A stretch of DNA of 64,000 bases from contig CAYQZX010000022.1 of assembly GCA_964422165.1 (NCBI GenBank), positions 65,002 to 129,001 on the forward strand, written 5' to 3'. Position numbers and translations under genes: made by a program. Positions 1 through 64,000 of this stretch are shown here, one piece after another. Origin of the DNA: an uncultured Eubacteriales bacterium. Lineage in GTDB: Bacteria; Acidobacteriota; Aminicenantia; Aminicenantales; Saccharicenantaceae. The notes below the pieces were generated by a model that worked only from the letters and a program-made list of their open reading frames with translations, was not told the DNA's origin and did no database searches. Each line of letters begins with the position of its first letter. Position 1 is the stretch's first letter.

Positions 1-431
1 GTGAAAGAGCTCTATTCGGGGAAGTAATCAATACTCTGGTTAATAAAAGGAAAATTAGTGCTCCCATTGTCATTGGACGTGACCATCTGGATACCGGTTC
101 GGTAGCCTCCCCCAACCGGGAGACCGAAAAGATGAAGGATGGTTCCGATGCCATCGCTGACTGGCCGATTTTAAACGCTCTGCTCAACGCCGTCTGTGGA
201 GCCAGCTGGGTTTCAGTCCATCACGGCGGGGGTGTGGGAATTGGTTATTCCATTCACGCAGGAATGGTCATTGTGGCTGACGGCTCGGCCGCTATGGCCC
301 GGCGTCTTCAAAGAGTGCTAACTGTAGATCCAGGAATAGGGGTAGTCAGACATGCCGATGCCGGATATGAAGAAGCCATATCCTGTGCCCGGAAAAACAA
401 AATTAAGATTCCGATGCTGCCCAAAAAATAG
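1..431 (+). CDS. hutU: Urocanate hydratase (urocanase), C-terminal fragment. The gene starts upstream of the window
   Basis: The reading frame is open to the window edge. The C-terminal sequence [35 protein letters not shown]....[15 protein letters not shown] matches the conserved urocanase C-terminus. Confidence 0.8.
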
Positions 432-545
432 AGGTCAGCTTAAGTAATTGAAAAGTCAGTTGATAAAAAACTTTTTACGCTGAGGTTTAATAATTTTCTG
501 GCCTGAAGCTTCAATTTTCATTATCCTTGAAGCCAGGGAGAAAAG

Positions 546-1241
546 ATGTTTTATTTTCCGGTAATCCTCTTTTTTCTGATTTTTTATTTTATCCTTCTCG
601 GGGGACTTTTCTTTTTTCTAAAGATAGGGCTTATCTCCATTGCCTTTCAGAAATTAGGTCTGCCTCCAGAGCTGGTTTTTCTGCTGTTGCTTTTCTGCCT
701 CCTTGGAAGCGGCCTCAACATTCCGGTAAAAAGATTGTATTCCGAAAACCTGGTATCCGAAAGAACCATAGAATTTTTCGGCTGGAAATTCGTAGTGCCT
801 GAGATCCGGTATCGAAATACCACCATCCTTGCGGTAAACCTTGGTGGAGCGGTTATTCCGGCTGGCTTAAGCTTTTTTTTGATTTTAAGATGGTGGCCTC
901 TGGTGTTGTATTTTGCTGCTGGAACTCTCATTGTGGCTCTTCTGGTTAACCGGGTAGCCAGGCCGATTAAGGGATTGGGAATTGCCACTCCAGCCCTTTT
1001 TCCGCCCTTTCTGGCGGCTCTGGTGGCTTTTCTTCTCGGGCTACTGAGTCCATCTGGCCTGGCCGCAACTCCGGTCATAGCTTATGTTTCTGGAACGCTC
1101 GGGACTTTGATTGGGGCTGATCTGATGAACCTAAAAAAGATAGCCGGGCTGGGAGCTCCGGTGGCTTCAATAGGAGGAGCCGGGACTTTTGACGGGGTTT
1201 TCCTGACCGGAATTCTGGCAGTAGTTCTCACCGGTTTTTAA
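546..1241 (+). CDS. Polytopic integral membrane protein, DUF1614-like, function unknown
   Basis: 231-aa ORF that is hydrophobic throughout with at least 6 predicted TM segments. It has Gly/Ala-rich helices and a GADL motif reminiscent of DUF1614, but no catalytic motif. Confidence 0.45.
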   Translation: MFYFPVILFFLIFYFILLGGLFFFLKIGLISIAFQKLGLPPELVFLLLLFCLLGSGLNIPVKRLYSENLVSERTIEFFGWKFVVPEIRYRNTTILAVNLGGAVIPAGLSFFLILRWWPLVLYFAAGTLIVALLVNRVARPIKGLGIATPALFPPFLAALVAFLLGLLSPSGLAATPVIAYVSGTLGTLIGADLMNLKKIAGLGAPVASIGGAGTFDGVFLTGILAVVLTGF

Positions 1242-1292
1242 TCTCTTGCTTAAAGTACAGGCTCTGGTTTTTTCTCCAGGAATTTACCCGGG

Positions 1293-4200
1293 TTAAGAGG
1301 AAAGTTTACTCTTAAATCGGGCTTTAACCTGCTCTACGAAAGCTTCCAGTCGGGTGAGTTCGCTGGCTGAGCCGGTTTCTCCAAAAACCAGGGTTGGGAG
1401 AGGAATGTGGTCAAAATCGTTTCTGATTCGGGCGGAGATGGCTGCTGAAGCCGTCCCTAACATGCAGTTAAAGCAGATGACGTTGATTATTCCATCAGCC
1501 CCTTTGCGGGCAAAATCAATCATCCTGGCCACATTCAGGAAGAGGGTCTGGTTATTGTTATAATCAAGGTAAGCGACTGCCGATTCTACAATTTCTTTAT
1601 AACCCGGCTCTCTGGTTTTAAGTTCAGAGATCTCCAGCTTTTTGACTACCTCTCGTCTCTTAACCTCTTTTACCAGGTTCAGTCCAGCCGACTTCAGAGC
1701 TTCGGCCAGGCTTCCGGAGGATAATTTGTTGTAAAATTCTCGGCTGAAACTGAAGTCTATTTCGTCAACCAGAAAAGGGGAAGGCCAGACTTCGCAGCCC
1801 AGCTTTTCCAGCTGATGGTAGAGATAATTGTTGGCAAACGGGTTCTGGCGGGTGTAGATATCGCCGGCTATGCCAATAACCGGACGTTTTTCAGCTCTGG
1901 TTTTGATCTTTTTCAACTGGCAGCTGATTTTTTGAAGGGTCTCGTCCAGCCGGTTTTCGGCCAGTCCAGCCTCTAAAGATTTAAGGCTTTCTCTGAAAGC
2001 CTGGTCAGTTTCCCCTCGGTTGATTTCGTAGGGGCGAGTCTGACAGGCAATTTTGATGAGTCGGTCGGTGGCCACCAGACCCTGCCACAGACTTTTCAGG
2101 CCTTCAAATCCGATGAGTTTCCAGAAGTAGTTTATAGTTGGAGTGAGGACCAGAAGACCGTTGAGATTAAGGTCGAAGAGCAGGTGTCTCATGGCCGGCC
2201 CGTATTGCTGCAGGAGACAGGAATACCTGGCTCCGGGGAAAAAGAAGACAGCAGGTTGCTTCTGATTATGGCTCATAGCAAACTTGAGCAGGTCGCCGAG
2301 GAGAAAAGAATAAGCATGACATTCCTTGCCGGACGAGTATTTTTCTCCCAGTTCCAGACTTTTTTCATCCGGGGGTGGCAGAACTTCAGCCTGAAAACCA
2401 CATTGCTTAAGCACTCCAGCGAAAACAACTGCATGGTCGGCAAAGTATGGAATAATAAAGCGGAAATTTTTTAGCTCTTCAGTTGGAAGAGTTTCCGGGT
2501 CTTGAACTTTTCTTTTTAAGCTGAGGCCCCGCCCGGCTAACTGATTTTGGGTGATTTCATCGGCAAAGGCTTCCAGTCTGGTAACAAGGCCGGCTTCACC
2601 GCGGTGCTCGTCAAATTCCAGAAAAAGATGCGGTTTGGCAGCAACCAGGTTTTTCAGATGCTTAATCGTAAACCCATCCAGCCCGCAACCGTAGCTGCTT
2701 AGAAAAACGGTCAGAGCCCGTTGTGACTGGCTGGACCAGAAAGCAGCTTTTAGCAGCTGGCGGGGATAACGCCACGGAGGCAGATCTGAAGGTTCTAACG
2801 GTAGATCAGAAAGAGAGACACTTTCTAATGGCAGGTAGTCAACCGGAATAGCTGTCACCCCTATCTTTTCCAGATGAAACCAGAGATTGAGGTTTAGGTA
2901 ATTATCATAAAGCAAATAAGGGCGTCCGGAGATTATCCAGAGATTTTTATCCCGGGACTGAGTTATAATCTCCTGACCGAGGGCTTTTAATTTCTCCTTG
3001 AATTCAAGATGAGCTTTCCACGAAGACTCCCAGGCCGCTTTTATTATTTCTTCAGGTTCTTTGAGCAGTCGGGATAGAGATTTTAAGTTGTCTTGAAGGC
3101 TGTTTTCATCTGGTTCCAGGTAAATATGGCAGGTCAGTAGTTTTGACCGGAGAGACTCCGGTAACATAGAAGGCAGATGCTCGGTGTAAGGACAAAAATA
3201 GTAAGAATCTGTTTTGCTCCGGTGGCTGTCTACAAACGATGGAAAGAAAACCAGATCTACTTCGGGATCGTTTTGGAGATAGCTTATATGCCCGAGAGCA
3301 ATTTTTACTGGCAGGCAGGTTTCGGCTGTTTGATGTTTTACTCCAGCTTCCAGTATTTCCTGATTGGTCTCCGGAGAGACTTTAACCCGGTAACCCAGAT
3401 GACGGAAAAATTTGAACCAGAAAGGCAGAAATTCCTGAAAAACTGAAGCCCGTGGAAGGCCGATAGTCAGCTGGTTGATTTTCTTTTCCTGGGGCTCGGT
3501 TAGCATTTCTTCAAGCAGCTTATTCCTGTAAATCAGCGGGTTATGATATTGAGTTCTGGAATCTTCCAGTTTGGACTGGGTGGTGAAACGTTCACAGATA
3601 TCTCCAAAGTAGACGGTTTCCTGGCCGGAAGAGATGGAAACCACCTGACAGCGGTTAGAGCAGTGACGGCACTCAAAGGAAGTCAGATTGAAGGGCTGAA
3701 GTAGTTTTTCTTTAATTTCTTCAGCCGATAAAGATTTCTTGCCGATTTTTCTAACTTTTTCTTTAGCTTCAAGAGCTGCTCCGATGGCTCCGGAAATACG
3801 GTTATAAGGATGAACTTTTATCTCTTTTCCCAGCAAATTAGAAAAAGCCCTGACTACCGCCTGGTTTGAAGCCACTCCTCCCTGGAAGATAATTTCTTTC
3901 CCAATCGGCCTTCTTTCAACTACTTTTTCCAGGTAGTTGCGGGCAATGGAATAAGCCAGTCCGGCCACCAGATCTGGTAGCGGGCAGTTCTGAGCTGAAG
4001 CCCTTATCAGCTCAGACTCCATAAAAACGGTACAGCGGCTTCCCAGGTCATAAGGACTGGTAGAAAGTGAGGCCAGACGGGCAAAATCCGTTTCTATTCT
4101 GAAACCCAGCTGGGCAGCCTGCTCTTCCAGGAAAGAACCGGTGCCAGCAGCGCAGATTTTGTTCAGGTTAAAGTCAACCACCCGGCCTTTTTCAACCTGG

Positions 4201-5489
4201 AGGTACTTGGAATCCTGCCCGCCTATTTCAAATATGGAGTCAGCCTCAGGAAAATAAAAACAGGCACTTCTTCTCTGACAGGTGATTTCGTTCTTAATAG
4301 AATCAGCTTTGACCAGACGTCCGGCCAGGTAGCGGCCGCTTCCAGTGGTTCCAATGCCCAGGATTTTTAAACCGGCCGGACAGCGAGCAAATAGGATTTT
4401 GAAGCCTTCCTTTAAAGCCTCTAAAGGCTGGCCGCGGGTAGGCAGGTAAACCCCAGTCAAGATTTTGTTGTTTTCGTCGAGTAAAACCAGGTTGGTGCTG
4501 ACCGAGCCGATGTCTATTCCCAGATAAGCTTCTACTGGGCCGGTCAGAGGCTTTTCAGGTTCAGAGGGAGGTTGGTTCATCAGCTGACCAAGCGGAGGCA
4601 GGAAACTGCTGGTTTTCTCCTGGCCAGGTTTTAATTCATCCAGGATGCTCTCCAGAGAGGAGTAAGACTCAGGCGACAGGTTTTTTCCTGCCAGAAGGGC
4701 CGCTCCGATTGCTGGAACAAAAGGCGAATCTTTGGAGTAAAAAACCTGATCTTCTCTGGCATTCAGGATGGTGGATAAGGCTCTGACCAGGCCGGCGTTT
4801 TTGGTAGTTCCACCGGACAGGGCCACTGGCAGCTCACAGGTTTTTCCCTTAAGCAAGGACGAGCTGACAGACCGGGCCAGGGCCAGGCAAACACCGTAAG
4901 CTATTTCTTCCACTGGAGTGCCCTTTTGCTGCAGATGAATCATATCCGATTTAGCAAAGACGCTACAACGGCCGGCAACCCGGGCTGCTTTTCTGGCCCG
5001 GCTGGCCAGTTCGGAAAATTTCTCCAGGGGCAGTTTCAGCCGGTAAGCCTGTTGCTCCAGGAAAAGGCCGGTACCGGCGGCACATCTTTCGTTAAAAGCA
5101 AATTCGGTAATTTCCGGTAAGAAGCTGTTATCAATTGCTGTACCGAACTGCACCCAGCGGGCAGTCTCGGCGCCTACGTCAAAAGCAGAGCGGGCTTGAG
5201 GGAAAAGATATCTAACGCCTGAGGCCAGGCAAGTTATCTCGTTTATTTTTTTTACCTGGTCAGGAAACAGGAGCCCAGAAGAACCTGACCCGGTTACTCC
5301 CACAGCTAAGGCCCCGTTGCCGAGGACAGAGCTATTTCTCTGAAGAATTCTCTTTAAAGCAACCCGAAGATTTCCCCGGACTGGTTCGTAATCCTTAGCG
5401 ATGATTTCTGACTTCCGGTCTAAGATGACCAGCTTAAGGGTACTGACACCAAGGTCCAGACCGACCATCATTCTTTCCATAAGTTGCAC
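1293..5489 (-). CDS. Giant fusion protein: two BadF/BadG/BcrA/BcrD(HgdC)-type activase ATPase domains plus a 2-hydroxyacyl-CoA dehydratase-like module (DUF2229 with an HgdB/BcrB-like domain)
   Basis: Two acetate/sugar-kinase-fold ATPase starts (VGLDLGVSTLKLVILD and LGIDIGSVSTNLVLLD), each with a CAAGTG(L/S)FLE motif. These are followed by Cys clusters (CRHCSNRC, CFNCMLGT) in a 780-aa C-terminal region typical of the dehydratase component. Confidence 0.75.
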   Translation of the reverse strand: MQLMERMMVGLDLGVSTLKLVILDRKSEIIAKDYEPVRGNLRVALKRILQRNSSVLGNGALAVGVTGSGSSGLLFPDQVKKINEITCLASGVRYLFPQARSAFDVGAETARWVQFGTAIDNSFLPEITEFAFNERCAAGTGLFLEQQAYRLKLPLEKFSELASRARKAARVAGRCSVFAKSDMIHLQQKGTPVEEIAYGVCLALARSVSSSLLKGKTCELPVALSGGTTKNAGLVRALSTILNAREDQVFYSKDSPFVPAIGAALLAGKNLSPESYSSLESILDELKPGQEKTSSFLPPLGQLMNQPPSEPEKPLTGPVEAYLGIDIGSVSTNLVLLDENNKILTGVYLPTRGQPLEALKEGFKILFARCPAGLKILGIGTTGSGRYLAGRLVKADSIKNEITCQRRSACFYFPEADSIFEIGGQDSKYLQVEKGRVVDFNLNKICAAGTGSFLEEQAAQLGFRIETDFARLASLSTSPYDLGSRCTVFMESELIRASAQNCPLPDLVAGLAYSIARNYLEKVVERRPIGKEIIFQGGVASNQAVVRAFSNLLGKEIKVHPYNRISGAIGAALEAKEKVRKIGKKSLSAEEIKEKLLQPFNLTSFECRHCSNRCQVVSISSGQETVYFGDICERFTTQSKLEDSRTQYHNPLIYRNKLLEEMLTEPQEKKINQLTIGLPRASVFQEFLPFWFKFFRHLGYRVKVSPETNQEILEAGVKHQTAETCLPVKIALGHISYLQNDPEVDLVFFPSFVDSHRSKTDSYYFCPYTEHLPSMLPESLRSKLLTCHIYLEPDENSLQDNLKSLSRLLKEPEEIIKAAWESSWKAHLEFKEKLKALGQEIITQSRDKNLWIISGRPYLLYDNYLNLNLWFHLEKIGVTAIPVDYLPLESVSLSDLPLEPSDLPPWRYPRQLLKAAFWSSQSQRALTVFLSSYGCGLDGFTIKHLKNLVAAKPHLFLEFDEHRGEAGLVTRLEAFADEITQNQLAGRGLSLKRKVQDPETLPTEELKNFRFIIPYFADHAVVFAGVLKQCGFQAEVLPPPDEKSLELGEKYSSGKECHAYSFLLGDLLKFAMSHNQKQPAVFFFPGARYSCLLQQYGPAMRHLLFDLNLNGLLVLTPTINYFWKLIGFEGLKSLWQGLVATDRLIKIACQTRPYEINRGETDQAFRESLKSLEAGLAENRLDETLQKISCQLKKIKTRAEKRPVIGIAGDIYTRQNPFANNYLYHQLEKLGCEVWPSPFLVDEIDFSFSREFYNKLSSGSLAEALKSAGLNLVKEVKRREVVKKLEISELKTREPGYKEIVESAVAYLDYNNNQTLFLNVARMIDFARKGADGIINVICFNCMLGTASAAISARIRNDFDHIPLPTLVFGETGSASELTRLEAFVEQVKARFKSKLSS

Positions 5490-5505
5490 CTCGTGAGAAA
5501 TCGAA

Positions 5506-6462
5506 TTAAGAAAGAAGTTTTAAGAGTCTGTAGTCGTCCTGGAAAATTAGCCTTTTGGGCTGAATCGCCATTTCGAGCGGTATCAATTCTATTTTTTCAT
5601 TTTTCAAGGAGACACATCTATCGGTATGACCAACTAAAAGAGCTTGAACTGCAGCCTCGCCCAGCCTGGTGCCAAGTATTCGGTCAAAGGCGGTCGGACG
5701 GCCTCCCCGCTGGATATGTCCGAGAACGGCAATTCTGGTTTCCAGACCGGTGAGCAAGGTGATAGCCGTGGCTACATCCTGGGCCCGGGCTTTGCCTTCA
5801 GCCACAATGATTATCCAGCTTACCTTGCCCTGGGCATTGCCCCGCTGGATTTCCCGACAGATTTCATTGAGGTCGAAATCCTGTTCAGGAAGGATGACGT
5901 CTTCACATCCACCAGCCAGAGCTACTTTCATGGCCAGATAACCACAGTCGCGGCCCATAACCTCGACCACAAAAATTCTTTCTAAACTGGTAGCTGTGTC
6001 CCTGATTTTGTCAAGGGCGTCAAGGGCCACGTTAACTGCGGTGTCCGCCCCAATGCAGAAATCAACCCCGTTAACATCATTATCGATGGTGGCCGGAATA
6101 CCCATCACTCTAAGGCCGTATTTAGTAGCCAGTAGATGGGCAGCGGTAAGCGAACCGTTCCCGCCTATGACTATAAGTCCGTCTATTTTGTTTTCTTCAA
6201 TAGTTTTTAAGGCCTGTTTCTGGCCTTCTTCAGTCAAAAATCTCTCCGAGCGGGCCGACTTAAGGATAGTACCTCCCTGGTTGATTATCCCGGAAACTGA
6301 ACGACGATCAAGCGGCTGGAGACGATTATCTATCAAGCCATCATAACCCCTGAGAATCCCAACTACTTCCACCTGATAGCCACTGGCTGTGCGGACCACA
6401 GCCCGTAAAGCAGCATTGACTCCAGCACAATCTCTGGTTATTACAGCAATCTTTTTGACCAT
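5506..6462 (-). CDS. pfkA: ATP-dependent 6-phosphofructokinase
   Basis: IGGNGS (the GGDGS equivalent), MGRDCGYLA, PATIDNDV and HIQRGG motifs; 318 aa. Confidence 0.85.
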   Translation of the reverse strand: MVKKIAVITRDCAGVNAALRAVVRTASGYQVEVVGILRGYDGLIDNRLQPLDRRSVSGIINQGGTILKSARSERFLTEEGQKQALKTIEENKIDGLIVIGGNGSLTAAHLLATKYGLRVMGIPATIDNDVNGVDFCIGADTAVNVALDALDKIRDTATSLERIFVVEVMGRDCGYLAMKVALAGGCEDVILPEQDFDLNEICREIQRGNAQGKVSWIIIVAEGKARAQDVATAITLLTGLETRIAVLGHIQRGGRPTAFDRILGTRLGEAAVQALLVGHTDRCVSLKNEKIELIPLEMAIQPKRLIFQDDYRLLKLLS

Positions 6463-6510
6463 CTTAATAACCCCAGACCTGAGTTTTGATGATAATACCA
6501 GATTTGGATT

Positions 6511-6828
6511 TCAGTTTAAAGACCGACCACAGTAGGGACAGAAGCTAAAATCCTTCTCTAGCCGGCCTCCGCAGTCAGGGCACAGCTCATTCTGCCTGGT
6601 GAAGTCATAAGGTTTGTCTTGAGTTTCCGAGATTGATTCCAGCCCGCAATTTTCGCAGCTGAAAAACGGTTTTCCCTTTTTTACCGGGAAGAGCGGTATG
6701 AAAAAAAGGTTAAGGTAATGATCAATTCTTATTCTGAAAAAAGAATGGTGGCCGCACCTCAGACAAACCCGGGGCAACTCATCCAGCTTCCTGACTTTCG
6801 GAGTAATCCCTCCAATGAAAAAAAACAT
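6511..6828 (-). CDS. Small zinc-ribbon domain protein
   Basis: Three CxxC-type pairs (CLRCGHH, CENCG, CPDCGG...CPYCG) in 105 aa. It lies directly downstream of the symporter in the same orientation. Confidence 0.4.
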   Translation of the reverse strand: MFFFIGGITPKVRKLDELPRVCLRCGHHSFFRIRIDHYLNLFFIPLFPVKKGKPFFSCENCGLESISETQDKPYDFTRQNELCPDCGGRLEKDFSFCPYCGRSLN

Positions 6829-6830
6829 CT

Positions 6831-8321
6831 TCAGTGGTGTCCTTTCATGTATTTCATAAATTCTTCAACTCGGGCTGGAGGCTCCGTTTTCAAGCTCACC
6901 AGGATTACTGCGATAAACGACAGAATAAAAGCTGGAACCCATTCTGAAACCATAGCTTTTAAGGGAGGAATCAGGTACCAGACAATTTCGGTGGTGGTGC
7001 CCACCAGAATGCCAGCGATAACTCCTTCCTTAGTTGTTTTTTTCCAGTATAAAGAAAGAAGCATGGCTGGTCCGAAAGCCGCTCCCAGACCACCCCAGGC
7101 GAAGAGAACCAGGTAAAATACCAGTTTGTCGGCATAGGCGGCAAAAAGCAGTGCTACCAGGGCAATGATTAAGGTGAAAGACCGGCTGATGAGGACCAGG
7201 GTTTTTTCTGAAAGCTGTTTATTCTTAGCCAGTATTTTCTGATAGGCATCGCGGACAAGGGCTGAAGAAGCAACCAGAAGCTGAGATGAAGCCGTAGACA
7301 TGATGGCCGCAAAAATGGCCGCTATGGTCAGACCGAACAGAAAAGGATGAAGATGCTGAGAGCCCAGAAGCGGATAGACATTCTCCGGGTCCTTTCCTGG
7401 CAGGTTGGCCACATCCTGATAAAGAGCCCGGCCTGCCAGGCCGATGAAAATTGCTCCCCAGGCCATGAGCACATTCCAAATAGTGCCAATGAGAGCGGTT
7501 TTATTCAGCTTTTCAGGGTCGTCGATGCTCATATACTTGTTAAGGATGTGGGGATTTCCGGGGGAACCGAAGCCGATGCCTACATAGCTGAGCCAGGCTC
7601 CAAAGGTAAGAGAAAAAGTGTCAAGGTATTTCGGGGAAAAAGCCTGCAGAATAGAAAGAAGCTGGCCCAGTCCTCCGAAATGAACAATGGCAATTATTGG
7701 AAGAATCATTAGGGCAAAAATCATGAACAGGGCCTGAAGGGTATCAGTCAAACAGACTGCGAGAAAACCACCCAGAACAGTGTAGAAAATGACTATTCCA
7801 GCGGTTATCAGGATTCCCTGAAGCGGGCTCAGGTTAAAGCTGGCAGCTAAGGATTTACCGCCGGCATTGAACTGAGCTGAGACATAGGCAGTCATGAAAA
7901 TGAGGATTGGGATTAAAGCGAAAATACGGAGCAGGTGTTTGTGATCTTCAAATCTGGACTCAAAATAATCGGGGATAGTAATATCGCCCATCTTACCGGT
8001 GAAATAGCGGAGTCTTTTACCGGGAAAGATGAACATAAAAAGCTCTACTACTATGTAGCCTGCTACTGCCCAGACGGCTGAGACCCCTCGGGTAAAAGCC
8101 AATCCCGAAACTCCTATTAGCAGCCAGGCGGAACGACCAGAAGTCACAGCGGCCATAGCTACCACAAAAGATTTCATCTGGCGTCCACCCAGGAAGAATT
8201 CTCCTATCCCTCTTGAAGAGAACCTGGCTGAAATGATGCCAACGGCAACCATCATCAATACATAGATGACAAAAGCGGCCAAAGACCAGGGATTGGTATT
8301 AAGGCTGAGGGCGTTCATTTT
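6831..8321 (-). CDS. Sodium:solute symporter family (SSS) transporter, PutP/PanF-like
   Basis: About 13 TM helices with an SSS-like N-terminal consensus region. I chose the start at Met 8321 (MNALSLN) because it follows the AAGGAGG RBS, whereas the longer ORF from 8429 has no SD. Confidence 0.75.
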   Translation of the reverse strand, partial: KMNALSLNTNPWSLAAFVIYVLMMVAVGIISARFSSRGIGEFFLGGRQMKSFVVAMAAVTSGRSAWLLIGVSGLAFTRGVSAVWAVAGYIVVELFMFIFPGKRLRYFTGKMGDITIPDYFESRFEDHKHLLRIFALIPILIFMTAYVSAQFNAGGKSLAASFNLSPLQGILITAGIVIFYTVLGGFLAVCLTDTLQALFMIFALMILPIIAIVHFGGLGQLLSILQAFSPKYLDTFSLTFGAWLSYVGIGFGSPGNPHILNKYMSIDDPEKLNKTALIGTIWNVLMAWGAIFIGLAGRALYQDVANLPGKDPENVYPLLGSQHLHPFLFGLTIAAIFAAIMSTASSQLLVASSALVRDAYQKILAKNKQLSEKTLVLISRSFTLIIALVALLFAAYADKLVFYLVLFAWGGLGAAFGPAMLLSLYWKKTTKEGVIAGILVGTTTEIVWYLIPPLKAMVSEWVPAFILSFIAVILVSLKTEPPARVEEFMKYMKGHH

Positions 8322-8542
8322 AGCCCTCCTTTTCTTAAAGTTAAAGCAAAGGCAATAATTAAAATGACTGCTGGCATGATGAATAAGCCGAAATAGGTTG
8401 ACAGCATAGTCACCTCCCTTAGATGGCATAAATTATCATAGCCCGATTTTATCTGCAATTGTTGGGTTCTTATTTGATTTTTATGGAAGAAAAGGCTGAT
8501 TTATGGTATGAATTAAATCTTATCTGTAAACGGAGGCTATTG

Positions 8543-10681
8543 ATGAAAGAGAAAAAAATGATAGTGGTAGTAATTTTCCTCAGCTTTATTTTATTGCTGG
8601 TAGCTTCTGCCTGCCGGCGGTCAGCTCAAGAGAAAGTCAACTATCCCCAGACCAGAAAGGAAGCAGTGGTGGATGATTATTTTGGAGTGGCTGTGCCCGA
8701 CCCCTACCGCTGGCTGGAGGATGATAATTCTGAGGAAACTAAAAAATGGGTAGAAGAACAGAATAAAGTGACCTTTGCTTTTCTGGAAAAAATTCCTTAC
8801 CGGGAGAAAATTAGGTCAAGGCTAAAAGAAATTTACAACTATCCCCGAATGAGCCAGCCTATCAGGGCCGGTGAGTATTATTTCTTCTACAAAAACGATG
8901 GACTTCAAAACCAGTCGGTTATTTACATCCAGAAGGGACTGGAGGGACAGCCTGAAGTTTTCATAGATCCTAACCAGCTCTCACCTGATGGGACGGTCAG
9001 CATTAGATTAGCCGGGTTCTCGCCAGACTTCCGTTATGTAGCTATAACCCGGTCCGAAGCCGGCTCGGATTGGTCAGAAATCAGGGTAATGGAGATTGCT
9101 ACCAGGAAAGAACTGCCGGATCGCATCCGGTGGATTAAATTTTCTGGTGCTGCCTGGTACCAGGATGGGTTTTTCTACAGCGGATATGATAAGCCGGCTC
9201 CAGGGGAGGAGCTTAAAGCCCGCAATGAATTCCAGAAGGTTTTTTACCACCGGCTTGGTGAACCACAGGAGAAAGATGTTCTGGTTTATGAAGACCGGAA
9301 TAACCCGCTTCGCTATTTTAACCTGGGTGTTACTGAAGACCAGAAATACGCCATTCTGGAGGTTTCAGCCGGTACCTCCGGTAACGAGCTTTACTGGAAG
9401 GACTTAAGTCAGAAAAAGGCGGATTTCAAACTTCTTATTCCCGGGTTTGAAAATGATAGCGAAGTCATTGACAACCTGGGCGATAAATTTCTGGTCAGGA
9501 CTAACATTGGCGCTCCTAATTACCGTCTGGTACTGGTAGACCCGAGAAACCCATCCCAGGAAAACTGGAAGGAAATTTTTCCTGAAAAACCAGAAGTGCT
9601 AACCGCGGCTCTGACGGCGGGTGGATATGTTTTTGGAGTTTATCTTCAGGATGCTCACACCAGGGTTTATCAGTATTTACCTGATGGTTCTCTGGTTAGA
9701 GAAGTGGAATTGCCGGCTATTGGGACGGCTTCTGGTTTTGGCGGCTGGCGGGATGATAAAGTGGTCTTTTACACCTTCCAGTCCTTTAACTATCCGCCGA
9801 CTATTTACAAATTTGACCTGGCTTCCGGTCAGTCAGAAATCTTTGCCAGACAGGAAGTAAAGTTCAGGCCAGAAGATTTTGAAGTCAAACAGGTTTTTTA
9901 TCAGAGCAAGGATGGGACCAGGGTACCGATGTTCATTGTTCATAAAAAGGGCCTGATGCTGGACGGCAAAAATCCGGCCTTTCTTACCGGTTACGGCGGT
10001 TTTAACATCAGCCTTCTGCCTTCATTCAACCCGTCGATCGTGCCCATTCTGGAAAACGATGGGGTTTTTGCCCAACCCAACCTCAGGGGTGGGGGTGAGT
10101 ACGGAGAAAACTGGCACCGGGCCGGGATGCTGGAGAACAAACAGAATGTTTTCGACGATTTTATCGCAGCTGCCGAATATTTGATAAAAGAAAAATATAC
10201 CTCTCCGAAGTACCTGGCTATTTCCGGGGCCTCAAACGGAGGTCTGCTTGTTGGAGCGGTAATGACCCAGAGGCCAGAGCTCTTCCGGGTAGCCTTTCCG
10301 GCAGTCGGAGTCCTGGATATGCTCCGCTACCACAAATTTACGGTCGGCTGGGGCTGGGTGGTTGAGTACGGGTCAAGTGAGCGGGAAGACCAGTTCCGAT
10401 ATCTTATAAAATATTCGCCGCTGCACAATGTCCGGGAAGGCGTATGTTATCCTGCCACGCTGATTACCACAGCTGACCATGACGACCGGGTAGTCCCGGC
10501 TCACTCTTTCAAGTTTGCAGCTACTCTTCAAGAAAAACAGAGCTGTCGCAACCCGGTTTTAATCCGAATAGAGACTCGCTCCGGACACGGTTCAAGCAAC
10601 ATCACCAAAGCCATAGATGAGCTGACGGATAAGTATGCTTTTATGTTCTATGTGATGGGACTGAGGCCTATCTACCGCTAA
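8543..10681 (+). CDS. Prolyl oligopeptidase (S9A family), secreted or membrane-anchored
   Basis: N-terminal signal-like hydrophobic segment, a beta-propeller region, and a C-terminal alpha/beta hydrolase with the GASNGGLL nucleophile elbow and catalytic Asp/His (ADHDDRV, SGHG). The start at 8543 is preceded by GGAGG. Confidence 0.85.
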   Translation: MKEKKMIVVVIFLSFILLLVASACRRSAQEKVNYPQTRKEAVVDDYFGVAVPDPYRWLEDDNSEETKKWVEEQNKVTFAFLEKIPYREKIRSRLKEIYNYPRMSQPIRAGEYYFFYKNDGLQNQSVIYIQKGLEGQPEVFIDPNQLSPDGTVSIRLAGFSPDFRYVAITRSEAGSDWSEIRVMEIATRKELPDRIRWIKFSGAAWYQDGFFYSGYDKPAPGEELKARNEFQKVFYHRLGEPQEKDVLVYEDRNNPLRYFNLGVTEDQKYAILEVSAGTSGNELYWKDLSQKKADFKLLIPGFENDSEVIDNLGDKFLVRTNIGAPNYRLVLVDPRNPSQENWKEIFPEKPEVLTAALTAGGYVFGVYLQDAHTRVYQYLPDGSLVREVELPAIGTASGFGGWRDDKVVFYTFQSFNYPPTIYKFDLASGQSEIFARQEVKFRPEDFEVKQVFYQSKDGTRVPMFIVHKKGLMLDGKNPAFLTGYGGFNISLLPSFNPSIVPILENDGVFAQPNLRGGGEYGENWHRAGMLENKQNVFDDFIAAAEYLIKEKYTSPKYLAISGASNGGLLVGAVMTQRPELFRVAFPAVGVLDMLRYHKFTVGWGWVVEYGSSEREDQFRYLIKYSPLHNVREGVCYPATLITTADHDDRVVPAHSFKFAATLQEKQSCRNPVLIRIETRSGHGSSNITKAIDELTDKYAFMFYVMGLRPIYR

Positions 10682-10956
10682 AGATTTTTAAGCCAGACCA
10701 GGTCTGGAAGCGATTCTCGGCCAGCCCCAGTATTACGAAATTTAAAATAGTAACACCGCTTATTATAAATCAGCTCGGGTCCCCGACCCTTTCTCTGGTA
10801 AGCCTGCTTAAAAAAATTGATTTGAGCTTTAATGGAGGTAAGAAAAGAGCTTCTGGTAGAAATGGCCTTCCTCAGGTCAGCAGTCTTAAAATTCTCTTCT
10901 CTCAAAAAATTAAGAGCCCGGGTTTACTTTTAAGATTTATCCCGTCGAGGCAACCC

Positions 10957-12582
10957 TCAATTTTTTATTTCCTTATCCTCGAGTAGCCTTCTCCATTTAT
11001 CCATCAGGGCTCTGTTGAGGTCAAGCGGGGGCTTAGCTTCTTCCGGGAGAAAAGATTTATAGGGGTGGGTCTTTATATATTCTTCGAACTCGGCTCTGAT
11101 TTTTTTGAGTTCTTCCGGTCTGGTCAGCAGATCGATGGCGGTAAGAGCCATAGCTTTAGCCCCGGCGTTTAAACCTTTCCAGGCTATGGAACCGTAGACC
11201 GAGGCTACTGTCGACCAGTGGTGGCCCACTGCTCCGGGCACGTTGGATGGAAAACGGACGGTGGCCGTGGGAGCTACCAGAGTAACTTCCCCGACATCTG
11301 TAGAACCGCCACCAATAAAAGCTTCTCGCGGTTCTCTAAGCTTGCTGACTTCTTTTTTGAGTCCTTCCTCTCTCGCCTGGAGTTCTTTCTGTAGTGCCCG
11401 GGCAAATTCTTCCTCCTCCTTATCCCAGAGCGGCATACCGGTCAATTCGATGTTTTTCTGCAGAAGTTCAGCCAGAGCCCTATTGCCGTGAAATTGATGG
11501 GTAGCACTCAGGACTTTGAACTCAGAGAGCTCGGTGCCAGTGGCTAGGGCAGCCGCCTTAGCGCAGTTAGTTACTCTTTCAAACATCTGTTCTAAATGCT
11601 CGTCGGTGTTCCTGATGTAATACCAGACTGAGGCTCTGTCCGGAACGACATTGGGGGCTTCTCCTCCCTCCATGATGATGTAATGCAGACGGTGGGCGGG
11701 ATTTAAGTGTTCCCGGAGGTAGTTGGTGGCCACATTCATAAGCTCCACCGCATCCAGGGCGCTTCGGCCGGCCCAGGGAGCACCGGCGCTGTGAGCAGTT
11801 TTGCCCTTAAAGGTGAAGACCACCGAAATAACAGCGTTGCCGGAAACTCCGTAAGAGGTACCGAAGTCGCTGGAGCTGTGGTTGTCGAGGACAGCCTCCA
11901 CGTCCTTAAATAGGCCGGCTCTGACCATATAAGGACGGCTGGCCAGGATTTCTTCTGCCGGTGAACCAAAAACTTTGATTGTCCCTTTTATCCCGAACCT
12001 TTCCATGGCCTTTTTGGTGGCAATAGCGGCGGCTACGGCGGCTGTGCCCATGGTGTTATGACCGCAACCATGTCCGGGAGCTCCTTCTATCAGCGGGTCT
12101 TTTTTGGGAATTCTCCCTTTCTGGGAAAGCCCGGGCAGGGCGTCAAATTCTCCCAGAAAACCGATAACCGGCCGGCCTTCTCCGTAAGTAGCCACAAAGC
12201 AGGTCGGAAGGCCGGCCAGACCTCTTTCCACCCGAAATCCTTCCTTTTCCAGGGTCTCGGCTAGGAGGGCTGAAGATTTATACTCCTGAAGTCCGAGCTC
12301 AGCGAAGCTCCAGATGCGGTCTGAAATCTTTCCAAAATACTCAATCTGTTCTGGCTGATTGAGCCATTCCAGGACATATTTTTTTCCCCGGCTGATATTT
12401 AGGGATTGCTTTTTGCTTTCAGCCTGAATCTTTTGAGCAGCCGACAGGTAATCCCCGGCAGTCAACAAAATTAGCAGTATCAGAAAAAAATTAATCAGTA
12501 AGAATCTATGTCCAGGTCTCCTGAAGCGAGGTTTAAAAATTTCCGGGATTTTCTTCTCTTCCAGAATTTTGATCAGGTTCAT
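10957..12582 (-). CDS. M20 family metallopeptidase/amidohydrolase (AbgB/aminoacylase-like), with an N-terminal membrane anchor or signal
   Basis: GHGCGHN metal-binding motif, M20 dimerisation-domain-like middle region and an N-terminal hydrophobic helix. Its 3' end overlaps the next gene by 4 bp. Confidence 0.75.
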   Translation of the reverse strand: MNLIKILEEKKIPEIFKPRFRRPGHRFLLINFFLILLILLTAGDYLSAAQKIQAESKKQSLNISRGKKYVLEWLNQPEQIEYFGKISDRIWSFAELGLQEYKSSALLAETLEKEGFRVERGLAGLPTCFVATYGEGRPVIGFLGEFDALPGLSQKGRIPKKDPLIEGAPGHGCGHNTMGTAAVAAAIATKKAMERFGIKGTIKVFGSPAEEILASRPYMVRAGLFKDVEAVLDNHSSSDFGTSYGVSGNAVISVVFTFKGKTAHSAGAPWAGRSALDAVELMNVATNYLREHLNPAHRLHYIIMEGGEAPNVVPDRASVWYYIRNTDEHLEQMFERVTNCAKAAALATGTELSEFKVLSATHQFHGNRALAELLQKNIELTGMPLWDKEEEEFARALQKELQAREEGLKKEVSKLREPREAFIGGGSTDVGEVTLVAPTATVRFPSNVPGAVGHHWSTVASVYGSIAWKGLNAGAKAMALTAIDLLTRPEELKKIRAEFEEYIKTHPYKSFLPEEAKPPLDLNRALMDKWRRLLEDKEIKN

Positions 12583-13937
12583 GGTTTTTTCTCCTTTTCC
12601 CGTCTCTTGAATTTTTCGAGCAGTTCAGTATAGCGGTTGCTCAGGTCAACCTCTTTCCCTTCAATGAAGACTTTTTCTATCCTGGTGCCCAGCTCCAGCA
12701 GGTCGCCATCGGCAAGGACAAGGTTAGCCAGTTTGCCCTTCTCCAGGCTTCCCAGATCTTTATCCACCCCGAAAATTTCAGCCGGGTAAATGGTTACTGC
12801 CTTAAGGGCTTCTTTTCGGTCAAGGCCAAAGGCAGCGGCTTTAGCTGCATGGTAGGGGAGATCCTTGGCAGCGCTTGAGCTTGAAGAGGAAAAAGCTATC
12901 TTTATCCCGGCTCTGTTAAGGATACCGGGGTTAAGGAAAAGCGCATCATAGCCATCTTCCCAGAGTGGCGGCAGTTCATAAAGAGAACCAATGAGGCAGG
13001 GGATGCCGGATTTTTTTATTTCTTCAGCCACCTTAAATCCCTGATGAACACCATAGAAAATAGCTTTTATTTTTTCTTCCTGAACGAACTTGATAGTCTG
13101 GATGATGTCCTTATCGGCCTGGACAGAGAAGATAACCGGTAGTTCACCTTTAACTACTGGTAATAAAAAATGAGAAGCTTCGTCGAAATCAGGTCTGGGC
13201 AGAAGCAGGTTTTTCTCTGCTTCAGCTCTTCTTTTTTCATACATCCGGGCTTTATGGAAGAGTTCTTTGAGTTCAGCCAGAGCCCGCTCGGTCGAGACTG
13301 CTCCTGGCTGTCCCATCCCCATAAATCCCCGGCGTCCACCTCTTATTCCAGGGAGCTCCACGACCATAGCCAGGCTTTCTTTTATGGCCATCTGCCGGTT
13401 GGTCCAGCCATGGAGCTTGATTAAGGTGCTCTGGCCGGAGATAAGTCCACCAGAAGGAGCCACTACCGCCGCTAAGATGCCGTTAGCCCTGGCAATCGGA
13501 ATGTGCATTGAATCATATTTTAAGGCTTCAATAGCCTTAACCTGGGGATTTATCCGGCCTGTTTCTCTGTTGTCCACTGTGGCTGCTACCCCACTTATTT
13601 CGACTAGCCCCATGGAGGAGTAACTGTCTATCATTCCAGGATAGGCGGTCAGTCCTTTAGCTTCCACTATTCTGGTTCCGGGTGGAATGGAGACTGTAGT
13701 TCCAATTTCTGCAATCCGACCATTTTTTATTAATATAGTTCCCTCGGGTATTTCCTCCCCAACCACCGGGACAATTTTGACCTTGACGATGGCCAAAACT
13801 TCGCTGTCTTCGGGCCCAGCCGCTTTTACAGGGTTAATCCCTCCCATCAGCAGCCCAACCAGCAGGATTGAATACAGGATAAGTCTGGAGTGGGAGGTTT
13901 TTTGTTTTATGGCTGATTTTATTTTCTTGAGGTTCAT
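12579..13937 (-). CDS. Secreted amidohydrolase-superfamily paralogue with a degenerate metal site (GMIDSYS in place of HxH)
   Basis: Signal peptide, then GLTAYPGMIDSYS at the position where paralogue 13937..15247 has GIIDTHTH. The C-terminal TIM-barrel segments are conserved. Start overlaps (ATGA) the end of the gene at 13937. Confidence 0.65.
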   Translation of the reverse strand: MNLKKIKSAIKQKTSHSRLILYSILLVGLLMGGINPVKAAGPEDSEVLAIVKVKIVPVVGEEIPEGTILIKNGRIAEIGTTVSIPPGTRIVEAKGLTAYPGMIDSYSSMGLVEISGVAATVDNRETGRINPQVKAIEALKYDSMHIPIARANGILAAVVAPSGGLISGQSTLIKLHGWTNRQMAIKESLAMVVELPGIRGGRRGFMGMGQPGAVSTERALAELKELFHKARMYEKRRAEAEKNLLLPRPDFDEASHFLLPVVKGELPVIFSVQADKDIIQTIKFVQEEKIKAIFYGVHQGFKVAEEIKKSGIPCLIGSLYELPPLWEDGYDALFLNPGILNRAGIKIAFSSSSSSAAKDLPYHAAKAAAFGLDRKEALKAVTIYPAEIFGVDKDLGSLEKGKLANLVLADGDLLELGTRIEKVFIEGKEVDLSNRYTELLEKFKRREKEKKP

Positions 13938-15247
13938 CAGTTTCCTCCTTTCTTAATAGCTGCGGCTTCTCTTTCCTGAAGCAACTTCTCCCGATCGAAA
14001 TAAACTTCACCCTCAATAATGGTCAGGTCGCAGCGAGTGTAGGCGCTCATCGGATGTTCGCTGAAGAGAGCCAAGTCGGCCTGTTTACCAATCTCAATAC
14101 TTCCGACTATCTGGTCCACTCCTAACTGTTTGGCGGCGTTTATGGTTATCATTTTCAGGGCTTCATCAGGAGTAACTCCGTATTTAACCGCCTTTCCGGC
14201 CTCGTTGAACAGCCGTCGAATTCTTTCGCTGCTATCGGAGTTAATAGAAACCAGAATACCTCTTTGAGCACAGTAGGCGGCGTTGTAGGCAATGCCTTCG
14301 GCCGCTTCCATTTTGTAGGCCCAGCTGTCGATGAAGACCGAAACCCCGACTCCAGCTTCCAGAAGTTCATCAGTAATTTTGTAAGCTTCCCAGGCGTGTT
14401 CAAAAGCCCCTATTTTGAAACCGAACTCCCTGGCCAGGTTCAAAAACTCCACCATCTCAGTAGCTACGTAGGCGTGACAGCGGGCAATCAGCCGGCCGCG
14501 GAGCAGTTCAGCCAGGGTTTCTAACCTCAGGTCTTTTCTCGGTGGAATCAGATTAGCCGGGGGATTTTTGGATTTTTTCAGTTTTTCATAGCGGTCCCAT
14601 TCTGCCATATAATCTCTGGCTTTAAGCAGCTCCCGGCGAATGATGGCATTTGCCCCCATTCTGGTAGCTGGATAACGCTGGGGCCGGCCAGGCAGAAGAG
14701 TTCGATTGGACTGTTTAACATTTTCCCCCAGGGCAAATTTCAGAGTAGGAAAAGCCTCTTTTACAATTAGCTCCTCGGATGGTTTCCCCCATTTAAGTTT
14801 CAGGACTACGTTGACTCCCCCGATGGGGTTGGCGCTCCCGTGCATGGTATGGACCATGGTCACTCCACCGGTTAGAGCGGTGAAAATTGAGGAGTCATCG
14901 GCGTTGATAACATCAGCCATTCTAACTTCGGGGGTGATGGCTTCAGTCCCTTCATTCGTTCCGGAAAGAGCGATATGGGTGTGAGTGTCAATAATCCCGG
15001 GAATAAGATACCGACCGTTGGCTTCAATCACTCTGGTGCCGGGTGGAGCTGTCAGGTTCTGGCCTATCTGTTTAATCATACCGTTGACAATTAAAACATC
15101 ACCTTTTGGTATCACTCCTGAAGTTACAGTCATCACAGTGGCGTTTTTTATCAGCAGGTTGCCTCCGGCCAGCAAGCTGGAAGCCGAAAAACCCAGAATG
15201 GTCAAAATGGTTGAAAGAACTACTATCTTTTTTAACGAGGTTCTCAT
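13937..15247 (-). CDS. Secreted amidohydrolase (metal-dependent hydrolase, intact HxH motif)
   Basis: Signal peptide, PGIIDTHTHIALSG (canonical first metal-binding HxH), and later His/Asp residues in TIM-barrel positions. Confidence 0.7.
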   Translation of the reverse strand: MRTSLKKIVVLSTILTILGFSASSLLAGGNLLIKNATVMTVTSGVIPKGDVLIVNGMIKQIGQNLTAPPGTRVIEANGRYLIPGIIDTHTHIALSGTNEGTEAITPEVRMADVINADDSSIFTALTGGVTMVHTMHGSANPIGGVNVVLKLKWGKPSEELIVKEAFPTLKFALGENVKQSNRTLLPGRPQRYPATRMGANAIIRRELLKARDYMAEWDRYEKLKKSKNPPANLIPPRKDLRLETLAELLRGRLIARCHAYVATEMVEFLNLAREFGFKIGAFEHAWEAYKITDELLEAGVGVSVFIDSWAYKMEAAEGIAYNAAYCAQRGILVSINSDSSERIRRLFNEAGKAVKYGVTPDEALKMITINAAKQLGVDQIVGSIEIGKQADLALFSEHPMSAYTRCDLTIIEGEVYFDREKLLQEREAAAIKKGGN

Positions 15248-16581
15248 TGACCTTTCTCCTCATAATTAAAAACAATACCATCAACCAAGACTCTGACCAC
15301 TTTGGCCTTTTCGTCGAATAACTCGCCGCGGGTCAGGATAAGGTTGGCGATTTTGCCTGGCTCCAGGGTTCCGAGCTGTTTCTCAAGACCAAGCCAGCGG
15401 GCCGGTTCTATGGTTAAGGCCCTCAGGGCAGCTTCCTGAGAAAGTCCAGCTTTAATCGCCATCCTGAGATTTTTCAAGAAGCTGGAGTCAGACAGCCCGA
15501 AGCTGGTCAGAGCAAAAGCAATTTTTTCCCGGTGCAGGATGGCGGCATTGGCTGGATAAATTTCAGCCTCTGCTCTTTTCCTGGCTGCATCACCCTGTTG
15601 TGCATAGAGGCTGGTGCTGGGTGGCCGGAAATCCAGGTTGAGGAGCAGGGGAACCCTGGAATTTTTTAGCAGCTCTAGAACCCTCCAGGCTTCATTACAT
15701 CCGGTGAGCAGTCCGTTCAGTCGGAATTCAGCAATCAGACGCAGAGCTCTTTTGATGTCTTCCTGATTGTTACACTGAAAAACTACTGGTTTCTTCTCGA
15801 CCACGAACGGAATGAGGGCTTCTAAAAACGGGTCAAATTCTGGCCGTTTCAGGTTCAGGGGATTAGAATTATACCTTTTCCAGTGGTCAGAATAATGAAG
15901 GGTGTCGTAAAATTTCTGCCTCAAAAAAGCTACTGTGCCCATCAGGCTTGAAGGATAAAGACCTCGTTCAGTAGTGAAATTGATATGTAAAGCCCAGGGC
16001 TGCTTTAAGACCATAGTCTGAAGCTGGTCGCCGTTAAGGTTTAGAACCACACTTTGTCCTTGAAAAATTCCCCGGTTGGGAGCCACCACCACAGTGGTAA
16101 TTCCAACCTTATGATAGGATTCTATGGTCTGCTTTTTTGGTTTAAGCTGTTTTAAAACCAGAAGTTCCGGAAATTGCTGAGGTTCGGCCGGCTGAGTCAG
16201 GGCCTGGAAAAAATCTTCCGGTTGCCGGGGCTCCGACGGCTCCGGTGCTTCCAGAAACAGGTTGGTATGAGCCGAGATCAAACCCGGATAGGCCGTCAGA
16301 CCCGAGGCCTCGATGACTTCAGCGTCGGGAGGAATTTTGATTTTATCAGCCGGGCCTACAGCCTCAATCAGCCCATCCCGAACCAGGATTGTACCTTTGT
16401 CCAAAATCGGGCCGGCAACCGGGATTATCCGGCAGTTAACCAGAGCGTAGGCTGGTTTGACTTCAGCATTGGCTGACTGAGCAACCCAGCTTAAAAAGGT
16501 CATCGCGGAGACGACCAGAATGAATATGACCAGTGCTCCCCGATTTCTCCGGGGCTTGGTTTTTTCAGATTGCATCTTCAT
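15244..16581 (-). CDS. Secreted amidohydrolase-superfamily paralogue with a degenerate metal site (ISAHTN in place of HxH)
   Basis: Signal peptide and GLTAYPGLISAHTN. It is most similar to 12579..13937. It is the first gene of the three-gene overlapping set. Confidence 0.65.
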   Translation of the reverse strand: MKMQSEKTKPRRNRGALVIFILVVSAMTFLSWVAQSANAEVKPAYALVNCRIIPVAGPILDKGTILVRDGLIEAVGPADKIKIPPDAEVIEASGLTAYPGLISAHTNLFLEAPEPSEPRQPEDFFQALTQPAEPQQFPELLVLKQLKPKKQTIESYHKVGITTVVVAPNRGIFQGQSVVLNLNGDQLQTMVLKQPWALHINFTTERGLYPSSLMGTVAFLRQKFYDTLHYSDHWKRYNSNPLNLKRPEFDPFLEALIPFVVEKKPVVFQCNNQEDIKRALRLIAEFRLNGLLTGCNEAWRVLELLKNSRVPLLLNLDFRPPSTSLYAQQGDAARKRAEAEIYPANAAILHREKIAFALTSFGLSDSSFLKNLRMAIKAGLSQEAALRALTIEPARWLGLEKQLGTLEPGKIANLILTRGELFDEKAKVVRVLVDGIVFNYEEKGQ

Positions 16582-17153
16582 GAACCTCCTTCTTGAAAAA
16601 GAATTTTCTCGGCCAGCTCTTAAAACCAGCGTTTAGAAGCAGAGAAGAGAGAATTCTTAAAGAGTAAATCTGAACGTTTTGGCAATACTGGTAAAGCCAC
16701 TGGTGGGAAATCGGACAGGTGACTTTAGCTCCCGTAAAAAAAAAATTGATAGAAGACTGGTTTTGTGGCCTTCTACTCCTGAGCTTCGAAATTAACGCCG
16801 GTTTCTGCATAAAATTCTTTAGAAAAAATATCTTATTTCTTGTCGCTTATTTGTCAATAAAAAAAATTCTTTCTGGTTGAGACAAAGACCAGGTTTTTAG
16901 GCCAGAAGGCTGAGCCTGAAAGAGGAAAGAGTTAAGGAAGCCTGGTTTTTGTGCCGGGAAGCAAGAAAAAAATTATTGAAAGATGAAGGGGAATAATAGG
17001 GAAACGGTAAAAAAAAATAAAGGAATCAAATTTGATTTTAGTGGTAAGATTATTTCGGTATGGCCAGTCTCTACTTGTCTTAACTTTACAAATAGAATAA
17101 AATTCAGGACAGTACCATAAAGTAGATAAACTTTCTGGTTAGAGGAGAACAGT

Positions 17154-17615
17154 ATGAAAAAAAAGATGGTTGTTCTCTTATTAATTTCTTTAGGCCTGCT
17201 TTTCATCAATCTGCCAGCTCAGGCCCAGCAGAACAAGTTTGGTCTCGGGATAATCCTGGGAGAACCAACCGGACTGATAGCCAAGTACTGGACCAGCCGA
17301 ACTACGGCCTTTGATGTGGCCGGGTCCTGGTCGTTTGAAGGGAAAAATTCCTTCCACCTCCATGCCGATTATCTTTTTCACAGTTTCAATCTGATAAAAG
17401 TGGACAGTGGTAAGCTGCCTTTCTACTATGGCTTCGGATTCAGGGTAAGCCTGAAAGATGATACTCGACTTGGTATCAGAATACCGGTCGGCTTGAGCTA
17501 TATGTTTGAAAAAACCCCGATTGACATCTTCATGGAGATCGGGCCGGTTATGGATATAATCCCGGCTACTGTATTTCGAGTTTCTGCTTTTATAGGGTTT
17601 AGGTATTATTTTTGA
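17154..17615 (+). CDS. Small outer-membrane beta-barrel protein
   Basis: Signal peptide ending AQA-QQ, alternating hydrophobic beta-strand pattern, and a C-terminal ...GFRYYF aromatic terminus typical of OMPs. Confidence 0.55.
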   Translation: MKKKMVVLLLISLGLLFINLPAQAQQNKFGLGIILGEPTGLIAKYWTSRTTAFDVAGSWSFEGKNSFHLHADYLFHSFNLIKVDSGKLPFYYGFGFRVSLKDDTRLGIRIPVGLSYMFEKTPIDIFMEIGPVMDIIPATVFRVSAFIGFRYYF

Positions 17616-17832
17616 TTGCCGGAATCTGAAAGCGACTGCCAGAGAAACAGTTTAATGATATAGTCGGTGGCGGGAATTAAATTGCAGTTGAGCCGGGCTA
17701 TATAAGATTCAAGGCTGCAGAGAGTCCCGGATAAAAGGTAAGTTATTAGTTTTTTTAATCTGACCTGATTATCTGGTTGATTTAAGTTCATAAATGGATA
17801 AAATCAGAAAAAAACTTTAATGGAGTTCTGGA

Positions 17833-19863
17833 ATGCTTTCCACAATTGAAAGAATTATCCTGGCCCTGGTGGTGGGGCTAACTTTCTTCCTGTTCTTTAT
17901 TCCGGTATTCCGGAGAATCTGGATTTTAACCCGTCTTAAAGCTGAAAACCGGTTCGATTCTCTTTTTCGCCGCTTTTTTTACACGCTGTCGCGGGTTTTT
18001 TTCCAGCTCTGCACCTTAAAAAACGAAAGGCCCTGGACCGGTTTAGCTCATGCCCTGATTTTCTATGGAGCCCTGACTTTTGACACCATGACCGTTAATC
18101 ATTTGATAGAGGGTTATGTTGATGGTTTCTACCTTTTTGGTTCGACCTGGTTCGGGAAGCTTTTTTCTGCTTCAGTGGAAGTCTTTTCCCTGATGGTACT
18201 GGCCGGATTGCTCTTTTTTATTTTCAAAAGGTTTGTTCTCAAACCAACCGCTTACAACACCGGCTCCAGAGATTCTGCCTTGATTTATCTTTTTATCTTT
18301 CTGGCTGTGTCTACCTATCTTTTGTTCAAAATGATGGTAGTGGTTCAGCATCCAACTGAAGGCAACTGGAGCTTTCTCAGCCAGTTTTTAGCCAGGCTCC
18401 TGAAGCTTTCAGATTTTTCCGGCGAAGCTCTGGAGTTTTACCTGAAGTTTGCCTACTGGCTTCACACCCTGGTGGTTTTAGCCTTTATCTCTTATGTGCC
18501 TCATTCAAAGTATTTTCATCTTTTCGCCGGGCCGGTTAATCTTTTTTTCCGAAAACACCGTCCCACTGCTGAAATGCCAGTCCTGGACCTGGAAGCAGCC
18601 GAAAATTTCGGAGTTGAGAGGGTGAACGATTTTACCTGGAAAGACGGACTGGATGCCCTGGCCTGTGTGGAGTGCGGTCGCTGTCAGGATGTCTGCCCGG
18701 CTTTTTTGAGCGGGAAAGCCCTCTCACCCAAGATGGTCATAGTTAATCTGGAAAAACATCTTCTGGCTTCATATCCGAAGTTAAAAGCAGGGAAAGCACA
18801 AGAGCTTCCGACTCTTGTCCCTCAGGTTTTCAAGGAAGAGGAAATCTGGACCTGTACTACCTGCGGAGCCTGCCTTCACGTCTGTCCTTTTGACATTGAA
18901 CATCCACCAAAGCTCCTCAGTCTGAGACAGAATCTGGTCCTGGCTAAGGGTCATTTTCCCGTCGAACTTAAAAGTTTCTTCCAGAAGCTGGAAACTTTCG
19001 GAAATCCATGGGGATTTCCCCCTTCTAAGAGAGCAGAACTGGCCTCTGAGCTTGGGGTTCCGACCTTAAGCCAGTTTCCGCAAGCTGACTACCTTCTCTG
19101 GCTGGGCTGTTTTGGTTCCTTTGATGAGCATGGCCAGAAAACAACCAGAGCCATGGTGAAGATTCTTAAGGAAGCCGGGTTAAAATTCGCCATCCTAGGA
19201 GAAGAAGAGCACTGCTGTGGCGATTCCGCCCGTAGGCTGGGCAATGAATACCTGTTTCAATGCCTGGCTCTCAAAAACCTGAAAACTCTGGCCAGAAAAA
19301 GAATTTCCAGGCTGATTACTTTCTGCCCCCACGGCTACAATACTTTCAAGAATGAATATCCTGCCTTACTGGAGATACTGCCAGATTTTAGTTGCGAGGA
19401 AAAAGAGAATCTCAGAGCCATAAAAGTCATTTCTCATGTGGAACTGCTGGCAGAATTGATAAGGAAGAAGAGGGTAAGGCTTAAAGTCGTAGGTGAAGGG
19501 GAAACCTATACTTTTCATGATTCCTGTTATTACGGACGTCATAACGGGCTTTTCAGCCAGCCCAGAGAAATTCTGGCGACAGCTCTGGGAGGTCGGATTA
19601 AAGAACTCGGCCGTTCGAGAGAGCACAATTTTTGCTGTGGAGCTGGTGGCGGTTTGATGTGGACCGAAGAGAAAGCGGGAAAGCGAATCAATCACCTGCG
19701 GAGCGAGGAGATAATAAGAAACGGCAGCCAGCTGGTTGCCACCTCCTGTCCCTTCTGCCTGACCATGCTTCAAGACGGGTTGCGAGATAAAGGAGCTGAA
19801 AATATCAGGGTGCTGGATGTAGCTCAGGTTATGGCTCAGGCGATAGACCGTGATGAAAATTAA
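17833..19863 (+). CDS. Membrane-anchored iron-sulfur oxidoreductase: N-terminal 5-TM His-containing (NarI/HdrE/DsrM-like) domain fused to an HdrD/DsrK/GlpC-like module (2x[4Fe-4S] plus 2 CCG domains)
   Basis: TM helices in residues 1-230 with conserved His. CVECGRCQDVCP and CTTCGACLHVCP ferredoxin motifs. CCGDSARR and CCGAGGG plus CPFC cysteine-rich CCG repeats. Confidence 0.7.
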   Translation: MLSTIERIILALVVGLTFFLFFIPVFRRIWILTRLKAENRFDSLFRRFFYTLSRVFFQLCTLKNERPWTGLAHALIFYGALTFDTMTVNHLIEGYVDGFYLFGSTWFGKLFSASVEVFSLMVLAGLLFFIFKRFVLKPTAYNTGSRDSALIYLFIFLAVSTYLLFKMMVVVQHPTEGNWSFLSQFLARLLKLSDFSGEALEFYLKFAYWLHTLVVLAFISYVPHSKYFHLFAGPVNLFFRKHRPTAEMPVLDLEAAENFGVERVNDFTWKDGLDALACVECGRCQDVCPAFLSGKALSPKMVIVNLEKHLLASYPKLKAGKAQELPTLVPQVFKEEEIWTCTTCGACLHVCPFDIEHPPKLLSLRQNLVLAKGHFPVELKSFFQKLETFGNPWGFPPSKRAELASELGVPTLSQFPQADYLLWLGCFGSFDEHGQKTTRAMVKILKEAGLKFAILGEEEHCCGDSARRLGNEYLFQCLALKNLKTLARKRISRLITFCPHGYNTFKNEYPALLEILPDFSCEEKENLRAIKVISHVELLAELIRKKRVRLKVVGEGETYTFHDSCYYGRHNGLFSQPREILATALGGRIKELGRSREHNFCCGAGGGLMWTEEKAGKRINHLRSEEIIRNGSQLVATSCPFCLTMLQDGLRDKGAENIRVLDVAQVMAQAIDRDEN

Positions 19864-19934
19864 GGGCCGGTCGGAGGGCAAAGCCAGGCCTCCTTGCCTT
19901 AGGATAGAAAATCAGCTATAAATATAAAATCAGT

Positions 19935-20008
19935 GCGCCTGTAGCTCAGTTGGATAGAGCGACGGACTCCGGATCCGTAGGTCGCGCGTTCGAATCGCGC
20001 CAGGCGTA
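19935..20008 (+). tRNA. tRNA-Arg (anticodon CCG)
   Basis: Cloverleaf folded by hand: acceptor GCGCCUG/CAGGCGU, D-arm GCUC-AGUUGGAUA-GAGC, anticodon stem ACGGA/UCCGU with loop CUCCGGA, T-arm GCGCG-UUCGAAU-CGCGC, discriminator A, followed by a T-run. Confidence 0.85.
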
Positions 20009-20088
20009 CTTTTTTTATGGGGTTTATATCCGGTCTTAGGCTGAAATTTTTTGACATAAAAGCTGGTTTTAAGTAGCCTTTAAGTGAA

Positions 20089-20997
20089 ATGGCTTTTCTG
20101 GATGGCAAAAGCTGGTGTCTGAAGGCAAGGGGTGGAGGTGGATTGTCCGCTTCAGGCCAGCGAAGTCGGGGTTTTTTAGTCTGTTCAAGTGTTGTGGTCT
20201 TATTTTTTTCTTTTTGGTTTATTTTTCTAAATTTTGGCCATAGACCTTTTACTTTGATGCTGGCAGTTTTGGGGAACGACCAGGGGTCAGGGGCTTTGAT
20301 TGACCTGCCTGAAGTGGCTCAAGAAGTGATTTTTGAAAATGGACTTAAGACCTGGGAAGATAAAAATCAGTACTCCAGGAAAAAACTATACCGGGTTATC
20401 CGGGTGGCTGACGGAGATACCCTGGAACTGGAGGGCAAAGGTGTTGTAAGGTTAATCGGTGTGGACACTCCTGAACTCTCTCATCCCCTTAAACCAGTTC
20501 AGTATTATGCCCGGGAAGCTACTGATTTTGTCAGAAAGCTGGTCGACAAATCTAAGGTCTGGCTGCGTTACGACCAGGAGAGGACTGACAAATATGGTCG
20601 CACCCTGGCTTATGTTTATTTAGAGGATGGGCGCTGTTTGAATGAGGAGATCATCAAAAATGGTTATGGCTTTGCTCTGACCAGGTTTCCCTTCAAAGAT
20701 TTACTTAAATATAAAAGGCTGGAAGAAGAAGCTAAAAAGAAAGAGCTCGGACTCTGGGCCAATCAGGGGCTGGATGAATTTCGCTGGGTTCTGGAGCAGA
20801 AAGTTTTGCCTTATGAAATTTACGAACTGGCCAACAATCTGTGGGCTATAAAGTATAAAAATTATGTCAGGCTACGACTTACGACTGAAGAGCTGGGCAA
20901 AGTGGTTCGTGACCTGAGACAATGGACCGGCGAATTTTCTGACCGCGACCTGGAGAAAACTCTTCTTGACAATGGCTGGCTTAAGGTTAGGCGATGA
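20089..20997 (+). CDS. Staphylococcal-nuclease-like (SNase/thermonuclease) domain protein with an N-terminal hydrophobic anchor. Start codon is uncertain
   Basis: RVADGDTLEL...VRLIGVDTPE...QYYAREAT...KYGRTLAYVY SNase catalytic core. A hydrophobic segment (VVVLFFSFWFIFL) lies upstream. The true start may be downstream, for example Met at 20257. Confidence 0.7.
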   Translation: MAFLDGKSWCLKARGGGGLSASGQRSRGFLVCSSVVVLFFSFWFIFLNFGHRPFTLMLAVLGNDQGSGALIDLPEVAQEVIFENGLKTWEDKNQYSRKKLYRVIRVADGDTLELEGKGVVRLIGVDTPELSHPLKPVQYYAREATDFVRKLVDKSKVWLRYDQERTDKYGRTLAYVYLEDGRCLNEEIIKNGYGFALTRFPFKDLLKYKRLEEEAKKKELGLWANQGLDEFRWVLEQKVLPYEIYELANNLWAIKYKNYVRLRLTTEELGKVVRDLRQWTGEFSDRDLEKTLLDNGWLKVRR

Positions 20998-21836
20998 GAA
21001 AGAAAGCTTTCTGGTCAGTGATTCTTCTGGCTCTAATTTTTTCCGTGTCTAGGCTGGTTTTTATTTTCTCTCAGGAAAAAGTAATTTCCTGGGAAAAAGC
21101 AGGGGATTATGTCGGTCAAACGGTTACGGTTGAAGGAGTTATAGTCAGAGCTCATAATTCGGGCCGGGCCTGTTTTTTAAATTTTCATCCTGATTACCAG
21201 AAGTATTTGAGCCTGGTGATATTTGCTTCAGATTTTAACCGGTTTCCTTCGCAACCAGAAAAATATTATCTTAATAAAAAAGTCAGGGTTAAAGGCCGAG
21301 TATTAATTTACCGGGGCCGACCTGAAATAATCCTGAGCTCACCGGAGCAGATAAAATTGGTCTCCGGGACCGGTCGGGTAGGATTTCCATCAGATCAGAT
21401 GAAGGGCCAGGCTGGACAGGAAGAAGAGGAAACGGTCAAAAAACCGACCCTTCCGGCGACCTCAAAGACTGCAGGCAGTAAAGAGGTCTCACCTGAAAAT
21501 TCTTCCCAGAAAATTTCAGGAGAGGACCGGTTTGCGAGAGCAGTCAAAGAAATATCCTGGGAAGAGGCGACCGATTATCTCGGTCAGACAGTTTGGGTTC
21601 GGGGAAAAGTGGTGGCTACTCACAATTCTGGTAAAGCCTGCTTTTTGAATTTTCACCGCAACTGGCGAAGATATTTCACAGTGGTGATCTTTGCCAGCAA
21701 TTTCCATCTCTTTCCGAAACGGCCAGAAGACCTCTTTCTTAACCGGGAAATAAGGGTTTATGGGCAGATACGGGAGTATCAGGGCAAACCGGAGATTATC
21801 GTGGAAAGCCCTGAACAGATAGAGATTATTCGTTAG
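20994..21836 (+). CDS. Tandem OB-fold (nucleic-acid-binding-like) domain protein, translationally coupled to the SNase gene
   Basis: Two roughly 95-aa internal repeats (ISWE.A.DY.GQTV.V.G.VV..HNSG.ACFLNFH...VIFAS.F..FP..PE......V.G....Y.G.PEII..SPEQI) separated by a Glu/Lys-rich linker. N-terminal signal or anchor. 4-bp ATGA overlap with the upstream gene. Confidence 0.5.
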   Translation: MRKKAFWSVILLALIFSVSRLVFIFSQEKVISWEKAGDYVGQTVTVEGVIVRAHNSGRACFLNFHPDYQKYLSLVIFASDFNRFPSQPEKYYLNKKVRVKGRVLIYRGRPEIILSSPEQIKLVSGTGRVGFPSDQMKGQAGQEEEETVKKPTLPATSKTAGSKEVSPENSSQKISGEDRFARAVKEISWEEATDYLGQTVWVRGKVVATHNSGKACFLNFHRNWRRYFTVVIFASNFHLFPKRPEDLFLNREIRVYGQIREYQGKPEIIVESPEQIEIIR

Positions 21837-22845
21837 AACAGCTCAGCCCAAGTTTCTTTTGATAATACTTCTGGTGATATTCTTCCGCCCGATAAAAGCC
21901 GCGAAAAGGTGCTATTTCAGTAACGATTTTTTTCCGGTATTTTCCATTCTGCTGAAGTTCAGCTTTTACTTTTTCGGCGATTTTTTTCTGCTCCTGGTCA
22001 TGATAGAAGATGGCTGAGCGATAGTTGGGACCAACATCAGGTCCTTGACGGTTGTACTGGGTGGGGTCGTGAAACTCGAAGAACTTTCTAATTAATTGCT
22101 CATAGGAAATTACGGTTGGGTCAAAAACTACTTGGACTGCTTCGGCGTGCCCGGTTCTGCCGGTCAGTACCTGCTGGTAGGTGGGGTTGATGACTTTGCC
22201 TCCACTATAGCCGACGGTTGTTTCCAGGACTCCTTTTATCTGGCTTAGGGAATACTCCACTCCCCAGAAACAGCCGGCCGCCAAAGTGGCCACCTGAGGC
22301 AGCTCCTTTCTGGCATCTTCAGCCGGTTTGAAATTTAAGGCAACCGAATTGATGCAGTAATGTTTACCTGTGGGAGCCGGACCGTCGTAAAACAGGTGTC
22401 CGAGATGAGCCCCACAGCCACCACATCTGACTTCAATCCGATGGGTGCCCAGGGATAAGTCATCATGATATTCAAGATAAGCTTCGGCAAATGATTCCTT
22501 AAAGCTGGGCCAACCAGTCCGGTGGTCATACTTATCTTCAGAACGGAACAAGGGATTACCGCAGGCAACACAGAGGTAGATTCCTTCTTCCCAGAAATCA
22601 TTGTATTTTCCCGAAAAGGGCCTTTCTGTTCCTTTCTGAAACATTACCCGGAACTGTTCAGGGGTCAGCTCTTTTTTCCATTCCTCCAGTGATTTATTAA
22701 CTTTTTTCATGGTTTGTTCCTCGAGTGACTGATTAAGAGCTGAGGAAGCGCTTTGATAAAAAAGGGCATTAAGGCCCTTCCAGCCAGCCCAGGACAGAAG
22801 CAGGCTCAGTCCCAGAATTATGGCTTTTTGATAAAACTTTAGCAT
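21826..22845 (-). CDS. msrAB: Bifunctional peptide-methionine sulfoxide reductase MsrB-MsrA fusion, secreted or periplasmic
   Basis: N-terminal signal peptide. The MsrB domain has CxxC...CGWP-like motifs (CVACGNP, RCGGCGAHLGH). It is followed by MsrA (GCFWG active site, HAE, FHDPT). Confidence 0.85.
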   Translation of the reverse strand: MLKFYQKAIILGLSLLLSWAGWKGLNALFYQSASSALNQSLEEQTMKKVNKSLEEWKKELTPEQFRVMFQKGTERPFSGKYNDFWEEGIYLCVACGNPLFRSEDKYDHRTGWPSFKESFAEAYLEYHDDLSLGTHRIEVRCGGCGAHLGHLFYDGPAPTGKHYCINSVALNFKPAEDARKELPQVATLAAGCFWGVEYSLSQIKGVLETTVGYSGGKVINPTYQQVLTGRTGHAEAVQVVFDPTVISYEQLIRKFFEFHDPTQYNRQGPDVGPNYRSAIFYHDQEQKKIAEKVKAELQQNGKYRKKIVTEIAPFRGFYRAEEYHQKYYQKKLGLSCSNE

Positions 22846-23212
22846 CTAAGAACTCCGTTTTCTTTCAAATCCTACAATTCCAATATACATTAAACTAAAC
22901 CAGAGAGTAATGACCATCTGAAAATCTTCTGGTTGCGGGCAGGGCTTTTAAGCAGTAAGAAATTGACCTCAGAAGCTAACCGGCTTCTGGCTTTTCAAGA
23001 TCTCAGGGTCTGATTCTGGCTCTACTGAAAGGAGGAAAACCCATAGTTAGAAAGGCGACTGGAGCCCTTCTTTATTTAAAAATCTTTGCTGTTTTAAACC
23101 TGAGTTTTTCCACAGATTGACCCGTAAAGAGCAAATGAAAGTCTTGGATTCCGACCGTTGTTATCTTAGAATAGGCTAACCAGTAGTTTAGGAAGTATCA
23201 AGGAGGCTTTGA

Positions 23213-23635
23213 ATGTCTCAGGCCCTCAGGTATTTAGTTTTGTGGATTGCTACCCTGATTCTTTTCAGTCTGGCCGATGCGGCCTGGCATTTTCTGATTT
23301 TTGGCCGGGCCTATAGGGAAGATTTCAGGGTGTTGGCTTTGGTGAAGCAAGACCGAATTGTCTTCAGGAAGTTTTATGGATTTCTGGCTCAATTTGTTCT
23401 TGTTTCCTGTTTGATTTTGTTGATTTTGCTCTGCAGCCCGGAAAACTTGAAAATTTCGATTTTGGTCGGTGCTCTGGCTGGGCTTCTGGCCATCACCGTC
23501 TACGGTCTGACCAATTATGCTTTGATGAAGGATTGGAGTTTCAGGCTGACTCTGCTTGAAGTTTTCTGGGGACCGGTTCTCGGAGCCTGGGGTGGGCTGG
23601 TAGTCAGCATTCTTTATCGCTGGCTGTTCTTTTAA
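23213..23635 (+). CDS. Small 4-TM membrane protein, unknown function
   Basis: 140 aa with four hydrophobic helices and no recognisable catalytic motif. Confidence 0.4.
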   Translation: MSQALRYLVLWIATLILFSLADAAWHFLIFGRAYREDFRVLALVKQDRIVFRKFYGFLAQFVLVSCLILLILLCSPENLKISILVGALAGLLAITVYGLTNYALMKDWSFRLTLLEVFWGPVLGAWGGLVVSILYRWLFF

Positions 23636-23700
23636 TTCGGCTTTAATCTTTAATTCAAAGAAATAACGGCTCCCTTCAAGATTTTGGCTGCGGGCTGCTA

Positions 23701-24489
23701 TTACCGTCTTTTTGGTGGAAGGGGTATAAAGGCGCTGGTAACTCTTTTATAAGATTCAAATTCCCGGTTGCCCAGGTATTTTTTTTCAAGAAGGGGGACT
23801 CCTGAAACTTTAACCAGAAGGAAGGTTATGGTCAGGGGGCTGATAATCCCCACCCAGCCTGCAGAGGTGTTAAGGCCGATGAGGAATATTCCCCACCACA
23901 TCATTGCTTCACCAAAATAATTGGGATGGCGGGAGTAGCGCCAGAGGCCGGTTTGTTTGATTTTCCCTTTATTCTCCGGATTCTGCTTGAATTTTTTAAG
24001 CTGCTGGTCAGCTATGGCTTCCAGCAGAAAGCCAGTTAGCCAGACCAGCAGTCCCAGATTATCAAGCCAGTTCCAGTCGGAATGATGGCTTTTCATGATA
24101 AATAAGCCCGGCAGGATGATTAAAAACATAAAAAGACCCTGAAGCAGGAATATCTGAAAATAACCTCTAATAATGAAATACTTTCCCCATTTCTGCCGCC
24201 AGGTGGCATAGCGAAAATCTTCAGGCTTGCCTTTATTCCGCTTGTATATGTGCCAGGAGAGCCTCAGTGCCCAGGTGGTAATCAGTAATAGTGCTAAGAA
24301 TTGGCGGCCGCCGGGGAAATTTTGAAAGTCAGAAACTGACAGGTAGGAACTAATTATTACCAGGGCAAAGCCAGCTCCCCAGGCTATATCCACAATGGAA
24401 GCGTCTTTCTTAATCAGGGAGAGAATAAATACCAGGTTCATATATATGAATATCAGCCAGCCTGCTAACCAAAAGATGTTCACGTTCAA
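23701..24489 (-). CDS. Polytopic membrane protein of the DUF1295 / ICMT / steroid-reductase-like superfamily
   Basis: Multi-TM protein with a C-terminal RHPNYFGE....WWG motif characteristic of DUF1295 and isoprenylcysteine-carboxyl-methyltransferase-like enzymes. Confidence 0.5.
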   Translation of the reverse strand: MNVNIFWLAGWLIFIYMNLVFILSLIKKDASIVDIAWGAGFALVIISSYLSVSDFQNFPGGRQFLALLLITTWALRLSWHIYKRNKGKPEDFRYATWRQKWGKYFIIRGYFQIFLLQGLFMFLIILPGLFIMKSHHSDWNWLDNLGLLVWLTGFLLEAIADQQLKKFKQNPENKGKIKQTGLWRYSRHPNYFGEAMMWWGIFLIGLNTSAGWVGIISPLTITFLLVKVSGVPLLEKKYLGNREFESYKRVTSAFIPLPPKRR

Positions 24490-24540
24490 GGATTCCCCTG
24501 GTTGTATTAAAGGCTAACCTGGTAAAATATATATGAATGA

Positions 24541-26319
24541 TTATTCATATGATAGACAGATCCCCACCGAGCCTATCCCGTTGTGCACTCCGACTACGGG
24601 TGAAGTGTCCAGGATGAAGCTAACCGGTTTCCCGCAGATATTTTCAATCTCCCGGGCATAAGCTTGGGCCCGGTCCGGTTCGCTTACATGGACTATAGCA
24701 AAGGAGTGAATAGGATGCTGACGGTGTTTCTCTCTTACCATTTTCAGAATCTTTTTGAAATTCTGCTTTCGGCTGAAGGACTTGCCGGCCGAAGTGGCTT
24801 TGCCTTCTTCGTTCAGGGTGATAATGGGTTTTATATTCAGAAGTTTAGCCAGCAGGCCTTTAGCCGGGCTCACCCGGCCTCCCTTGACCAGGTATTTTAA
24901 TGTTTTAACGTCAACCAGAAGTTCGGTCTTAGCTGAGAGCTCCTCGGCTTTTTTAGCCAGTTCATCCACTTCCTGATTGCCGGGCCAATCATCCAGCAGA
25001 CGCTTGACTATCAGGCCAAAAGTGCCAGACAGATGACGAGTGTCAACCACCCGGATTTTTTTATCGGTAAATGTTTCAGCCACTTTTTTTACCAGATGGT
25101 GATAACCGGAAAGCCCGCTGGAAATGGTCAGGACCAGGATGGACTCAAAATGACTGCTCAGAAAGGAAAACCAGTTTTCTAAGGTTTTGGGAGACGGCTG
25201 AGCACTCCGGGGCAGGATTTCTCCCTGACTCATCAGCTGGTAGAGTTTATCCGGAGTGATGGTCAGCTTGTCAAGAAAAACCTGATCGCCGATGTTGATC
25301 AGGAAGGGTATTACCACTACCTGGTACTGTTCAAGCCAATGAGCGGGTAAATCGCAGGAAGAATCCACTACCAGAGCTACCCGGCTATTTGGTCTTAGAC
25401 TTATTTCAGCTTGAAGCTTCATGTCTTCAACCTTGGGCTGAACGATGGTGCCTAAATCTTTCAGGGCATAGAACAATTCAGCTGGGTGGTTGGTATGGAC
25501 ATGAAAACGGGCTTTGGACTCAGAACCGCCGATAATGGCTGAATCTCCGGCCTGGACTACAATTTTCTTGATTGTTTCTAAATCCAGAGCTTCACCTTGA
25601 ATCAGGGCTTCGGTACAGTAGCGATAAGTTAGATTTTCCCGAATTTTATGGGGAGTTTCCTTTAATTCAATCTCAGGCAGTTCATCTTTAATAATGCTTT
25701 TCAGATTGCCCTGTCTGATAAAGTTGACTACACCCTCAATGAAATCAACAAAACCTCTGGCCCCGGCATCTACCACCCCGGCCTTTCTCAGTACGGCCAG
25801 CTTTTTAGGGGTTTCCTGGAGAGCAGCCCTGGCTCTTTCCAGTGAATGATGAAGCAGCTCCTGGTAGTCGGCGAAGCGGTGCCGGTTATGATAAACTTCA
25901 TCAGCCCACTCCCGGATGAGGGTTAGCATGGTTCCCTCCTGAGGATGAGCGATGGCATTGTAAGCGTAACGGACAGCGTTGCGGACAGATTCTCCAAAAC
26001 GAGAGGTGGTTACCCTGATTTCATTTCCGAGTTCCCTGCTGAGGCCGTAAATGAACTGAGCGAAGATTATTCCCGAGTTACCCCGGGCTCCCGTTAGAGC
26101 GGCTTCGGCAATGGAATGGAGAACTTCTTTAATTGAGCGGGCCGGTCGGGCCTGCTCGGCAATGGCTTTCATGGTTGAAGCCAGGTTGGTTCCAGTGTCG
26201 CCATCAGGGACTGGAAAAACATTAATCTGGTTCAGATAAGCAAAATCTTTGATAACGGCTTTACCCCCCGCCAGGAAAGCAAGATAAAATCTTTTTCCGT
26301 CCAGATATTTAATTTTCAT
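24541..26319 (-). CDS. DAK2-domain fusion protein (YloV family) with a DegV-like C-terminal domain
   Basis: N-terminal DAK2 motif (PVPDGDTGTNL...RGNSG) and C-terminal DegV-like segment (ALVVDSSCDLP.......VVIP). Confidence 0.7.
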   Translation of the reverse strand: MKIKYLDGKRFYLAFLAGGKAVIKDFAYLNQINVFPVPDGDTGTNLASTMKAIAEQARPARSIKEVLHSIAEAALTGARGNSGIIFAQFIYGLSRELGNEIRVTTSRFGESVRNAVRYAYNAIAHPQEGTMLTLIREWADEVYHNRHRFADYQELLHHSLERARAALQETPKKLAVLRKAGVVDAGARGFVDFIEGVVNFIRQGNLKSIIKDELPEIELKETPHKIRENLTYRYCTEALIQGEALDLETIKKIVVQAGDSAIIGGSESKARFHVHTNHPAELFYALKDLGTIVQPKVEDMKLQAEISLRPNSRVALVVDSSCDLPAHWLEQYQVVVIPFLINIGDQVFLDKLTITPDKLYQLMSQGEILPRSAQPSPKTLENWFSFLSSHFESILVLTISSGLSGYHHLVKKVAETFTDKKIRVVDTRHLSGTFGLIVKRLLDDWPGNQEVDELAKKAEELSAKTELLVDVKTLKYLVKGGRVSPAKGLLAKLLNIKPIITLNEEGKATSAGKSFSRKQNFKKILKMVREKHRQHPIHSFAIVHVSEPDRAQAYAREIENICGKPVSFILDTSPVVGVHNGIGSVGICLSYE

Positions 26320-26458
26320 TCCTGATTTTCTATCCTCTCTACGATAAAAAAATAAACAGCTTTATTCTACCAGATTATGGGAAGGTTTACCATAAAAAAT
26401 TAGAGTTTGCTCCCTGAATCCGACATCTGACTGTTACCCCTACCCCGGGTTTAATTTC

Positions 26459-27337
26459 TCAGCTTCTCGGTTTTTCCCTGAGATGCCGGGGCAGATAGAA
26501 CATCGATAGATGAGTCTGGCCGTCATAAAAGCGTAAGTTCCCTTTGACTCTCTCTGAAATTTTACGGTCTATTTCCTCAGCCGGAAGAATCGGGCTGGTA
26601 TGGTCTTTGAAGGCCATCAGAAACCCCCATGAGCTGTCATAGGAAGGAATATAAGTCTGATAAGAATAAACCTTTTGAAAAACTGTGGCCAGATTGTTTT
26701 TTATGAAAAAATGGTGGTTTTCCTGACCGGGGCGGGTGGTTTCTCCCTGGGTGACCAGGATTCCGTCTGGACTCATTTTTTCCCAGGCTAGGCGGTAGAA
26801 TTCGGCGGTGTAAAGCCGGTATGCTGGAGTGTCCGGATAAGGTTCAGGCAGGTCTATTATGATGACGTCAAAAACTTCCTCGGTCTGACGGATAAAATCC
26901 CAGCCATCCTGAAGAACCAGTTGAAAGTAGGGATGGCTAAGGGCCCCGTGGTGCCAGGGCTCCAGATACTTCCGGGAAAATTCAATCATCTCGGCATCTA
27001 TATCCACCCCAGTGATTTTAAGGCTGTCGTATTTTAAAAGTTCCCTGAGGGTAGCTCCTTCACCTACACCCATTACCAGAACCTTACGGGGATGAGGATG
27101 CAGCAGCAGGGGAGGATGAACCAGAGCTTCATGGTAGATGAATTCGTCTTTTTCGGTGGATTGGATCTTACCGTCTATGATAAGGCACTTACCCAGGCTT
27201 TCGATTTCTACAATCTGGATTCTCTGGTAGGTAGATTGGTAGTCAATCAAAACCTTCTTTATTCCGAAGGCATGGAGCTGGTCAGCCTCAATTCGGTCTA
27301 TAAACCAATGAGAGAAAGTTCTGTTTTCCATAGCCAC
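26459..27337 (-). CDS. speE: Spermidine synthase (polyamine aminopropyltransferase)
   Basis: VLVMGVGEGATLRE SAM/dcSAM-binding glycine-rich motif, a VIIIDLPEP acidic motif and an N-terminal tetramerisation region. Confidence 0.8.
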   Translation of the reverse strand: MAMENRTFSHWFIDRIEADQLHAFGIKKVLIDYQSTYQRIQIVEIESLGKCLIIDGKIQSTEKDEFIYHEALVHPPLLLHPHPRKVLVMGVGEGATLRELLKYDSLKITGVDIDAEMIEFSRKYLEPWHHGALSHPYFQLVLQDGWDFIRQTEEVFDVIIIDLPEPYPDTPAYRLYTAEFYRLAWEKMSPDGILVTQGETTRPGQENHHFFIKNNLATVFQKVYSYQTYIPSYDSSWGFLMAFKDHTSPILPAEEIDRKISERVKGNLRFYDGQTHLSMFYLPRHLREKPRS

Positions 27338-27814
27338 CTCCTTACCGACAGTGCCTTTTTAAGATCTTGAAATTCTGAAGAAATATAATTTATTCAGGAG
27401 CCCGAATAGCAATCCAGTCAGTTCTTAAGCTTTTGATATTATACAAAATAATAGGTCCTGAGGCTATTTTTTTAAAACTATAATCCTGTTTTTCCCCGAG
27501 CGAACAAGCTGGGAAATAGATGATGATAGATAATTTTTGAGTTTGTAAATAAAATAATTATTCCAGCCAGAGCTCCTAAGATTTTAAGTGGTGTTTTTGA
27601 TGGTCTAATTCAATTGACAATGATTAAAAAAGTTTACTGCCCTGGAAAAAATGCTTTTAAGTGCTTTTTTGCCGCAGGCAAATTAAGAAAATCTTTCCAC
27701 AGGCCAACAAACCGGATCTCGGGCCCCATCTGACTTATTTTTTTACCTTTCCTCTATTTATCTGCCAGAAAAATGACCTGTACTTTTCTGGGGTCGAGAT
27801 TCTGCTTTTCTTCT

Positions 27815-30800
27815 TTAGCGGATTACCTGATAAATTTCCCTCCAGGACCTGATACGCAGTAAGGCTCCTACCGGTTGTTCCAGCTTTTCTATGGTGGAGT
27901 CGTATTCTTGGATGTAAACATCCTGCTTGTAGGAACCCCCAACCCTCTGTCTTTCACCAACCGTAACTGCGGTTCGGGCTTTGCTGGCCAGAGCTAAATA
28001 GTCCAGGGCCTGCCCCTGAGCGTTTTTAAGGGCACTTCCGCCTACCGGCACACCCAGAACAGGCTGGATGAACCGGGCATACAGCCGGCCGAAGTCACCT
28101 AAGTTCTGGCAGGGGTCGGCGGCTTCTATGCTGCCTTTTAAGGTGCTGAAGTAAACTATGTAATTGGCTATTACCGGGTCGGCCCAGATTTTCTCCCCAG
28201 CCTCTAAGGAGCCTACGAATTTAGCGCTTCCGAGACCAGTCTCGGCGACATTGCCCATGTACCATTCAAGTTCCACTTCAGGATTGTCGGTCCGGAGGTT
28301 TCCATTTTTATCCAGATAAACCTTATCTATTAAAGCGACAAAGGAATAGCTTCTATCAGCCGGAGCACTTTCATGCCCGCCTGTTCCAAAATAAATCCTG
28401 GGGTAGTTGGAGCCTGAAGCGGAAAAACCCAGCCAGATAGCTGGTTTGGTGATTATCGGATAGAGACAACGGTCGCGGAATATTTCCGTCATCCTCCAGC
28501 TACCAGGATTTTGAGAGGTGACATCCAGACGCCAGATCCTTCCATCCAGGTCGGCAATATAAACACAGTCCACATATCCATCTTTGTTTAAGTCCGAGCC
28601 GTTAGGGGAACCTGGAAGGGAAACATAAATGTTGGGAAAAGGATTGCCGGACCGTCTTCGGTCTGAAGAGTTTAGGTCAGAAATTCTGGTTGACCAGAGT
28701 ACTCTACCGTCTTCAATGTTGATGGCGGCGAGGGTATTGCCGATGTAAGCCTGATAGCCAGCATCTACAGGATGGCAATAACCTGAACCGACAAAAGCCA
28801 CCCAGGTTGGATTCCCTGAGACATTAACCCTGGCTATGTAGGGAACTGACCAGGTTTGACCGTTGGTCATATTATAATTCTGGCCCTGTCTTCTAATTCT
28901 ATCACCGGCGAATTCCCACATCGGGATGGGATTTTCCGGGTCAGTAACATCAAGAGCAAAATAGTAATAATGATAATTCTGGGTTTGACCGTTGTTGAAG
29001 CCATCAGGAGCCTGTCCCTGGCCTTCTCCCTGGCCACAGACCAGAACTGTTCGCCACTGACCATTTATGAAAACATCGGAGACAGAAGGTGAGCTGTCCA
29101 CATAAGCTTTTCTGGAAAAGTATCTGAGTTTTCTAGCCTGGTCAACCGGCCACATTTCCTTTAACCGGGAAAGCTGGTTATAGGGTATAAAGGCCCAGAG
29201 CTCCTCTCCGCTGGAAGCGTCAAAGCAATGCAACATACCGTCGTTAGCTCCAATATAGACGACTTTCCTTCTGTCTGATAATGCCTGTTTAAATTCAGCA
29301 TAGCCGCTTCCCATCAAACGCGGGTCTTCCTGCGGTGGCCCGACCACGGCCGGGGTGGAGTGGTTGATGTCCCCCAGTCTCCAGTAGCGGCCGTGCCCCC
29401 TGACGAAAAGAATTAAGCCTTCCTCGTTGTTCTGATAATCTCTAAGGATAGGTCTTAAAAGTTCCAGGTTGGCCAGGTTAAATTCAACCCTCTGAAGGTT
29501 TCCAGAAGCTGGTCTGTTAGGATTTATGGCAGTGTAGATAGTTCGGGTCCTGGGGTCGCGGTCCATCAAAAGTTCTCCTGCATCCCAGAGCAGCTCCACT
29601 CCCTCTGCCAGCCAGCGTCCGGTATCAGACCCTAGCTCTGAGGCAGTAACGGTCCGCAGGTTGGAATAATTATTTTGAACAGCTCTCATTCCGGTTACAT
29701 CGTAAGCTCTCAAGTGCCCTTCCCAGCCTGGATAGATAAACGAAGCTGCGATTATTAGCTTGCGGTTCTGCCCGAGCCTGTCAATCAACGATGTGGCTAC
29801 TGAGGAGCGGGAATATTCTCTTCTGCTCACATAGGTGAACTCAATGGTCAGCTGTCTGATTAGGGGTGTGTCATAGGAAGCTCCTGTGTATTCAGCCATT
29901 TGATCTTCCTGGGCTTCCAACACCGCTTTCCAGCGGAGGTCACCTCCAAAATTGCTAAAAACATGCCAATCCGAATCTGACCAAGGACGGATGTCACTGC
30001 CTTCAAAAGTCCGGTATCGTTCCCAGTGCAGACCGCCATCGTTAGAGAGATAATAGGTTATCATGAGCCCGGAAGAAGAGCCGCTCACTCCCTGATTCAG
30101 GTTAATGATTCTGGCTTTGGTAATGGCATATTGTCTCGGGTTTATCAGATTGCTCACCACGTTGGTAGAAACAGCTTCACCGTAAAGCACATAGACATCT
30201 GCTAAGAGGTTTATTACCAGATAGTAGTCTCCTGAATGGTTGGCATCAGCCAAAATCAGGTCGTAGTCACCATCACTGTCGTAATCCGTTACGCAAGCAA
30301 TATCCACGTCATAATCAGGAGGGATAATGGGTTGACAGTTATTTTCGCACTTAAAAATCCAGTTAATTTCATAATAGGTTTCTTCTTCTCCAGTTTCCGG
30401 ATTGGTTACAGTGACTGGTGTTCTGCCCATGTTACGCAGCCACCAGATTTTTGCCCGGTTGCCGGCATTCCAGCGGTCAGTGGCTACAAAAATATCTTTC
30501 CAGCCGTTTTGGTCGAAATCAGCCACGGCGATGGCTACTGTTCCAGTGCAGGTTGGGTCCGGGATGGGGATTTCACTGCGGATGAATTTGCCTGTTCCAT
30601 CATTCTGGTAATAGACCAGAAAAGGCCAGCCGTTGACTGACCCGCAGACTACATCAATATCTCCATCCAGGTCAAAATCAGCGGCGGCTACAGCCGAAGT
30701 TCCGCGGTCAGTAAAACCACCAGCCGGTAACGGGGCTTTATAACCTGTTCTCTGGTTATAATTAAGCTCTTCTACTGACCACTCAGAGAGAGAAAAGCGC

Positions 30801-31576
30801 AAGGGCCCGGGATTTCTCATCAGAAAAATTTTATCCTGGCTGGCCACCAGTATATCCAGGTCGCCATCTTTATCTATGTCAACTGTGTAAAGGTGGTTAG
30901 CGGCCCAGTTGCAATAAATTCCCTTATTCATGAAAATGTTGGTGAAATTAAGATTTCTGGGGTCTGTTCGGGGATAAAAAACCGGGTCGGTGGCCGATCC
31001 CTGATTTATATACATAACAGCCACAAAGTTAGAATAGCTGAAACTGTCGTTTCCGTTTTTATAGAAAAAGAAATCCAGCAAACCGTCTCCGTTATAATCA
31101 CCAACGGTGATGGCAGCCGGGCCACAGGTCAGCCCGGAGTCAAAGATTTTTGAATTGTCAACCTGGTAGATTATGCCATCATCATCCCTTCCATCACCAT
31201 TAACATCATTGTAAAAATTACGGATTAGCTTCAGACTGTAATTGGCTCCGCTGCTTATATCCAGCCCCACCAAATCTGGTTTACCGTCTCCGTCAAAATC
31301 GCCGGCATCGCAAACGTATATTCTGGCGCCCATCCCAGTAGGTACAGTTATATCAAAGTTGGCTCCCAATCGGTTGAGCTTTACCGGGCCAGGTGGCCAG
31401 TTGGCGGCCGTGGTGTTATCCACATCTTTGAAATCAATATTGTTAAAATTTTCTGTAAATCTGAAGGTTATTTCAATACACTGCTGAGGTTGAGGCTGCT
31501 GAGCGCTGAATTTCAGGGCGGCCAGAACGGTAGCTATAATCAGCAAGCTTATTAAAAAGCATTTTTTTCTTATCAT
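27815..31576 (-). CDS. pilY1: PilY1-like type IV pilus tip adhesin / biogenesis factor with an FG-GAP-repeat N-terminal half
   Basis: Signal peptide. At least six FG-GAP/integrin-like Ca-binding loops ([54 protein letters not shown]). The C-terminal beta-propeller carries the PilY1 signature [25 protein letters not shown]. It is the last gene of the minor-pilin operon. Confidence 0.7.
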   Translation of the reverse strand: [1253 protein letters not shown]

Positions 31577-31654
31577 TTCACTTCTCCTCTTCCCGATTCC
31601 TTCGGGATTTCAAATTGCTTTTTTTCTTTTAATCTCGTTGTTTTTTTAAGCAAT

Positions 31655-32338
31655 TTATAACTCCGGAGTTTCAACTTCTATTTCCAAACGACAGGTAGCC
31701 AGAATTCTATCGGTCAGCCTCGGACCAGACCTAACCACACCGATACAGACCATAAGGACATCTCTCGGATCCGAAGCCTGTCCGGTGCCGGCCTCATCAT
31801 CTATCAGGAAAACAGTGTATCGATAACGGAGGTCGAGGTTTCCGTTTCGGTCAAGGATGAATGGTTGCTCAAAAAAGACCACCTGTTGAGGATTATCAGC
31901 CAGACCGTCTCCGTCCTGGTCTAAAAGCCTTATAATCTGTTCATCGGTCAGGCGGCGGAAGTAAAGTGGATTGGGTGTTCTGGGGTCGTCATTTAAAAAT
32001 GGGATATCAATTCCTGTTGGCTGAGTCAGATAGTGATCTCCAAAATTAGCCCATTGTCCGCTGCCAAAGAAATCCTCAATGGTGGCCCGGGCTGCATCAA
32101 AGCCCGCCTCAGCGGCATTAAAGGCTTCTTCCTGGTAGCGCATGGTGGCTGAAACTTTTGGACCAGAGCTGGTTACGGTCAGCACAGCCACTCCTACCGT
32201 CATCATGAAAGCCAGGACCAGAATGACTACTACCAGGCCAGAACCTGCGGGCTTATTTTTATTTTTACCGTTACCTGTTTCTTTCATTTCCGGCTCTCCC
32301 AGAAAATTTTGCTGAAAAACATTATGGTTCATTTTCAT
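31655..32338 (-). CDS. pilX: PilX-like minor pilin / pilus assembly protein
   Basis: Single N-terminal TM helix (LVVVILVLAFMMTVGVAVL) after a basic leader, in the operon position between pilW and pilY1. Start overlaps the pilW stop by 4 bp. The start codon is uncertain. Confidence 0.55.
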   Translation of the reverse strand: MKMNHNVFQQNFLGEPEMKETGNGKNKNKPAGSGLVVVILVLAFMMTVGVAVLTVTSSGPKVSATMRYQEEAFNAAEAGFDAARATIEDFFGSGQWANFGDHYLTQPTGIDIPFLNDDPRTPNPLYFRRLTDEQIIRLLDQDGDGLADNPQQVVFFEQPFILDRNGNLDLRYRYTVFLIDDEAGTGQASDPRDVLMVCIGVVRSGPRLTDRILATCRLEIEVETPEL

Positions 32339-33495
32339 CTCTGCCCGGTATTATAAATATTCAGATTAAGATTCCTGATGTTAACCGTAGTCTCCAGGAC
32401 AAAGCGGCGGTGGTAATCATCAGCTGTAGCCCCAGGAGAATCAGATACAGCTGGCCTTCGGTAGTTATGGATGTTGGCGGGCACTCTGCCTGAGACCGAG
32501 ACAAAACGATTGGGAGTGCGGCCGACCAAAATTATTCTTATCTGGCGAATTCGCGAAACTTCATCATCTGTCCAATCCGACCGCCAGGGCCTGAAACCAT
32601 CAAGTTCCCCATTGTCGTTAAAATCTCCGTTGTATTCAAACTGCAGGTTTTCAATGTTTTGAGCCAGGGGTAGATGAATGCCATTATTGGTACAGTAGAG
32701 TATGCCTGGTTCTCCCACGTATCCATTCTGCCCCGGAGTTAGTCCGGAATATTGACCGGTAACATCAAGCCAGAATTCTTTGACATTGGGAAACATTATG
32801 TATCCCCCGTCATAATTGTTAGGATCACATTCAGTGCCTGCGGTTAATCCACGGGGCGGATTGAGGTCTGGAGCCTGTCCGGGTGGGAAATTCATTTTGC
32901 TTGATGAAAATTCAACATTATGGATGTATCTAGTAACGGCTGTTCGGCACGGTGATTGAGGATTGGGAAAAATAATCACCACTCTTCTTTCGTAAAATGC
33001 TTCAGGGTAGGGATAGGAGGCAAAAGCTCCGGCTTCAATTTCAACCACAGCGGCTGCTCCCTGATAATTTTCTATTCTTAAAACCAGAGGGTCATCAATA
33101 TTTCCCAGAATTCTCAACCGGTCTGGTTCGACTTCTCCTCCCTGATTTTCATTATTCCATCCTTCCAGGAAAAACATTTCAAATCCGGCGGGCATACCCA
33201 CACCAGTCATCCTGATGTCCCTGGTCATCAGGAAAAGGGCGGAGCGGACATCGTGCTGAAGCTCGGCGTACTGCTGCTGGTCTACTGAGATCTGGTTGCT
33301 TCGAGAATAAAGCGCCATAGCTCCAATTATTACTACTAACATAATGGCCGACGCTACCAGGACTTCAATCAGGGTGAAACCCGGTGTTTTTTGCTTTTTG
33401 GTATTCATTTTTTTATTCTTGAAAAATTTTTTTCTGATATAAATCACAGTTTTCTCCGTCTCTCTTTTATAAAAATCAGGAAAAGTCCTGTTCAT
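32335..33495 (-). CDS. pilW: PilW-like minor type IV pilin
   Basis: Prepilin motif KTPG|FTLIEVLVA followed by a hydrophobic helix; 386 aa. The start at 33495 has an AGGAGA RBS, but an internal Met at 33408 would give a conventional 9-aa leader. Confidence 0.6.
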   Translation of the reverse strand: MNRTFPDFYKRETEKTVIYIRKKFFKNKKMNTKKQKTPGFTLIEVLVASAIMLVVIIGAMALYSRSNQISVDQQQYAELQHDVRSALFLMTRDIRMTGVGMPAGFEMFFLEGWNNENQGGEVEPDRLRILGNIDDPLVLRIENYQGAAAVVEIEAGAFASYPYPEAFYERRVVIIFPNPQSPCRTAVTRYIHNVEFSSSKMNFPPGQAPDLNPPRGLTAGTECDPNNYDGGYIMFPNVKEFWLDVTGQYSGLTPGQNGYVGEPGILYCTNNGIHLPLAQNIENLQFEYNGDFNDNGELDGFRPWRSDWTDDEVSRIRQIRIILVGRTPNRFVSVSGRVPANIHNYRRPAVSDSPGATADDYHRRFVLETTVNIRNLNLNIYNTGQR

Positions 33496-33504
33496 TTTTT
33501 TCTC

Positions 33505-33990
33505 CTATCTGCTGATAATGGTATGAATCTGAGCCCGGGCCCGGTAGCGGTCAGGATTAGCAATTAGCTGGGCGGCGGCAACGTTTTGAGCAGAAATGGG
33601 AAAAACCAGAACCTGAACATCAAAACCGACCGTACCAATGGCTAATGAAGAATTTATAGTTGTAATTCTCCTGAAATCCAGGGTCCCATCCCCATTAATA
33701 TCTATCAGCTCATCTGCAGGCCGATTAGTTAAGGCTGTGAGCTCATCTGAGGTCAGAGTTCTCAGAAAGTCAATCTGCTGCTGGGCCAGAAAAATAGCGT
33801 TACTCATCTCATTGGATCGGAGATTTTGCATCACTGCCAGGGTGAAAAGCTGGGCTAAACTTACAAAAACTACTGTTACCAGAGCTAGGCTGATGATGGT
33901 TTCTATAAGGGTAAAACCCTCTTTTTTTGGTTTATTAAAGCAGCTTTTAACCTTTTTACTCTTTCTTATTATTTGAATGATTGATTTCAT
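33505..33990 (-). CDS. pilV: PilV-like minor type IV pilin
   Basis: KEG|FTLIETIISL prepilin cleavage/methylation motif, a hydrophobic N-terminal helix, and the size and operon position typical of PilV. Confidence 0.6.
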   Translation of the reverse strand: MKSIIQIIRKSKKVKSCFNKPKKEGFTLIETIISLALVTVVFVSLAQLFTLAVMQNLRSNEMSNAIFLAQQQIDFLRTLTSDELTALTNRPADELIDINGDGTLDFRRITTINSSLAIGTVGFDVQVLVFPISAQNVAAAQLIANPDRYRARAQIHTIISR

Positions 33991-34010
33991 GCTTTCTTAC
34001 CCCTTCTCCC

Positions 34011-34541
34011 TTAACTTCTTGCTTTGCGGTAGCCAATTGAACCACCAGCGTAAATGGTTATAATCCTTTGGTCCTCCTGAGCTAAATTTTTTAATTTTTG
34101 ACTCTGGAGGACAATTCGAAAATTCTGGGGGGTAGTAAAGCTGTAGTTAGCTACCATTCCGAGTGGAGAAAAAACGATAGTCCTGTCGACAACATTTTCC
34201 AGGATTACAGGATTAAATTTTCTGGGGATGGTTTTCTGGATGAATTTTGGTACCGGCTTCCAGGCAAAAGTGGGAGTATTCCCGGTTAATTCTCCTTCTT
34301 CTACCTCGATGAGATAACGCCAGTCATTGTTTTCCTGGAAAAACCGCACCCGGCAGTGGACTTTTTCGTTCACTGCAATGTAGCGGGCAGCTTCTAAGGT
34401 AGTGAGCAGCTCCCGTGCGGCACTGTCCAGAGACCTGTTTTCGAGAATGTTTAAGATGCTGGGGTAGGAAGCAGCCAGAATGATTCCAATTATCCCCAGA
34501 ACAACGATGATTTCAATAAGAGTAAACCCTTCTTTTTTCAT
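34011..34541 (-). CDS. fimU: FimU/FimT/GspH-like type IV minor pilin, first gene of the operon
   Basis: MKKEG|FTLIEIIVVLGIIGIILA is a textbook class III signal peptide with a 5-aa leader, Gly-1, Phe+1 and Glu+5. Confidence 0.7.
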   Translation of the reverse strand: MKKEGFTLIEIIVVLGIIGIILAASYPSILNILENRSLDSAARELLTTLEAARYIAVNEKVHCRVRFFQENNDWRYLIEVEEGELTGNTPTFAWKPVPKFIQKTIPRKFNPVILENVVDRTIVFSPLGMVANYSFTTPQNFRIVLQSQKLKNLAQEDQRIITIYAGGSIGYRKARS

Positions 34542-34974
34542 GCAATTATTCCTGCTGGTTCATTCTTTGGCTTAATTTTACCTTAGTTACAGAAAAAAAA
34601 GCAATAAAATGGGCAAAAATAACATTGAGAAAAAATTGTTCTCCGGAAAGGAAGCCGGAGGTGGGGTGGTAATCTCGGCCTGGATTAAAAGCCAGAAAGC
34701 CGGAAAAGAAATTCCTGCTGCCCAAAGAGATTTCGCCTCCTAAGAAAACCTAAATCAGGGATTATTTTATGGCAATAATCTCCAAGGGTGAATTGAGGGG
34801 TGATTCTGGACTGGTCAGGGCGCTATTTGTGGCTGGATTAGAAAACTATCAGCACAACCATTCAAAGGCTGATTATCTATTCAATAATTAATTTCTTACT
34901 CCACTTTACAAAAGCCTGGCCTTCTGGCCTTTATCATAATTCCTGTTTTAGCAAGAATGCAGGTGTAGGCAATT

Positions 34975-35027
34975 ATTAAAATAAATAAAAGAGAAGCAGA
35001 CAACCCCTAATAAACTTTCTGCTTCTT
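34975..35027 (-). terminator. Rho-independent terminator candidate downstream of the DPP4-like gene
   Basis: On the minus strand, a GAAGCAGA(A)...loop...TCTGCTTC 8-9 bp inverted repeat (34992-35026) is followed by a T-rich run (TTTTATTTATTTTAAT, 34975-34990). Confidence 0.5.
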
Positions 35028-35046
35028 CCAATTATGTCCAGATTTT

Positions 35047-37164
35047 TTACCTATTGAGAATCAGGTTCTCAATGAAGAATTCCATCATTCGGTCCAATCT
35101 GAGGCTGGTGTGTCCCAGGTCCGGACCAACCTGAACTTCAAAGCTCTTATTAGCTCTCTGCAGAGCCTGGATGAGCTGCATAGCGTTGTTGGGATGGACA
35201 TTATTATCAGCAGTCCCGTAGTAAATCATCAGCCGGCCTTTAAGGTTGTTAATATAATTCATGGCATTGCCGTTTTTGTATCCTTCCTTGTTCTCCTGAG
35301 GAATCCACATATAGCGTTCGGTGTAAATAGTGTCGTAGTGCTCCCAGGCGGTCACAGGAGAGGAGGCACAGGCGGCGGCAAAAACATCAGGGTATCTGAG
35401 TAGAGCCATGATGGAAGCATAACCTCCGTAAGAGGTACCAAAGATACCCACTCTGGAGCCGTCTACATAGGGCCTCTGGCTTAAAGCCTTAACTCCAGTT
35501 GCCTGGTCGTCTATTTCTACTACCCCGAGTTTCTGGTAGATAGCGTCCAGAAAGCGCTTGCCCCGGCCTCCAGCGCTTCTGGAGTCAAGGGAAGCTACCA
35601 GAAACCCAAATTCGGTTATCGGGTTTGGAGTGATGAAGGTTTCTCTGGCGCCGTTGGTACCCGGCCCAGCATAGACGCTGACCAGTAGCGGGTATTTTTT
35701 GCTCGGGTCAAAATTAGAAGGAAACTGGAGAAGACCGTAAAGCTCGGTCTGACCATCGGCTGCCTTAAATGTAAAAAGTTCGGCTTTCTTCAGCCCCAGA
35801 GCTTCAAATTTGCTCAGGTCTGACCTGGCCAGCTCAGCTACCAGGCGGCCATCAGTGGTATAAACTCTGGTAAAAGGTGGCAGGTTGTGAGTTTGAGCCA
35901 CCGTTACAAAATGCTTAAAATCGGGGGATAAATCTATCTGATGGTTATAAGTTGGGTCAGTCAAACGGCGGTCGTTTTTTCCGCTCAGGGCGACCCGGTG
36001 AAGTTGAACTTTCATGTGATTGTCGCCGCTTCTGGCAGTGTAGTAAACCTGGCCAGCAGCTTCGTCCACTCCAATGACATTAACCACGTCAAATTGATGT
36101 CTGGTCAGAGTAGCCAGGAGTTTTCCGCTTAAATCATAGAGATAAAGGTTTTTAAAACCGGTTCTTTCGGAAACCAGAATGAATCTCTTTCCGTCTTTAA
36201 GCCAGGTGATGGCTGGCGAATTTTCTGTCCAGGAAGGAGGCCATTCTTCTCGCACCACCAATCTTGTTTTTCCTGTTTCCGGGTCGGCAGCAACCAGCTC
36301 AGTTATATTCTGGCGGCGGTTAGCTCGGAAGAAAAGAATCTCACGCCCGTCTTTTGTCCAGTTGATGCCGTAGACATAGTGGCCCACCACCTCATCAGAA
36401 AAAGGTTGACCGTCACGAACGTCAATAATTGTCATCTTCTTGGTTTTGAGGTTATACACCAGAACATCTACCACAGGATTGGGTTCACCGGCCTTGGGGT
36501 AAGGCTCAATGTCCATTTTGCTGTAGAGCTTTGTCTGGTCTAACTGAAGAAAATAGTCGGGCACTTTTTTTTCGTCAAATCTGTAGAAAGCCAGCTTCTG
36601 GCTATCTGGTGACCACCACATAGAAGTAATCTGGTCGAGCTCCTCACCATAAACCCAGGAAGCTGTTCCGTATTTTATTCGGTTTTTATCCGAACCGTCG
36701 GTGGTGATGGCAGTCTCAGTTTGAGTGGCCACATCCACCAGGTAAACATTCCGGTCCTTGTAGATGGCTTTGAATTTTTTATCGGGAGATTCGTAGGTAG
36801 TAAACTGGCGTCCCCTTTCTGGCATTCCTGCCCGACGCCCAAAGGGTCCGGGCGGCTGTTCCTGAGATTTTCCTATTTCGGTGAGTTTTTTGGTTTTCAG
36901 CTCAAAACGCCATTGTTTTCCATCCCTGACAAATTCAAGGGCCTGGCCGTTATCCTTCCAGGTAACCCTGAGCGCTCCAGATTTAACGGCTTCCCTTATT
37001 TCTCTGGAAATTCTTTCGTAACGGTCATAGTTCGGATAGGTTTTGAGTCGGTCCTGGGGAAAAAGGGAAGATGACAGAATTGTTAGCTGGAGAATTAATG
37101 CTGTAATGAGAAAAAAGAAGGCTTTGCTGGCTGTCAGCAGCCGGGATTCGTTTTTGTGGTTCAT
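35047..37164 (-). CDS. Dipeptidyl-peptidase IV-like serine peptidase (S9B family), secreted
   Basis: N-terminal signal/anchor, DPP4-type beta-propeller, and a C-terminal alpha/beta hydrolase with GTSYGGY nucleophile elbow and Asp/His (YGTADNNVH, LGHT). I chose the start at Met 37164 after a GGAGGT RBS. Confidence 0.8.
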   Translation of the reverse strand: MNHKNESRLLTASKAFFFLITALILQLTILSSSLFPQDRLKTYPNYDRYERISREIREAVKSGALRVTWKDNGQALEFVRDGKQWRFELKTKKLTEIGKSQEQPPGPFGRRAGMPERGRQFTTYESPDKKFKAIYKDRNVYLVDVATQTETAITTDGSDKNRIKYGTASWVYGEELDQITSMWWSPDSQKLAFYRFDEKKVPDYFLQLDQTKLYSKMDIEPYPKAGEPNPVVDVLVYNLKTKKMTIIDVRDGQPFSDEVVGHYVYGINWTKDGREILFFRANRRQNITELVAADPETGKTRLVVREEWPPSWTENSPAITWLKDGKRFILVSERTGFKNLYLYDLSGKLLATLTRHQFDVVNVIGVDEAAGQVYYTARSGDNHMKVQLHRVALSGKNDRRLTDPTYNHQIDLSPDFKHFVTVAQTHNLPPFTRVYTTDGRLVAELARSDLSKFEALGLKKAELFTFKAADGQTELYGLLQFPSNFDPSKKYPLLVSVYAGPGTNGARETFITPNPITEFGFLVASLDSRSAGGRGKRFLDAIYQKLGVVEIDDQATGVKALSQRPYVDGSRVGIFGTSYGGYASIMALLRYPDVFAAACASSPVTAWEHYDTIYTERYMWIPQENKEGYKNGNAMNYINNLKGRLMIYYGTADNNVHPNNAMQLIQALQRANKSFEVQVGPDLGHTSLRLDRMMEFFIENLILNR

Positions 37165-37354
37165 GTTACCTCCAGGCTTAAAAGTTTCACTAAAATTAGA
37201 TGAAATTATACTCATCAGCCCCAAAAAAATCAGCAAAAAATTAAATCCGTAGATCAGTATAAAAAAGGAGAAAACCAAATTTATCCAGGAAAAAGAGCCA
37301 GCTCCGGTCAGTTGACAACTGGCTGTCCTTAAATTAAACTTAAAAAGAATTTCT

Positions 37355-37427
37355 GGCCCGTTAGCTCAACAGGTAGAGCAGCGGACTCTTAATCCGCGGG
37401 TTGAAGGTTCGAGTCCTTCACGGGTCA
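37355..37427 (+). tRNA. tRNA-Lys (anticodon CTT)
   Basis: Hand fold: acceptor GGCCCGU/ACGGGUC, D-arm GCUC-AACAGGUA-GAGC, anticodon stem GCGGA/UCCGC with loop CUCUUAA, T-arm GAAGG-UUCGAGU-CCUUC, discriminator A. Confidence 0.85.
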
Positions 37428-37447
37428 TTTCCCTCCTGGAGGTTTAA

Positions 37448-37822
37448 GTGCGGGGGAGAGGCGCTCTGGTAATCCTTATTCTGGCTCTGGTTGTAATTTA
37501 TTTTTTCTATTATATGAAAACGGATAAGAAAGCCCCGGTGGAAGAGCAGGTTTCCCGGTTCAACCAGACCCGGGCCGAGCTGACTGCGGTCAACCTGGAA
37601 CAGGTGGCCCGGGCCGTTCAGGAATGGATGGCTGACCATGAGGGCCGGGCTCCGGAATCACTCCGTGAACTTCAGGGCGGACGAAGTTACGGACTCAGTC
37701 TGTCTGATGGCTGGGGCCGAAACATCAGGTATCAGAAACTCTCAGAGTCAGAGTTTGAGCTGCGCTCAGCCGGTGAAGACGGGCAATTTGAGACTGAGGA
37801 CGATATTATCCGGATCTATTAA
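37448..37822 (+). CDS. T2SS-GspG-like C-terminal domain protein with an N-terminal TM helix and no prepilin cleavage motif
   Basis: C-terminal DGWGRNIRY......ELRSAGEDGQFETEDDII matches the pseudopilin G conserved core (DPWG..Y.Y......F.L.S.G.DG..G...DDI). The N-terminus is a plain TM helix (ALVILILALVVIYFFYY) lacking G|FTLIE. Confidence 0.5.
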   Translation: MRGRGALVILILALVVIYFFYYMKTDKKAPVEEQVSRFNQTRAELTAVNLEQVARAVQEWMADHEGRAPESLRELQGGRSYGLSLSDGWGRNIRYQKLSESEFELRSAGEDGQFETEDDIIRIY

Positions 37823-37858
37823 ACCCTTCTCAAAAATTTTAAATTCCCCGGTTTTTAT

Positions 37859-37885
37859 CCAGACCTGAATATGGATCTGGTTTTA
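37859..37885 (+). terminator. Possible intrinsic terminator after the GspG-like gene
   Basis: CCAGACC-tgaatat-GGATCTGG imperfect hairpin followed by TTTTA. Confidence 0.35.
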
Positions 37886-38000
37886 AAAATTAAACCAGAA
37901 GCATTACGAGTGGGTTGCAAGCCGTCCTCAAAACGCTCCAGGTCAAGATTGGCTCGGAAATAGATTGGGGATTTGGTTGAATTTCGGACTGATACTATTT

Positions 38001-39371
38001 TCAGAGTTCCGGGTGCCTGGCCTTCATTTCTTTCAGTCGTTTGGCCAGAACGCCTGACAGCAACAGCAGTCCTATAAGATTGGGGAAAGCCATGAAAGCA
38101 TTGGCGATATCTCCCATGAAAAAGACAATCTCAATCGAGACCACCGCTCCGATAAAGGTCAGAGCAATGAAGACCAGGCGGTAGGGCATAGCTATCTTAA
38201 TGCCGAACAGATACTTTAAGCACTGTTCTCCGTAGTAGCACCAGCCGATAAGGGTGGTGTAGCCGAAAAAGAAAGAGCAGACTGAGACAATTAAGCCGCC
38301 GACATGGGGCAGGGTCCTGGAAAAGGCGGTTACGGTCATGGCCGAACCAGAAACCCCGCTGGTCCAGACTCCAGACGACAGGTTGATAAGGGCGGTAAAG
38401 GTGCAAACCAGGATGGTGTCGATGAAGACTTCCATCACGCCGATGAGACCCTGGTGGAGGGGGCTGGGAGTCTGAGCCGCAGCATGAGCAATGGGGGCGC
38501 TGCCCAGTCCGGCTTCGTTGGACAGGATGCCGCGCCTGGCCCCGAACTGGATGGCATTTTTAATGGTGGCTCCGAGAAAGCCGCCCATAGCCGCAGCTGG
38601 AGTAAAGGCATATTCAAAAATCAGGAAAAAGGCTTTAGGCAGAGCCCCTATATTATCGATGAGAACTATAATTCCGGCTCCGAGATAAAGAACAATCATA
38701 GCCGGAACCAGCCTTTCGGCTACCGCCCCTATTCTTTTGATCCCGCCAATTATCACCAGTCCAACAAAAAAGGTTATTATCGAGCCAGTAATAGCCGGCG
38801 GAATACCGAATTGAGTCTTAAAGGCCAGGGACATCTGATTGCTCTGCATCATATTTCCGGTGCCGAAGAGTGAAGCAAAAGCCCCGCAAACAGCAAAGAA
38901 TCCGGCCAGGAAAATAGCAAATCTGGTCCTGTTTAGACCGTTTTTTATGTAGTACATTGGCCCGCCGGCGATGGTGCCATCAGGATGTTTTTCCCGGTAA
39001 AGGACCCCGAGGAAAGCTTCAGAAAATTTGGTAGCCATGCCCAGGAAGCCGCAGACCCACATCCAGAAAATGGCTCCCGGCCCACCCCAGTAAAGGGCAG
39101 TGGCTACTCCAGCAATGTTTCCATTCCCTACAGTAGCAGCCAGAGCAGTGGAGACCGCGGCAAATGGAGAAACATCACCTTCACCACCACCTTTTCTGGA
39201 ACGTCGGCTAAACATCACCTTAAAAGAAGTACCAAGCCTGGTGAACTGAAGGAAGCCGATTCTTATGGTCAGCAGAAGACCAACGCCAAACAGGATGGGA
39301 ACCATGATGGTCCAGATATTGGAAGCAGTTTTGTCCAGGAAGGAAGCCAGGCTTTCCAGAAATTTTTCCAT
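38001..39371 (-). CDS. Alanine/glycine:cation symporter (AGCS family)
   Basis: The N-terminal PILFGVGLLLT...GEGDVSPFAAVSTALAATVGNGNIAGVATA is the AGCS hallmark; 456 aa; about 11 TM helices. Confidence 0.8.
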   Translation of the reverse strand: MEKFLESLASFLDKTASNIWTIMVPILFGVGLLLTIRIGFLQFTRLGTSFKVMFSRRSRKGGGEGDVSPFAAVSTALAATVGNGNIAGVATALYWGGPGAIFWMWVCGFLGMATKFSEAFLGVLYREKHPDGTIAGGPMYYIKNGLNRTRFAIFLAGFFAVCGAFASLFGTGNMMQSNQMSLAFKTQFGIPPAITGSIITFFVGLVIIGGIKRIGAVAERLVPAMIVLYLGAGIIVLIDNIGALPKAFFLIFEYAFTPAAAMGGFLGATIKNAIQFGARRGILSNEAGLGSAPIAHAAAQTPSPLHQGLIGVMEVFIDTILVCTFTALINLSSGVWTSGVSGSAMTVTAFSRTLPHVGGLIVSVCSFFFGYTTLIGWCYYGEQCLKYLFGIKIAMPYRLVFIALTFIGAVVSIEIVFFMGDIANAFMAFPNLIGLLLLSGVLAKRLKEMKARHPEL

Positions 39372-39619
39372 GTTTTGAGCTCCTAAGTTTTATTCTGAAG
39401 ATGAATTATCCAGTGCTTCTCCAGTCAAACAGTAAGAAAAATTGTTTAACACAGGCTAACCTCAGGAGTCAATTGAAAATTTTAGGGCTTTTTTCAAGCG
39501 GATGCGGTCAATTGTAAATAAGACTGGCTGCCTGTATGGGTTGCCCTTGATATTCCATTCGGATTTTGCTATCCTTTAAGCCTGTTTCTATTTAGCTTCT
39601 TAGAAGGAGATAATCACCT

Positions 39620-40015
39620 TTGAAAGAAAATACCTTTGACAGCAAATTTCGCTTTGTTATAGTGGCAGCTCAGAGGGCCAAACAACTTCTTAAGGGTGAA
39701 ACCCCGAAAATTAAAACCAGAAGCCGCAATCCCATCAGGATTGCTCAAGATGAAGTTCGGTCAGGAGCCATTAAGTATGAAATTTTACCCTTCAGGAGAG
39801 AGGAAGGTTTTGAGGAAGAAGAAGTCCTCTTGACTGAAGCCATACCTTTAGAAGCCGCAGAAGCTGAAGTTGAGCCTGAGTTTGAAGGTCAAGAGCTGGA
39901 GGAGCTTGAGGAAGAACTGCTCGAAGAAGGGGAAGAGGAACTCGAAGAACTTGAAGATTTAGAACTTGAAGATCTGGAGCTCGAAGAGGAAGGCGGCCTG
40001 GATGAGGAAGACTGA
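39620..40015 (+). CDS. rpoZ: DNA-directed RNA polymerase omega subunit with a long acidic (Glu/Leu-repeat) C-terminal extension
   Basis: N-terminal SKFRFVIVAAQRAKQL...NPIRIAQDEVRSGAI matches the RpoZ core (NRFDLVLVAARRARQ....VIALREI.EG). It is followed by about 60 aa of EELEEL-type repeats. Confidence 0.7.
   Translation: MKENTFDSKFRFVIVAAQRAKQLLKGETPKIKTRSRNPIRIAQDEVRSGAIKYEILPFRREEGFEEEEVLLTEAIPLEAAEAEVEPEFEGQELEELEEELLEEGEEELEELEDLELEDLELEEEGGLDEED
39880..40000. repeat. Short tandem coding repeats (GAAGAACTC/GAAGAGCTG-type 9-12 nt units)
   Basis: Read directly from the sequence: gaagaactgctcgaagaaggggaagaggaactcgaagaacttgaagatttagaacttgaagatctggagctcgaagaggaa. Confidence 0.55.
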
Positions 40016-40530
40016 TATTCCTTCAGCCTTTTTTCTTTAATCATCTGCCCGTAATCCATCTTTATAAAATCCCTGCGGGCAAAGCCCAGTTTTCTGGCCA
40101 GCCTGACGATATCGCTTCTTTTTCCTTCCAGTTCCAGAAAGTGCCCGACTTCGGTTTCATCCAGGCAAATCTTAACTCTATCTTTTCTCAGTAGCATTCT
40201 TTTTTTCCGGTATTCGAAGACAGGTCTTAAACCGAGTTTCTTAAGGATTTTCTTGAAGTGACGTATGTTTTTGACTTCCGATTCATATTCTTCTCTGACC
40301 TTAAAGGACCTTGATTTCAGTGGTTGTCCTTTAAAAGTTATGAATGCTTTGCGACCAAAGCGTCTGAGCCTTAAAGCTTGGTGGCTTTTTTCCAGCCGGC
40401 CATCAGCAAAATCATAGAAGGCATTCCATTCGCGGTAGAAATCGCGGTCAACAGTACAGCCCAGTTCCAGAAGCTTTTTTCTGATTTCTCTGGGGTCAGA
40501 GATTCTAAGTTTGACTTCTACTTCAATCAT
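39889..40530 (-). CDS. CYTH-domain protein (class IV adenylate cyclase CyaB / thiamine-triphosphatase-like). The annotated 3' end runs antisense through the rpoZ acidic repeats, producing a poly-Ser tail
   Basis: N-terminal EVEVKLRI (ExExK motif) and a roughly 165-aa CYTH core. The last 45 aa or so are Ser-rich because they are the reverse complement of GAA/GAG repeats. Confidence 0.65.
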   Translation of the reverse strand: MIEVEVKLRISDPREIRKKLLELGCTVDRDFYREWNAFYDFADGRLEKSHQALRLRRFGRKAFITFKGQPLKSRSFKVREEYESEVKNIRHFKKILKKLGLRPVFEYRKKRMLLRKDRVKICLDETEVGHFLELEGKRSDIVRLARKLGFARRDFIKMDYGQMIKEKRLKEYQSSSSRPPSSSSSRSSSSKSSSSSSSSSPSSSSSSSSSSSS

Positions 40531-40558
40531 TTTATTTTTCGTCTTTTCCTATTCTTTA

Positions 40559-41587
40559 TCATTTTTTTCGGTAAAGCACAAAGTCTACAAGTTCAAGGAG
40601 GGATTGTCGATATGGAGAAGGCTGGAGCTTCTTAACAGCCGAGCGGGCCTGGTCGGCAATTTCTTGAGCCAGCTTGAAGCTGAGTTGCAAAGAACCAGTA
40701 TTTTCCATTACTTTGAGTAAACTTAGAAAGTTATTCTGGTTAGGACTCTTTCGGTTATTTATTCTGAGCAGCAATTGCTTAAAGCCTTTTTTTGTTTTCG
40801 GGTCAGCTTTTTTCAGAGCTAGGATAAATGGAAGAGTGATTCTCCCTTCTTTCAGGTCCGAAAATCTTGGTTTTCCTGTTTCCCGAGGATTGCCCACCAG
40901 GTCCAGGAGGTCGTCGACAATCTGGAATACCAGCCCCAGGTTAAGACCGTATTTTCTTAAGGCTTTTTTTTCTTTTTCTGGAGCCTGGCTCAGAAGGCAG
41001 GCAATTTCGCAGCCGGTCTGGAAAAGCCTGGCTGTCTTTTTTTCGATAATTCGGAAATACTGAGATTCTTTTAAGTTGAGGTTGAAACTATTAGCCAGTT
41101 CTTCGATTTCACCTTCAACCATAAGTCGGGTTGACTCTACCAACTTCTTGGTAATTTTTCTATCTGTTAGGTTTAGAAAACTATTGATGGACTGAAGAAA
41201 CAGAAAATCCCCCAGCAGAAGGCTGAATTCAAGCCCAAATATGGTTAAGGCTGTTTTCTGTCCGCGTCGCAGGGTGGAGCCATCTATGATGTCGTCGTGA
41301 ATCAGGCTGGCCAGATGGATGGTTTCCAGAGCTGAAGCGGCGGCTATTTCTCTTCGACCGCGGTGGCCATAGTGACTGGCTATGAGCAACATAATTCCGG
41401 GCCGGATTAATTTTCCCTGACGGATGACAACTTTTCTGACCACCTTTTTTAAGACCGGACTGGTCCCTTTGCCGAGGGCAGTCAGACATTTTTGAACAGA
41501 CTTGAGCTGCCTGGCTACCGGGGAGAAGATTTTCTCCAGATTAAGAGGATTTGGTGGCTGGGGTTTGGCTCTGCAGTGTTTAGGCAT
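40559..41587 (-). CDS. Polyprenyl diphosphate synthase (hepta/octaprenyl type, IspB/HepT-like)
   Basis: First DDxxD (LIHDDIIDGSTLRRGQ) and second (FQIVDDLLD) aspartate-rich motifs. Confidence 0.8.
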   Translation of the reverse strand: MPKHCRAKPQPPNPLNLEKIFSPVARQLKSVQKCLTALGKGTSPVLKKVVRKVVIRQGKLIRPGIMLLIASHYGHRGRREIAAASALETIHLASLIHDDIIDGSTLRRGQKTALTIFGLEFSLLLGDFLFLQSINSFLNLTDRKITKKLVESTRLMVEGEIEELANSFNLNLKESQYFRIIEKKTARLFQTGCEIACLLSQAPEKEKKALRKYGLNLGLVFQIVDDLLDLVGNPRETGKPRFSDLKEGRITLPFILALKKADPKTKKGFKQLLLRINNRKSPNQNNFLSLLKVMENTGSLQLSFKLAQEIADQARSAVKKLQPSPYRQSLLELVDFVLYRKK

Positions 41588-41640
41588 TATTATTTTTTGG
41601 TGGGTAGAGTAGCATAATGGTGAATATTAGCACCACTTAA

Positions 41641-42462
41641 CTATTTTTTCAATTTAAACAGCCGGAAAAAATTATTGGTGGTAATTTCAGCCATTTCTTC
41701 AAGACTCAGGTTATGGAGCCGGGCTAAGGTTCGAGCAGTTGAGACTACCAGAGCCGGCTCATTTCTTTTCCAGGTTTTCTTCTCTGGCCAGGGAGTTAGA
41801 TAGGGAGCATCAGTTTCTACTAATAGGGTTTCAACCGGGAGCTGACTGGCAATTTCCCTCAAATAAGCCGCTGGCCGGTAAGTCAGAATACCTGAAAAGG
41901 AAATCAGAAAACCCTGGTCCAGCATGGTTCTGGCCAGTTCCCGGTTTTCAGTGAAGCAGTGCAGGATCCCTCTTTGTTTGAAGCCGGTAGATTTAATGGC
42001 CTCAATTATTTTCCCGGCTGCCTGCCGACTGTGGATGATGACCGGAAGTCCGAGCTCAGCAGCCAGAAGCAGCTGTAGACTGAAAGCTTCCATTTGCTTT
42101 TTTTCTGGTGAAAAATTGTAGTAAAAGTCAAGCCCTATTTCCCCGATGGCCAGAATTTTTTTTTCTTCAGCCAGCTTTTTTATTGAATTGAGATGCTCAG
42201 GTGAAAGCCTATCGGCTTGATGGGGGTGAACTCCAGCCGCCAGGTAAATACCAGAAAATTTTTGCCGGAGCTCGAGGCCATTTTTAAGACTTTCTTCAGA
42301 ACAAAGATCTAACGGACAGAGTACCCATTTAACTGAGTTTTGCCTGGCTCTAGCTATTACTTCAGCCCGGTCAGAATTGAAATCGGCCATGTCCAGATGA
42401 GCGTGAGAGTCAACAAGACCGGCGACAATTTCTTCAACTGGTTCCAGGGAATTAGCTGGCAT
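41641..42462 (-). CDS. tatD: TatD family metal-dependent hydrolase/DNase
   Basis: VDSHAHLD N-terminal motif, conserved His/Glu/Asp spacing, about 270 aa. Confidence 0.8.
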   Translation of the reverse strand: MPANSLEPVEEIVAGLVDSHAHLDMADFNSDRAEVIARARQNSVKWVLCPLDLCSEESLKNGLELRQKFSGIYLAAGVHPHQADRLSPEHLNSIKKLAEEKKILAIGEIGLDFYYNFSPEKKQMEAFSLQLLLAAELGLPVIIHSRQAAGKIIEAIKSTGFKQRGILHCFTENRELARTMLDQGFLISFSGILTYRPAAYLREIASQLPVETLLVETDAPYLTPWPEKKTWKRNEPALVVSTARTLARLHNLSLEEMAEITTNNFFRLFKLKK

Positions 42463-42540
42463 GATTACATTTATACTTTAAGGTTAGGAATAAAAAAATA
42501 AGGAGGAGAAATCATCAGAATTTCTCCTCCCTTGAAAGAC

Positions 42541-44301
42541 TTAATTTATAACCCGGCTTCTGAGCTGAACAATGGGAACAGCTCCGTTTGATATAAGCCT
42601 GGCGATAAACTCAGCCCGATTGAAAGCCTGTCCTTTGGTTCTCTGGGCATCCTTTTCCAGGTCCAGGATTTCCTGAAGACCTACATAAGGCAGAGCTCCC
42701 ATTCCGGGATTGAGTACCAGATAATCCCACTTTCTTTCAGCTTCAGCTTCAGTCTGAAAGCCCTGAACAGTGAGATAGCGAATAACCTGCTCTTTTGTCA
42801 TTCCGCCCTGGTGAATGTTGAGATCAATGATAAAGTCCATGGCTGTTTTGAGCATCAATTTTAACTGATTTAACCTGATTCTCAGGTCATAATCGCCATA
42901 GCCGGCTGCGATCAGATTTTCCTGAAGGTAAACTGGCCAGCCCAGGAGCAAGGCCTGGTTGGGGAAAACGCGGGAAATCAGGCTAGAGGCCTTCTTGGTA
43001 ATGGTCAGGGGAACGAAAGTTCCAGGGAAAACTTTCTGAGCGGTCAGCACTTCCAGGTAAAAGTTATTGTATTCTTCCAGAAAGTTTTTGACTTTTTCTT
43101 CAGACCAGTCTGGGGGAATGGGCATAATTTCCAGTGCGTAATTGCCATGAGTTTCGTAAGCTCCGGGGCCAATCAGGCGAGTGGGGGAAACTCCGGAAAA
43201 GTAAGCCGGCATCGGTCTAATGGTTAAATTTTCTGCTGGAACGGGGAAAGTTTTGGTTTCCTCAGCAAACTTCCTAAGCTTCTCGGCCACTGCTGCAATG
43301 GAGGAAACCAGCTGGTCTCTGGTTGGATGGAAAGCTTTGATTTTATCAAACACGTTCCTTATCACCCGGTTCCAGATGGTATCCTGATCTCCCTGCAATT
43401 GTTCGAGATCAATTTCCGGATACATCATCTTATGAAGTGGGATGCAGACCAGAAACATCTCTCGGCGGATGTTTTTAACATCGGCCGTGGCTCTGGCAAT
43501 CAGTTCTTCCTGGCTGATAGCCGAGCCAGAAAGCCTTTGAATCATTCGGCGGTGAACTTCCTGAACCCGGAAATTGCCGGTGGACCTGGGCAGCAGTTCG
43601 TTTCTGAGATATCTCTGGTAATCTTCAAGCAGAGCCACCACTTTGTTGAGTTCGGCGAGGAAAGCTTGTTTGGTAACTTCTGATGCTTCAGCCACCAGAT
43701 TCGGGGCTTCGGTCTTGTAGAAATCGATGATATAGGGCATCTGCCTGAGAGCGGTTTCAGTGTAAGCCTGAGCTGGGGTCTTTAAATTTTCTCTAGCCCT
43801 TTTGATAAGAGTTGGCATTTGCTTGGCTCTTTCTGTGGCACTTTTAACTCTGGCCTCAAGAGGAGCGAAATCACTGGTTAGCAGGCTATGAATGCTGTTG
43901 ATGATTATGTCGTTGTAAAATAGAGGGTTGTAGTCCCAGGGCAGAAGGTTTTCCAGTCTAATAATCTCGAGGTCTATGTAATCGAAGAGGATATTCAGAG
44001 CCTGTTGATTCTCGGCTGAAAGTTTTGACCGGTCAAGTTTAATGATGTCGCCGTTTATTTTCTTTATAAGATCGTCTCTTTTATCAACGTTTGATTGACT
44101 GGGGTCTTCTAGCTTGTCGTTGTATTTGTAGTAGCCGGCCAGAGTAGCTTGAGTCGGATAAAATTTCCAGTATTCATCCAGATAAGTTTCCAGAATTTTC
44201 TGGAATTTGCCGTCTTCAGCACTCTGAGCCAGAGCCTGCCCGAAAGGATGAAGCAGGATTAAAATGGCGGCACTTAAAAGCAGCAATTTTGATTTCTTCA
44301 T
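42541..44301 (-). CDS. Secreted DUF885-family protein (putative lipoprotein or peptidase-like)
   Basis: Signal peptide, then YLDEYWKFYP..AT..G...YNDKL, the characteristic DUF885 N-terminal motif; 586 aa. Confidence 0.55.
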   Translation of the reverse strand: MKKSKLLLLSAAILILLHPFGQALAQSAEDGKFQKILETYLDEYWKFYPTQATLAGYYKYNDKLEDPSQSNVDKRDDLIKKINGDIIKLDRSKLSAENQQALNILFDYIDLEIIRLENLLPWDYNPLFYNDIIINSIHSLLTSDFAPLEARVKSATERAKQMPTLIKRARENLKTPAQAYTETALRQMPYIIDFYKTEAPNLVAEASEVTKQAFLAELNKVVALLEDYQRYLRNELLPRSTGNFRVQEVHRRMIQRLSGSAISQEELIARATADVKNIRREMFLVCIPLHKMMYPEIDLEQLQGDQDTIWNRVIRNVFDKIKAFHPTRDQLVSSIAAVAEKLRKFAEETKTFPVPAENLTIRPMPAYFSGVSPTRLIGPGAYETHGNYALEIMPIPPDWSEEKVKNFLEEYNNFYLEVLTAQKVFPGTFVPLTITKKASSLISRVFPNQALLLGWPVYLQENLIAAGYGDYDLRIRLNQLKLMLKTAMDFIIDLNIHQGGMTKEQVIRYLTVQGFQTEAEAERKWDYLVLNPGMGALPYVGLQEILDLEKDAQRTKGQAFNRAEFIARLISNGAVPIVQLRSRVIN

Positions 44302-44412
44302 TCTGATAACCTCCTTGTGTCTTTTGTCTCCGGCTAATGCCTTAATTTAATTCTAACTTTTTATATTACCACAGCCTGATTATTAATATCAATTTTTATT
44401 TGATAAAATCTT

Positions 44413-45414
44413 TTACCACCTGATGAAGGCTGAACCCCAGGTAAAACCGGCTCCGAAGGCGGTGAGAGCTATGAGCATACCTTTTTGAATTCGGCCGTCT
44501 TTTACGGCTTCTGAGAGAGCAATCGGAATGGAAGCAGCCGTGGTGTTGCCGTATTTATCTATGTTTCTGATAACCTTCTCTTCCGGAATTTTCAGTCCTC
44601 GGGCCACCATCTGAGAAATGCGGTCGTTGGCCTGATGGGGAATTAAATAATCGATGTCATTTACTGTCAGGCCCAGGTGCTGAAGACCCTGCAGCACAGC
44701 CTGAGGCATTTTTTCGGAAGCGTTTTTAAAAACAGTCCGGCCATTCATTCGGGGATAGAATGCTCCCTGCTCAAAAAATTCAGGTCTGAAGGTTGGGTTA
44801 TCTTTTGAGGATGGCTTTTCCATCCAGAGCTCGCTGACGAACCGACCGTCTGAAAAAAGATGACAGGAAAGAACGCCTCGGCCATCACCTGAATCGTTTG
44901 GCTCAAGAATAACCGCTCCGGCTCCATCTCCAAAAAGAACAGCCATGTCCCGGCCTTCGTCAGAAAAATCCAGATTGGCCGATTGAAGCTCGGCAGCCAC
45001 CAGAAGTATCTTTTTATAAGTACCGGTCTTTATGTACTGGTCGGCTACGGAAAGAGCATAGATGAATCCGGAACACTGGTTTCTGATGTCAAGGGCTCCT
45101 ATTTCTTTTAACCCGAGCTTGGCCTGGACCATCACTCCTATTCCCGGGAAATAGTGGTCGGGAGAAAGAGTGGCTGCAATGATGAAATCGATTTCTGACC
45201 TGTCTATTCCGGCATCTTCTATAGCTCTAAGGGCAGCTTCCGTGGCTAGGTCTGAAGTCCCCACCCCCGGTTCAGCCCAGTGACGCTGGATAATACCTGT
45301 TCGTTCTCTTATCCACTCATCAGAGGTGTTCATCATTTTTTCCAGGTCAAAATTAGTTACCACTTTAGGTGGAACATAATGTCCAATCCCTGTTATTACT
45401 GTTTTTCTTTCCAT
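44413..45414 (-). CDS. fabH: 3-oxoacyl-ACP synthase III (KAS III)
   Basis: C-terminal GFGAGFTWGS, an active-site Cys region (NQCSGFIYAL), and His/Asn motifs. I chose the start at Met 45414 after a GGAG RBS. Confidence 0.8.
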   Translation of the reverse strand: MERKTVITGIGHYVPPKVVTNFDLEKMMNTSDEWIRERTGIIQRHWAEPGVGTSDLATEAALRAIEDAGIDRSEIDFIIAATLSPDHYFPGIGVMVQAKLGLKEIGALDIRNQCSGFIYALSVADQYIKTGTYKKILLVAAELQSANLDFSDEGRDMAVLFGDGAGAVILEPNDSGDGRGVLSCHLFSDGRFVSELWMEKPSSKDNPTFRPEFFEQGAFYPRMNGRTVFKNASEKMPQAVLQGLQHLGLTVNDIDYLIPHQANDRISQMVARGLKIPEEKVIRNIDKYGNTTAASIPIALSEAVKDGRIQKGMLIALTAFGAGFTWGSAFIRW

Positions 45415-45504
45415 TTTATGATTACTCCATTTGTTTTGTTTATTTATGGGCATTAAATTATAAATGAAATTTTAATAGAGATAAAATAAAAAATTATTAT
45501 TTCT

Positions 45505-46479
45505 CTACAGCCAGCCTTGCTTTTGGTACCAGGTGAGGGTTTCTCTCAGCGCCTTCTGAAAATCCCAGACGGTCTCAAACTCCAGTTCCCGCTTGATTTT
45601 AGAAACATCAGCCACCCAGGAGAGTTTTTCCAGATCCTGACATTTACTGAGGTTCAAAGTGCTGGGTTTTTTTGAAAATCTGGAAAGAAGTTCAGAACAT
45701 CCGGCCACTCCTCTGGCCGCCCAGAGGGGCACTCTAATTGTCGTTACCTTTCTCCCCAAAATTCTGGCCGATTCCAGCCCTATCTCTTCCCAGCTTCTGG
45801 GCACAGGGTCTGCTACATTGTAAATTTCTCCACTCTTTAGACCAGGCTGGGCGGCTTTAAGCAATGCCCTTACCAGGTCATCCACATAGCAAAGGCTCAT
45901 CAAAATCGGCCTGGTAAAAGATAGCAATAAGCCCCTCTTAATTAGCTGAAAGAACTGTAAGAAATCTAGGTCACCAGGTCCGTAGACAGCTGCAGCCCGC
46001 AGGATTATGACCTGGAGCTCATTTTTCTTTTTTAAGACTTCAGCCTCAGCCTGCAGCTTGCTGTGGCCGTAGGGCGAAGCCGGGCAGGGAGAAGAGTCTT
46101 CACTAACCGGTTCTCCTGAGGAAGAAGGTCTTCCGGCGGCCAGGCTGCTCAGATGCACAAACCTCGGTCTGAGTCCACTGCGCAGCAGAGAGAGGAGTAA
46201 GCTTGCCGTTCCCTTCTGGTTTACAGTATAATAATCAGCTGGACTCAGAGCTTTGGTCAGTCCAGCTAAGTGAAAGACCACTTCACAGTCACCTGGAAGG
46301 GACGGAAGCGACAGGAGGTCTCCTTTTAAAAGGTAGAGGTTGTTGAATGATTTGAGCCGGTTCAGTTTAGCGGGGTTTCTGACGAGGGCATAAACTTGGT
46401 TCTGAGGATTGCTGGAGAGCAAATGTTCGACCAGGCGGGTACCGATGAATCCGGTGGCACCGGTAACCAGGGCAATCAT
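45505..46479 (-). CDS. NAD(P)-dependent epimerase/dehydratase-family SDR protein
   Basis: N-terminal Rossmann VTGATGFIG; a YxxxK-type catalytic region (YGHSK); 324 aa. Confidence 0.7.
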   Translation of the reverse strand: MIALVTGATGFIGTRLVEHLLSSNPQNQVYALVRNPAKLNRLKSFNNLYLLKGDLLSLPSLPGDCEVVFHLAGLTKALSPADYYTVNQKGTASLLLSLLRSGLRPRFVHLSSLAAGRPSSSGEPVSEDSSPCPASPYGHSKLQAEAEVLKKKNELQVIILRAAAVYGPGDLDFLQFFQLIKRGLLLSFTRPILMSLCYVDDLVRALLKAAQPGLKSGEIYNVADPVPRSWEEIGLESARILGRKVTTIRVPLWAARGVAGCSELLSRFSKKPSTLNLSKCQDLEKLSWVADVSKIKRELEFETVWDFQKALRETLTWYQKQGWL

Positions 46480-46598
46480 GCTCTGATTTTAGACCAAGCC
46501 TTCGGGCCGGTCAATCAATCTTGAAAAAAGTTTAAGAAAAGAGTAAAAAGTTATAACCATTAATTAGAAAGAGTTTGAAAATATTTCAGGAGGACAGA

Positions 46599-47783
46599 AT
46601 GGATATTTTTGAAAAGTGCTATGCTTATACCAAAGATGAGGAGGCAAAAGCTCTCGGACTTTATCCCTACTTCACTCCAATTTCTGAAGCTAAAGGCAAC
46701 AGAGTCAAGGTGCACGGGAAAGATATGATTCTGGTTGGGTCCAATAATTATCTTGGATTGATTGACCATCCCAAAGTTAAAAAGGCTGCTCAGGAAGCCA
46801 TTGACCGCTACGGCGTGGCTACCTGCGGTTCCAGGTTTCTGACCGGAACCATCGACCTGCACGAGGTCCTGGAGGAGAGATTGGCCAGGTTCATGAGGAA
46901 AGAAGCAGCCGTCACTTTCTCCACCGGATATCAAACTAACCTGGGCATAATTACCTCACTGGCTGGCAAGGACGATTGTATCATTACTGACCGCATGGAC
47001 CATGCCAGTATTATAGATGCCTGCCGGATGTCCAGGGCTGAGGTTAAGAAATACAGGCATAACGATATGGAAGACCTGGAAAAAGTCCTGTCCGAGATTC
47101 CGGCTGAAAAAGGGAAGCTAATTGTGGTTGATGGAGTCTTCAGTATGGAAGGTGACATTGTGGATTTGCCCGGAGTGGTTAAGCTGGCTAAAAAATACCG
47201 GGCCCGCATTCTGGTTGATGATGCTCATGGTCTTGGAGTCCTTGGCCAGAACGGCCGTGGTACAGCCGAACATTTTGGACTGGAAGATGAAGTTGACCTA
47301 ATCATGGGTACCTTTAGCAAATCTTTTGTTTCTATCGGTGGCTTTGTTGCTGGAGAGAAAAAAGTTGTTAACTACATCAAACACAATGCCCGACCGTTGA
47401 TTTTCAGCGCTGCAGCGACTCCGGCCTCAGTGGCCACAGTTCTGGCTGCTCTCGAGGTCATCGAAACCGAACCGGAAAGAAGAGAAAGACTCTGGCAGAT
47501 TACCAGGTTTATGCGGGAAAGCTTCCAGAAGATGGGTTTCGATACTGGACCAAGCCAGACACCCATAATTCCTATCATTATCGGTCATTTTGAAAAGTGT
47601 TTTGCCATGTGGAAGGCTCTTAAAGAAGCCGGAATTTTCACAACGCCGGTAATTCCGCCGGCCGTTCCAGCCGGTCAGGAACTGATCAGAACCAGTTATT
47701 CAGCCAACCATACCGATGAAGAACTCCATCAGATTCTGGCAGCCTTTGAAATGTGCGGCAAAGCTCTGGGCATAATTCATTGA
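46599..47783 (+). CDS. Alpha-oxoamine synthase family PLP enzyme, serine-palmitoyltransferase-like (alternatively BioF/Kbl)
   Basis: PLP-lysine motif GTFSKSFVSIGGFVAG, plus DDAHG and SNNYLGL motifs of class II aminotransferases of the AONS/Spt/Kbl group. Start at 46599 after a CAGGAGGA RBS. Confidence 0.7.
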   Translation: MDIFEKCYAYTKDEEAKALGLYPYFTPISEAKGNRVKVHGKDMILVGSNNYLGLIDHPKVKKAAQEAIDRYGVATCGSRFLTGTIDLHEVLEERLARFMRKEAAVTFSTGYQTNLGIITSLAGKDDCIITDRMDHASIIDACRMSRAEVKKYRHNDMEDLEKVLSEIPAEKGKLIVVDGVFSMEGDIVDLPGVVKLAKKYRARILVDDAHGLGVLGQNGRGTAEHFGLEDEVDLIMGTFSKSFVSIGGFVAGEKKVVNYIKHNARPLIFSAAATPASVATVLAALEVIETEPERRERLWQITRFMRESFQKMGFDTGPSQTPIIPIIIGHFEKCFAMWKALKEAGIFTTPVIPPAVPAGQELIRTSYSANHTDEELHQILAAFEMCGKALGIIH

Positions 47784-47802
47784 GTCAATAATATTTAAGC
47801 GG

Positions 47803-49644
47803 GTGACCTTTATGCAAATTTATAAAGCCCGATGGCAGCTTAAATCTGCAGCTCTGGTTCTTATCCTGTGGTTCATCTTTGTTTCTTCTCTTGAAGCTTC
47901 CAGCCGCATCCTACCGCTTTCCCAGATTAAGCCCGGGATGAAGGGAATTGGAAGAAGCGTTTTTTCTGGCAGCCAGGTCGAAGAGTTTGAGGTGGAAATT
48001 CTGGGAGTGGTTGAGAACCAGCAGCCCCGGAGGAGCTGGATTCTGGCTAGGCTTAAAGGGCGGGGACTGGAAAGTACCGGGGTGATTTCCGGGATGAGCG
48101 GCAGCCCGGTTTACATTGACGGGCAGCTAATAGGGTCTGTGGCTTTCAGCTATGCTTTCACTAAAGAAGCTGTGGCTGGGCTAACCCCGATTGAAGAGAT
48201 GCTGGAAATCCCGGCCAGAGTTCAGGGAAAGAGAATTCAGTTTAGCACAGCTAAGGATTTACTCGCTGAAAGTTTGATTCAGGAGCATTTAGGGCAGACC
48301 TTTATTACCCTCAGCTCCCGTCAGGAGGAAGCCTGGAATCATGACCAGGGTATAATTCCCGTCAGAGTACCGCTAATTTTTTCCGGATTTTCAGAAAGAG
48401 CTTTTCAGGCTTTCAAACCTTTTTTCAGCGACCGGAATTTTCAACCGGTCTTAAGTTCCACAGAGGCCACTCCTCAGAGCTTAAAGCTGAGCCCTCAACC
48501 TGTTGTATTTAAAGAAGGTGAGGCCGTTGGGGTTCAGCTTATGACTGGAGACTTGGATCTGACTGCTGTGGGCACGGTAACCTACGTTGATGGGAACAGA
48601 ATCCTGGCTTTTGGCCATCCTTTTTATAATCTTGGTCCAGTAGATTACGGCCTGACCAGGGCTGAGATTCTGGGAGTGGTCCCGAGTCTTCAGAGCTCTT
48701 TTAAGCTGGCTTCGACAGGCCAGCTAGTCGGAAGGGTGGTTCAGGACAGAACCTCTGGGGTGCTGGGAGAAATTGGAGTTTTGCCCCGTTATGTCCCTGT
48801 CAATGTTGAAATTCAACGAAGCCCACTGAATCTGAAACAGTTCAAGTTGCGGCTGGTTAATGACCAGATTTTAACTCCAGCCCTCCTGAATCTCGGGCTT
48901 TATACCCTGATGAGCAGTGAAGAAAGGTCTTACGGAAACCTCTCTGTGGATTTTGAAGCCGATTTGTTTTTGGAACAGGGACTGAGTGTCCGCCTTGAAG
49001 ACCTGTTCACCGGAAATCTTGATAACCCCATCACCAGCCTTTCCAGCCTGGTAGCAGCTGTAGTTTATCTCTTAAAAAATAACGAATTCAAAGAAGTTGC
49101 CATCAACCAGGTTGAAATAAAAATCAAGGTTGTGGAGGAAATCCGGACGGCCACCCTGGAAAAAGTTTTGCTTGATAAATATGAAGTTTCTCCTGGAGAA
49201 ATAGTCAAGGTAAAAACCTATTTTCGCACCTTCAGCGGAGAGGTCAAAACTGAAGAGGTGGAGTTTATGACTCCGGCTCTTCCTTCAGGTTCAGAGTTTG
49301 AACTGGTGGTAGCTGAGGCCAGCTACATCCAGCAGTTAGAAAGAGAGCTTTATCGAGTCCAGGATTTTACCCCCCGCAACCTCAGTCAATTAATAAGGAT
49401 TCTCGGCAATCTGAGAAAAAACAACCGCATTTATTTTAGAATAATCGCTCCCCGGTCCGGGCTGTTTTTGAAAGGGGAAGAGCTGCCAAATTTACCACCA
49501 AGCTTCAAGAATATGTTCATCTCGCCGAGAGCCTCGACCGTTAATCTAATTGAGCTGAACCGTTCAACCCTGAGTGAGTACCAGCTGCCGATTCCTTATG
49601 TATTTAAAGGGGCTCTGACAGTTCCGATAAAAATAAAAAAGTAA
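47803..49644 (+). CDS. Secreted protein carrying SpoIVB/S55-peptidase-like motifs (GMSGSPV Ser motif and AFGHP His motif) in an unusual order
   Basis: Signal/anchor helix. VISGMSGSPVYIDGQLIGSV sits near residue 100 and AVGTVTYVDGNRILAFGHPF near residue 270. The roughly 330-aa C-terminal region has no recognisable motif. Confidence 0.4.
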   Translation: MTFMQIYKARWQLKSAALVLILWFIFVSSLEASSRILPLSQIKPGMKGIGRSVFSGSQVEEFEVEILGVVENQQPRRSWILARLKGRGLESTGVISGMSGSPVYIDGQLIGSVAFSYAFTKEAVAGLTPIEEMLEIPARVQGKRIQFSTAKDLLAESLIQEHLGQTFITLSSRQEEAWNHDQGIIPVRVPLIFSGFSERAFQAFKPFFSDRNFQPVLSSTEATPQSLKLSPQPVVFKEGEAVGVQLMTGDLDLTAVGTVTYVDGNRILAFGHPFYNLGPVDYGLTRAEILGVVPSLQSSFKLASTGQLVGRVVQDRTSGVLGEIGVLPRYVPVNVEIQRSPLNLKQFKLRLVNDQILTPALLNLGLYTLMSSEERSYGNLSVDFEADLFLEQGLSVRLEDLFTGNLDNPITSLSSLVAAVVYLLKNNEFKEVAINQVEIKIKVVEEIRTATLEKVLLDKYEVSPGEIVKVKTYFRTFSGEVKTEEVEFMTPALPSGSEFELVVAEASYIQQLERELYRVQDFTPRNLSQLIRILGNLRKNNRIYFRIIAPRSGLFLKGEELPNLPPSFKNMFISPRASTVNLIELNRSTLSEYQLPIPYVFKGALTVPIKIKK

Positions 49645-49699
49645 GGTTGAAGGAGAAAGCTTTCTAACGGGGCTTTGCTCCAGATAAGGCAGGTTAGAG

Positions 49700-51892
49700 A
49701 TGAAAGAAATCTTAAAACTGAGTTTAAAATTGTTTTTGGTTTTTATGCTGGTGACCAGTCTTCAGGCTGTCTCTCCCAGGCAGTGGGAGTTGAGGAGTCG
49801 GGAGGATTTTCTGAAAGGTAAATTCTCAGGAACCTCTCTTTCTTCAGATGGAGTTCTTTCCATAGGCTTCCGGATTGAAAAGATCGAACTTCCGGTCGAG
49901 GAATTTTATCTCTCAATAGCTAATGGTCCAGATGGCAGCCTGTATGTTGGTACTGGACATGGGGGCCGGGTTTATCGAATAGGTCGGGACAGGAAAGCTG
50001 AACTTTATTTTCAGGCTGCGGAAATGGATGTTACCTGCCTGGCGGTTGACCCTAAGGGTATTCTTTATGTCGGGACCTCGCCCAATGGCAAAATCTACAA
50101 GGTAACTTCGAAGAATAAGGGAGAGGTATTTTTTGACCCCCAGGAAAAATACCTCTGGGATCTACTGCTCACCGATAAAGGCAATCTGCTGGCTGCGGTG
50201 GGTGAAAGTGCCGGTGTCTATGAGATTACGCCATCAGGTTCCGGTAAAATGTTGTTTAAGGCCCGGGATAATCATATCCTGCGTCTTGTCTTAAGCCGGA
50301 ATGGTGAACTACTGGCCGGCAGCGGAGGACGGGGTCAGCTCTATAAAGTTTCTTTAAGTGGTCGGGTGAGTGTGGTTTTCGATTCCGGTTACGAAGAAAT
50401 CAGAAACATAGTCCAGACCCGGGAAGGCTATATCTATGTCAGCGCCTCAGGCCAGCCTTCAAGAATGGTAGCCACAGTTTCTACTGCTTCTGAAACCGAG
50501 CCGGTCAGAATCGACACTGAAGTCAGTCTGGTGGTTTCCACATCTGGAGCAGCCAGGGTGGCGTCCGAAACCGCTCCGGCTCGAGCCGAGAAGAAGCCTG
50601 TCGGGACTGTTTCCGGGGCCGTCTTTGAGATATCTCCTGAAGGCTTAAGCCGGAAAATCTGGAGTTCTGCTGAGGAAATGGTTTACAGCCTGATACCGGA
50701 CAGTGACCGATTGCAATTGCTTCTCGGCACCGGTAATCAGGGCCGAATCTATGGTCTGGACACTCGCGGCCAGTTTGAACTTCTGGCTCAGGAAAGCTCG
50801 GAGCAAATTTTTGAGTTGTATCGTCTGGACAATCAAATTCTGGTTCTCGGCAACAATCCCTGTTTTCTGGGAATTCTCCAGCCCGGTCAGAATTTTTCCG
50901 GCGAGTATTTGAGCCCGGTGCTGGATGCCAGAATTCTTTCTAACTGGGGCCGGATAAGCTGGGAAGCCGAATTTATTCCAGGCTCCACAGTTCAGGTGCA
51001 ATCCCGGAGCGGCAACACCGCTGAGCCAGACGAAACCTGGAGTGACTGGTCGCCACCTTATGCTCGTCCCGATGAAAAGATTTTAAGTCCAGCCGGCCGT
51101 TACCTTCAGCTTAAGGTCAATTTAAAAGGTCAGGGAGGGAAAGCCCTGCCAAGGGTTCAGCGAGTTCTGGTGTTTTACCAGCAGAACAACGTAGCCCCTG
51201 AAATTACCCGGCTGGAAATCCTTCCACCCAACCAGGTTTTTATCAAGCCACCAGAGCAGGATGAGGCCATCCTGGGCCTGGATCAGGCTTCACGTGAATC
51301 AGCCAGAAAAAAAGATGAATCAGACTTTTACCTGACCCCCAAAAAAGGGAAGCGTCAGGGATTCAGGACATTAAAATGGGAAGCTTCGGATGAGAATGAA
51401 GATGACCTCACCGCCAGCATTTACCTCAGAAAAGAGGGAGAAACGGACTGGAGGTTGATGCAGGAAAACCTAACCGATAAGGTTTTTTCTTTTGACACCC
51501 GCAATTTTCCGGATGGAACCTACTGGCTTAAAGTGGAGGTAACCGACCTTCCTTCTAATCCCCCAGGGACTGAAAAAAAAGCGGAAAAAACCAGTCCTCC
51601 TGTGGTAATAGACAATTCTTTACCGGTGATTAAAAATTTACAGGTTGCAAGAACAGGAGAGAGGTTGGAAGTTTCCTTCACAGCTGAAGATGCCTATTCC
51701 TACATAGCTGAGGTCAAATACTTAGTTAAATCGGATGACTGGAAGCTGGTTTTTCCGGTGGATGGTATTTGTGATTCTCGGAGTGAAAATTTTAAGTTCA
51801 ACCTGAAACTCCCCCAGGCTTCAGATAACCTTCTGATAATTCGCGTCAAAGACAGCTTTGGTAATGTTGGGGTTTATCATCACCGTTTTTAA
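49700..51892 (+). CDS. Secreted beta-propeller repeat protein with a C-terminal Ig/Fn3-like domain
   Basis: Signal peptide ending LQA. Repeated G..G.(I/V)Y(K/R)(V/I) blade motifs (GHGGRVYRI, SPNGKIYKV, SAGVYEI, GRGQLYKV). The C-terminal region resembles Y_Y_Y/Ig-like sensor domains (FPDGTYWLKVEVTD). Confidence 0.45.
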   Translation: MKEILKLSLKLFLVFMLVTSLQAVSPRQWELRSREDFLKGKFSGTSLSSDGVLSIGFRIEKIELPVEEFYLSIANGPDGSLYVGTGHGGRVYRIGRDRKAELYFQAAEMDVTCLAVDPKGILYVGTSPNGKIYKVTSKNKGEVFFDPQEKYLWDLLLTDKGNLLAAVGESAGVYEITPSGSGKMLFKARDNHILRLVLSRNGELLAGSGGRGQLYKVSLSGRVSVVFDSGYEEIRNIVQTREGYIYVSASGQPSRMVATVSTASETEPVRIDTEVSLVVSTSGAARVASETAPARAEKKPVGTVSGAVFEISPEGLSRKIWSSAEEMVYSLIPDSDRLQLLLGTGNQGRIYGLDTRGQFELLAQESSEQIFELYRLDNQILVLGNNPCFLGILQPGQNFSGEYLSPVLDARILSNWGRISWEAEFIPGSTVQVQSRSGNTAEPDETWSDWSPPYARPDEKILSPAGRYLQLKVNLKGQGGKALPRVQRVLVFYQQNNVAPEITRLEILPPNQVFIKPPEQDEAILGLDQASRESARKKDESDFYLTPKKGKRQGFRTLKWEASDENEDDLTASIYLRKEGETDWRLMQENLTDKVFSFDTRNFPDGTYWLKVEVTDLPSNPPGTEKKAEKTSPPVVIDNSLPVIKNLQVARTGERLEVSFTAEDAYSYIAEVKYLVKSDDWKLVFPVDGICDSRSENFKFNLKLPQASDNLLIIRVKDSFGNVGVYHHRF

Positions 51893-52148
51893 GGTAGTTA
51901 ATTTGAAAAAATGGGGTCAGAGTCAGTGTGTGGCTTTGATTCAGGTTCCAGTAAATAGCCCTGACTGGTAATTTGATTTCCAGCTTTAATTCGTTTTTGT
52001 AAACCGGAGAGGGGATTATCGTCGGAGATAAATTTATTAATAACGGAGGGGCTTTCTCTGTTAATAACAAAATAAACCTTAAAGAGACACTGGCATTGAA
52101 GCAAAAAAAGATTTTGCCGGCTGAATTTTGATCGGTTTTGACCAGTTT

Positions 52149-52715
52149 TTATCTGGTTTTTACCCTTTCCAGATACTTGTCTTCTCTGGTATCGACTCTG
52201 ATGACATCACCTTCTTTGATGAACTGAGGAACCTGGATGACCAGTCCGGTTTCCAGTTTGGCCGGCTTGGAACTGGCGCTCTGAGTAGCTCCTTTAAGCA
52301 TCGGTTCTGTTTCTACCACGGTTAAATCCACGGTGTTGGGCAGCCTGATGCCGACCGGCTGTCCTTCATACATTTCTATTGTCAGAACTAGGTCGGGAAT
52401 TAAGTAGTTTAGGCCGTCACCGATAGCTTCCAGGTCCAGCTTAATCTGTTCGTAGGTCTGGAGGTTCATGAAGTAGAATTCGTCACCGCTGCGATAAAGA
52501 TAGACCATCTCCACTTCTTCTAAATAAGCCTGTTCCACTCGGTCTTCAGAGCGGAATCGGTATTCTAACTGAGAATTGTCCTTGATATTGCGGAGTTTGG
52601 TCTGAACCATGGCCTTCCAGCGGCCCGGGGTGATTAGCTGGCAATCCAGAACTCGGTAAAGTTGTCCTTCCAGCTTGATGATCATTCCTCTGCGAATTTT
52701 GGTGGCATCAATCAT
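52149..52715 (-). CDS. efp: Translation elongation factor P with Arg at the position of the modified Lys/Arg (loop TPGRW)
   Basis: Full-length alignment to EF-P (KOW-like domain I, OB domains II and III; C-terminal VPQFIKEGDVIRVDTR..YLERV). The loop reads ITPGRWKAM where E. coli has VKPGKGQAF. Confidence 0.85.
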   Translation of the reverse strand: MIDATKIRRGMIIKLEGQLYRVLDCQLITPGRWKAMVQTKLRNIKDNSQLEYRFRSEDRVEQAYLEEVEMVYLYRSGDEFYFMNLQTYEQIKLDLEAIGDGLNYLIPDLVLTIEMYEGQPVGIRLPNTVDLTVVETEPMLKGATQSASSKPAKLETGLVIQVPQFIKEGDVIRVDTREDKYLERVKTR

Positions 52716-52825
52716 CGAGCCTCCTTGCGAGAAAAGAAAATTACTCTTCCCGTTTAGACAGGAAAGATCTCTGGTAAGGTTAGATTATTATTTTACAAAA
52801 AATTCCTGGTTTGTCTATTTAGCCA

Positions 52826-53947
52826 CTAAAATTTTCGTCTTTCCAGGCTCAGTCCCCGGTCAACTCTCACAAGGTAAGCCCGGCCGCCGACTTTTTCTAT
52901 GGCTCTGGCTACACCTTCGGCATTCTCGGGAGCGTAGGCAAACATACAGCCGCCGCCACCTGAACCGTTGATTTTTCCGCCGAGGGCTCCATTTTCCAGA
53001 GCGGCCTGGAGCATCCGGTCTATTTTGGGAGTGGAGATGCCTACCAGTTCTCTCAGCACTTTCTGATGCTCGGTGAGCAGGCGGCCGAATTCCTGATGGT
53101 CAAAGTTTTTTTGCTGAAAGAGTTTAAGACCTTCTCTGGTAATCTCCCGGTTCAGCACAGCTCCGCAGAGAGGGTTTTTAATTTCCGGTGGCAAGTCCTG
53201 ACTGAACTTTAATATTTCTGCTTCGGATAAAGTTTGAAGGTCCAGGTCCGGAAGCTTTTTTTTGATGATTTCAAGTCCGGCCCTGACCCTTTCCCGGACA
53301 GAGCCCAGAAGACCGGTGGTGTTCTTCTTTTCCAGAGAATCTCCGAGGACAAAACTGCCGAAGTCCTCGCGCAGGCGAGTAATTTTGAGTTCCCCGGCAA
53401 ACTGAATCCAGAGTACTCCACCTAAAGCTGAGGTGTAATGGTCCATTTTTCCGCCTGGTTCCTGAAACTCCACTACTTCTGCCTGATGAGCCAGCTCTGC
53501 TACAGCTTCTGGTGAAGGAGCCAGGTCAGTCCGACTACAGATTTCCAGCAGGAACCGGGTCCAGGCCACCACCATAGCCGAGGAACTGGAAGTGCCGGCG
53601 TTTATCGGGATCTCACCGCGCAGGGTACATTCCCAGCCGTTCTTAAACTCACAGCCCAGCCTCAACAGCAGGTTAAAGGTGCTCCGCAGGTAATCCCGGT
53701 CTTTCTGGTAAGGGAGCTCACTTTCAGGAACTATTCTTTCTTCCTCTCCGATATCCGGAAGATGAATCAAGAAATCTGGACTTCTTCTGGGTTTTCCTGA
53801 GACGTAAAACCTCAGACTGATAGCTGCGGCCACTACCGGCAGGCCCAGGTAATCCTGGTGCTCACCAAAAAGGCAAATTCTTCCGGGGGATGAAATCAAC
53901 AAGGTTTCTTCGATCATCTTCTCTTCCATCTGTCTTAGTTTAGCCAT
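52826..53947 (-). CDS. GHMP-family sugar kinase (galactokinase-like)
   Basis: SSPGRICLFGEHQDYLG (galactokinase signature), PINAGTSSSSA (GHMP ATP-binding motif 2) and NGSGGGGC (motif 3). Confidence 0.7.
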   Translation of the reverse strand: MAKLRQMEEKMIEETLLISSPGRICLFGEHQDYLGLPVVAAAISLRFYVSGKPRRSPDFLIHLPDIGEEERIVPESELPYQKDRDYLRSTFNLLLRLGCEFKNGWECTLRGEIPINAGTSSSSAMVVAWTRFLLEICSRTDLAPSPEAVAELAHQAEVVEFQEPGGKMDHYTSALGGVLWIQFAGELKITRLREDFGSFVLGDSLEKKNTTGLLGSVRERVRAGLEIIKKKLPDLDLQTLSEAEILKFSQDLPPEIKNPLCGAVLNREITREGLKLFQQKNFDHQEFGRLLTEHQKVLRELVGISTPKIDRMLQAALENGALGGKINGSGGGGCMFAYAPENAEGVARAIEKVGGRAYLVRVDRGLSLERRKF

Positions 53948-54170
53948 AATATCTATCCTTTTCCAGATGGTCTGTCAATCCGACTGTTCTTTCAGGCTTA
54001 GCTTCTCGCTGGCAGATAGCGGCTGACTGGTGTTACGAAAAATAAATAAATAACACTGAATTTAGAAAAATTGCAAAGTAAATGACCGGAAAGATTCCAC
54101 TTAGTCTTTCCCGTTGATTTATTCCTGAAAATTATTTATAAAGAACTCCTACCACGCTTGAAGGCAGCCA

Positions 54171-54938
54171 ATGAGAATAATTTTTCTGGGTACCGGTGGG
54201 GCTGTGCCCACGGCCCACCGGGATAACACCAGTTTTTTAATAGAAAGCAGCGGTCGGCTTATTCTGGTTGATTCTCCAGGGTCCTTAACCCAGAAAATCC
54301 TGAAAGCAGGCTGTTCTCCTCGACAGGTTTCGGCCGTTTTCCTCAGTCATATTCATGCTGATCATGTTTACGGACTGCCTTCGTTTATCCACAGCTTAAT
54401 GCTGGAAAATCAGACTGTTCTGCTTTTCGGTTCGGAAGAAACTATCTCTTTCTGTCTCCAGCTGTTGGACCTGTTTAATCTCAGAAAAGAAAAAATATTG
54501 TGCCGGGTAGAGCCGCGGGTTCTTCATCCTGAAATCAGGTCTGAAATTTTCCCGGGCCTGGCTGTGACCGGCTTTATAGTGCCTCATCATTCTTCTTCTC
54601 TGGCATTTCTGTTTGAGACTCAGGAAAGAAAGATTCTTTACTCTGGCGATACTCCGGTTTACCCGCCTTTATTTGAGATAGCTTCCCGGGCTGACATTCT
54701 GGTGCATGACTGCAGCGTTCCTTTCCGCTATTTTGAATTGCTCCCATTTCTCAAATCCAGGCACAGCAACTCCTTAGAACTTGGAAAGACAGCCCGGGCT
54801 TACGGGGTGAAATATCTGGTGCCCTGCCATTTTTTTAGCGACCTGGATTTTTCTATGGAGGAAATAGAGGCGGAAATCAGAGAAAATTATGAGGGACAGC
54901 TCTTCCTCCCGAGTGATTTTTCTGAATTGGAATGGTAG
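54171..54938 (+). CDS. MBL-fold metallo-hydrolase (RNase Z / PhnP-like)
   Basis: LSHIHADHVYGL (HxHxDH) motif, a downstream His, and a later Asp/His (HDCS, CHF). Confidence 0.7.
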   Translation: MRIIFLGTGGAVPTAHRDNTSFLIESSGRLILVDSPGSLTQKILKAGCSPRQVSAVFLSHIHADHVYGLPSFIHSLMLENQTVLLFGSEETISFCLQLLDLFNLRKEKILCRVEPRVLHPEIRSEIFPGLAVTGFIVPHHSSSLAFLFETQERKILYSGDTPVYPPLFEIASRADILVHDCSVPFRYFELLPFLKSRHSNSLELGKTARAYGVKYLVPCHFFSDLDFSMEEIEAEIRENYEGQLFLPSDFSELEW

Positions 54939-55075
54939 GGAAAAAATGGAGACACAATCTATATTTCCTATTTTTGCAATAGATTTTCTATGAAAGTATG
55001 AAAGTGAGAAGATTGACTGTGCTGTCTCTGATTTGAATCTGATTTTATTTAGGTTGTCATCAGAAAGGAGGTGCC

Positions 55076-56677
55076 ATGGCTGAGATAGCTTTGATAAATG
55101 GACGGGTCTGGACTGCTAACCCTGTTCAGCCTGAGGCTGAAGCCCTGGCTGTAGCCCATAATAGAATAATTAAAGTAGGAGCGACCTCTGAAATTAAGAA
55201 GCTAATTGGTTCAAAAACCAGAGTAATTGACCTTAAGGGGGCACTGGTACTTCCAGGCTTTATAGATGCCCATACCCATTTCTTAAAAGGCGGGTTGTCT
55301 CTGCGTTCAGTTCAGCTGCGGGATTGTCGCACCCGCCAGGAGTTCATAAGCCGGATTAAAGATCGAGCCAGAGAATTACCCCCGGGTTCCTGGATATTAA
55401 ATGGTGACTGGGATCATGAACAGCTGGAATCACCTGAGCTGCCCTCAAAAGACTGGATAGATGCCGTAAGCCCAGCTCATCCGGTCTGTGTAAACCGGTT
55501 TGACGGCCACATGGTTCTGGTTAATAGCCTGGCTCTGAAACTGGCTAAAATTGACCGAAACACTATTTCCCCTCCAGGTGGCGAAATCGTCAAAGACCCT
55601 GAGACCGGAGAACCAACGGGTATTCTGAAGGAGGCTGCCGCTGAGTTGGTTTACCGCATTATTCCTGAACCGACCTTAAGTGAAAAAATTGAGGCCGTCA
55701 AGGCGGCTTGCCAGGAAGCTGGCCGCTACGGAGTTACTTCAATTCACGACATGTCTGAGGCCACCAGTTTTGAAGTCTACCAGGAGCTACTGAGGTCCGG
55801 TCAGCTGACAGCCCGGCTTTATGTCTATATCCAGATAACGGAGATTGAAAGTTTCCTGCGGCTCAGACTGAAATCGGGCTTCGGACATCCTTTTTTAAGG
55901 CTGGCCGGTTTGAAAGGTTTTGTAGACGGTTCTCTGGGTTCCAGCACGGCCCTGTTTTTTGAGCCCTACAGCGACAATCCAGAGTCTTATGGTCTGCTGG
56001 CTTCTCATATGTTTCCTGAAGGAATTATGGAGAAAAGACTCCGCCAGGCTGATCAGGCCGGACTTCAGGTAGCCATTCACGCCATAGGCGACCGGGCCAA
56101 CGCTCTGCTTCTTGATATGATGGAAAAAATCATTCAGGAAAACGGGGAAAGAGAGCGGCGGTGGCGGGTGGAGCATGCTCAGCATTTAAGAGCTACTGAT
56201 ATAGAACGCTTTGGCCGTTTGAAACTCATCGCTTCGATTCAACCCTATCATGCTATAGATGATGGCTGTTGGGCTGAGCGAAAAATAGGCCCGGAAAGAG
56301 CCAGAACCACTTATGCTTCAAACTCCCTGAATCGGGCCGGAGCCGTTCTGGTGTTTGGTTCGGACTGGACCGTAGCTCCTCTTAACCCCCTCACCGGTAT
56401 TTACGCAGCTGTAACCAGAAGAACCCTGGATGGCCGAAATCCTGACGGCTGGATTCCTGAAGAAAAAATATCAGTTGAGGAAGCCATTAAGAGCTACACC
56501 ATCAGGGCAGCCTATGCTGAATTTTCCGAAAAAGAGAAAGGTTCGCTGGAGCCCGGCAAACTGGCTGACCTGGTGGTCATAGACCGCGACCTCTTCCAAA
56601 TCCCCCCTGAAGATATTCTTAAAGCCAGAGTTATCCTGACCATGGTCGACGGCCGGGTTATCTATGATATTCTATGA
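55076..56677 (+). CDS. Amidohydrolase-3 family metal-dependent hydrolase (YtcJ-like)
   Basis: LPGFIDAHTHF HxH motif, VAIHAIGD, and the FGSDW C-terminal Asp motif. Confidence 0.75.
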   Translation: MAEIALINGRVWTANPVQPEAEALAVAHNRIIKVGATSEIKKLIGSKTRVIDLKGALVLPGFIDAHTHFLKGGLSLRSVQLRDCRTRQEFISRIKDRARELPPGSWILNGDWDHEQLESPELPSKDWIDAVSPAHPVCVNRFDGHMVLVNSLALKLAKIDRNTISPPGGEIVKDPETGEPTGILKEAAAELVYRIIPEPTLSEKIEAVKAACQEAGRYGVTSIHDMSEATSFEVYQELLRSGQLTARLYVYIQITEIESFLRLRLKSGFGHPFLRLAGLKGFVDGSLGSSTALFFEPYSDNPESYGLLASHMFPEGIMEKRLRQADQAGLQVAIHAIGDRANALLLDMMEKIIQENGERERRWRVEHAQHLRATDIERFGRLKLIASIQPYHAIDDGCWAERKIGPERARTTYASNSLNRAGAVLVFGSDWTVAPLNPLTGIYAAVTRRTLDGRNPDGWIPEEKISVEEAIKSYTIRAAYAEFSEKEKGSLEPGKLADLVVIDRDLFQIPPEDILKARVILTMVDGRVIYDIL

Positions 56678-56967
56678 GAGTATGACTGCTAATCAGGGGT
56701 AAGAACTAAAGGAAAAGCAACCGGCCTTAAGACAACAGATAATTCTCACTCTGGCCGATTTTTCTGATAGATTTATCCATAGATGTTTGAGATAAAAAAA
56801 CGGGTCTTTTTAAGGTCTTTATTCCTGTCAAAAAGCTGAGAGATTCAAGCAATTGGCCTGTCCTGAGGTTTCTGGTTTTCATTAGAGCTATTAATTTTTT
56901 TGACAGTCTGTGTCATAATCACACAGGAATTTAATATGATTTAAATCAAACAAGGAATATAAGGTTA

Positions 56968-57636
56968 ATGAAACAGGAAGAGCTCTTTTCCCCTGAAGCC
57001 GGGCACGTAGGAACTGACGAGTCCGGAAAAGGTGATTATTTCGGTCCACTGGTGGTGGCTGGTTTTTTCCTGCCTGATGGGCAGGAAGGAGTACTGCAGG
57101 AACTGGGGGTGCGGGATTCCAAGAAAATCTCCGACAGCCGGGTACTGGAAATTGCCAGGGCCATCAGGAAAGCTTATCCCTGTTCAGTGGTAGTTATAGG
57201 TCCCGAACGCTATAATTCTCTTTATAATAGCCTGAGAAACCTGAACCGGCTTCTGGCCTGGGGTCATGCCCGGGCTATTGAAAATATTCTGGAGCAGGTT
57301 AACTGTGCGGTGGCTCTGACTGACCAGTTTGGCGATGAGAAGTTTGTCCGGCAGGCTCTGATGAAAAAGGGCAAACAGGTTGAGCTGATTCAGAGAACCA
57401 GAGCTGAAGAAGACCTGGCCGTAGCCGCCGCTTCCATCCTGGCCCGGGCCCAGTTTCTTACCAGACTGAAGGCTCTTTCAGAAGAATATGGTCTGGAACT
57501 ACCGAAAGGAGCTTCACCTCTGGTAGAAGAAGCCGGGGTCAGGCTGGTTAGAAAATACGGGACTGAGGTCTTAAACAGGGTGGCTAAAATCCACTTTAAG
57601 ACTACTGAAAGAATTCTTAAAATTGCCGGAGGCTAA
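56968..57636 (+). CDS. RNase HII/HIII-family ribonuclease (HIII-like catalytic domain without the N-terminal TBP-like domain)
   Basis: GTDESGKGDYFGPLVVA (DEDD first motif with the GKGD spacing typical of HIII), DSK, and downstream acidic residues; 222 aa. Confidence 0.6.
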   Translation: MKQEELFSPEAGHVGTDESGKGDYFGPLVVAGFFLPDGQEGVLQELGVRDSKKISDSRVLEIARAIRKAYPCSVVVIGPERYNSLYNSLRNLNRLLAWGHARAIENILEQVNCAVALTDQFGDEKFVRQALMKKGKQVELIQRTRAEEDLAVAAASILARAQFLTRLKALSEEYGLELPKGASPLVEEAGVRLVRKYGTEVLNRVAKIHFKTTERILKIAGG

Positions 57637-57640
57637 AAAA

Positions 57641-58861
57641 ATGGCTGATTACCAGAACGGATTTCAACCCACCATCAGGCTTTATTATGAGGATGCTTAT
57701 CTTCAAGAATTCACCGCCAGAGTTGTCGGCCGGGTGAACAGGGAAGGCTTTCCGGTGGTCATTCTGGACCGGACTGCTTTTTATCCTGAATCCGGGGGGC
57801 AGCCTCACGACACTGGCTGGCTGAATGAAGTTCGAGTTATCAGAGTTGAAGAAGAAGAGGGTCTGATTCTACATTTTTTGGAAAAAGAAATAACCAGCGA
57901 GGAAGTTGCTGGAAAGATTGACTGGCCAAGACGTTTTGACCATATGCAACAGCATACCGGACAGCATATTCTTTCTCAGGCTTTTTATGAATTGCTCAAG
58001 GGTGAAACCCTGTCCTTCCATCTCGGACAGGAAGATTCCACAGTGGAGATTGGTTTACCTGCGATTAAAGATGAAGCACTGGGAAGAGTGGAAGAGTTAG
58101 CTAACCGGATTGCTTTTTCTAACCTGGAGGTTAAAAATTATTTCCTTTCAGATGAAGAGGTGAGTCGAATCCCACTCCGCAAACCACCAAAAAAAGCTGG
58201 TTTAATCAGAGTGGTTGAGATTGCTGGCTTTGACTATTCAGCCTGTGGTGGAACCCACTGCCGCCAGACAGGAGAAGTGGGCTTAATTAAAATTCTAAAG
58301 CAGGAAAAAATCAGAGGTAACCTGAGGTTTTCCTTTGTCTGCGGCTTCCGAGCACTCAGGGAGTTTGAGAAACGCCGGAGCTGGCTTCAGGGCACAGCCC
58401 GGCTTTTTTCTTCTGAAGAATCTGAAGTGTTTTCTTGTGCCGAAAAGAATCTAGCCGAGCTTAAAAATCTAAAAAAGAAGCAGAAAAAGCTGGAAGAAAA
58501 ACTATCCCAGTATGAAGCCAGAGAAATTTTAAATAGCAACCAATCGAAGATAATTCGGGGCTTATTTTCTGAAAAATCTCCCGAAGAGATTAAATACCTG
58601 GCTCTGCATCTGGTGCATCAGGCTGAGGTAATGACCGCTTTGGCGGCCTTGGGCCAAGACCACTTTCACCTGGTCCTGGCTGCTTCTGATAAAATTGGGG
58701 TCGACCTGAGAGAGGTACTTAAAGAGTTGAGGGGAAAAATTGAGCTTAAGGGAGGTGGAAGCTCAACTCTGGTAGAGCTGGTAGGGATTAAAAAAGAAAG
58801 GGCTGAAGAAGCTCTGCGCCTGGCAGTGGAAATACTCGTTCAGAAAACAGGTCTTCAATAA
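57641..58861 (+). CDS. alaX: AlaX-L type alanyl-tRNA editing protein (AlaRS editing domain plus DHHA1-like C-terminus)
   Basis: HTGQHILSQA (HxxxH zinc motif) and CGGTHC (second zinc motif). Start at 57641 follows a GGAGG RBS. Confidence 0.75.
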   Translation: MADYQNGFQPTIRLYYEDAYLQEFTARVVGRVNREGFPVVILDRTAFYPESGGQPHDTGWLNEVRVIRVEEEEGLILHFLEKEITSEEVAGKIDWPRRFDHMQQHTGQHILSQAFYELLKGETLSFHLGQEDSTVEIGLPAIKDEALGRVEELANRIAFSNLEVKNYFLSDEEVSRIPLRKPPKKAGLIRVVEIAGFDYSACGGTHCRQTGEVGLIKILKQEKIRGNLRFSFVCGFRALREFEKRRSWLQGTARLFSSEESEVFSCAEKNLAELKNLKKKQKKLEEKLSQYEAREILNSNQSKIIRGLFSEKSPEEIKYLALHLVHQAEVMTALAALGQDHFHLVLAASDKIGVDLREVLKELRGKIELKGGGSSTLVELVGIKKERAEEALRLAVEILVQKTGLQ

Positions 58862-58874
58862 TTTTGTTGCTATT

Positions 58875-60125
58875 CTATTCATATCTCAGACAGACAATGG
58901 GGTCAAGGTGAGCAGCCTTCTGGGCTGGAAAAATTCCAAAGAATAGACCGACGGCCATAGAAACCGAAAGCCCCATCAGCACTGACCACCAGGAGACTGC
59001 GGCTGGTAGCGGAGTGGCAGCCTTGATGATTAAAGCAATGCCGAAACCCACCAGAATTCCCAGAATTCCCCCAAGACTGGTGAGGACCATGGCTTCTACT
59101 AAAAACTGCTTGATTATGTCTCGGGCTCTGGCTCCGATGGCCTTGCGGATGCCGATTTCTCTGGTTCTCTCTTTGACAGCCACCAGCATTATGTTCATCA
59201 CTCCTATTCCGCCCACCAGTAAGCCGATGGACGAAATTACAATCATCACAATGAAGGCCGCTCCGGTAATCTGGTTGTAAAGATTCAACAGGCTTTCCTG
59301 GGTGAAAATGGCAAAATCGTTGGGCTTATTGGGCGGGACCTTTCTTCTCACCCGGAGCAGATTGATAACCTGTTCCATGGTCTCCTCAATCGTGGCCGAA
59401 TCCCTGGGCACCACGGTCAGCTGCAGCGAGCTCTTATCATAGGGAAAATATTTCATCAAGCTGGTGTAGGGGATGACTACCAGGTTATCCCGACTCTGAC
59501 CGAACATCTGCCCCCGCTTACCCATGACACCAATTACTGTAAAGTTTTCCGGCCCAATCCTGATTTCTTTGCCCACCGGGCTCGAATGAGGAAAGAGGGC
59601 TTCAGCCACCTCGGTTCCGATCAGGCAAACCCTGGCGCTGTGTCTGATTTCGGCGGCAGTGAAACTGCGGCCTTCCTTTGGCAGATAAACGGCGTAAACG
59701 TAGTTAAAATTCTCGTCGGCCCCAAAAACTATGGCGTTATCACTCTTCAGGTTCTGATATTTTACTTCCGGAAGCTTTAGGAAATCAGGACTGATCTGAA
59801 TGGTCAGGGCACCAACCAGCGGACAACCATTTCTGATGGCTTCAGCATCTTCAATGGTCAGGTCTTTTCTCTGCCGTTCTTCATCACTCCGGCTTCCTAT
59901 CTGGATGGGTTCAAATTTCTGAATCATAATAAGGTTGCTGCCTATTCGCTCTATTTCTCCGGCGATGCTCCTGTTTAAGCCCTGAATGACCGAAACCATG
60001 GCGATTACTGTCATGACACCGATGATAATTCCCAGGGTAGTCAGGAAAGAGCGCAATTTATGGCTTCTGATAGACTCCAGGGCCATGGAGATGGTTTCCA
60101 GCAGCAGTCTGGTTCTGAATTTCAT
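58875..60125 (-). CDS. MacB/FtsX-family ABC transporter permease (MacB_PCD periplasmic domain plus 4 TM)
   Basis: N-terminal ALESIRSHKLRSFLTTLGIIIGV helix, a roughly 220-aa periplasmic domain, and a C-terminal three-TM FtsX domain. Confidence 0.75.
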   Translation of the reverse strand: MKFRTRLLLETISMALESIRSHKLRSFLTTLGIIIGVMTVIAMVSVIQGLNRSIAGEIERIGSNLIMIQKFEPIQIGSRSDEERQRKDLTIEDAEAIRNGCPLVGALTIQISPDFLKLPEVKYQNLKSDNAIVFGADENFNYVYAVYLPKEGRSFTAAEIRHSARVCLIGTEVAEALFPHSSPVGKEIRIGPENFTVIGVMGKRGQMFGQSRDNLVVIPYTSLMKYFPYDKSSLQLTVVPRDSATIEETMEQVINLLRVRRKVPPNKPNDFAIFTQESLLNLYNQITGAAFIVMIVISSIGLLVGGIGVMNIMLVAVKERTREIGIRKAIGARARDIIKQFLVEAMVLTSLGGILGILVGFGIALIIKAATPLPAAVSWWSVLMGLSVSMAVGLFFGIFPAQKAAHLDPIVCLRYE

Positions 60126-61363
60126 TGTTCAGACCTCAAGGCTTCTACCGGGTTTAGCCGGGCAGCCTGGTTGGCCGGGTAAATACCAAAAAATAATCCC
60201 ACCATAGTGGACATCAGAATGGCTACCAGGATGGATACCGGGTCTACGCTTGAGGGCAGGGAAGTGGTAGCCGTTACCACCCGGGCAATCGTATAGCCCA
60301 GAATGATCCCGATTATTCCACCCAGACCTGAAAGCAAAGCCGATTCTATCAAAAATTGAATCAGGATGTCCCGGCGGCGGGCTCCTACTGCCATCCTGAT
60401 ACCGATTTCTTTGGTCCTTTCGGTTACCGAAACCAGCATAATGTTCATGATGACAATTCCCCCAACCAGCAAGGCGATGGAAGAGATAGCTATCATGGCA
60501 AAATAAATTCCGGAAGTGGCTGATTTGTAGAACTGAATAAAGGTTTCTGATGTCTGGAAGGCGAAGTCATCCGGCTGGTTGTAAGTCCTTTTTCTGGCTG
60601 AGCGGAGAATGGTCCGGACCTCTTCCATAGCCCTGTTCATTGCCTCCTGGGAAGAAGTGTGAATATTAATGGTCACCGTGCGCCGGCTGCCGTAAATCTT
60701 CATGAAAGTTGAGATCGGAATCCAGGCGTAGTTGTCCTGACTAAAGCCGAGGATTTTGCCCTTCCTCTGACCCAGTCCTATTATCTGAAAATTCTGGCTG
60801 CCAATCTTTACCCAGCGGCCTATCGGGTCTAAGCCCGGGAAAAGGTTATCAGCTACATCGGCTCCGATTATGCAGACATAGCGGGAGCGGTCTTCATCAT
60901 CCTGCAGGAAGAAGCGGCCGCTCTGTAGCTCCAGGACTGAACCTATCATATGGTCAACGGAAGTTACTCCTCTTATGGAAACATTCTTTATGGAGCGGTT
61001 ACCGTATTTGAGGTCTTGGGTGGTTTCAACTGAGGCGCCAACCAGCTCGCAGGAGCGGCACAGGGTCCTGATTATTCTCATCTCTTCCAGGGTCAGGTCC
61101 TTTCGCTTCAACTGTTCAGTGTATTCTTTGATGGTTGAGATAAAAGGCGAAAATTTGGAAACGGCAAAGTCGTTGGCTCCGTAAAATGACATCTTGGTGT
61201 AAACGTAATTATTAAGGCCCTGAATTACCGAAACCACGGCAATTATAGTTAAAACTCCTATGATAACTCCGAGCAAGGTCAGAAAAGTTCGAAGCTTGTT
61301 TGCCCGGAGGGAAGATAGAGCCATGTTCAGGGACTCGCTGAAGTACAGGCTGCTTTTCTTCAT
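60122..61363 (-). CDS. MacB/FtsX-family ABC transporter permease, a paralogue coupled to the downstream permease (ATGA overlap)
   Basis: ALSSLRANKLRTFLTLLGVIIGV and the same architecture as the neighbouring permease. Confidence 0.75.
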   Translation of the reverse strand: MKKSSLYFSESLNMALSSLRANKLRTFLTLLGVIIGVLTIIAVVSVIQGLNNYVYTKMSFYGANDFAVSKFSPFISTIKEYTEQLKRKDLTLEEMRIIRTLCRSCELVGASVETTQDLKYGNRSIKNVSIRGVTSVDHMIGSVLELQSGRFFLQDDEDRSRYVCIIGADVADNLFPGLDPIGRWVKIGSQNFQIIGLGQRKGKILGFSQDNYAWIPISTFMKIYGSRRTVTINIHTSSQEAMNRAMEEVRTILRSARKRTYNQPDDFAFQTSETFIQFYKSATSGIYFAMIAISSIALLVGGIVIMNIMLVSVTERTKEIGIRMAVGARRRDILIQFLIESALLSGLGGIIGIILGYTIARVVTATTSLPSSVDPVSILVAILMSTMVGLFFGIYPANQAARLNPVEALRSEQ

Positions 61364-61603
61364 AATTTACGTGACTTCTTAACAATCTCAATAAAAGTTT
61401 ACATCATTTTATACGAAAGGGTAAGCCCATCGTTTTAAGACTGTGCAATTTCGCAAGCTGGTTTTGAGATAATTAGCCAGATTAGGGGTTTCAGGTTTAG
61501 GTGGTAGATGAATCTGGAAGCGGAAAATCTCCCCAAAATAACTTGACCTCTCCGCTGTCTCAAATAATAATTTGGTAAATAAATAAAAGATAAGGAGAGA
61601 GTC

Positions 61604-62221
61604 ATGTATCAGTTTAACCTCAAAGCCGAAGCGGAAAGTGTCTCCTGTCTCTACTTTGACCGGCCTGGAGAGGTTAACACCGAAGCCACCCTGAAAAGGG
61701 CGGCTATCCGGGCCGAGGAGCTTAAAATAAAAAAAGTAATCATCGCCTCCGCTTCCGGAGAAACGGCGATTAAAGCTCTGGATATCTTCCACGATTGTCA
61801 GCTGGTGGTGGTTACCCATTCTACCGGTTTTTATCGGCCGAACTTTCAGGAAATGCCGGCTGAAGTCCGAAAAAAACTGGAAGAGAGGGGTGCGAAAGTC
61901 TTAACCTGCCAGCATGCTTTTGGTGGAGTTAACCGGGCGGTTCGTAGGAAGCTCGGAACCTACGAGCTGGATGAAATCATTGCCTATACTTTAAGAGCTT
62001 TTGGTGAGGGAATGAAAGTGGCAATTGAAATAAGTCTGATGGCGGCCGATGCCGGTCTGGTAGAAACCGGAGTGCCTTGTATCTCCCTTGGCGGGACCGA
62101 GAAAGGCGTTGATACGGCGATAGTTTTGAAACCGGTTAACGCTCAGAACTTTTTCGACCTGCGGGTGATGGAAATACTGGCCAAACCAGGTTTCTGGCAG
62201 GAAGAAGAAAGGAAAAAATGA
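61604..62221 (+). CDS. Pyruvate-kinase C-terminal (alpha/beta) domain-like protein, stand-alone
   Basis: About 200 aa with a KKVIIASASGETAIKAL...VVVTH... pattern resembling the PK_C domain fold. No catalytic PK barrel. Confidence 0.45.
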   Translation: MYQFNLKAEAESVSCLYFDRPGEVNTEATLKRAAIRAEELKIKKVIIASASGETAIKALDIFHDCQLVVVTHSTGFYRPNFQEMPAEVRKKLEERGAKVLTCQHAFGGVNRAVRRKLGTYELDEIIAYTLRAFGEGMKVAIEISLMAADAGLVETGVPCISLGGTEKGVDTAIVLKPVNAQNFFDLRVMEILAKPGFWQEEERKK

Positions 62222-62411
62222 AGAGTTAAAAACCTCGCTATTACCGGGGGAAATTTTTTAGCCTGAATATTCAATTTGTATTACCCTAGATGATAGTTTA
62301 CCACCGTCTCCGGCCTGCATCTTTTGGACAATGATCATGTTCGCAGACTTCCGTGATGGCCATCATTTCTGCTAAAATTAAACTAATAGTTATAGAGAAG
62401 GGAGGACAGAA

Positions 62412-63137
62412 ATTCTAAGACTGAATAAGTTTCTGGCTCAATCTGGAGTGGCTTCCAGGCGGGAAGCTGATAGGATGATAGAAGAAGGAAGGGTTCGGGT
62501 AAACGGTCAGGTAGTCACCAGACTCGGTCAGAAAATAGACGAAAAGAAAGACCGGGTGGAGGTAGATGGCCGGCCGGTCCGTCTGCCCTCTATTTTGGTA
62601 TACCTCCTTTTGAATAAGCCTTCTGGTTATATTGTAACTATGGATGACCCGCAGAAACGCAAGACAGTGGTGGAACTCCTTCCTTCTCTTCCGGTCAGGG
62701 TCTTTCCGGTTGGCCGTCTTGATGGAGAAAGTGAAGGGGTCCTGCTATTTACCAACGACGGGGAACTGGCTCACCGGCTGACGCATCCCCGCTATAAGGT
62801 AAAGAAAATCTATGAAGTCAGAGTAAAGGGTTATGTAGAAGACAGGAGCCTGCTCAGGCTGGAAAAGGGTGTTTTTATCGATGGACGGAAAACCTCACCG
62901 GCCCGGACAAAAATAATCTACCGAAACCGGGAAAACTCTCTTCTTCAGCTTGAGATTCATGAAGGGCGAAAGCACGAGGTACGTAAGATGCTGTATGCTC
63001 TTGGCTTTGAGGTTAAGAAGCTACGTCGAATTTCTTTTGGCGGAATTACCATTAAGGGTTTAAGAAAGGGCTTCTGGCGGCACTTAAAACCCGAAGAGGT
63101 GGAGCGACTCAAGAAGTTGACCGGTCTGATGGTCTGA
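62412..63137 (+). CDS. RsuA/RluB-family 16S/23S rRNA pseudouridine synthase (S4 domain plus catalytic domain). Probable non-ATG start
   Basis: The S4 motif LRLNKFLAQSGVASRREADRMIEEGRVRVNG requires translation to start upstream of the first GTG (62448). A catalytic VGRLDGESEGVLLFTNDG Asp motif is present. A GGAGGA RBS lies at 62401-62406 and ATT at 62412. Confidence 0.7.
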   Translation: MLRLNKFLAQSGVASRREADRMIEEGRVRVNGQVVTRLGQKIDEKKDRVEVDGRPVRLPSILVYLLLNKPSGYIVTMDDPQKRKTVVELLPSLPVRVFPVGRLDGESEGVLLFTNDGELAHRLTHPRYKVKKIYEVRVKGYVEDRSLLRLEKGVFIDGRKTSPARTKIIYRNRENSLLQLEIHEGRKHEVRKMLYALGFEVKKLRRISFGGITIKGLRKGFWRHLKPEEVERLKKLTGLMV

Positions 63138-63198
63138 AATCTCAGGGCTGGACAGAAGATTAAAACATCTACGCTGATTCTTTATTAGCAGTTAGTTT

Positions 63199-64000
63199 TT
63201 ACTCGGATTTGACGGTTTCTTTTTCTTGCTCCGAGGAGCTGTCCTCAGCTGAGAATTCTTCCCAGACCCGGTTCAGTTCCAGAAGTCTGGCATCGACCAG
63301 AGCGTTGATTGTTCCAGGTTCGTAAGTGCCGTCTGCCAGCCTTTCTCCAGCTCTGACCCCGGTCAGTATCTCCATTCCTTCGTCTACTGTTTTTATCGGA
63401 TAGATATGGAATTTGCCTTCAGCCACCGCCTGGACCACTTCTTCTTTCAGCATCAGGTTCTTGACGTTTTGGTATGGGATAATGACTCCCTGGGTCCCGG
63501 TGAGTCCCCGGGCTTTGCAGACTTCAAAAAAGCCTTCTATTTTTTCATTAACTCCGCCAATGGGCTGAATTTCACCTTTCTGATTGATGGAGCCGGTCAC
63601 GGCCAGATCCTGCCTCAGGGGCAGCCCGGAGAGGCTGGAAAGTATGGCGTAGGCTTCAGTGGAAGAAGCACTATCCCCATCCACCCCAGAGTAAGACTGT
63701 TCAAAGGCAATGCTGGCGGAAAGGGCGAAAGGTTTATTCTGGGCATATTTCCCACGGAGATAGCCAGACAGAATCAGAACTCCCTTATTATGGGTTCGCC
63801 CGCTCAAACCAGCTTCTCTTTCTATATTGATAACCCCAGCTCTTCCGGTAGAAGTGCGGGCCGTTATCCTGGTAGGCTTACCGAAAGTTAGCTCTCCGGT
63901 GTCATAAACAGCAAGGCCGTTCACCTGACCGACCACCGCTCCTTCGGTATCTATAAGTATGGTCCCTTCGTCAATCATCTCCTGGATTTTTCTTTCTATT
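63199..64000 (-). CDS. Lon-like (S16) protease proteolytic domain; the gene continues beyond the window end
   Basis: GVDGDSASSTEAYAILSSL (Ser nucleophile in a GDSAS context) and a downstream Lys region. The frame is open to the window edge upstream of Met 63978. Confidence 0.65.
   Translation of the reverse strand, partial: IERKIQEMIDEGTILIDTEGAVVGQVNGLAVYDTGELTFGKPTRITARTSTGRAGVINIEREAGLSGRTHNKGVLILSGYLRGKYAQNKPFALSASIAFEQSYSGVDGDSASSTEAYAILSSLSGLPLRQDLAVTGSINQKGEIQPIGGVNEKIEGFFEVCKARGLTGTQGVIIPYQNVKNLMLKEEVVQAVAEGKFHIYPIKTVDEGMEILTGVRAGERLADGTYEPGTINALVDARLLELNRVWEEFSAEDSSSEQEKETVKSE

What the first reader, a model, noticed from the sequence alone, without database searches (positions are those of the whole stretch)
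52149..53947. EF-P with Arg in a TPGRW loop and no EarP, EpmA or YmfI nearby; a GHMP sugar kinase is the upstream neighbour
Known EF-P activation systems target Lys (EpmAB beta-lysylation in a PGKG loop, YmfI 5-aminopentanolylation) or Arg (EarP rhamnosylation in an SGR(N/G) loop). This EF-P has Arg at the aligned tip position, but in a PGRW context unlike EarP-type loops. The only adjacent gene in the same orientation is a galactokinase-like GHMP kinase, an enzyme type that makes sugar-1-phosphates. This could indicate an unmodified EF-P subfamily or an undescribed modification, possibly glycosylation. The adjacency may also be coincidental.
Basis: partly seen in the sequence, partly recalled or inferred. 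Interest (0 to 1): 0.5.

Follow-up and report, generated by a model that had tools for sequence, protein, structure and literature searches.

The report
Orphan Arg-tip EF-P; kinase neighbour incidental
This is the ordinary translation factor EF-P of an uncultured Aminicenantes bacterium with an unusual Pro-Gly-Arg-Trp-Lys loop that fits none of the known activation systems, and the sugar kinase next to it is a dispensable neighbour rather than part of a modification pathway.

Summary
Window 52149..52715 (-) encodes a 188-aa EF-P with the loop TPGRWKAM, and Arg32 aligns without gaps to E. coli Lys34. Window 52826..53947 (-) encodes a galactokinase-like GHMP kinase. No ORF of 150 aa or more in the 64 kb matches EarP, EpmA, EpmB or YmfI-type domains.

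The proposed kinase link is not supported. Among 80 Aminicenantes species the orthologous efp sits in the same syntenic block. Its loop is R-W-K in 54, K-G-Q/H in 19, N-W-K in 6 and R-L-K in 1. The kinase lies directly upstream in 39 of 72 informative loci: 16/18 Lys-type, 20/47 R-W-K and 3/6 Asn-type. It is the least conserved neighbour in the block. In the window's clade a conserved promoter-like motif separates it from efp. Elsewhere, homologues of the kinase sit in symporter-kinase-nucleotidyltransferase(-epimerase) sugar-salvage operons.

The EF-P belongs to an Acidobacteriota lineage with P-G-[R/N]-[W/L/K]-[K/R] loops. It keeps the Pro at -2, which published work found in only 2.33% of Arg-tip EF-Ps and reports as apparently incompatible with functional rhamnosylation. 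Arg-tip EF-Ps with no known modifier are already documented (206 of 741), and some work unmodified. I read this as a new member of that group, probably unmodified. Whole-genome absence of EarP could not be tested.

The parts
52149..52715 (-). efp, elongation factor P, 188 aa
   Evidence: ORF. TIGR00038 scores 232.5 bits against a cut-off of 185.8, and NF001810 scores 234.5 against 161. Pfam EFP_N, EFP and Elong-fact-P_C are all present. The best solved relatives are Lys-type EF-Ps (1YBY 157 bits, 6ENJ 146 bits).
52608..52631 (-). Codons for the beta3-beta4 loop T29-P30-G31-R32-W33-K34-A35-M36 (R32 = 52620..52622)
   Evidence: Sequence and codons. Ungapped alignment to PGKG loops. R-W-K is kept in 54 of 80 species orthologues and replaced by K-G-Q/H in 19, N-W-K in 6 and R-L-K in 1.
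52720..52726 (-). Ribosome-binding site AAGGAGG, 4 nt before the efp ATG
   Evidence: Sequence. A (G/A)AGGA(G/A) motif is conserved in the 15 species of the window's clade.
52790..52817 (-). Promoter-like element TAGACA-16 nt-TAAAAT in the kinase-efp spacer
   Evidence: Consensus scan gives 10 of 12 matches. It is the only conserved block, apart from the RBS, in an otherwise unalignable spacer across 15 species: ATAGACAAA..TTT.TTGTAAAATA. That it functions as a promoter is inferred.
52826..53947 (-). Galactokinase-like GHMP sugar kinase, 373 aa; a neighbour, not part of an EF-P system
   Evidence: Pfam GalKase_gal_bdg, GHMP_kinases_N and GHMP_kinases_C. No NCBIfam equivalog is reached. Full-length alignment to human GALK1. 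Homologues sit in symporter-kinase-NTP_transferase operons.

Best explanation
The gene is most probably the housekeeping EF-P of an uncultured Aminicenantes (Acidobacteriota) bacterium, though a second efp elsewhere in the genome was not excluded. It belongs to the large Lys-type-like EF-P family that keeps Pro at -2. Within that family it falls in an Acidobacteriota lineage whose loop has been rebuilt from P-G-K-G-Q to P-G-[R/N]-[W/L/K]-[K/R]. It is not an EarP, EpmAB, YmfI, PGKGP or EfpL type. I infer that it most likely rescues proline-stalled ribosomes without a modification on the tip residue. The nearly invariant Trp33 and Lys34 would shape the loop or provide the contacts that a modified Lys or Arg provides elsewhere. 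The reasoning is that the tip residue itself switches among Arg, Asn and Lys in orthologues. The upstream GHMP kinase is an anomeric sugar kinase of a sugar-salvage family. It lies beside efp through inherited gene order, has been lost from that position repeatedly, and in this clade efp appears to have its own promoter. Shown: gene identities, loop types, synteny statistics and the absence of known modifier domains in 64 kb. Inferred: unmodified status, the roles of W33 and K34, and promoter function.
For: Identity. Not an EarP type: Pro30 at -2 against the published rule; only 76 bits to P. aeruginosa EF-P 3OYY against 146-157 bits to Lys-type structures. Not EfpL: 146.7 bits against a cut-off of 216, and no loop extension. 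No modifier domains in the window. The nearest non-Aminicenantes relatives carry TPGN[L/K/W]R loops and come from Terriglobia, Vicinamibacterales and Wallbacteria. Orthologues at one syntenic locus carry R-W-K (54), K-G-Q/H (19), N-W-K (6) and R-L-K (1), and R and N interchange on a constant W-K background in separate branches. The kinase is upstream in 39/72 loci, with all three tip types. Neighbour conservation is propeller 66/69, S55 peptidase 61/63, amidohydrolase 58/61, MBL 39/64 and kinase 37/69. A conserved promoter-like motif lies in the spacer. In 25 of 73 metagenome loci the kinase has no efp nearby, and in many of them it sits in SSF symporter-kinase-NTP_transferase(-GalE-like) operons. 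Literature: 206 of 741 Arg-tip EF-Ps have no known modifier, and three such EF-Ps work unmodified in E. coli.
Against: Genomic data cannot distinguish an unmodified EF-P from one modified by an unknown enzyme; Brewer et al. 2026 say so explicitly. Only 64 kb of this genome and +/-10 kb around efp in relatives were examined, so EarP, a deoxyhypusine-synthase-like enzyme or another modifier could lie elsewhere. In many lineages the kinase stop overlaps or abuts the efp start (gaps -4 to +20 nt). That means co-transcription there, and the adjacency is old within the class. The roles assigned to W33 and K34 rest on conservation alone. The neighbour-joining tree on about 180 columns is low in resolution.
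Confidence: 0.6

Rival explanations
1. The EF-P is activated by a modification not yet described, on R32 or on the invariant K34, made by an enzyme encoded elsewhere in the genome. One candidate class is the deoxyhypusine-synthase-like proteins noted in some bacteria with Lys- or Asn-tip, Pro(-2) loops.
For: About half of bacterial genomes have EF-Ps of unknown type, and undiscovered modifications are expected. DHS-like proteins co-occur with some Lys/Asn-tip EF-Ps that keep P32. K34 is nearly invariant in the R/N-W-K loops. Some orphan Arg EF-Ps did not work in E. coli.
Against: No candidate enzyme co-varies with the loop type in the +/-10 kb around efp in 80 species. The tip residue toggles R/N/K among orthologues, which is hard to reconcile with a residue-specific modifier. 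No experimental link between bacterial DHS homologues and EF-P exists. In Terriglobia the +2 residue is Arg, not Lys.
Confidence: 0.25
2. One reading: the adjacent GHMP kinase makes a sugar-1-phosphate that feeds a glycosylation of the EF-P loop.
For: The kinase is galactokinase-like, so probably an anomeric sugar kinase. It lies directly upstream on the same strand, and in many relatives the genes abut or overlap. From the kinase side, 48 of 73 loci have efp immediately downstream.
Against: There is no nucleotidyltransferase or glycosyltransferase in the window or the syntenic block. The kinase is absent from the locus in 27 of 47 R-W-K species and present with Lys- and Asn-tip orthologues. 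It is the least conserved neighbour. A conserved promoter-like motif separates the genes in this clade. Homologues are found in sugar-salvage operons without efp.
Confidence: 0.03
3. An ordinary EarP system: earP and dTDP-rhamnose genes lie elsewhere in the genome and R32 is rhamnosylated.
For: There is an Arg at the tip. EarP tolerates some loop variation and can rhamnosylate non-cognate Arg EF-Ps. The whole genome was not searched.
Against: Pro at -2 occurs in only 2.33% of Arg-tip EF-Ps and is reported as apparently incompatible with functional rhamnosylation. The protein scores far lower against the EarP-type structure 3OYY than against Lys-type structures. No EarP domain was found in 64 kb, and the block around efp in 80 relatives is filled by the same unrelated genes. 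Sister lineages have Asn or Lys at the same position. The window's only epimerase/dehydratase-family protein is far below the RmlB and RmlD cut-offs.
Confidence: 0.03
4. It is an accessory EF-P paralogue, like EfpL, and a canonical Lys-type EF-P is encoded elsewhere in the genome.
For: EfpL has an unmodified Arg tip and is reported in some Acidobacteria. The genome outside the window was not searched.
Against: The protein passes the efp equivalog and fails both EfpL models. It has no loop extension. The same syntenic locus carries the Lys-type efp in sister clades, so this is the primary efp locus. [quoted passage not shown]
Confidence: 0.05

Closest known systems
Orphan arginine-type EF-Ps without EarP (Brewer et al. 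2026, PMC12931083; e.g. Deinococcus radiodurans, Nitrosomonas communis; also Thermotogota 'arginine EF-P of unknown modification', PMC11388002)
   Same: Arg at the loop tip, no EarP nearby, not EfpL, and (as far as tested) the only efp seen. Several members of the group work unmodified in E. coli.
   Different: This one keeps Pro at -2, which is rare among Arg types (2.33%). It also has Trp at +1 and Lys at +2. No member with this loop has been tested experimentally in the papers I read.
Asn-tip EF-Ps of Acidobacteriota (TPGN[L/K/W]R loops in Terriglobia, Vicinamibacterales and others)
   Same: These are the closest sequence relatives outside Aminicenantia, at about 44-55% identity. They share T-P-G, a bulky residue at +1 and a basic residue at +2. 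Some Aminicenantes orthologues are themselves N-W-K.
   Different: The tip is Arg here, and the +2 residue is Lys rather than Arg. The activation mode of the Asn-tip group is also unknown.
Lys-type EF-P modified by EpmAB (E. coli) or YmfI/YnbB/GsaB (B. subtilis)
   Same: Same seven-residue loop length, Pro at -2 and Gly at -1, and the best overall sequence similarity to solved structures. Sister Aminicenantes clades carry TPGKGQAL, close to the loop of the Lys-type EF-Ps aligned.
   Different: There is no Lys at the tip for beta-lysylation or 5-aminopentanolylation, and no EpmA, EpmB or YmfI-type domains in the window.
EarP-type EF-P (Pseudomonas, Shewanella, Neisseria)
   Same: Arg at the position equivalent to E. 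coli K34.
   Different: EarP types select against Pro at -2 and have S-G-R-N-like loops. This protein has only weak similarity to 3OYY (76 bits), and no earP lies next to efp.
Galactokinase-family GHMP anomeric sugar kinases (for the neighbouring gene)
   Same: The galactose-binding signature GR..GEHxDY, the GHMP ATP motif, the G.MD catalytic-Asp motif and a full-length alignment to human GALK1. Homologues pair with sugar-1-phosphate nucleotidylyltransferases.
   Different: It is far below every galactokinase equivalog cut-off (95.9 bits against 226.65), and its substrate is unknown.

Membership tests
Elongation factor P (TIGR00038 / PF08207+PF01132+PF09285) | Full-length match above the curated cut-off, and three-domain architecture | tested here: met
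   232.5 bits against 185.8; all three Pfam domains present.
EarP-type (rhamnosylated Arg) EF-P | Arg at the loop tip | tested here: met
   R32 aligns with the tip Lys of Lys-type EF-Ps.
EarP-type (rhamnosylated Arg) EF-P | No Pro at -2 from the tip (Volkwein 2019) | tested here: not met
   P30 is present.
EarP-type (rhamnosylated Arg) EF-P | earP (PF10093) in the genome, usually beside efp (the usual adjacency is from my own knowledge) | tested here: inconclusive
   None in the 64-kb window. The conserved genes flanking efp in 80 relatives are the same unrelated families as in the window, but not every ORF in those flanks was scanned. The whole genome is not searchable with these tools.
EpmAB-type or YmfI-type (modified Lys) EF-P | Lys at the loop tip | tested here: not met
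   The tip is Arg.
EpmAB-type or YmfI-type (modified Lys) EF-P | EpmA/EpmB or YmfI/YnbB/GsaB genes present | tested here: inconclusive
   No tRNA-synt_2, radical-SAM/LAM or adh_short domains in the window. The rest of the genome was not tested.
PGKGP unmodified EF-P subfamily | P30-G-K-G-P34 loop with two flanking prolines | tested here: not met
   The loop is P-G-R-W-K.
EfpL / YeiP | Match to the EfpL equivalog models; loop extended by two residues; co-occurrence with a canonical EF-P | tested here: not met
   NF003392 scores 146.7 against 216 and TIGR02178 scores 135.7 against 264. The loop aligns to seven-residue loops without gaps. Co-occurrence was not testable.
Galactokinase family (neighbouring gene) | Galactose-binding signature plus the GHMP N- and C-terminal domains | tested here: met
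   PF10509 40.3 bits, PF00288 45.8 bits, PF08544 57.1 bits, all above their cut-offs. Motifs align with GALK1.
Galactokinase proper (TIGR00131) or mevalonate kinase (TIGR00549) | Score above the equivalog cut-off | tested here: not met
   95.9 bits against 226.65 for galactokinase, and 122.2 against 163.05 for mevalonate kinase. The N-terminal motif has the GalK-type GR/GEHQDY rather than the MVK-type GK/GEHAVV.

The most novel reading that the evidence does not exclude
The P-G-[R/N]-[W/L/K]-[K/R] loops of Aminicenantia and other Acidobacteriota may define a sixth way of making EF-P active. It would be one of two things. Either it is a loop-intrinsic solution, in which a bulky or aromatic +1 residue and a basic +2 residue replace the modified tip, so that the tip can drift among Arg, Asn and Lys. 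Or it is an undescribed modification made by an enzyme encoded away from efp. The GHMP kinase plays no part in either.
Probability: 0.3. Interest if true: 0.55.

Novelty: new member of a known kind. Interest (0 to 1): 0.27.

Why it matters
EF-P activation chemistry is a live question. Reviews state that about half of bacterial genomes have EF-Ps of unknown type. This locus adds no new system, and the glycosylation lead is removed. It does offer a natural experiment: one class of bacteria in which orthologous EF-Ps at one locus carry K-G-Q, R-W-K or N-W-K loops. A few complementation and mass-spectrometry experiments on these three could show whether the tip residue or the +1/+2 residues carry the function in EF-Ps with no known modifier.

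Tried and rejected
1. I looked for the Acidobacteriota EF-P families in the supplement of Brewer & Wagner 2024. No supplementary text is held.

2. I could not test the whole genome for EarP, EpmA/B, YmfI, DHS, rmlABCD or a second efp. I therefore did not use the third homologue search.

3. I looked at the genomic context of Asn-tip relatives. P0125 lies on a 2-kb contig with no DNA held. P0143 (L161) has HEAT-repeat proteins upstream. I noted this but did not pursue it.

4. I considered the kinase as a mevalonate kinase, since that is its best NCBIfam and PDB bit score. I rejected this because those alignments are strongest in the C-terminal half and the N-terminal motif is galactokinase-type.

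5. I considered the window's NAD-epimerase/dehydratase (45505..46479) as a possible rhamnose-pathway gene. Its best match is HpnA-like, and it is far below the RmlB and RmlD cut-offs.

6. I did not run structure prediction. The tool returns confidence and secondary structure but no coordinates, so the packing of W33 could not have been read from it.

7. The neighbour-joining tree is used only to show that loop types and kinase losses are scattered across branches. Its rooting, and the apparent nesting of the K-G clade, are not reliable.
Full report
**What is there.** Window 52149..52715 (-) is a 188-aa ORF preceded by AAGGAGG. It passes the NCBIfam efp equivalog (TIGR00038, 232.5 bits against 185.8) and the EF-P subfamily model, and it has all three Pfam EF-P domains. 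It fails both EfpL/YeiP models (146.7 against 216; 135.7 against 264). The loop reads L-I-T-P-G-R-W-K-A-M-V (R32 = CGC, W33 = TGG, K34 = AAG). Against solved structures it aligns without gaps to the PGKG loops of Lys-type EF-Ps (1YBY 157 bits, S. aureus 6RJI 147, E. coli 6ENJ 146 with a +2 offset). R32 is therefore the residue equivalent to E. coli K34. EfpL (8S8U, 100 bits) and the EarP-type P. aeruginosa EF-P (3OYY, 76 bits) are much more distant.

The upstream same-strand ORF, 52826..53947 (-), has the GHMP N- and C-terminal domains and the galactokinase galactose-binding signature. It reaches no NCBIfam equivalog (mevalonate kinase 122 against 163; galactokinase 96 against 227). It aligns over its full length with human GALK1, including GR..GEHxDY and G.MD, whereas mevalonate kinases carry GK..GEHAVV.

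**No known modifier in the window.** Pfam scans of the ORFs of 150 aa or more, leaving out three that lie inside larger ORFs on the opposite strand, found peptidases, amidohydrolases, a type IV pilus cluster, transporters, RNase HII, an AlaX-like protein and others. They found no EarP, no tRNA-synt_2 (EpmA), no radical-SAM/LAM (EpmB), no adh_short (YmfI), no deoxyhypusine synthase, no glycosyltransferase and no nucleotidyltransferase. tblastn finds no second efp. The one epimerase/dehydratase-family gene (45505..46479) is HpnA-like and far below the RmlB and RmlD cut-offs.

**Whose gene it is.** The closest homologues are from Candidatus Aminicenantes / Saccharicenans MAGs. The exact protein occurs on 19 public contigs with the same neighbours.

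**The comparative test.** A genome-contig scan returned 80 Aminicenantes loci, one per species, at 59-96% EF-P identity.

- *Synteny.* The neighbourhood is strongly conserved: aminotransferase, S55 peptidase and beta-propeller on one side (convergent with efp), then efp, then [GHMP kinase], [MBL-fold] and amidohydrolase on the other.
- *Neighbour conservation.* Counted over informative loci: propeller 66/69, S55 peptidase 61/63, amidohydrolase 58/61, aminotransferase 44/61, MBL 39/64 and kinase 37/69. The kinase is the least conserved member of the block.
- *Loop types.* At this one orthologous locus the loop is R-W-K in 54 species, K-G-Q/H in 19, N-W-K in 6 and R-L-K in 1.
- *Kinase against loop type.* The kinase is directly upstream in 16/18 Lys-tip, 20/47 R-W-K and 3/6 Asn-tip loci.
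- *Tree.* On a loop-masked neighbour-joining tree the kinase-less loci fall in at least five separate branches, and R and N interchange on a constant W-K background (low resolution).

The adjacency is therefore old within the class, has been lost repeatedly, and does not track the Arg loop.

**Transcription.** In the window's clade (15 species) the 106-170-nt spacer is unalignable apart from the RBS and one strictly conserved block, ATAGACAAA-N10-TTT-N-TTGTAAAATA. That block coincides with the only sigma-70-like hit of the scan, TAGACA-16-TAAAAT at 52817..52790. I infer that efp has its own promoter here. In other clades the kinase stop and the efp start overlap or lie within about 20 nt, so the two are co-transcribed there. 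Those clades include several Lys-type species.

**What the kinase does elsewhere.** A metagenome scan with a kinase alignment gave 80 loci. Of the 73 informative ones, 48 have efp immediately downstream and 25 do not. In many of those 25, equally similar homologues (46-53% identity) sit between a sodium:solute symporter and an overlapping roughly 290-aa NTP_transferase, in some followed by a GalE-like epimerase. In others a GlmU-like nucleotidyltransferase, a ROK protein or a GT4 glycosyltransferase is adjacent. This is the layout of a sugar-salvage route: uptake, anomeric phosphorylation, then NDP-sugar formation. The family thus has an ordinary metabolic role. The window lacks the nucleotidyltransferase and glycosyltransferase that a protein-glycosylation cassette would need.

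**Where the EF-P sits among EF-Ps.** An exhaustive search of 50%-identity representatives shows that, beyond Aminicenantia, the nearest clusters carry TPGNLR, TPGNKR or TPGNWR loops. Cluster members are named Terriglobales, Korobacteraceae, Terriglobia, Vicinamibacterales and Wallbacteria. The window's protein is therefore a member of an Acidobacteriota-centred lineage with P-G-[R/N]-[W/L/K]-[K/R] loops: Pro at -2, a non-Lys tip, a bulky +1 residue and a basic +2 residue.

**What the literature already says.**

- Volkwein et al. 2019 found Pro at -2 invariant in Lys-type EF-Ps, present in 100% of Asn-tip EF-Ps, and present in only 2.33% of Arg-tip EF-Ps. They report that P32 seems incompatible with rhamnosylation. 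They also note DHS-like proteins in some bacteria with Lys- or Asn-tip loops, without experimental support.
- Brewer et al. 2026 count 206 of 741 Arg-tip EF-Ps, across 14 phyla, with no known modifier. They show three that work unmodified in E. coli. They also state that genomics alone cannot separate 'unmodified' from 'modified by an unknown pathway'.

The category this gene belongs to is therefore known. This particular loop has not been characterised in the papers I could read.

**How it most likely works.** Shown: it is an EF-P in the locus that holds the Lys-type efp in sister clades. It is not of any described activation type. No gene in its conserved neighbourhood tracks the loop type. 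Inferred: the tip toggles R/N/K while W33 and K34 stay nearly invariant, so a residue-specific tip modification is unlikely. [quoted passage not shown] This would be analogous to the PGKGP and EfpL solutions and to the reported importance of the +2 residue (Q36 in E. coli, P34 in Corynebacterium). I put this at about 0.6. An unknown modifier encoded elsewhere is about 0.25. An accessory paralogue is about 0.05. EarP encoded elsewhere and kinase-fed glycosylation are about 0.03 each.

**Verdict.** This is a new member of the already recognised group of Arg-tip EF-Ps without a known modifier. Its interest is modest and lies mainly in the natural K-G-Q / R-W-K / N-W-K series among orthologues.

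Noticed in passing
L001-L080 (efp at about 10001-10561 in each); window 52608..52631: Orthologous EF-Ps at one syntenic locus within a single bacterial class switch between K-G-Q, R-W-K and N-W-K loops, with positions +1 and +2 co-varying with the tip (G-Q with K; W-K with R or N). This is a natural series for testing which loop residues carry function.
   Followed up: partly
window 52790..52817 (-); spacers of L001-L014: A strictly conserved ATAGACAAA-N10-TTT-N-TTGTAAAATA block in an otherwise unalignable kinase-efp spacer across 15 species. It is probably the efp promoter of the Saccharicenans-like clade.
   Followed up: partly
L133 4321-7952; L151 5980-8892; L156 2398-5358; L154 1393-6387; L130 261-2896: Homologues of the kinase sit in symporter - GHMP kinase - sugar-1-phosphate nucleotidylyltransferase (- GalE-like epimerase) operons. 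None of the partners reaches an NCBIfam equivalog cut-off, so this looks like an uncharacterised sugar-salvage module.
   Followed up: partly
L161 679-4910 (upstream of efp at 5001-5561): Two HEAT-repeat proteins (901 and 476 aa) lie directly upstream, on the same strand, of an Asn-tip (TPGNWR) EF-P in GCA_964421195.1. Deoxyhypusine hydroxylase is a HEAT-repeat enzyme (own knowledge), so this may deserve a look, but it may equally be coincidence.
   Followed up: no
window 54171..54938 (+): An MBL-fold protein divergent from the kinase has sub-threshold matches to RNase Z (113.9 bits against a cut-off of 292.95) and a weak Anti-Pycsar Apyc1 hit. It is present in 39 of 64 relatives, so it is also a variable member of the block.
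   Followed up: no
window 47803..51892 (+): A secreted-looking 613-aa protein with an S55 (SpoIVB-like) peptidase domain and a 730-aa beta-propeller protein are the most conserved neighbours of efp (61/63 and 66/69 species). Their function is unknown.
   Followed up: no
window 8459..16581 and 35047..37278: A dense set of peptide-degrading genes: prolyl oligopeptidase S9, an M20 peptidase, three tandem amidohydrolases and a DPP IV-like S9 peptidase. There is also a sodium:alanine symporter (38001..39371).
   Followed up: no
window 27815..34541 (-): A type IV pilus minor-pilin cluster: a PilY1-like 1253-aa protein with FG-GAP repeats, PilX- and PilW-like proteins, and GspH/N-methyl pilins.
   Followed up: no
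window 26459..27337 (-): A spermidine synthase gene. Spermidine is the donor used by deoxyhypusine synthase, but no DS domain was found in the window.
   Followed up: no
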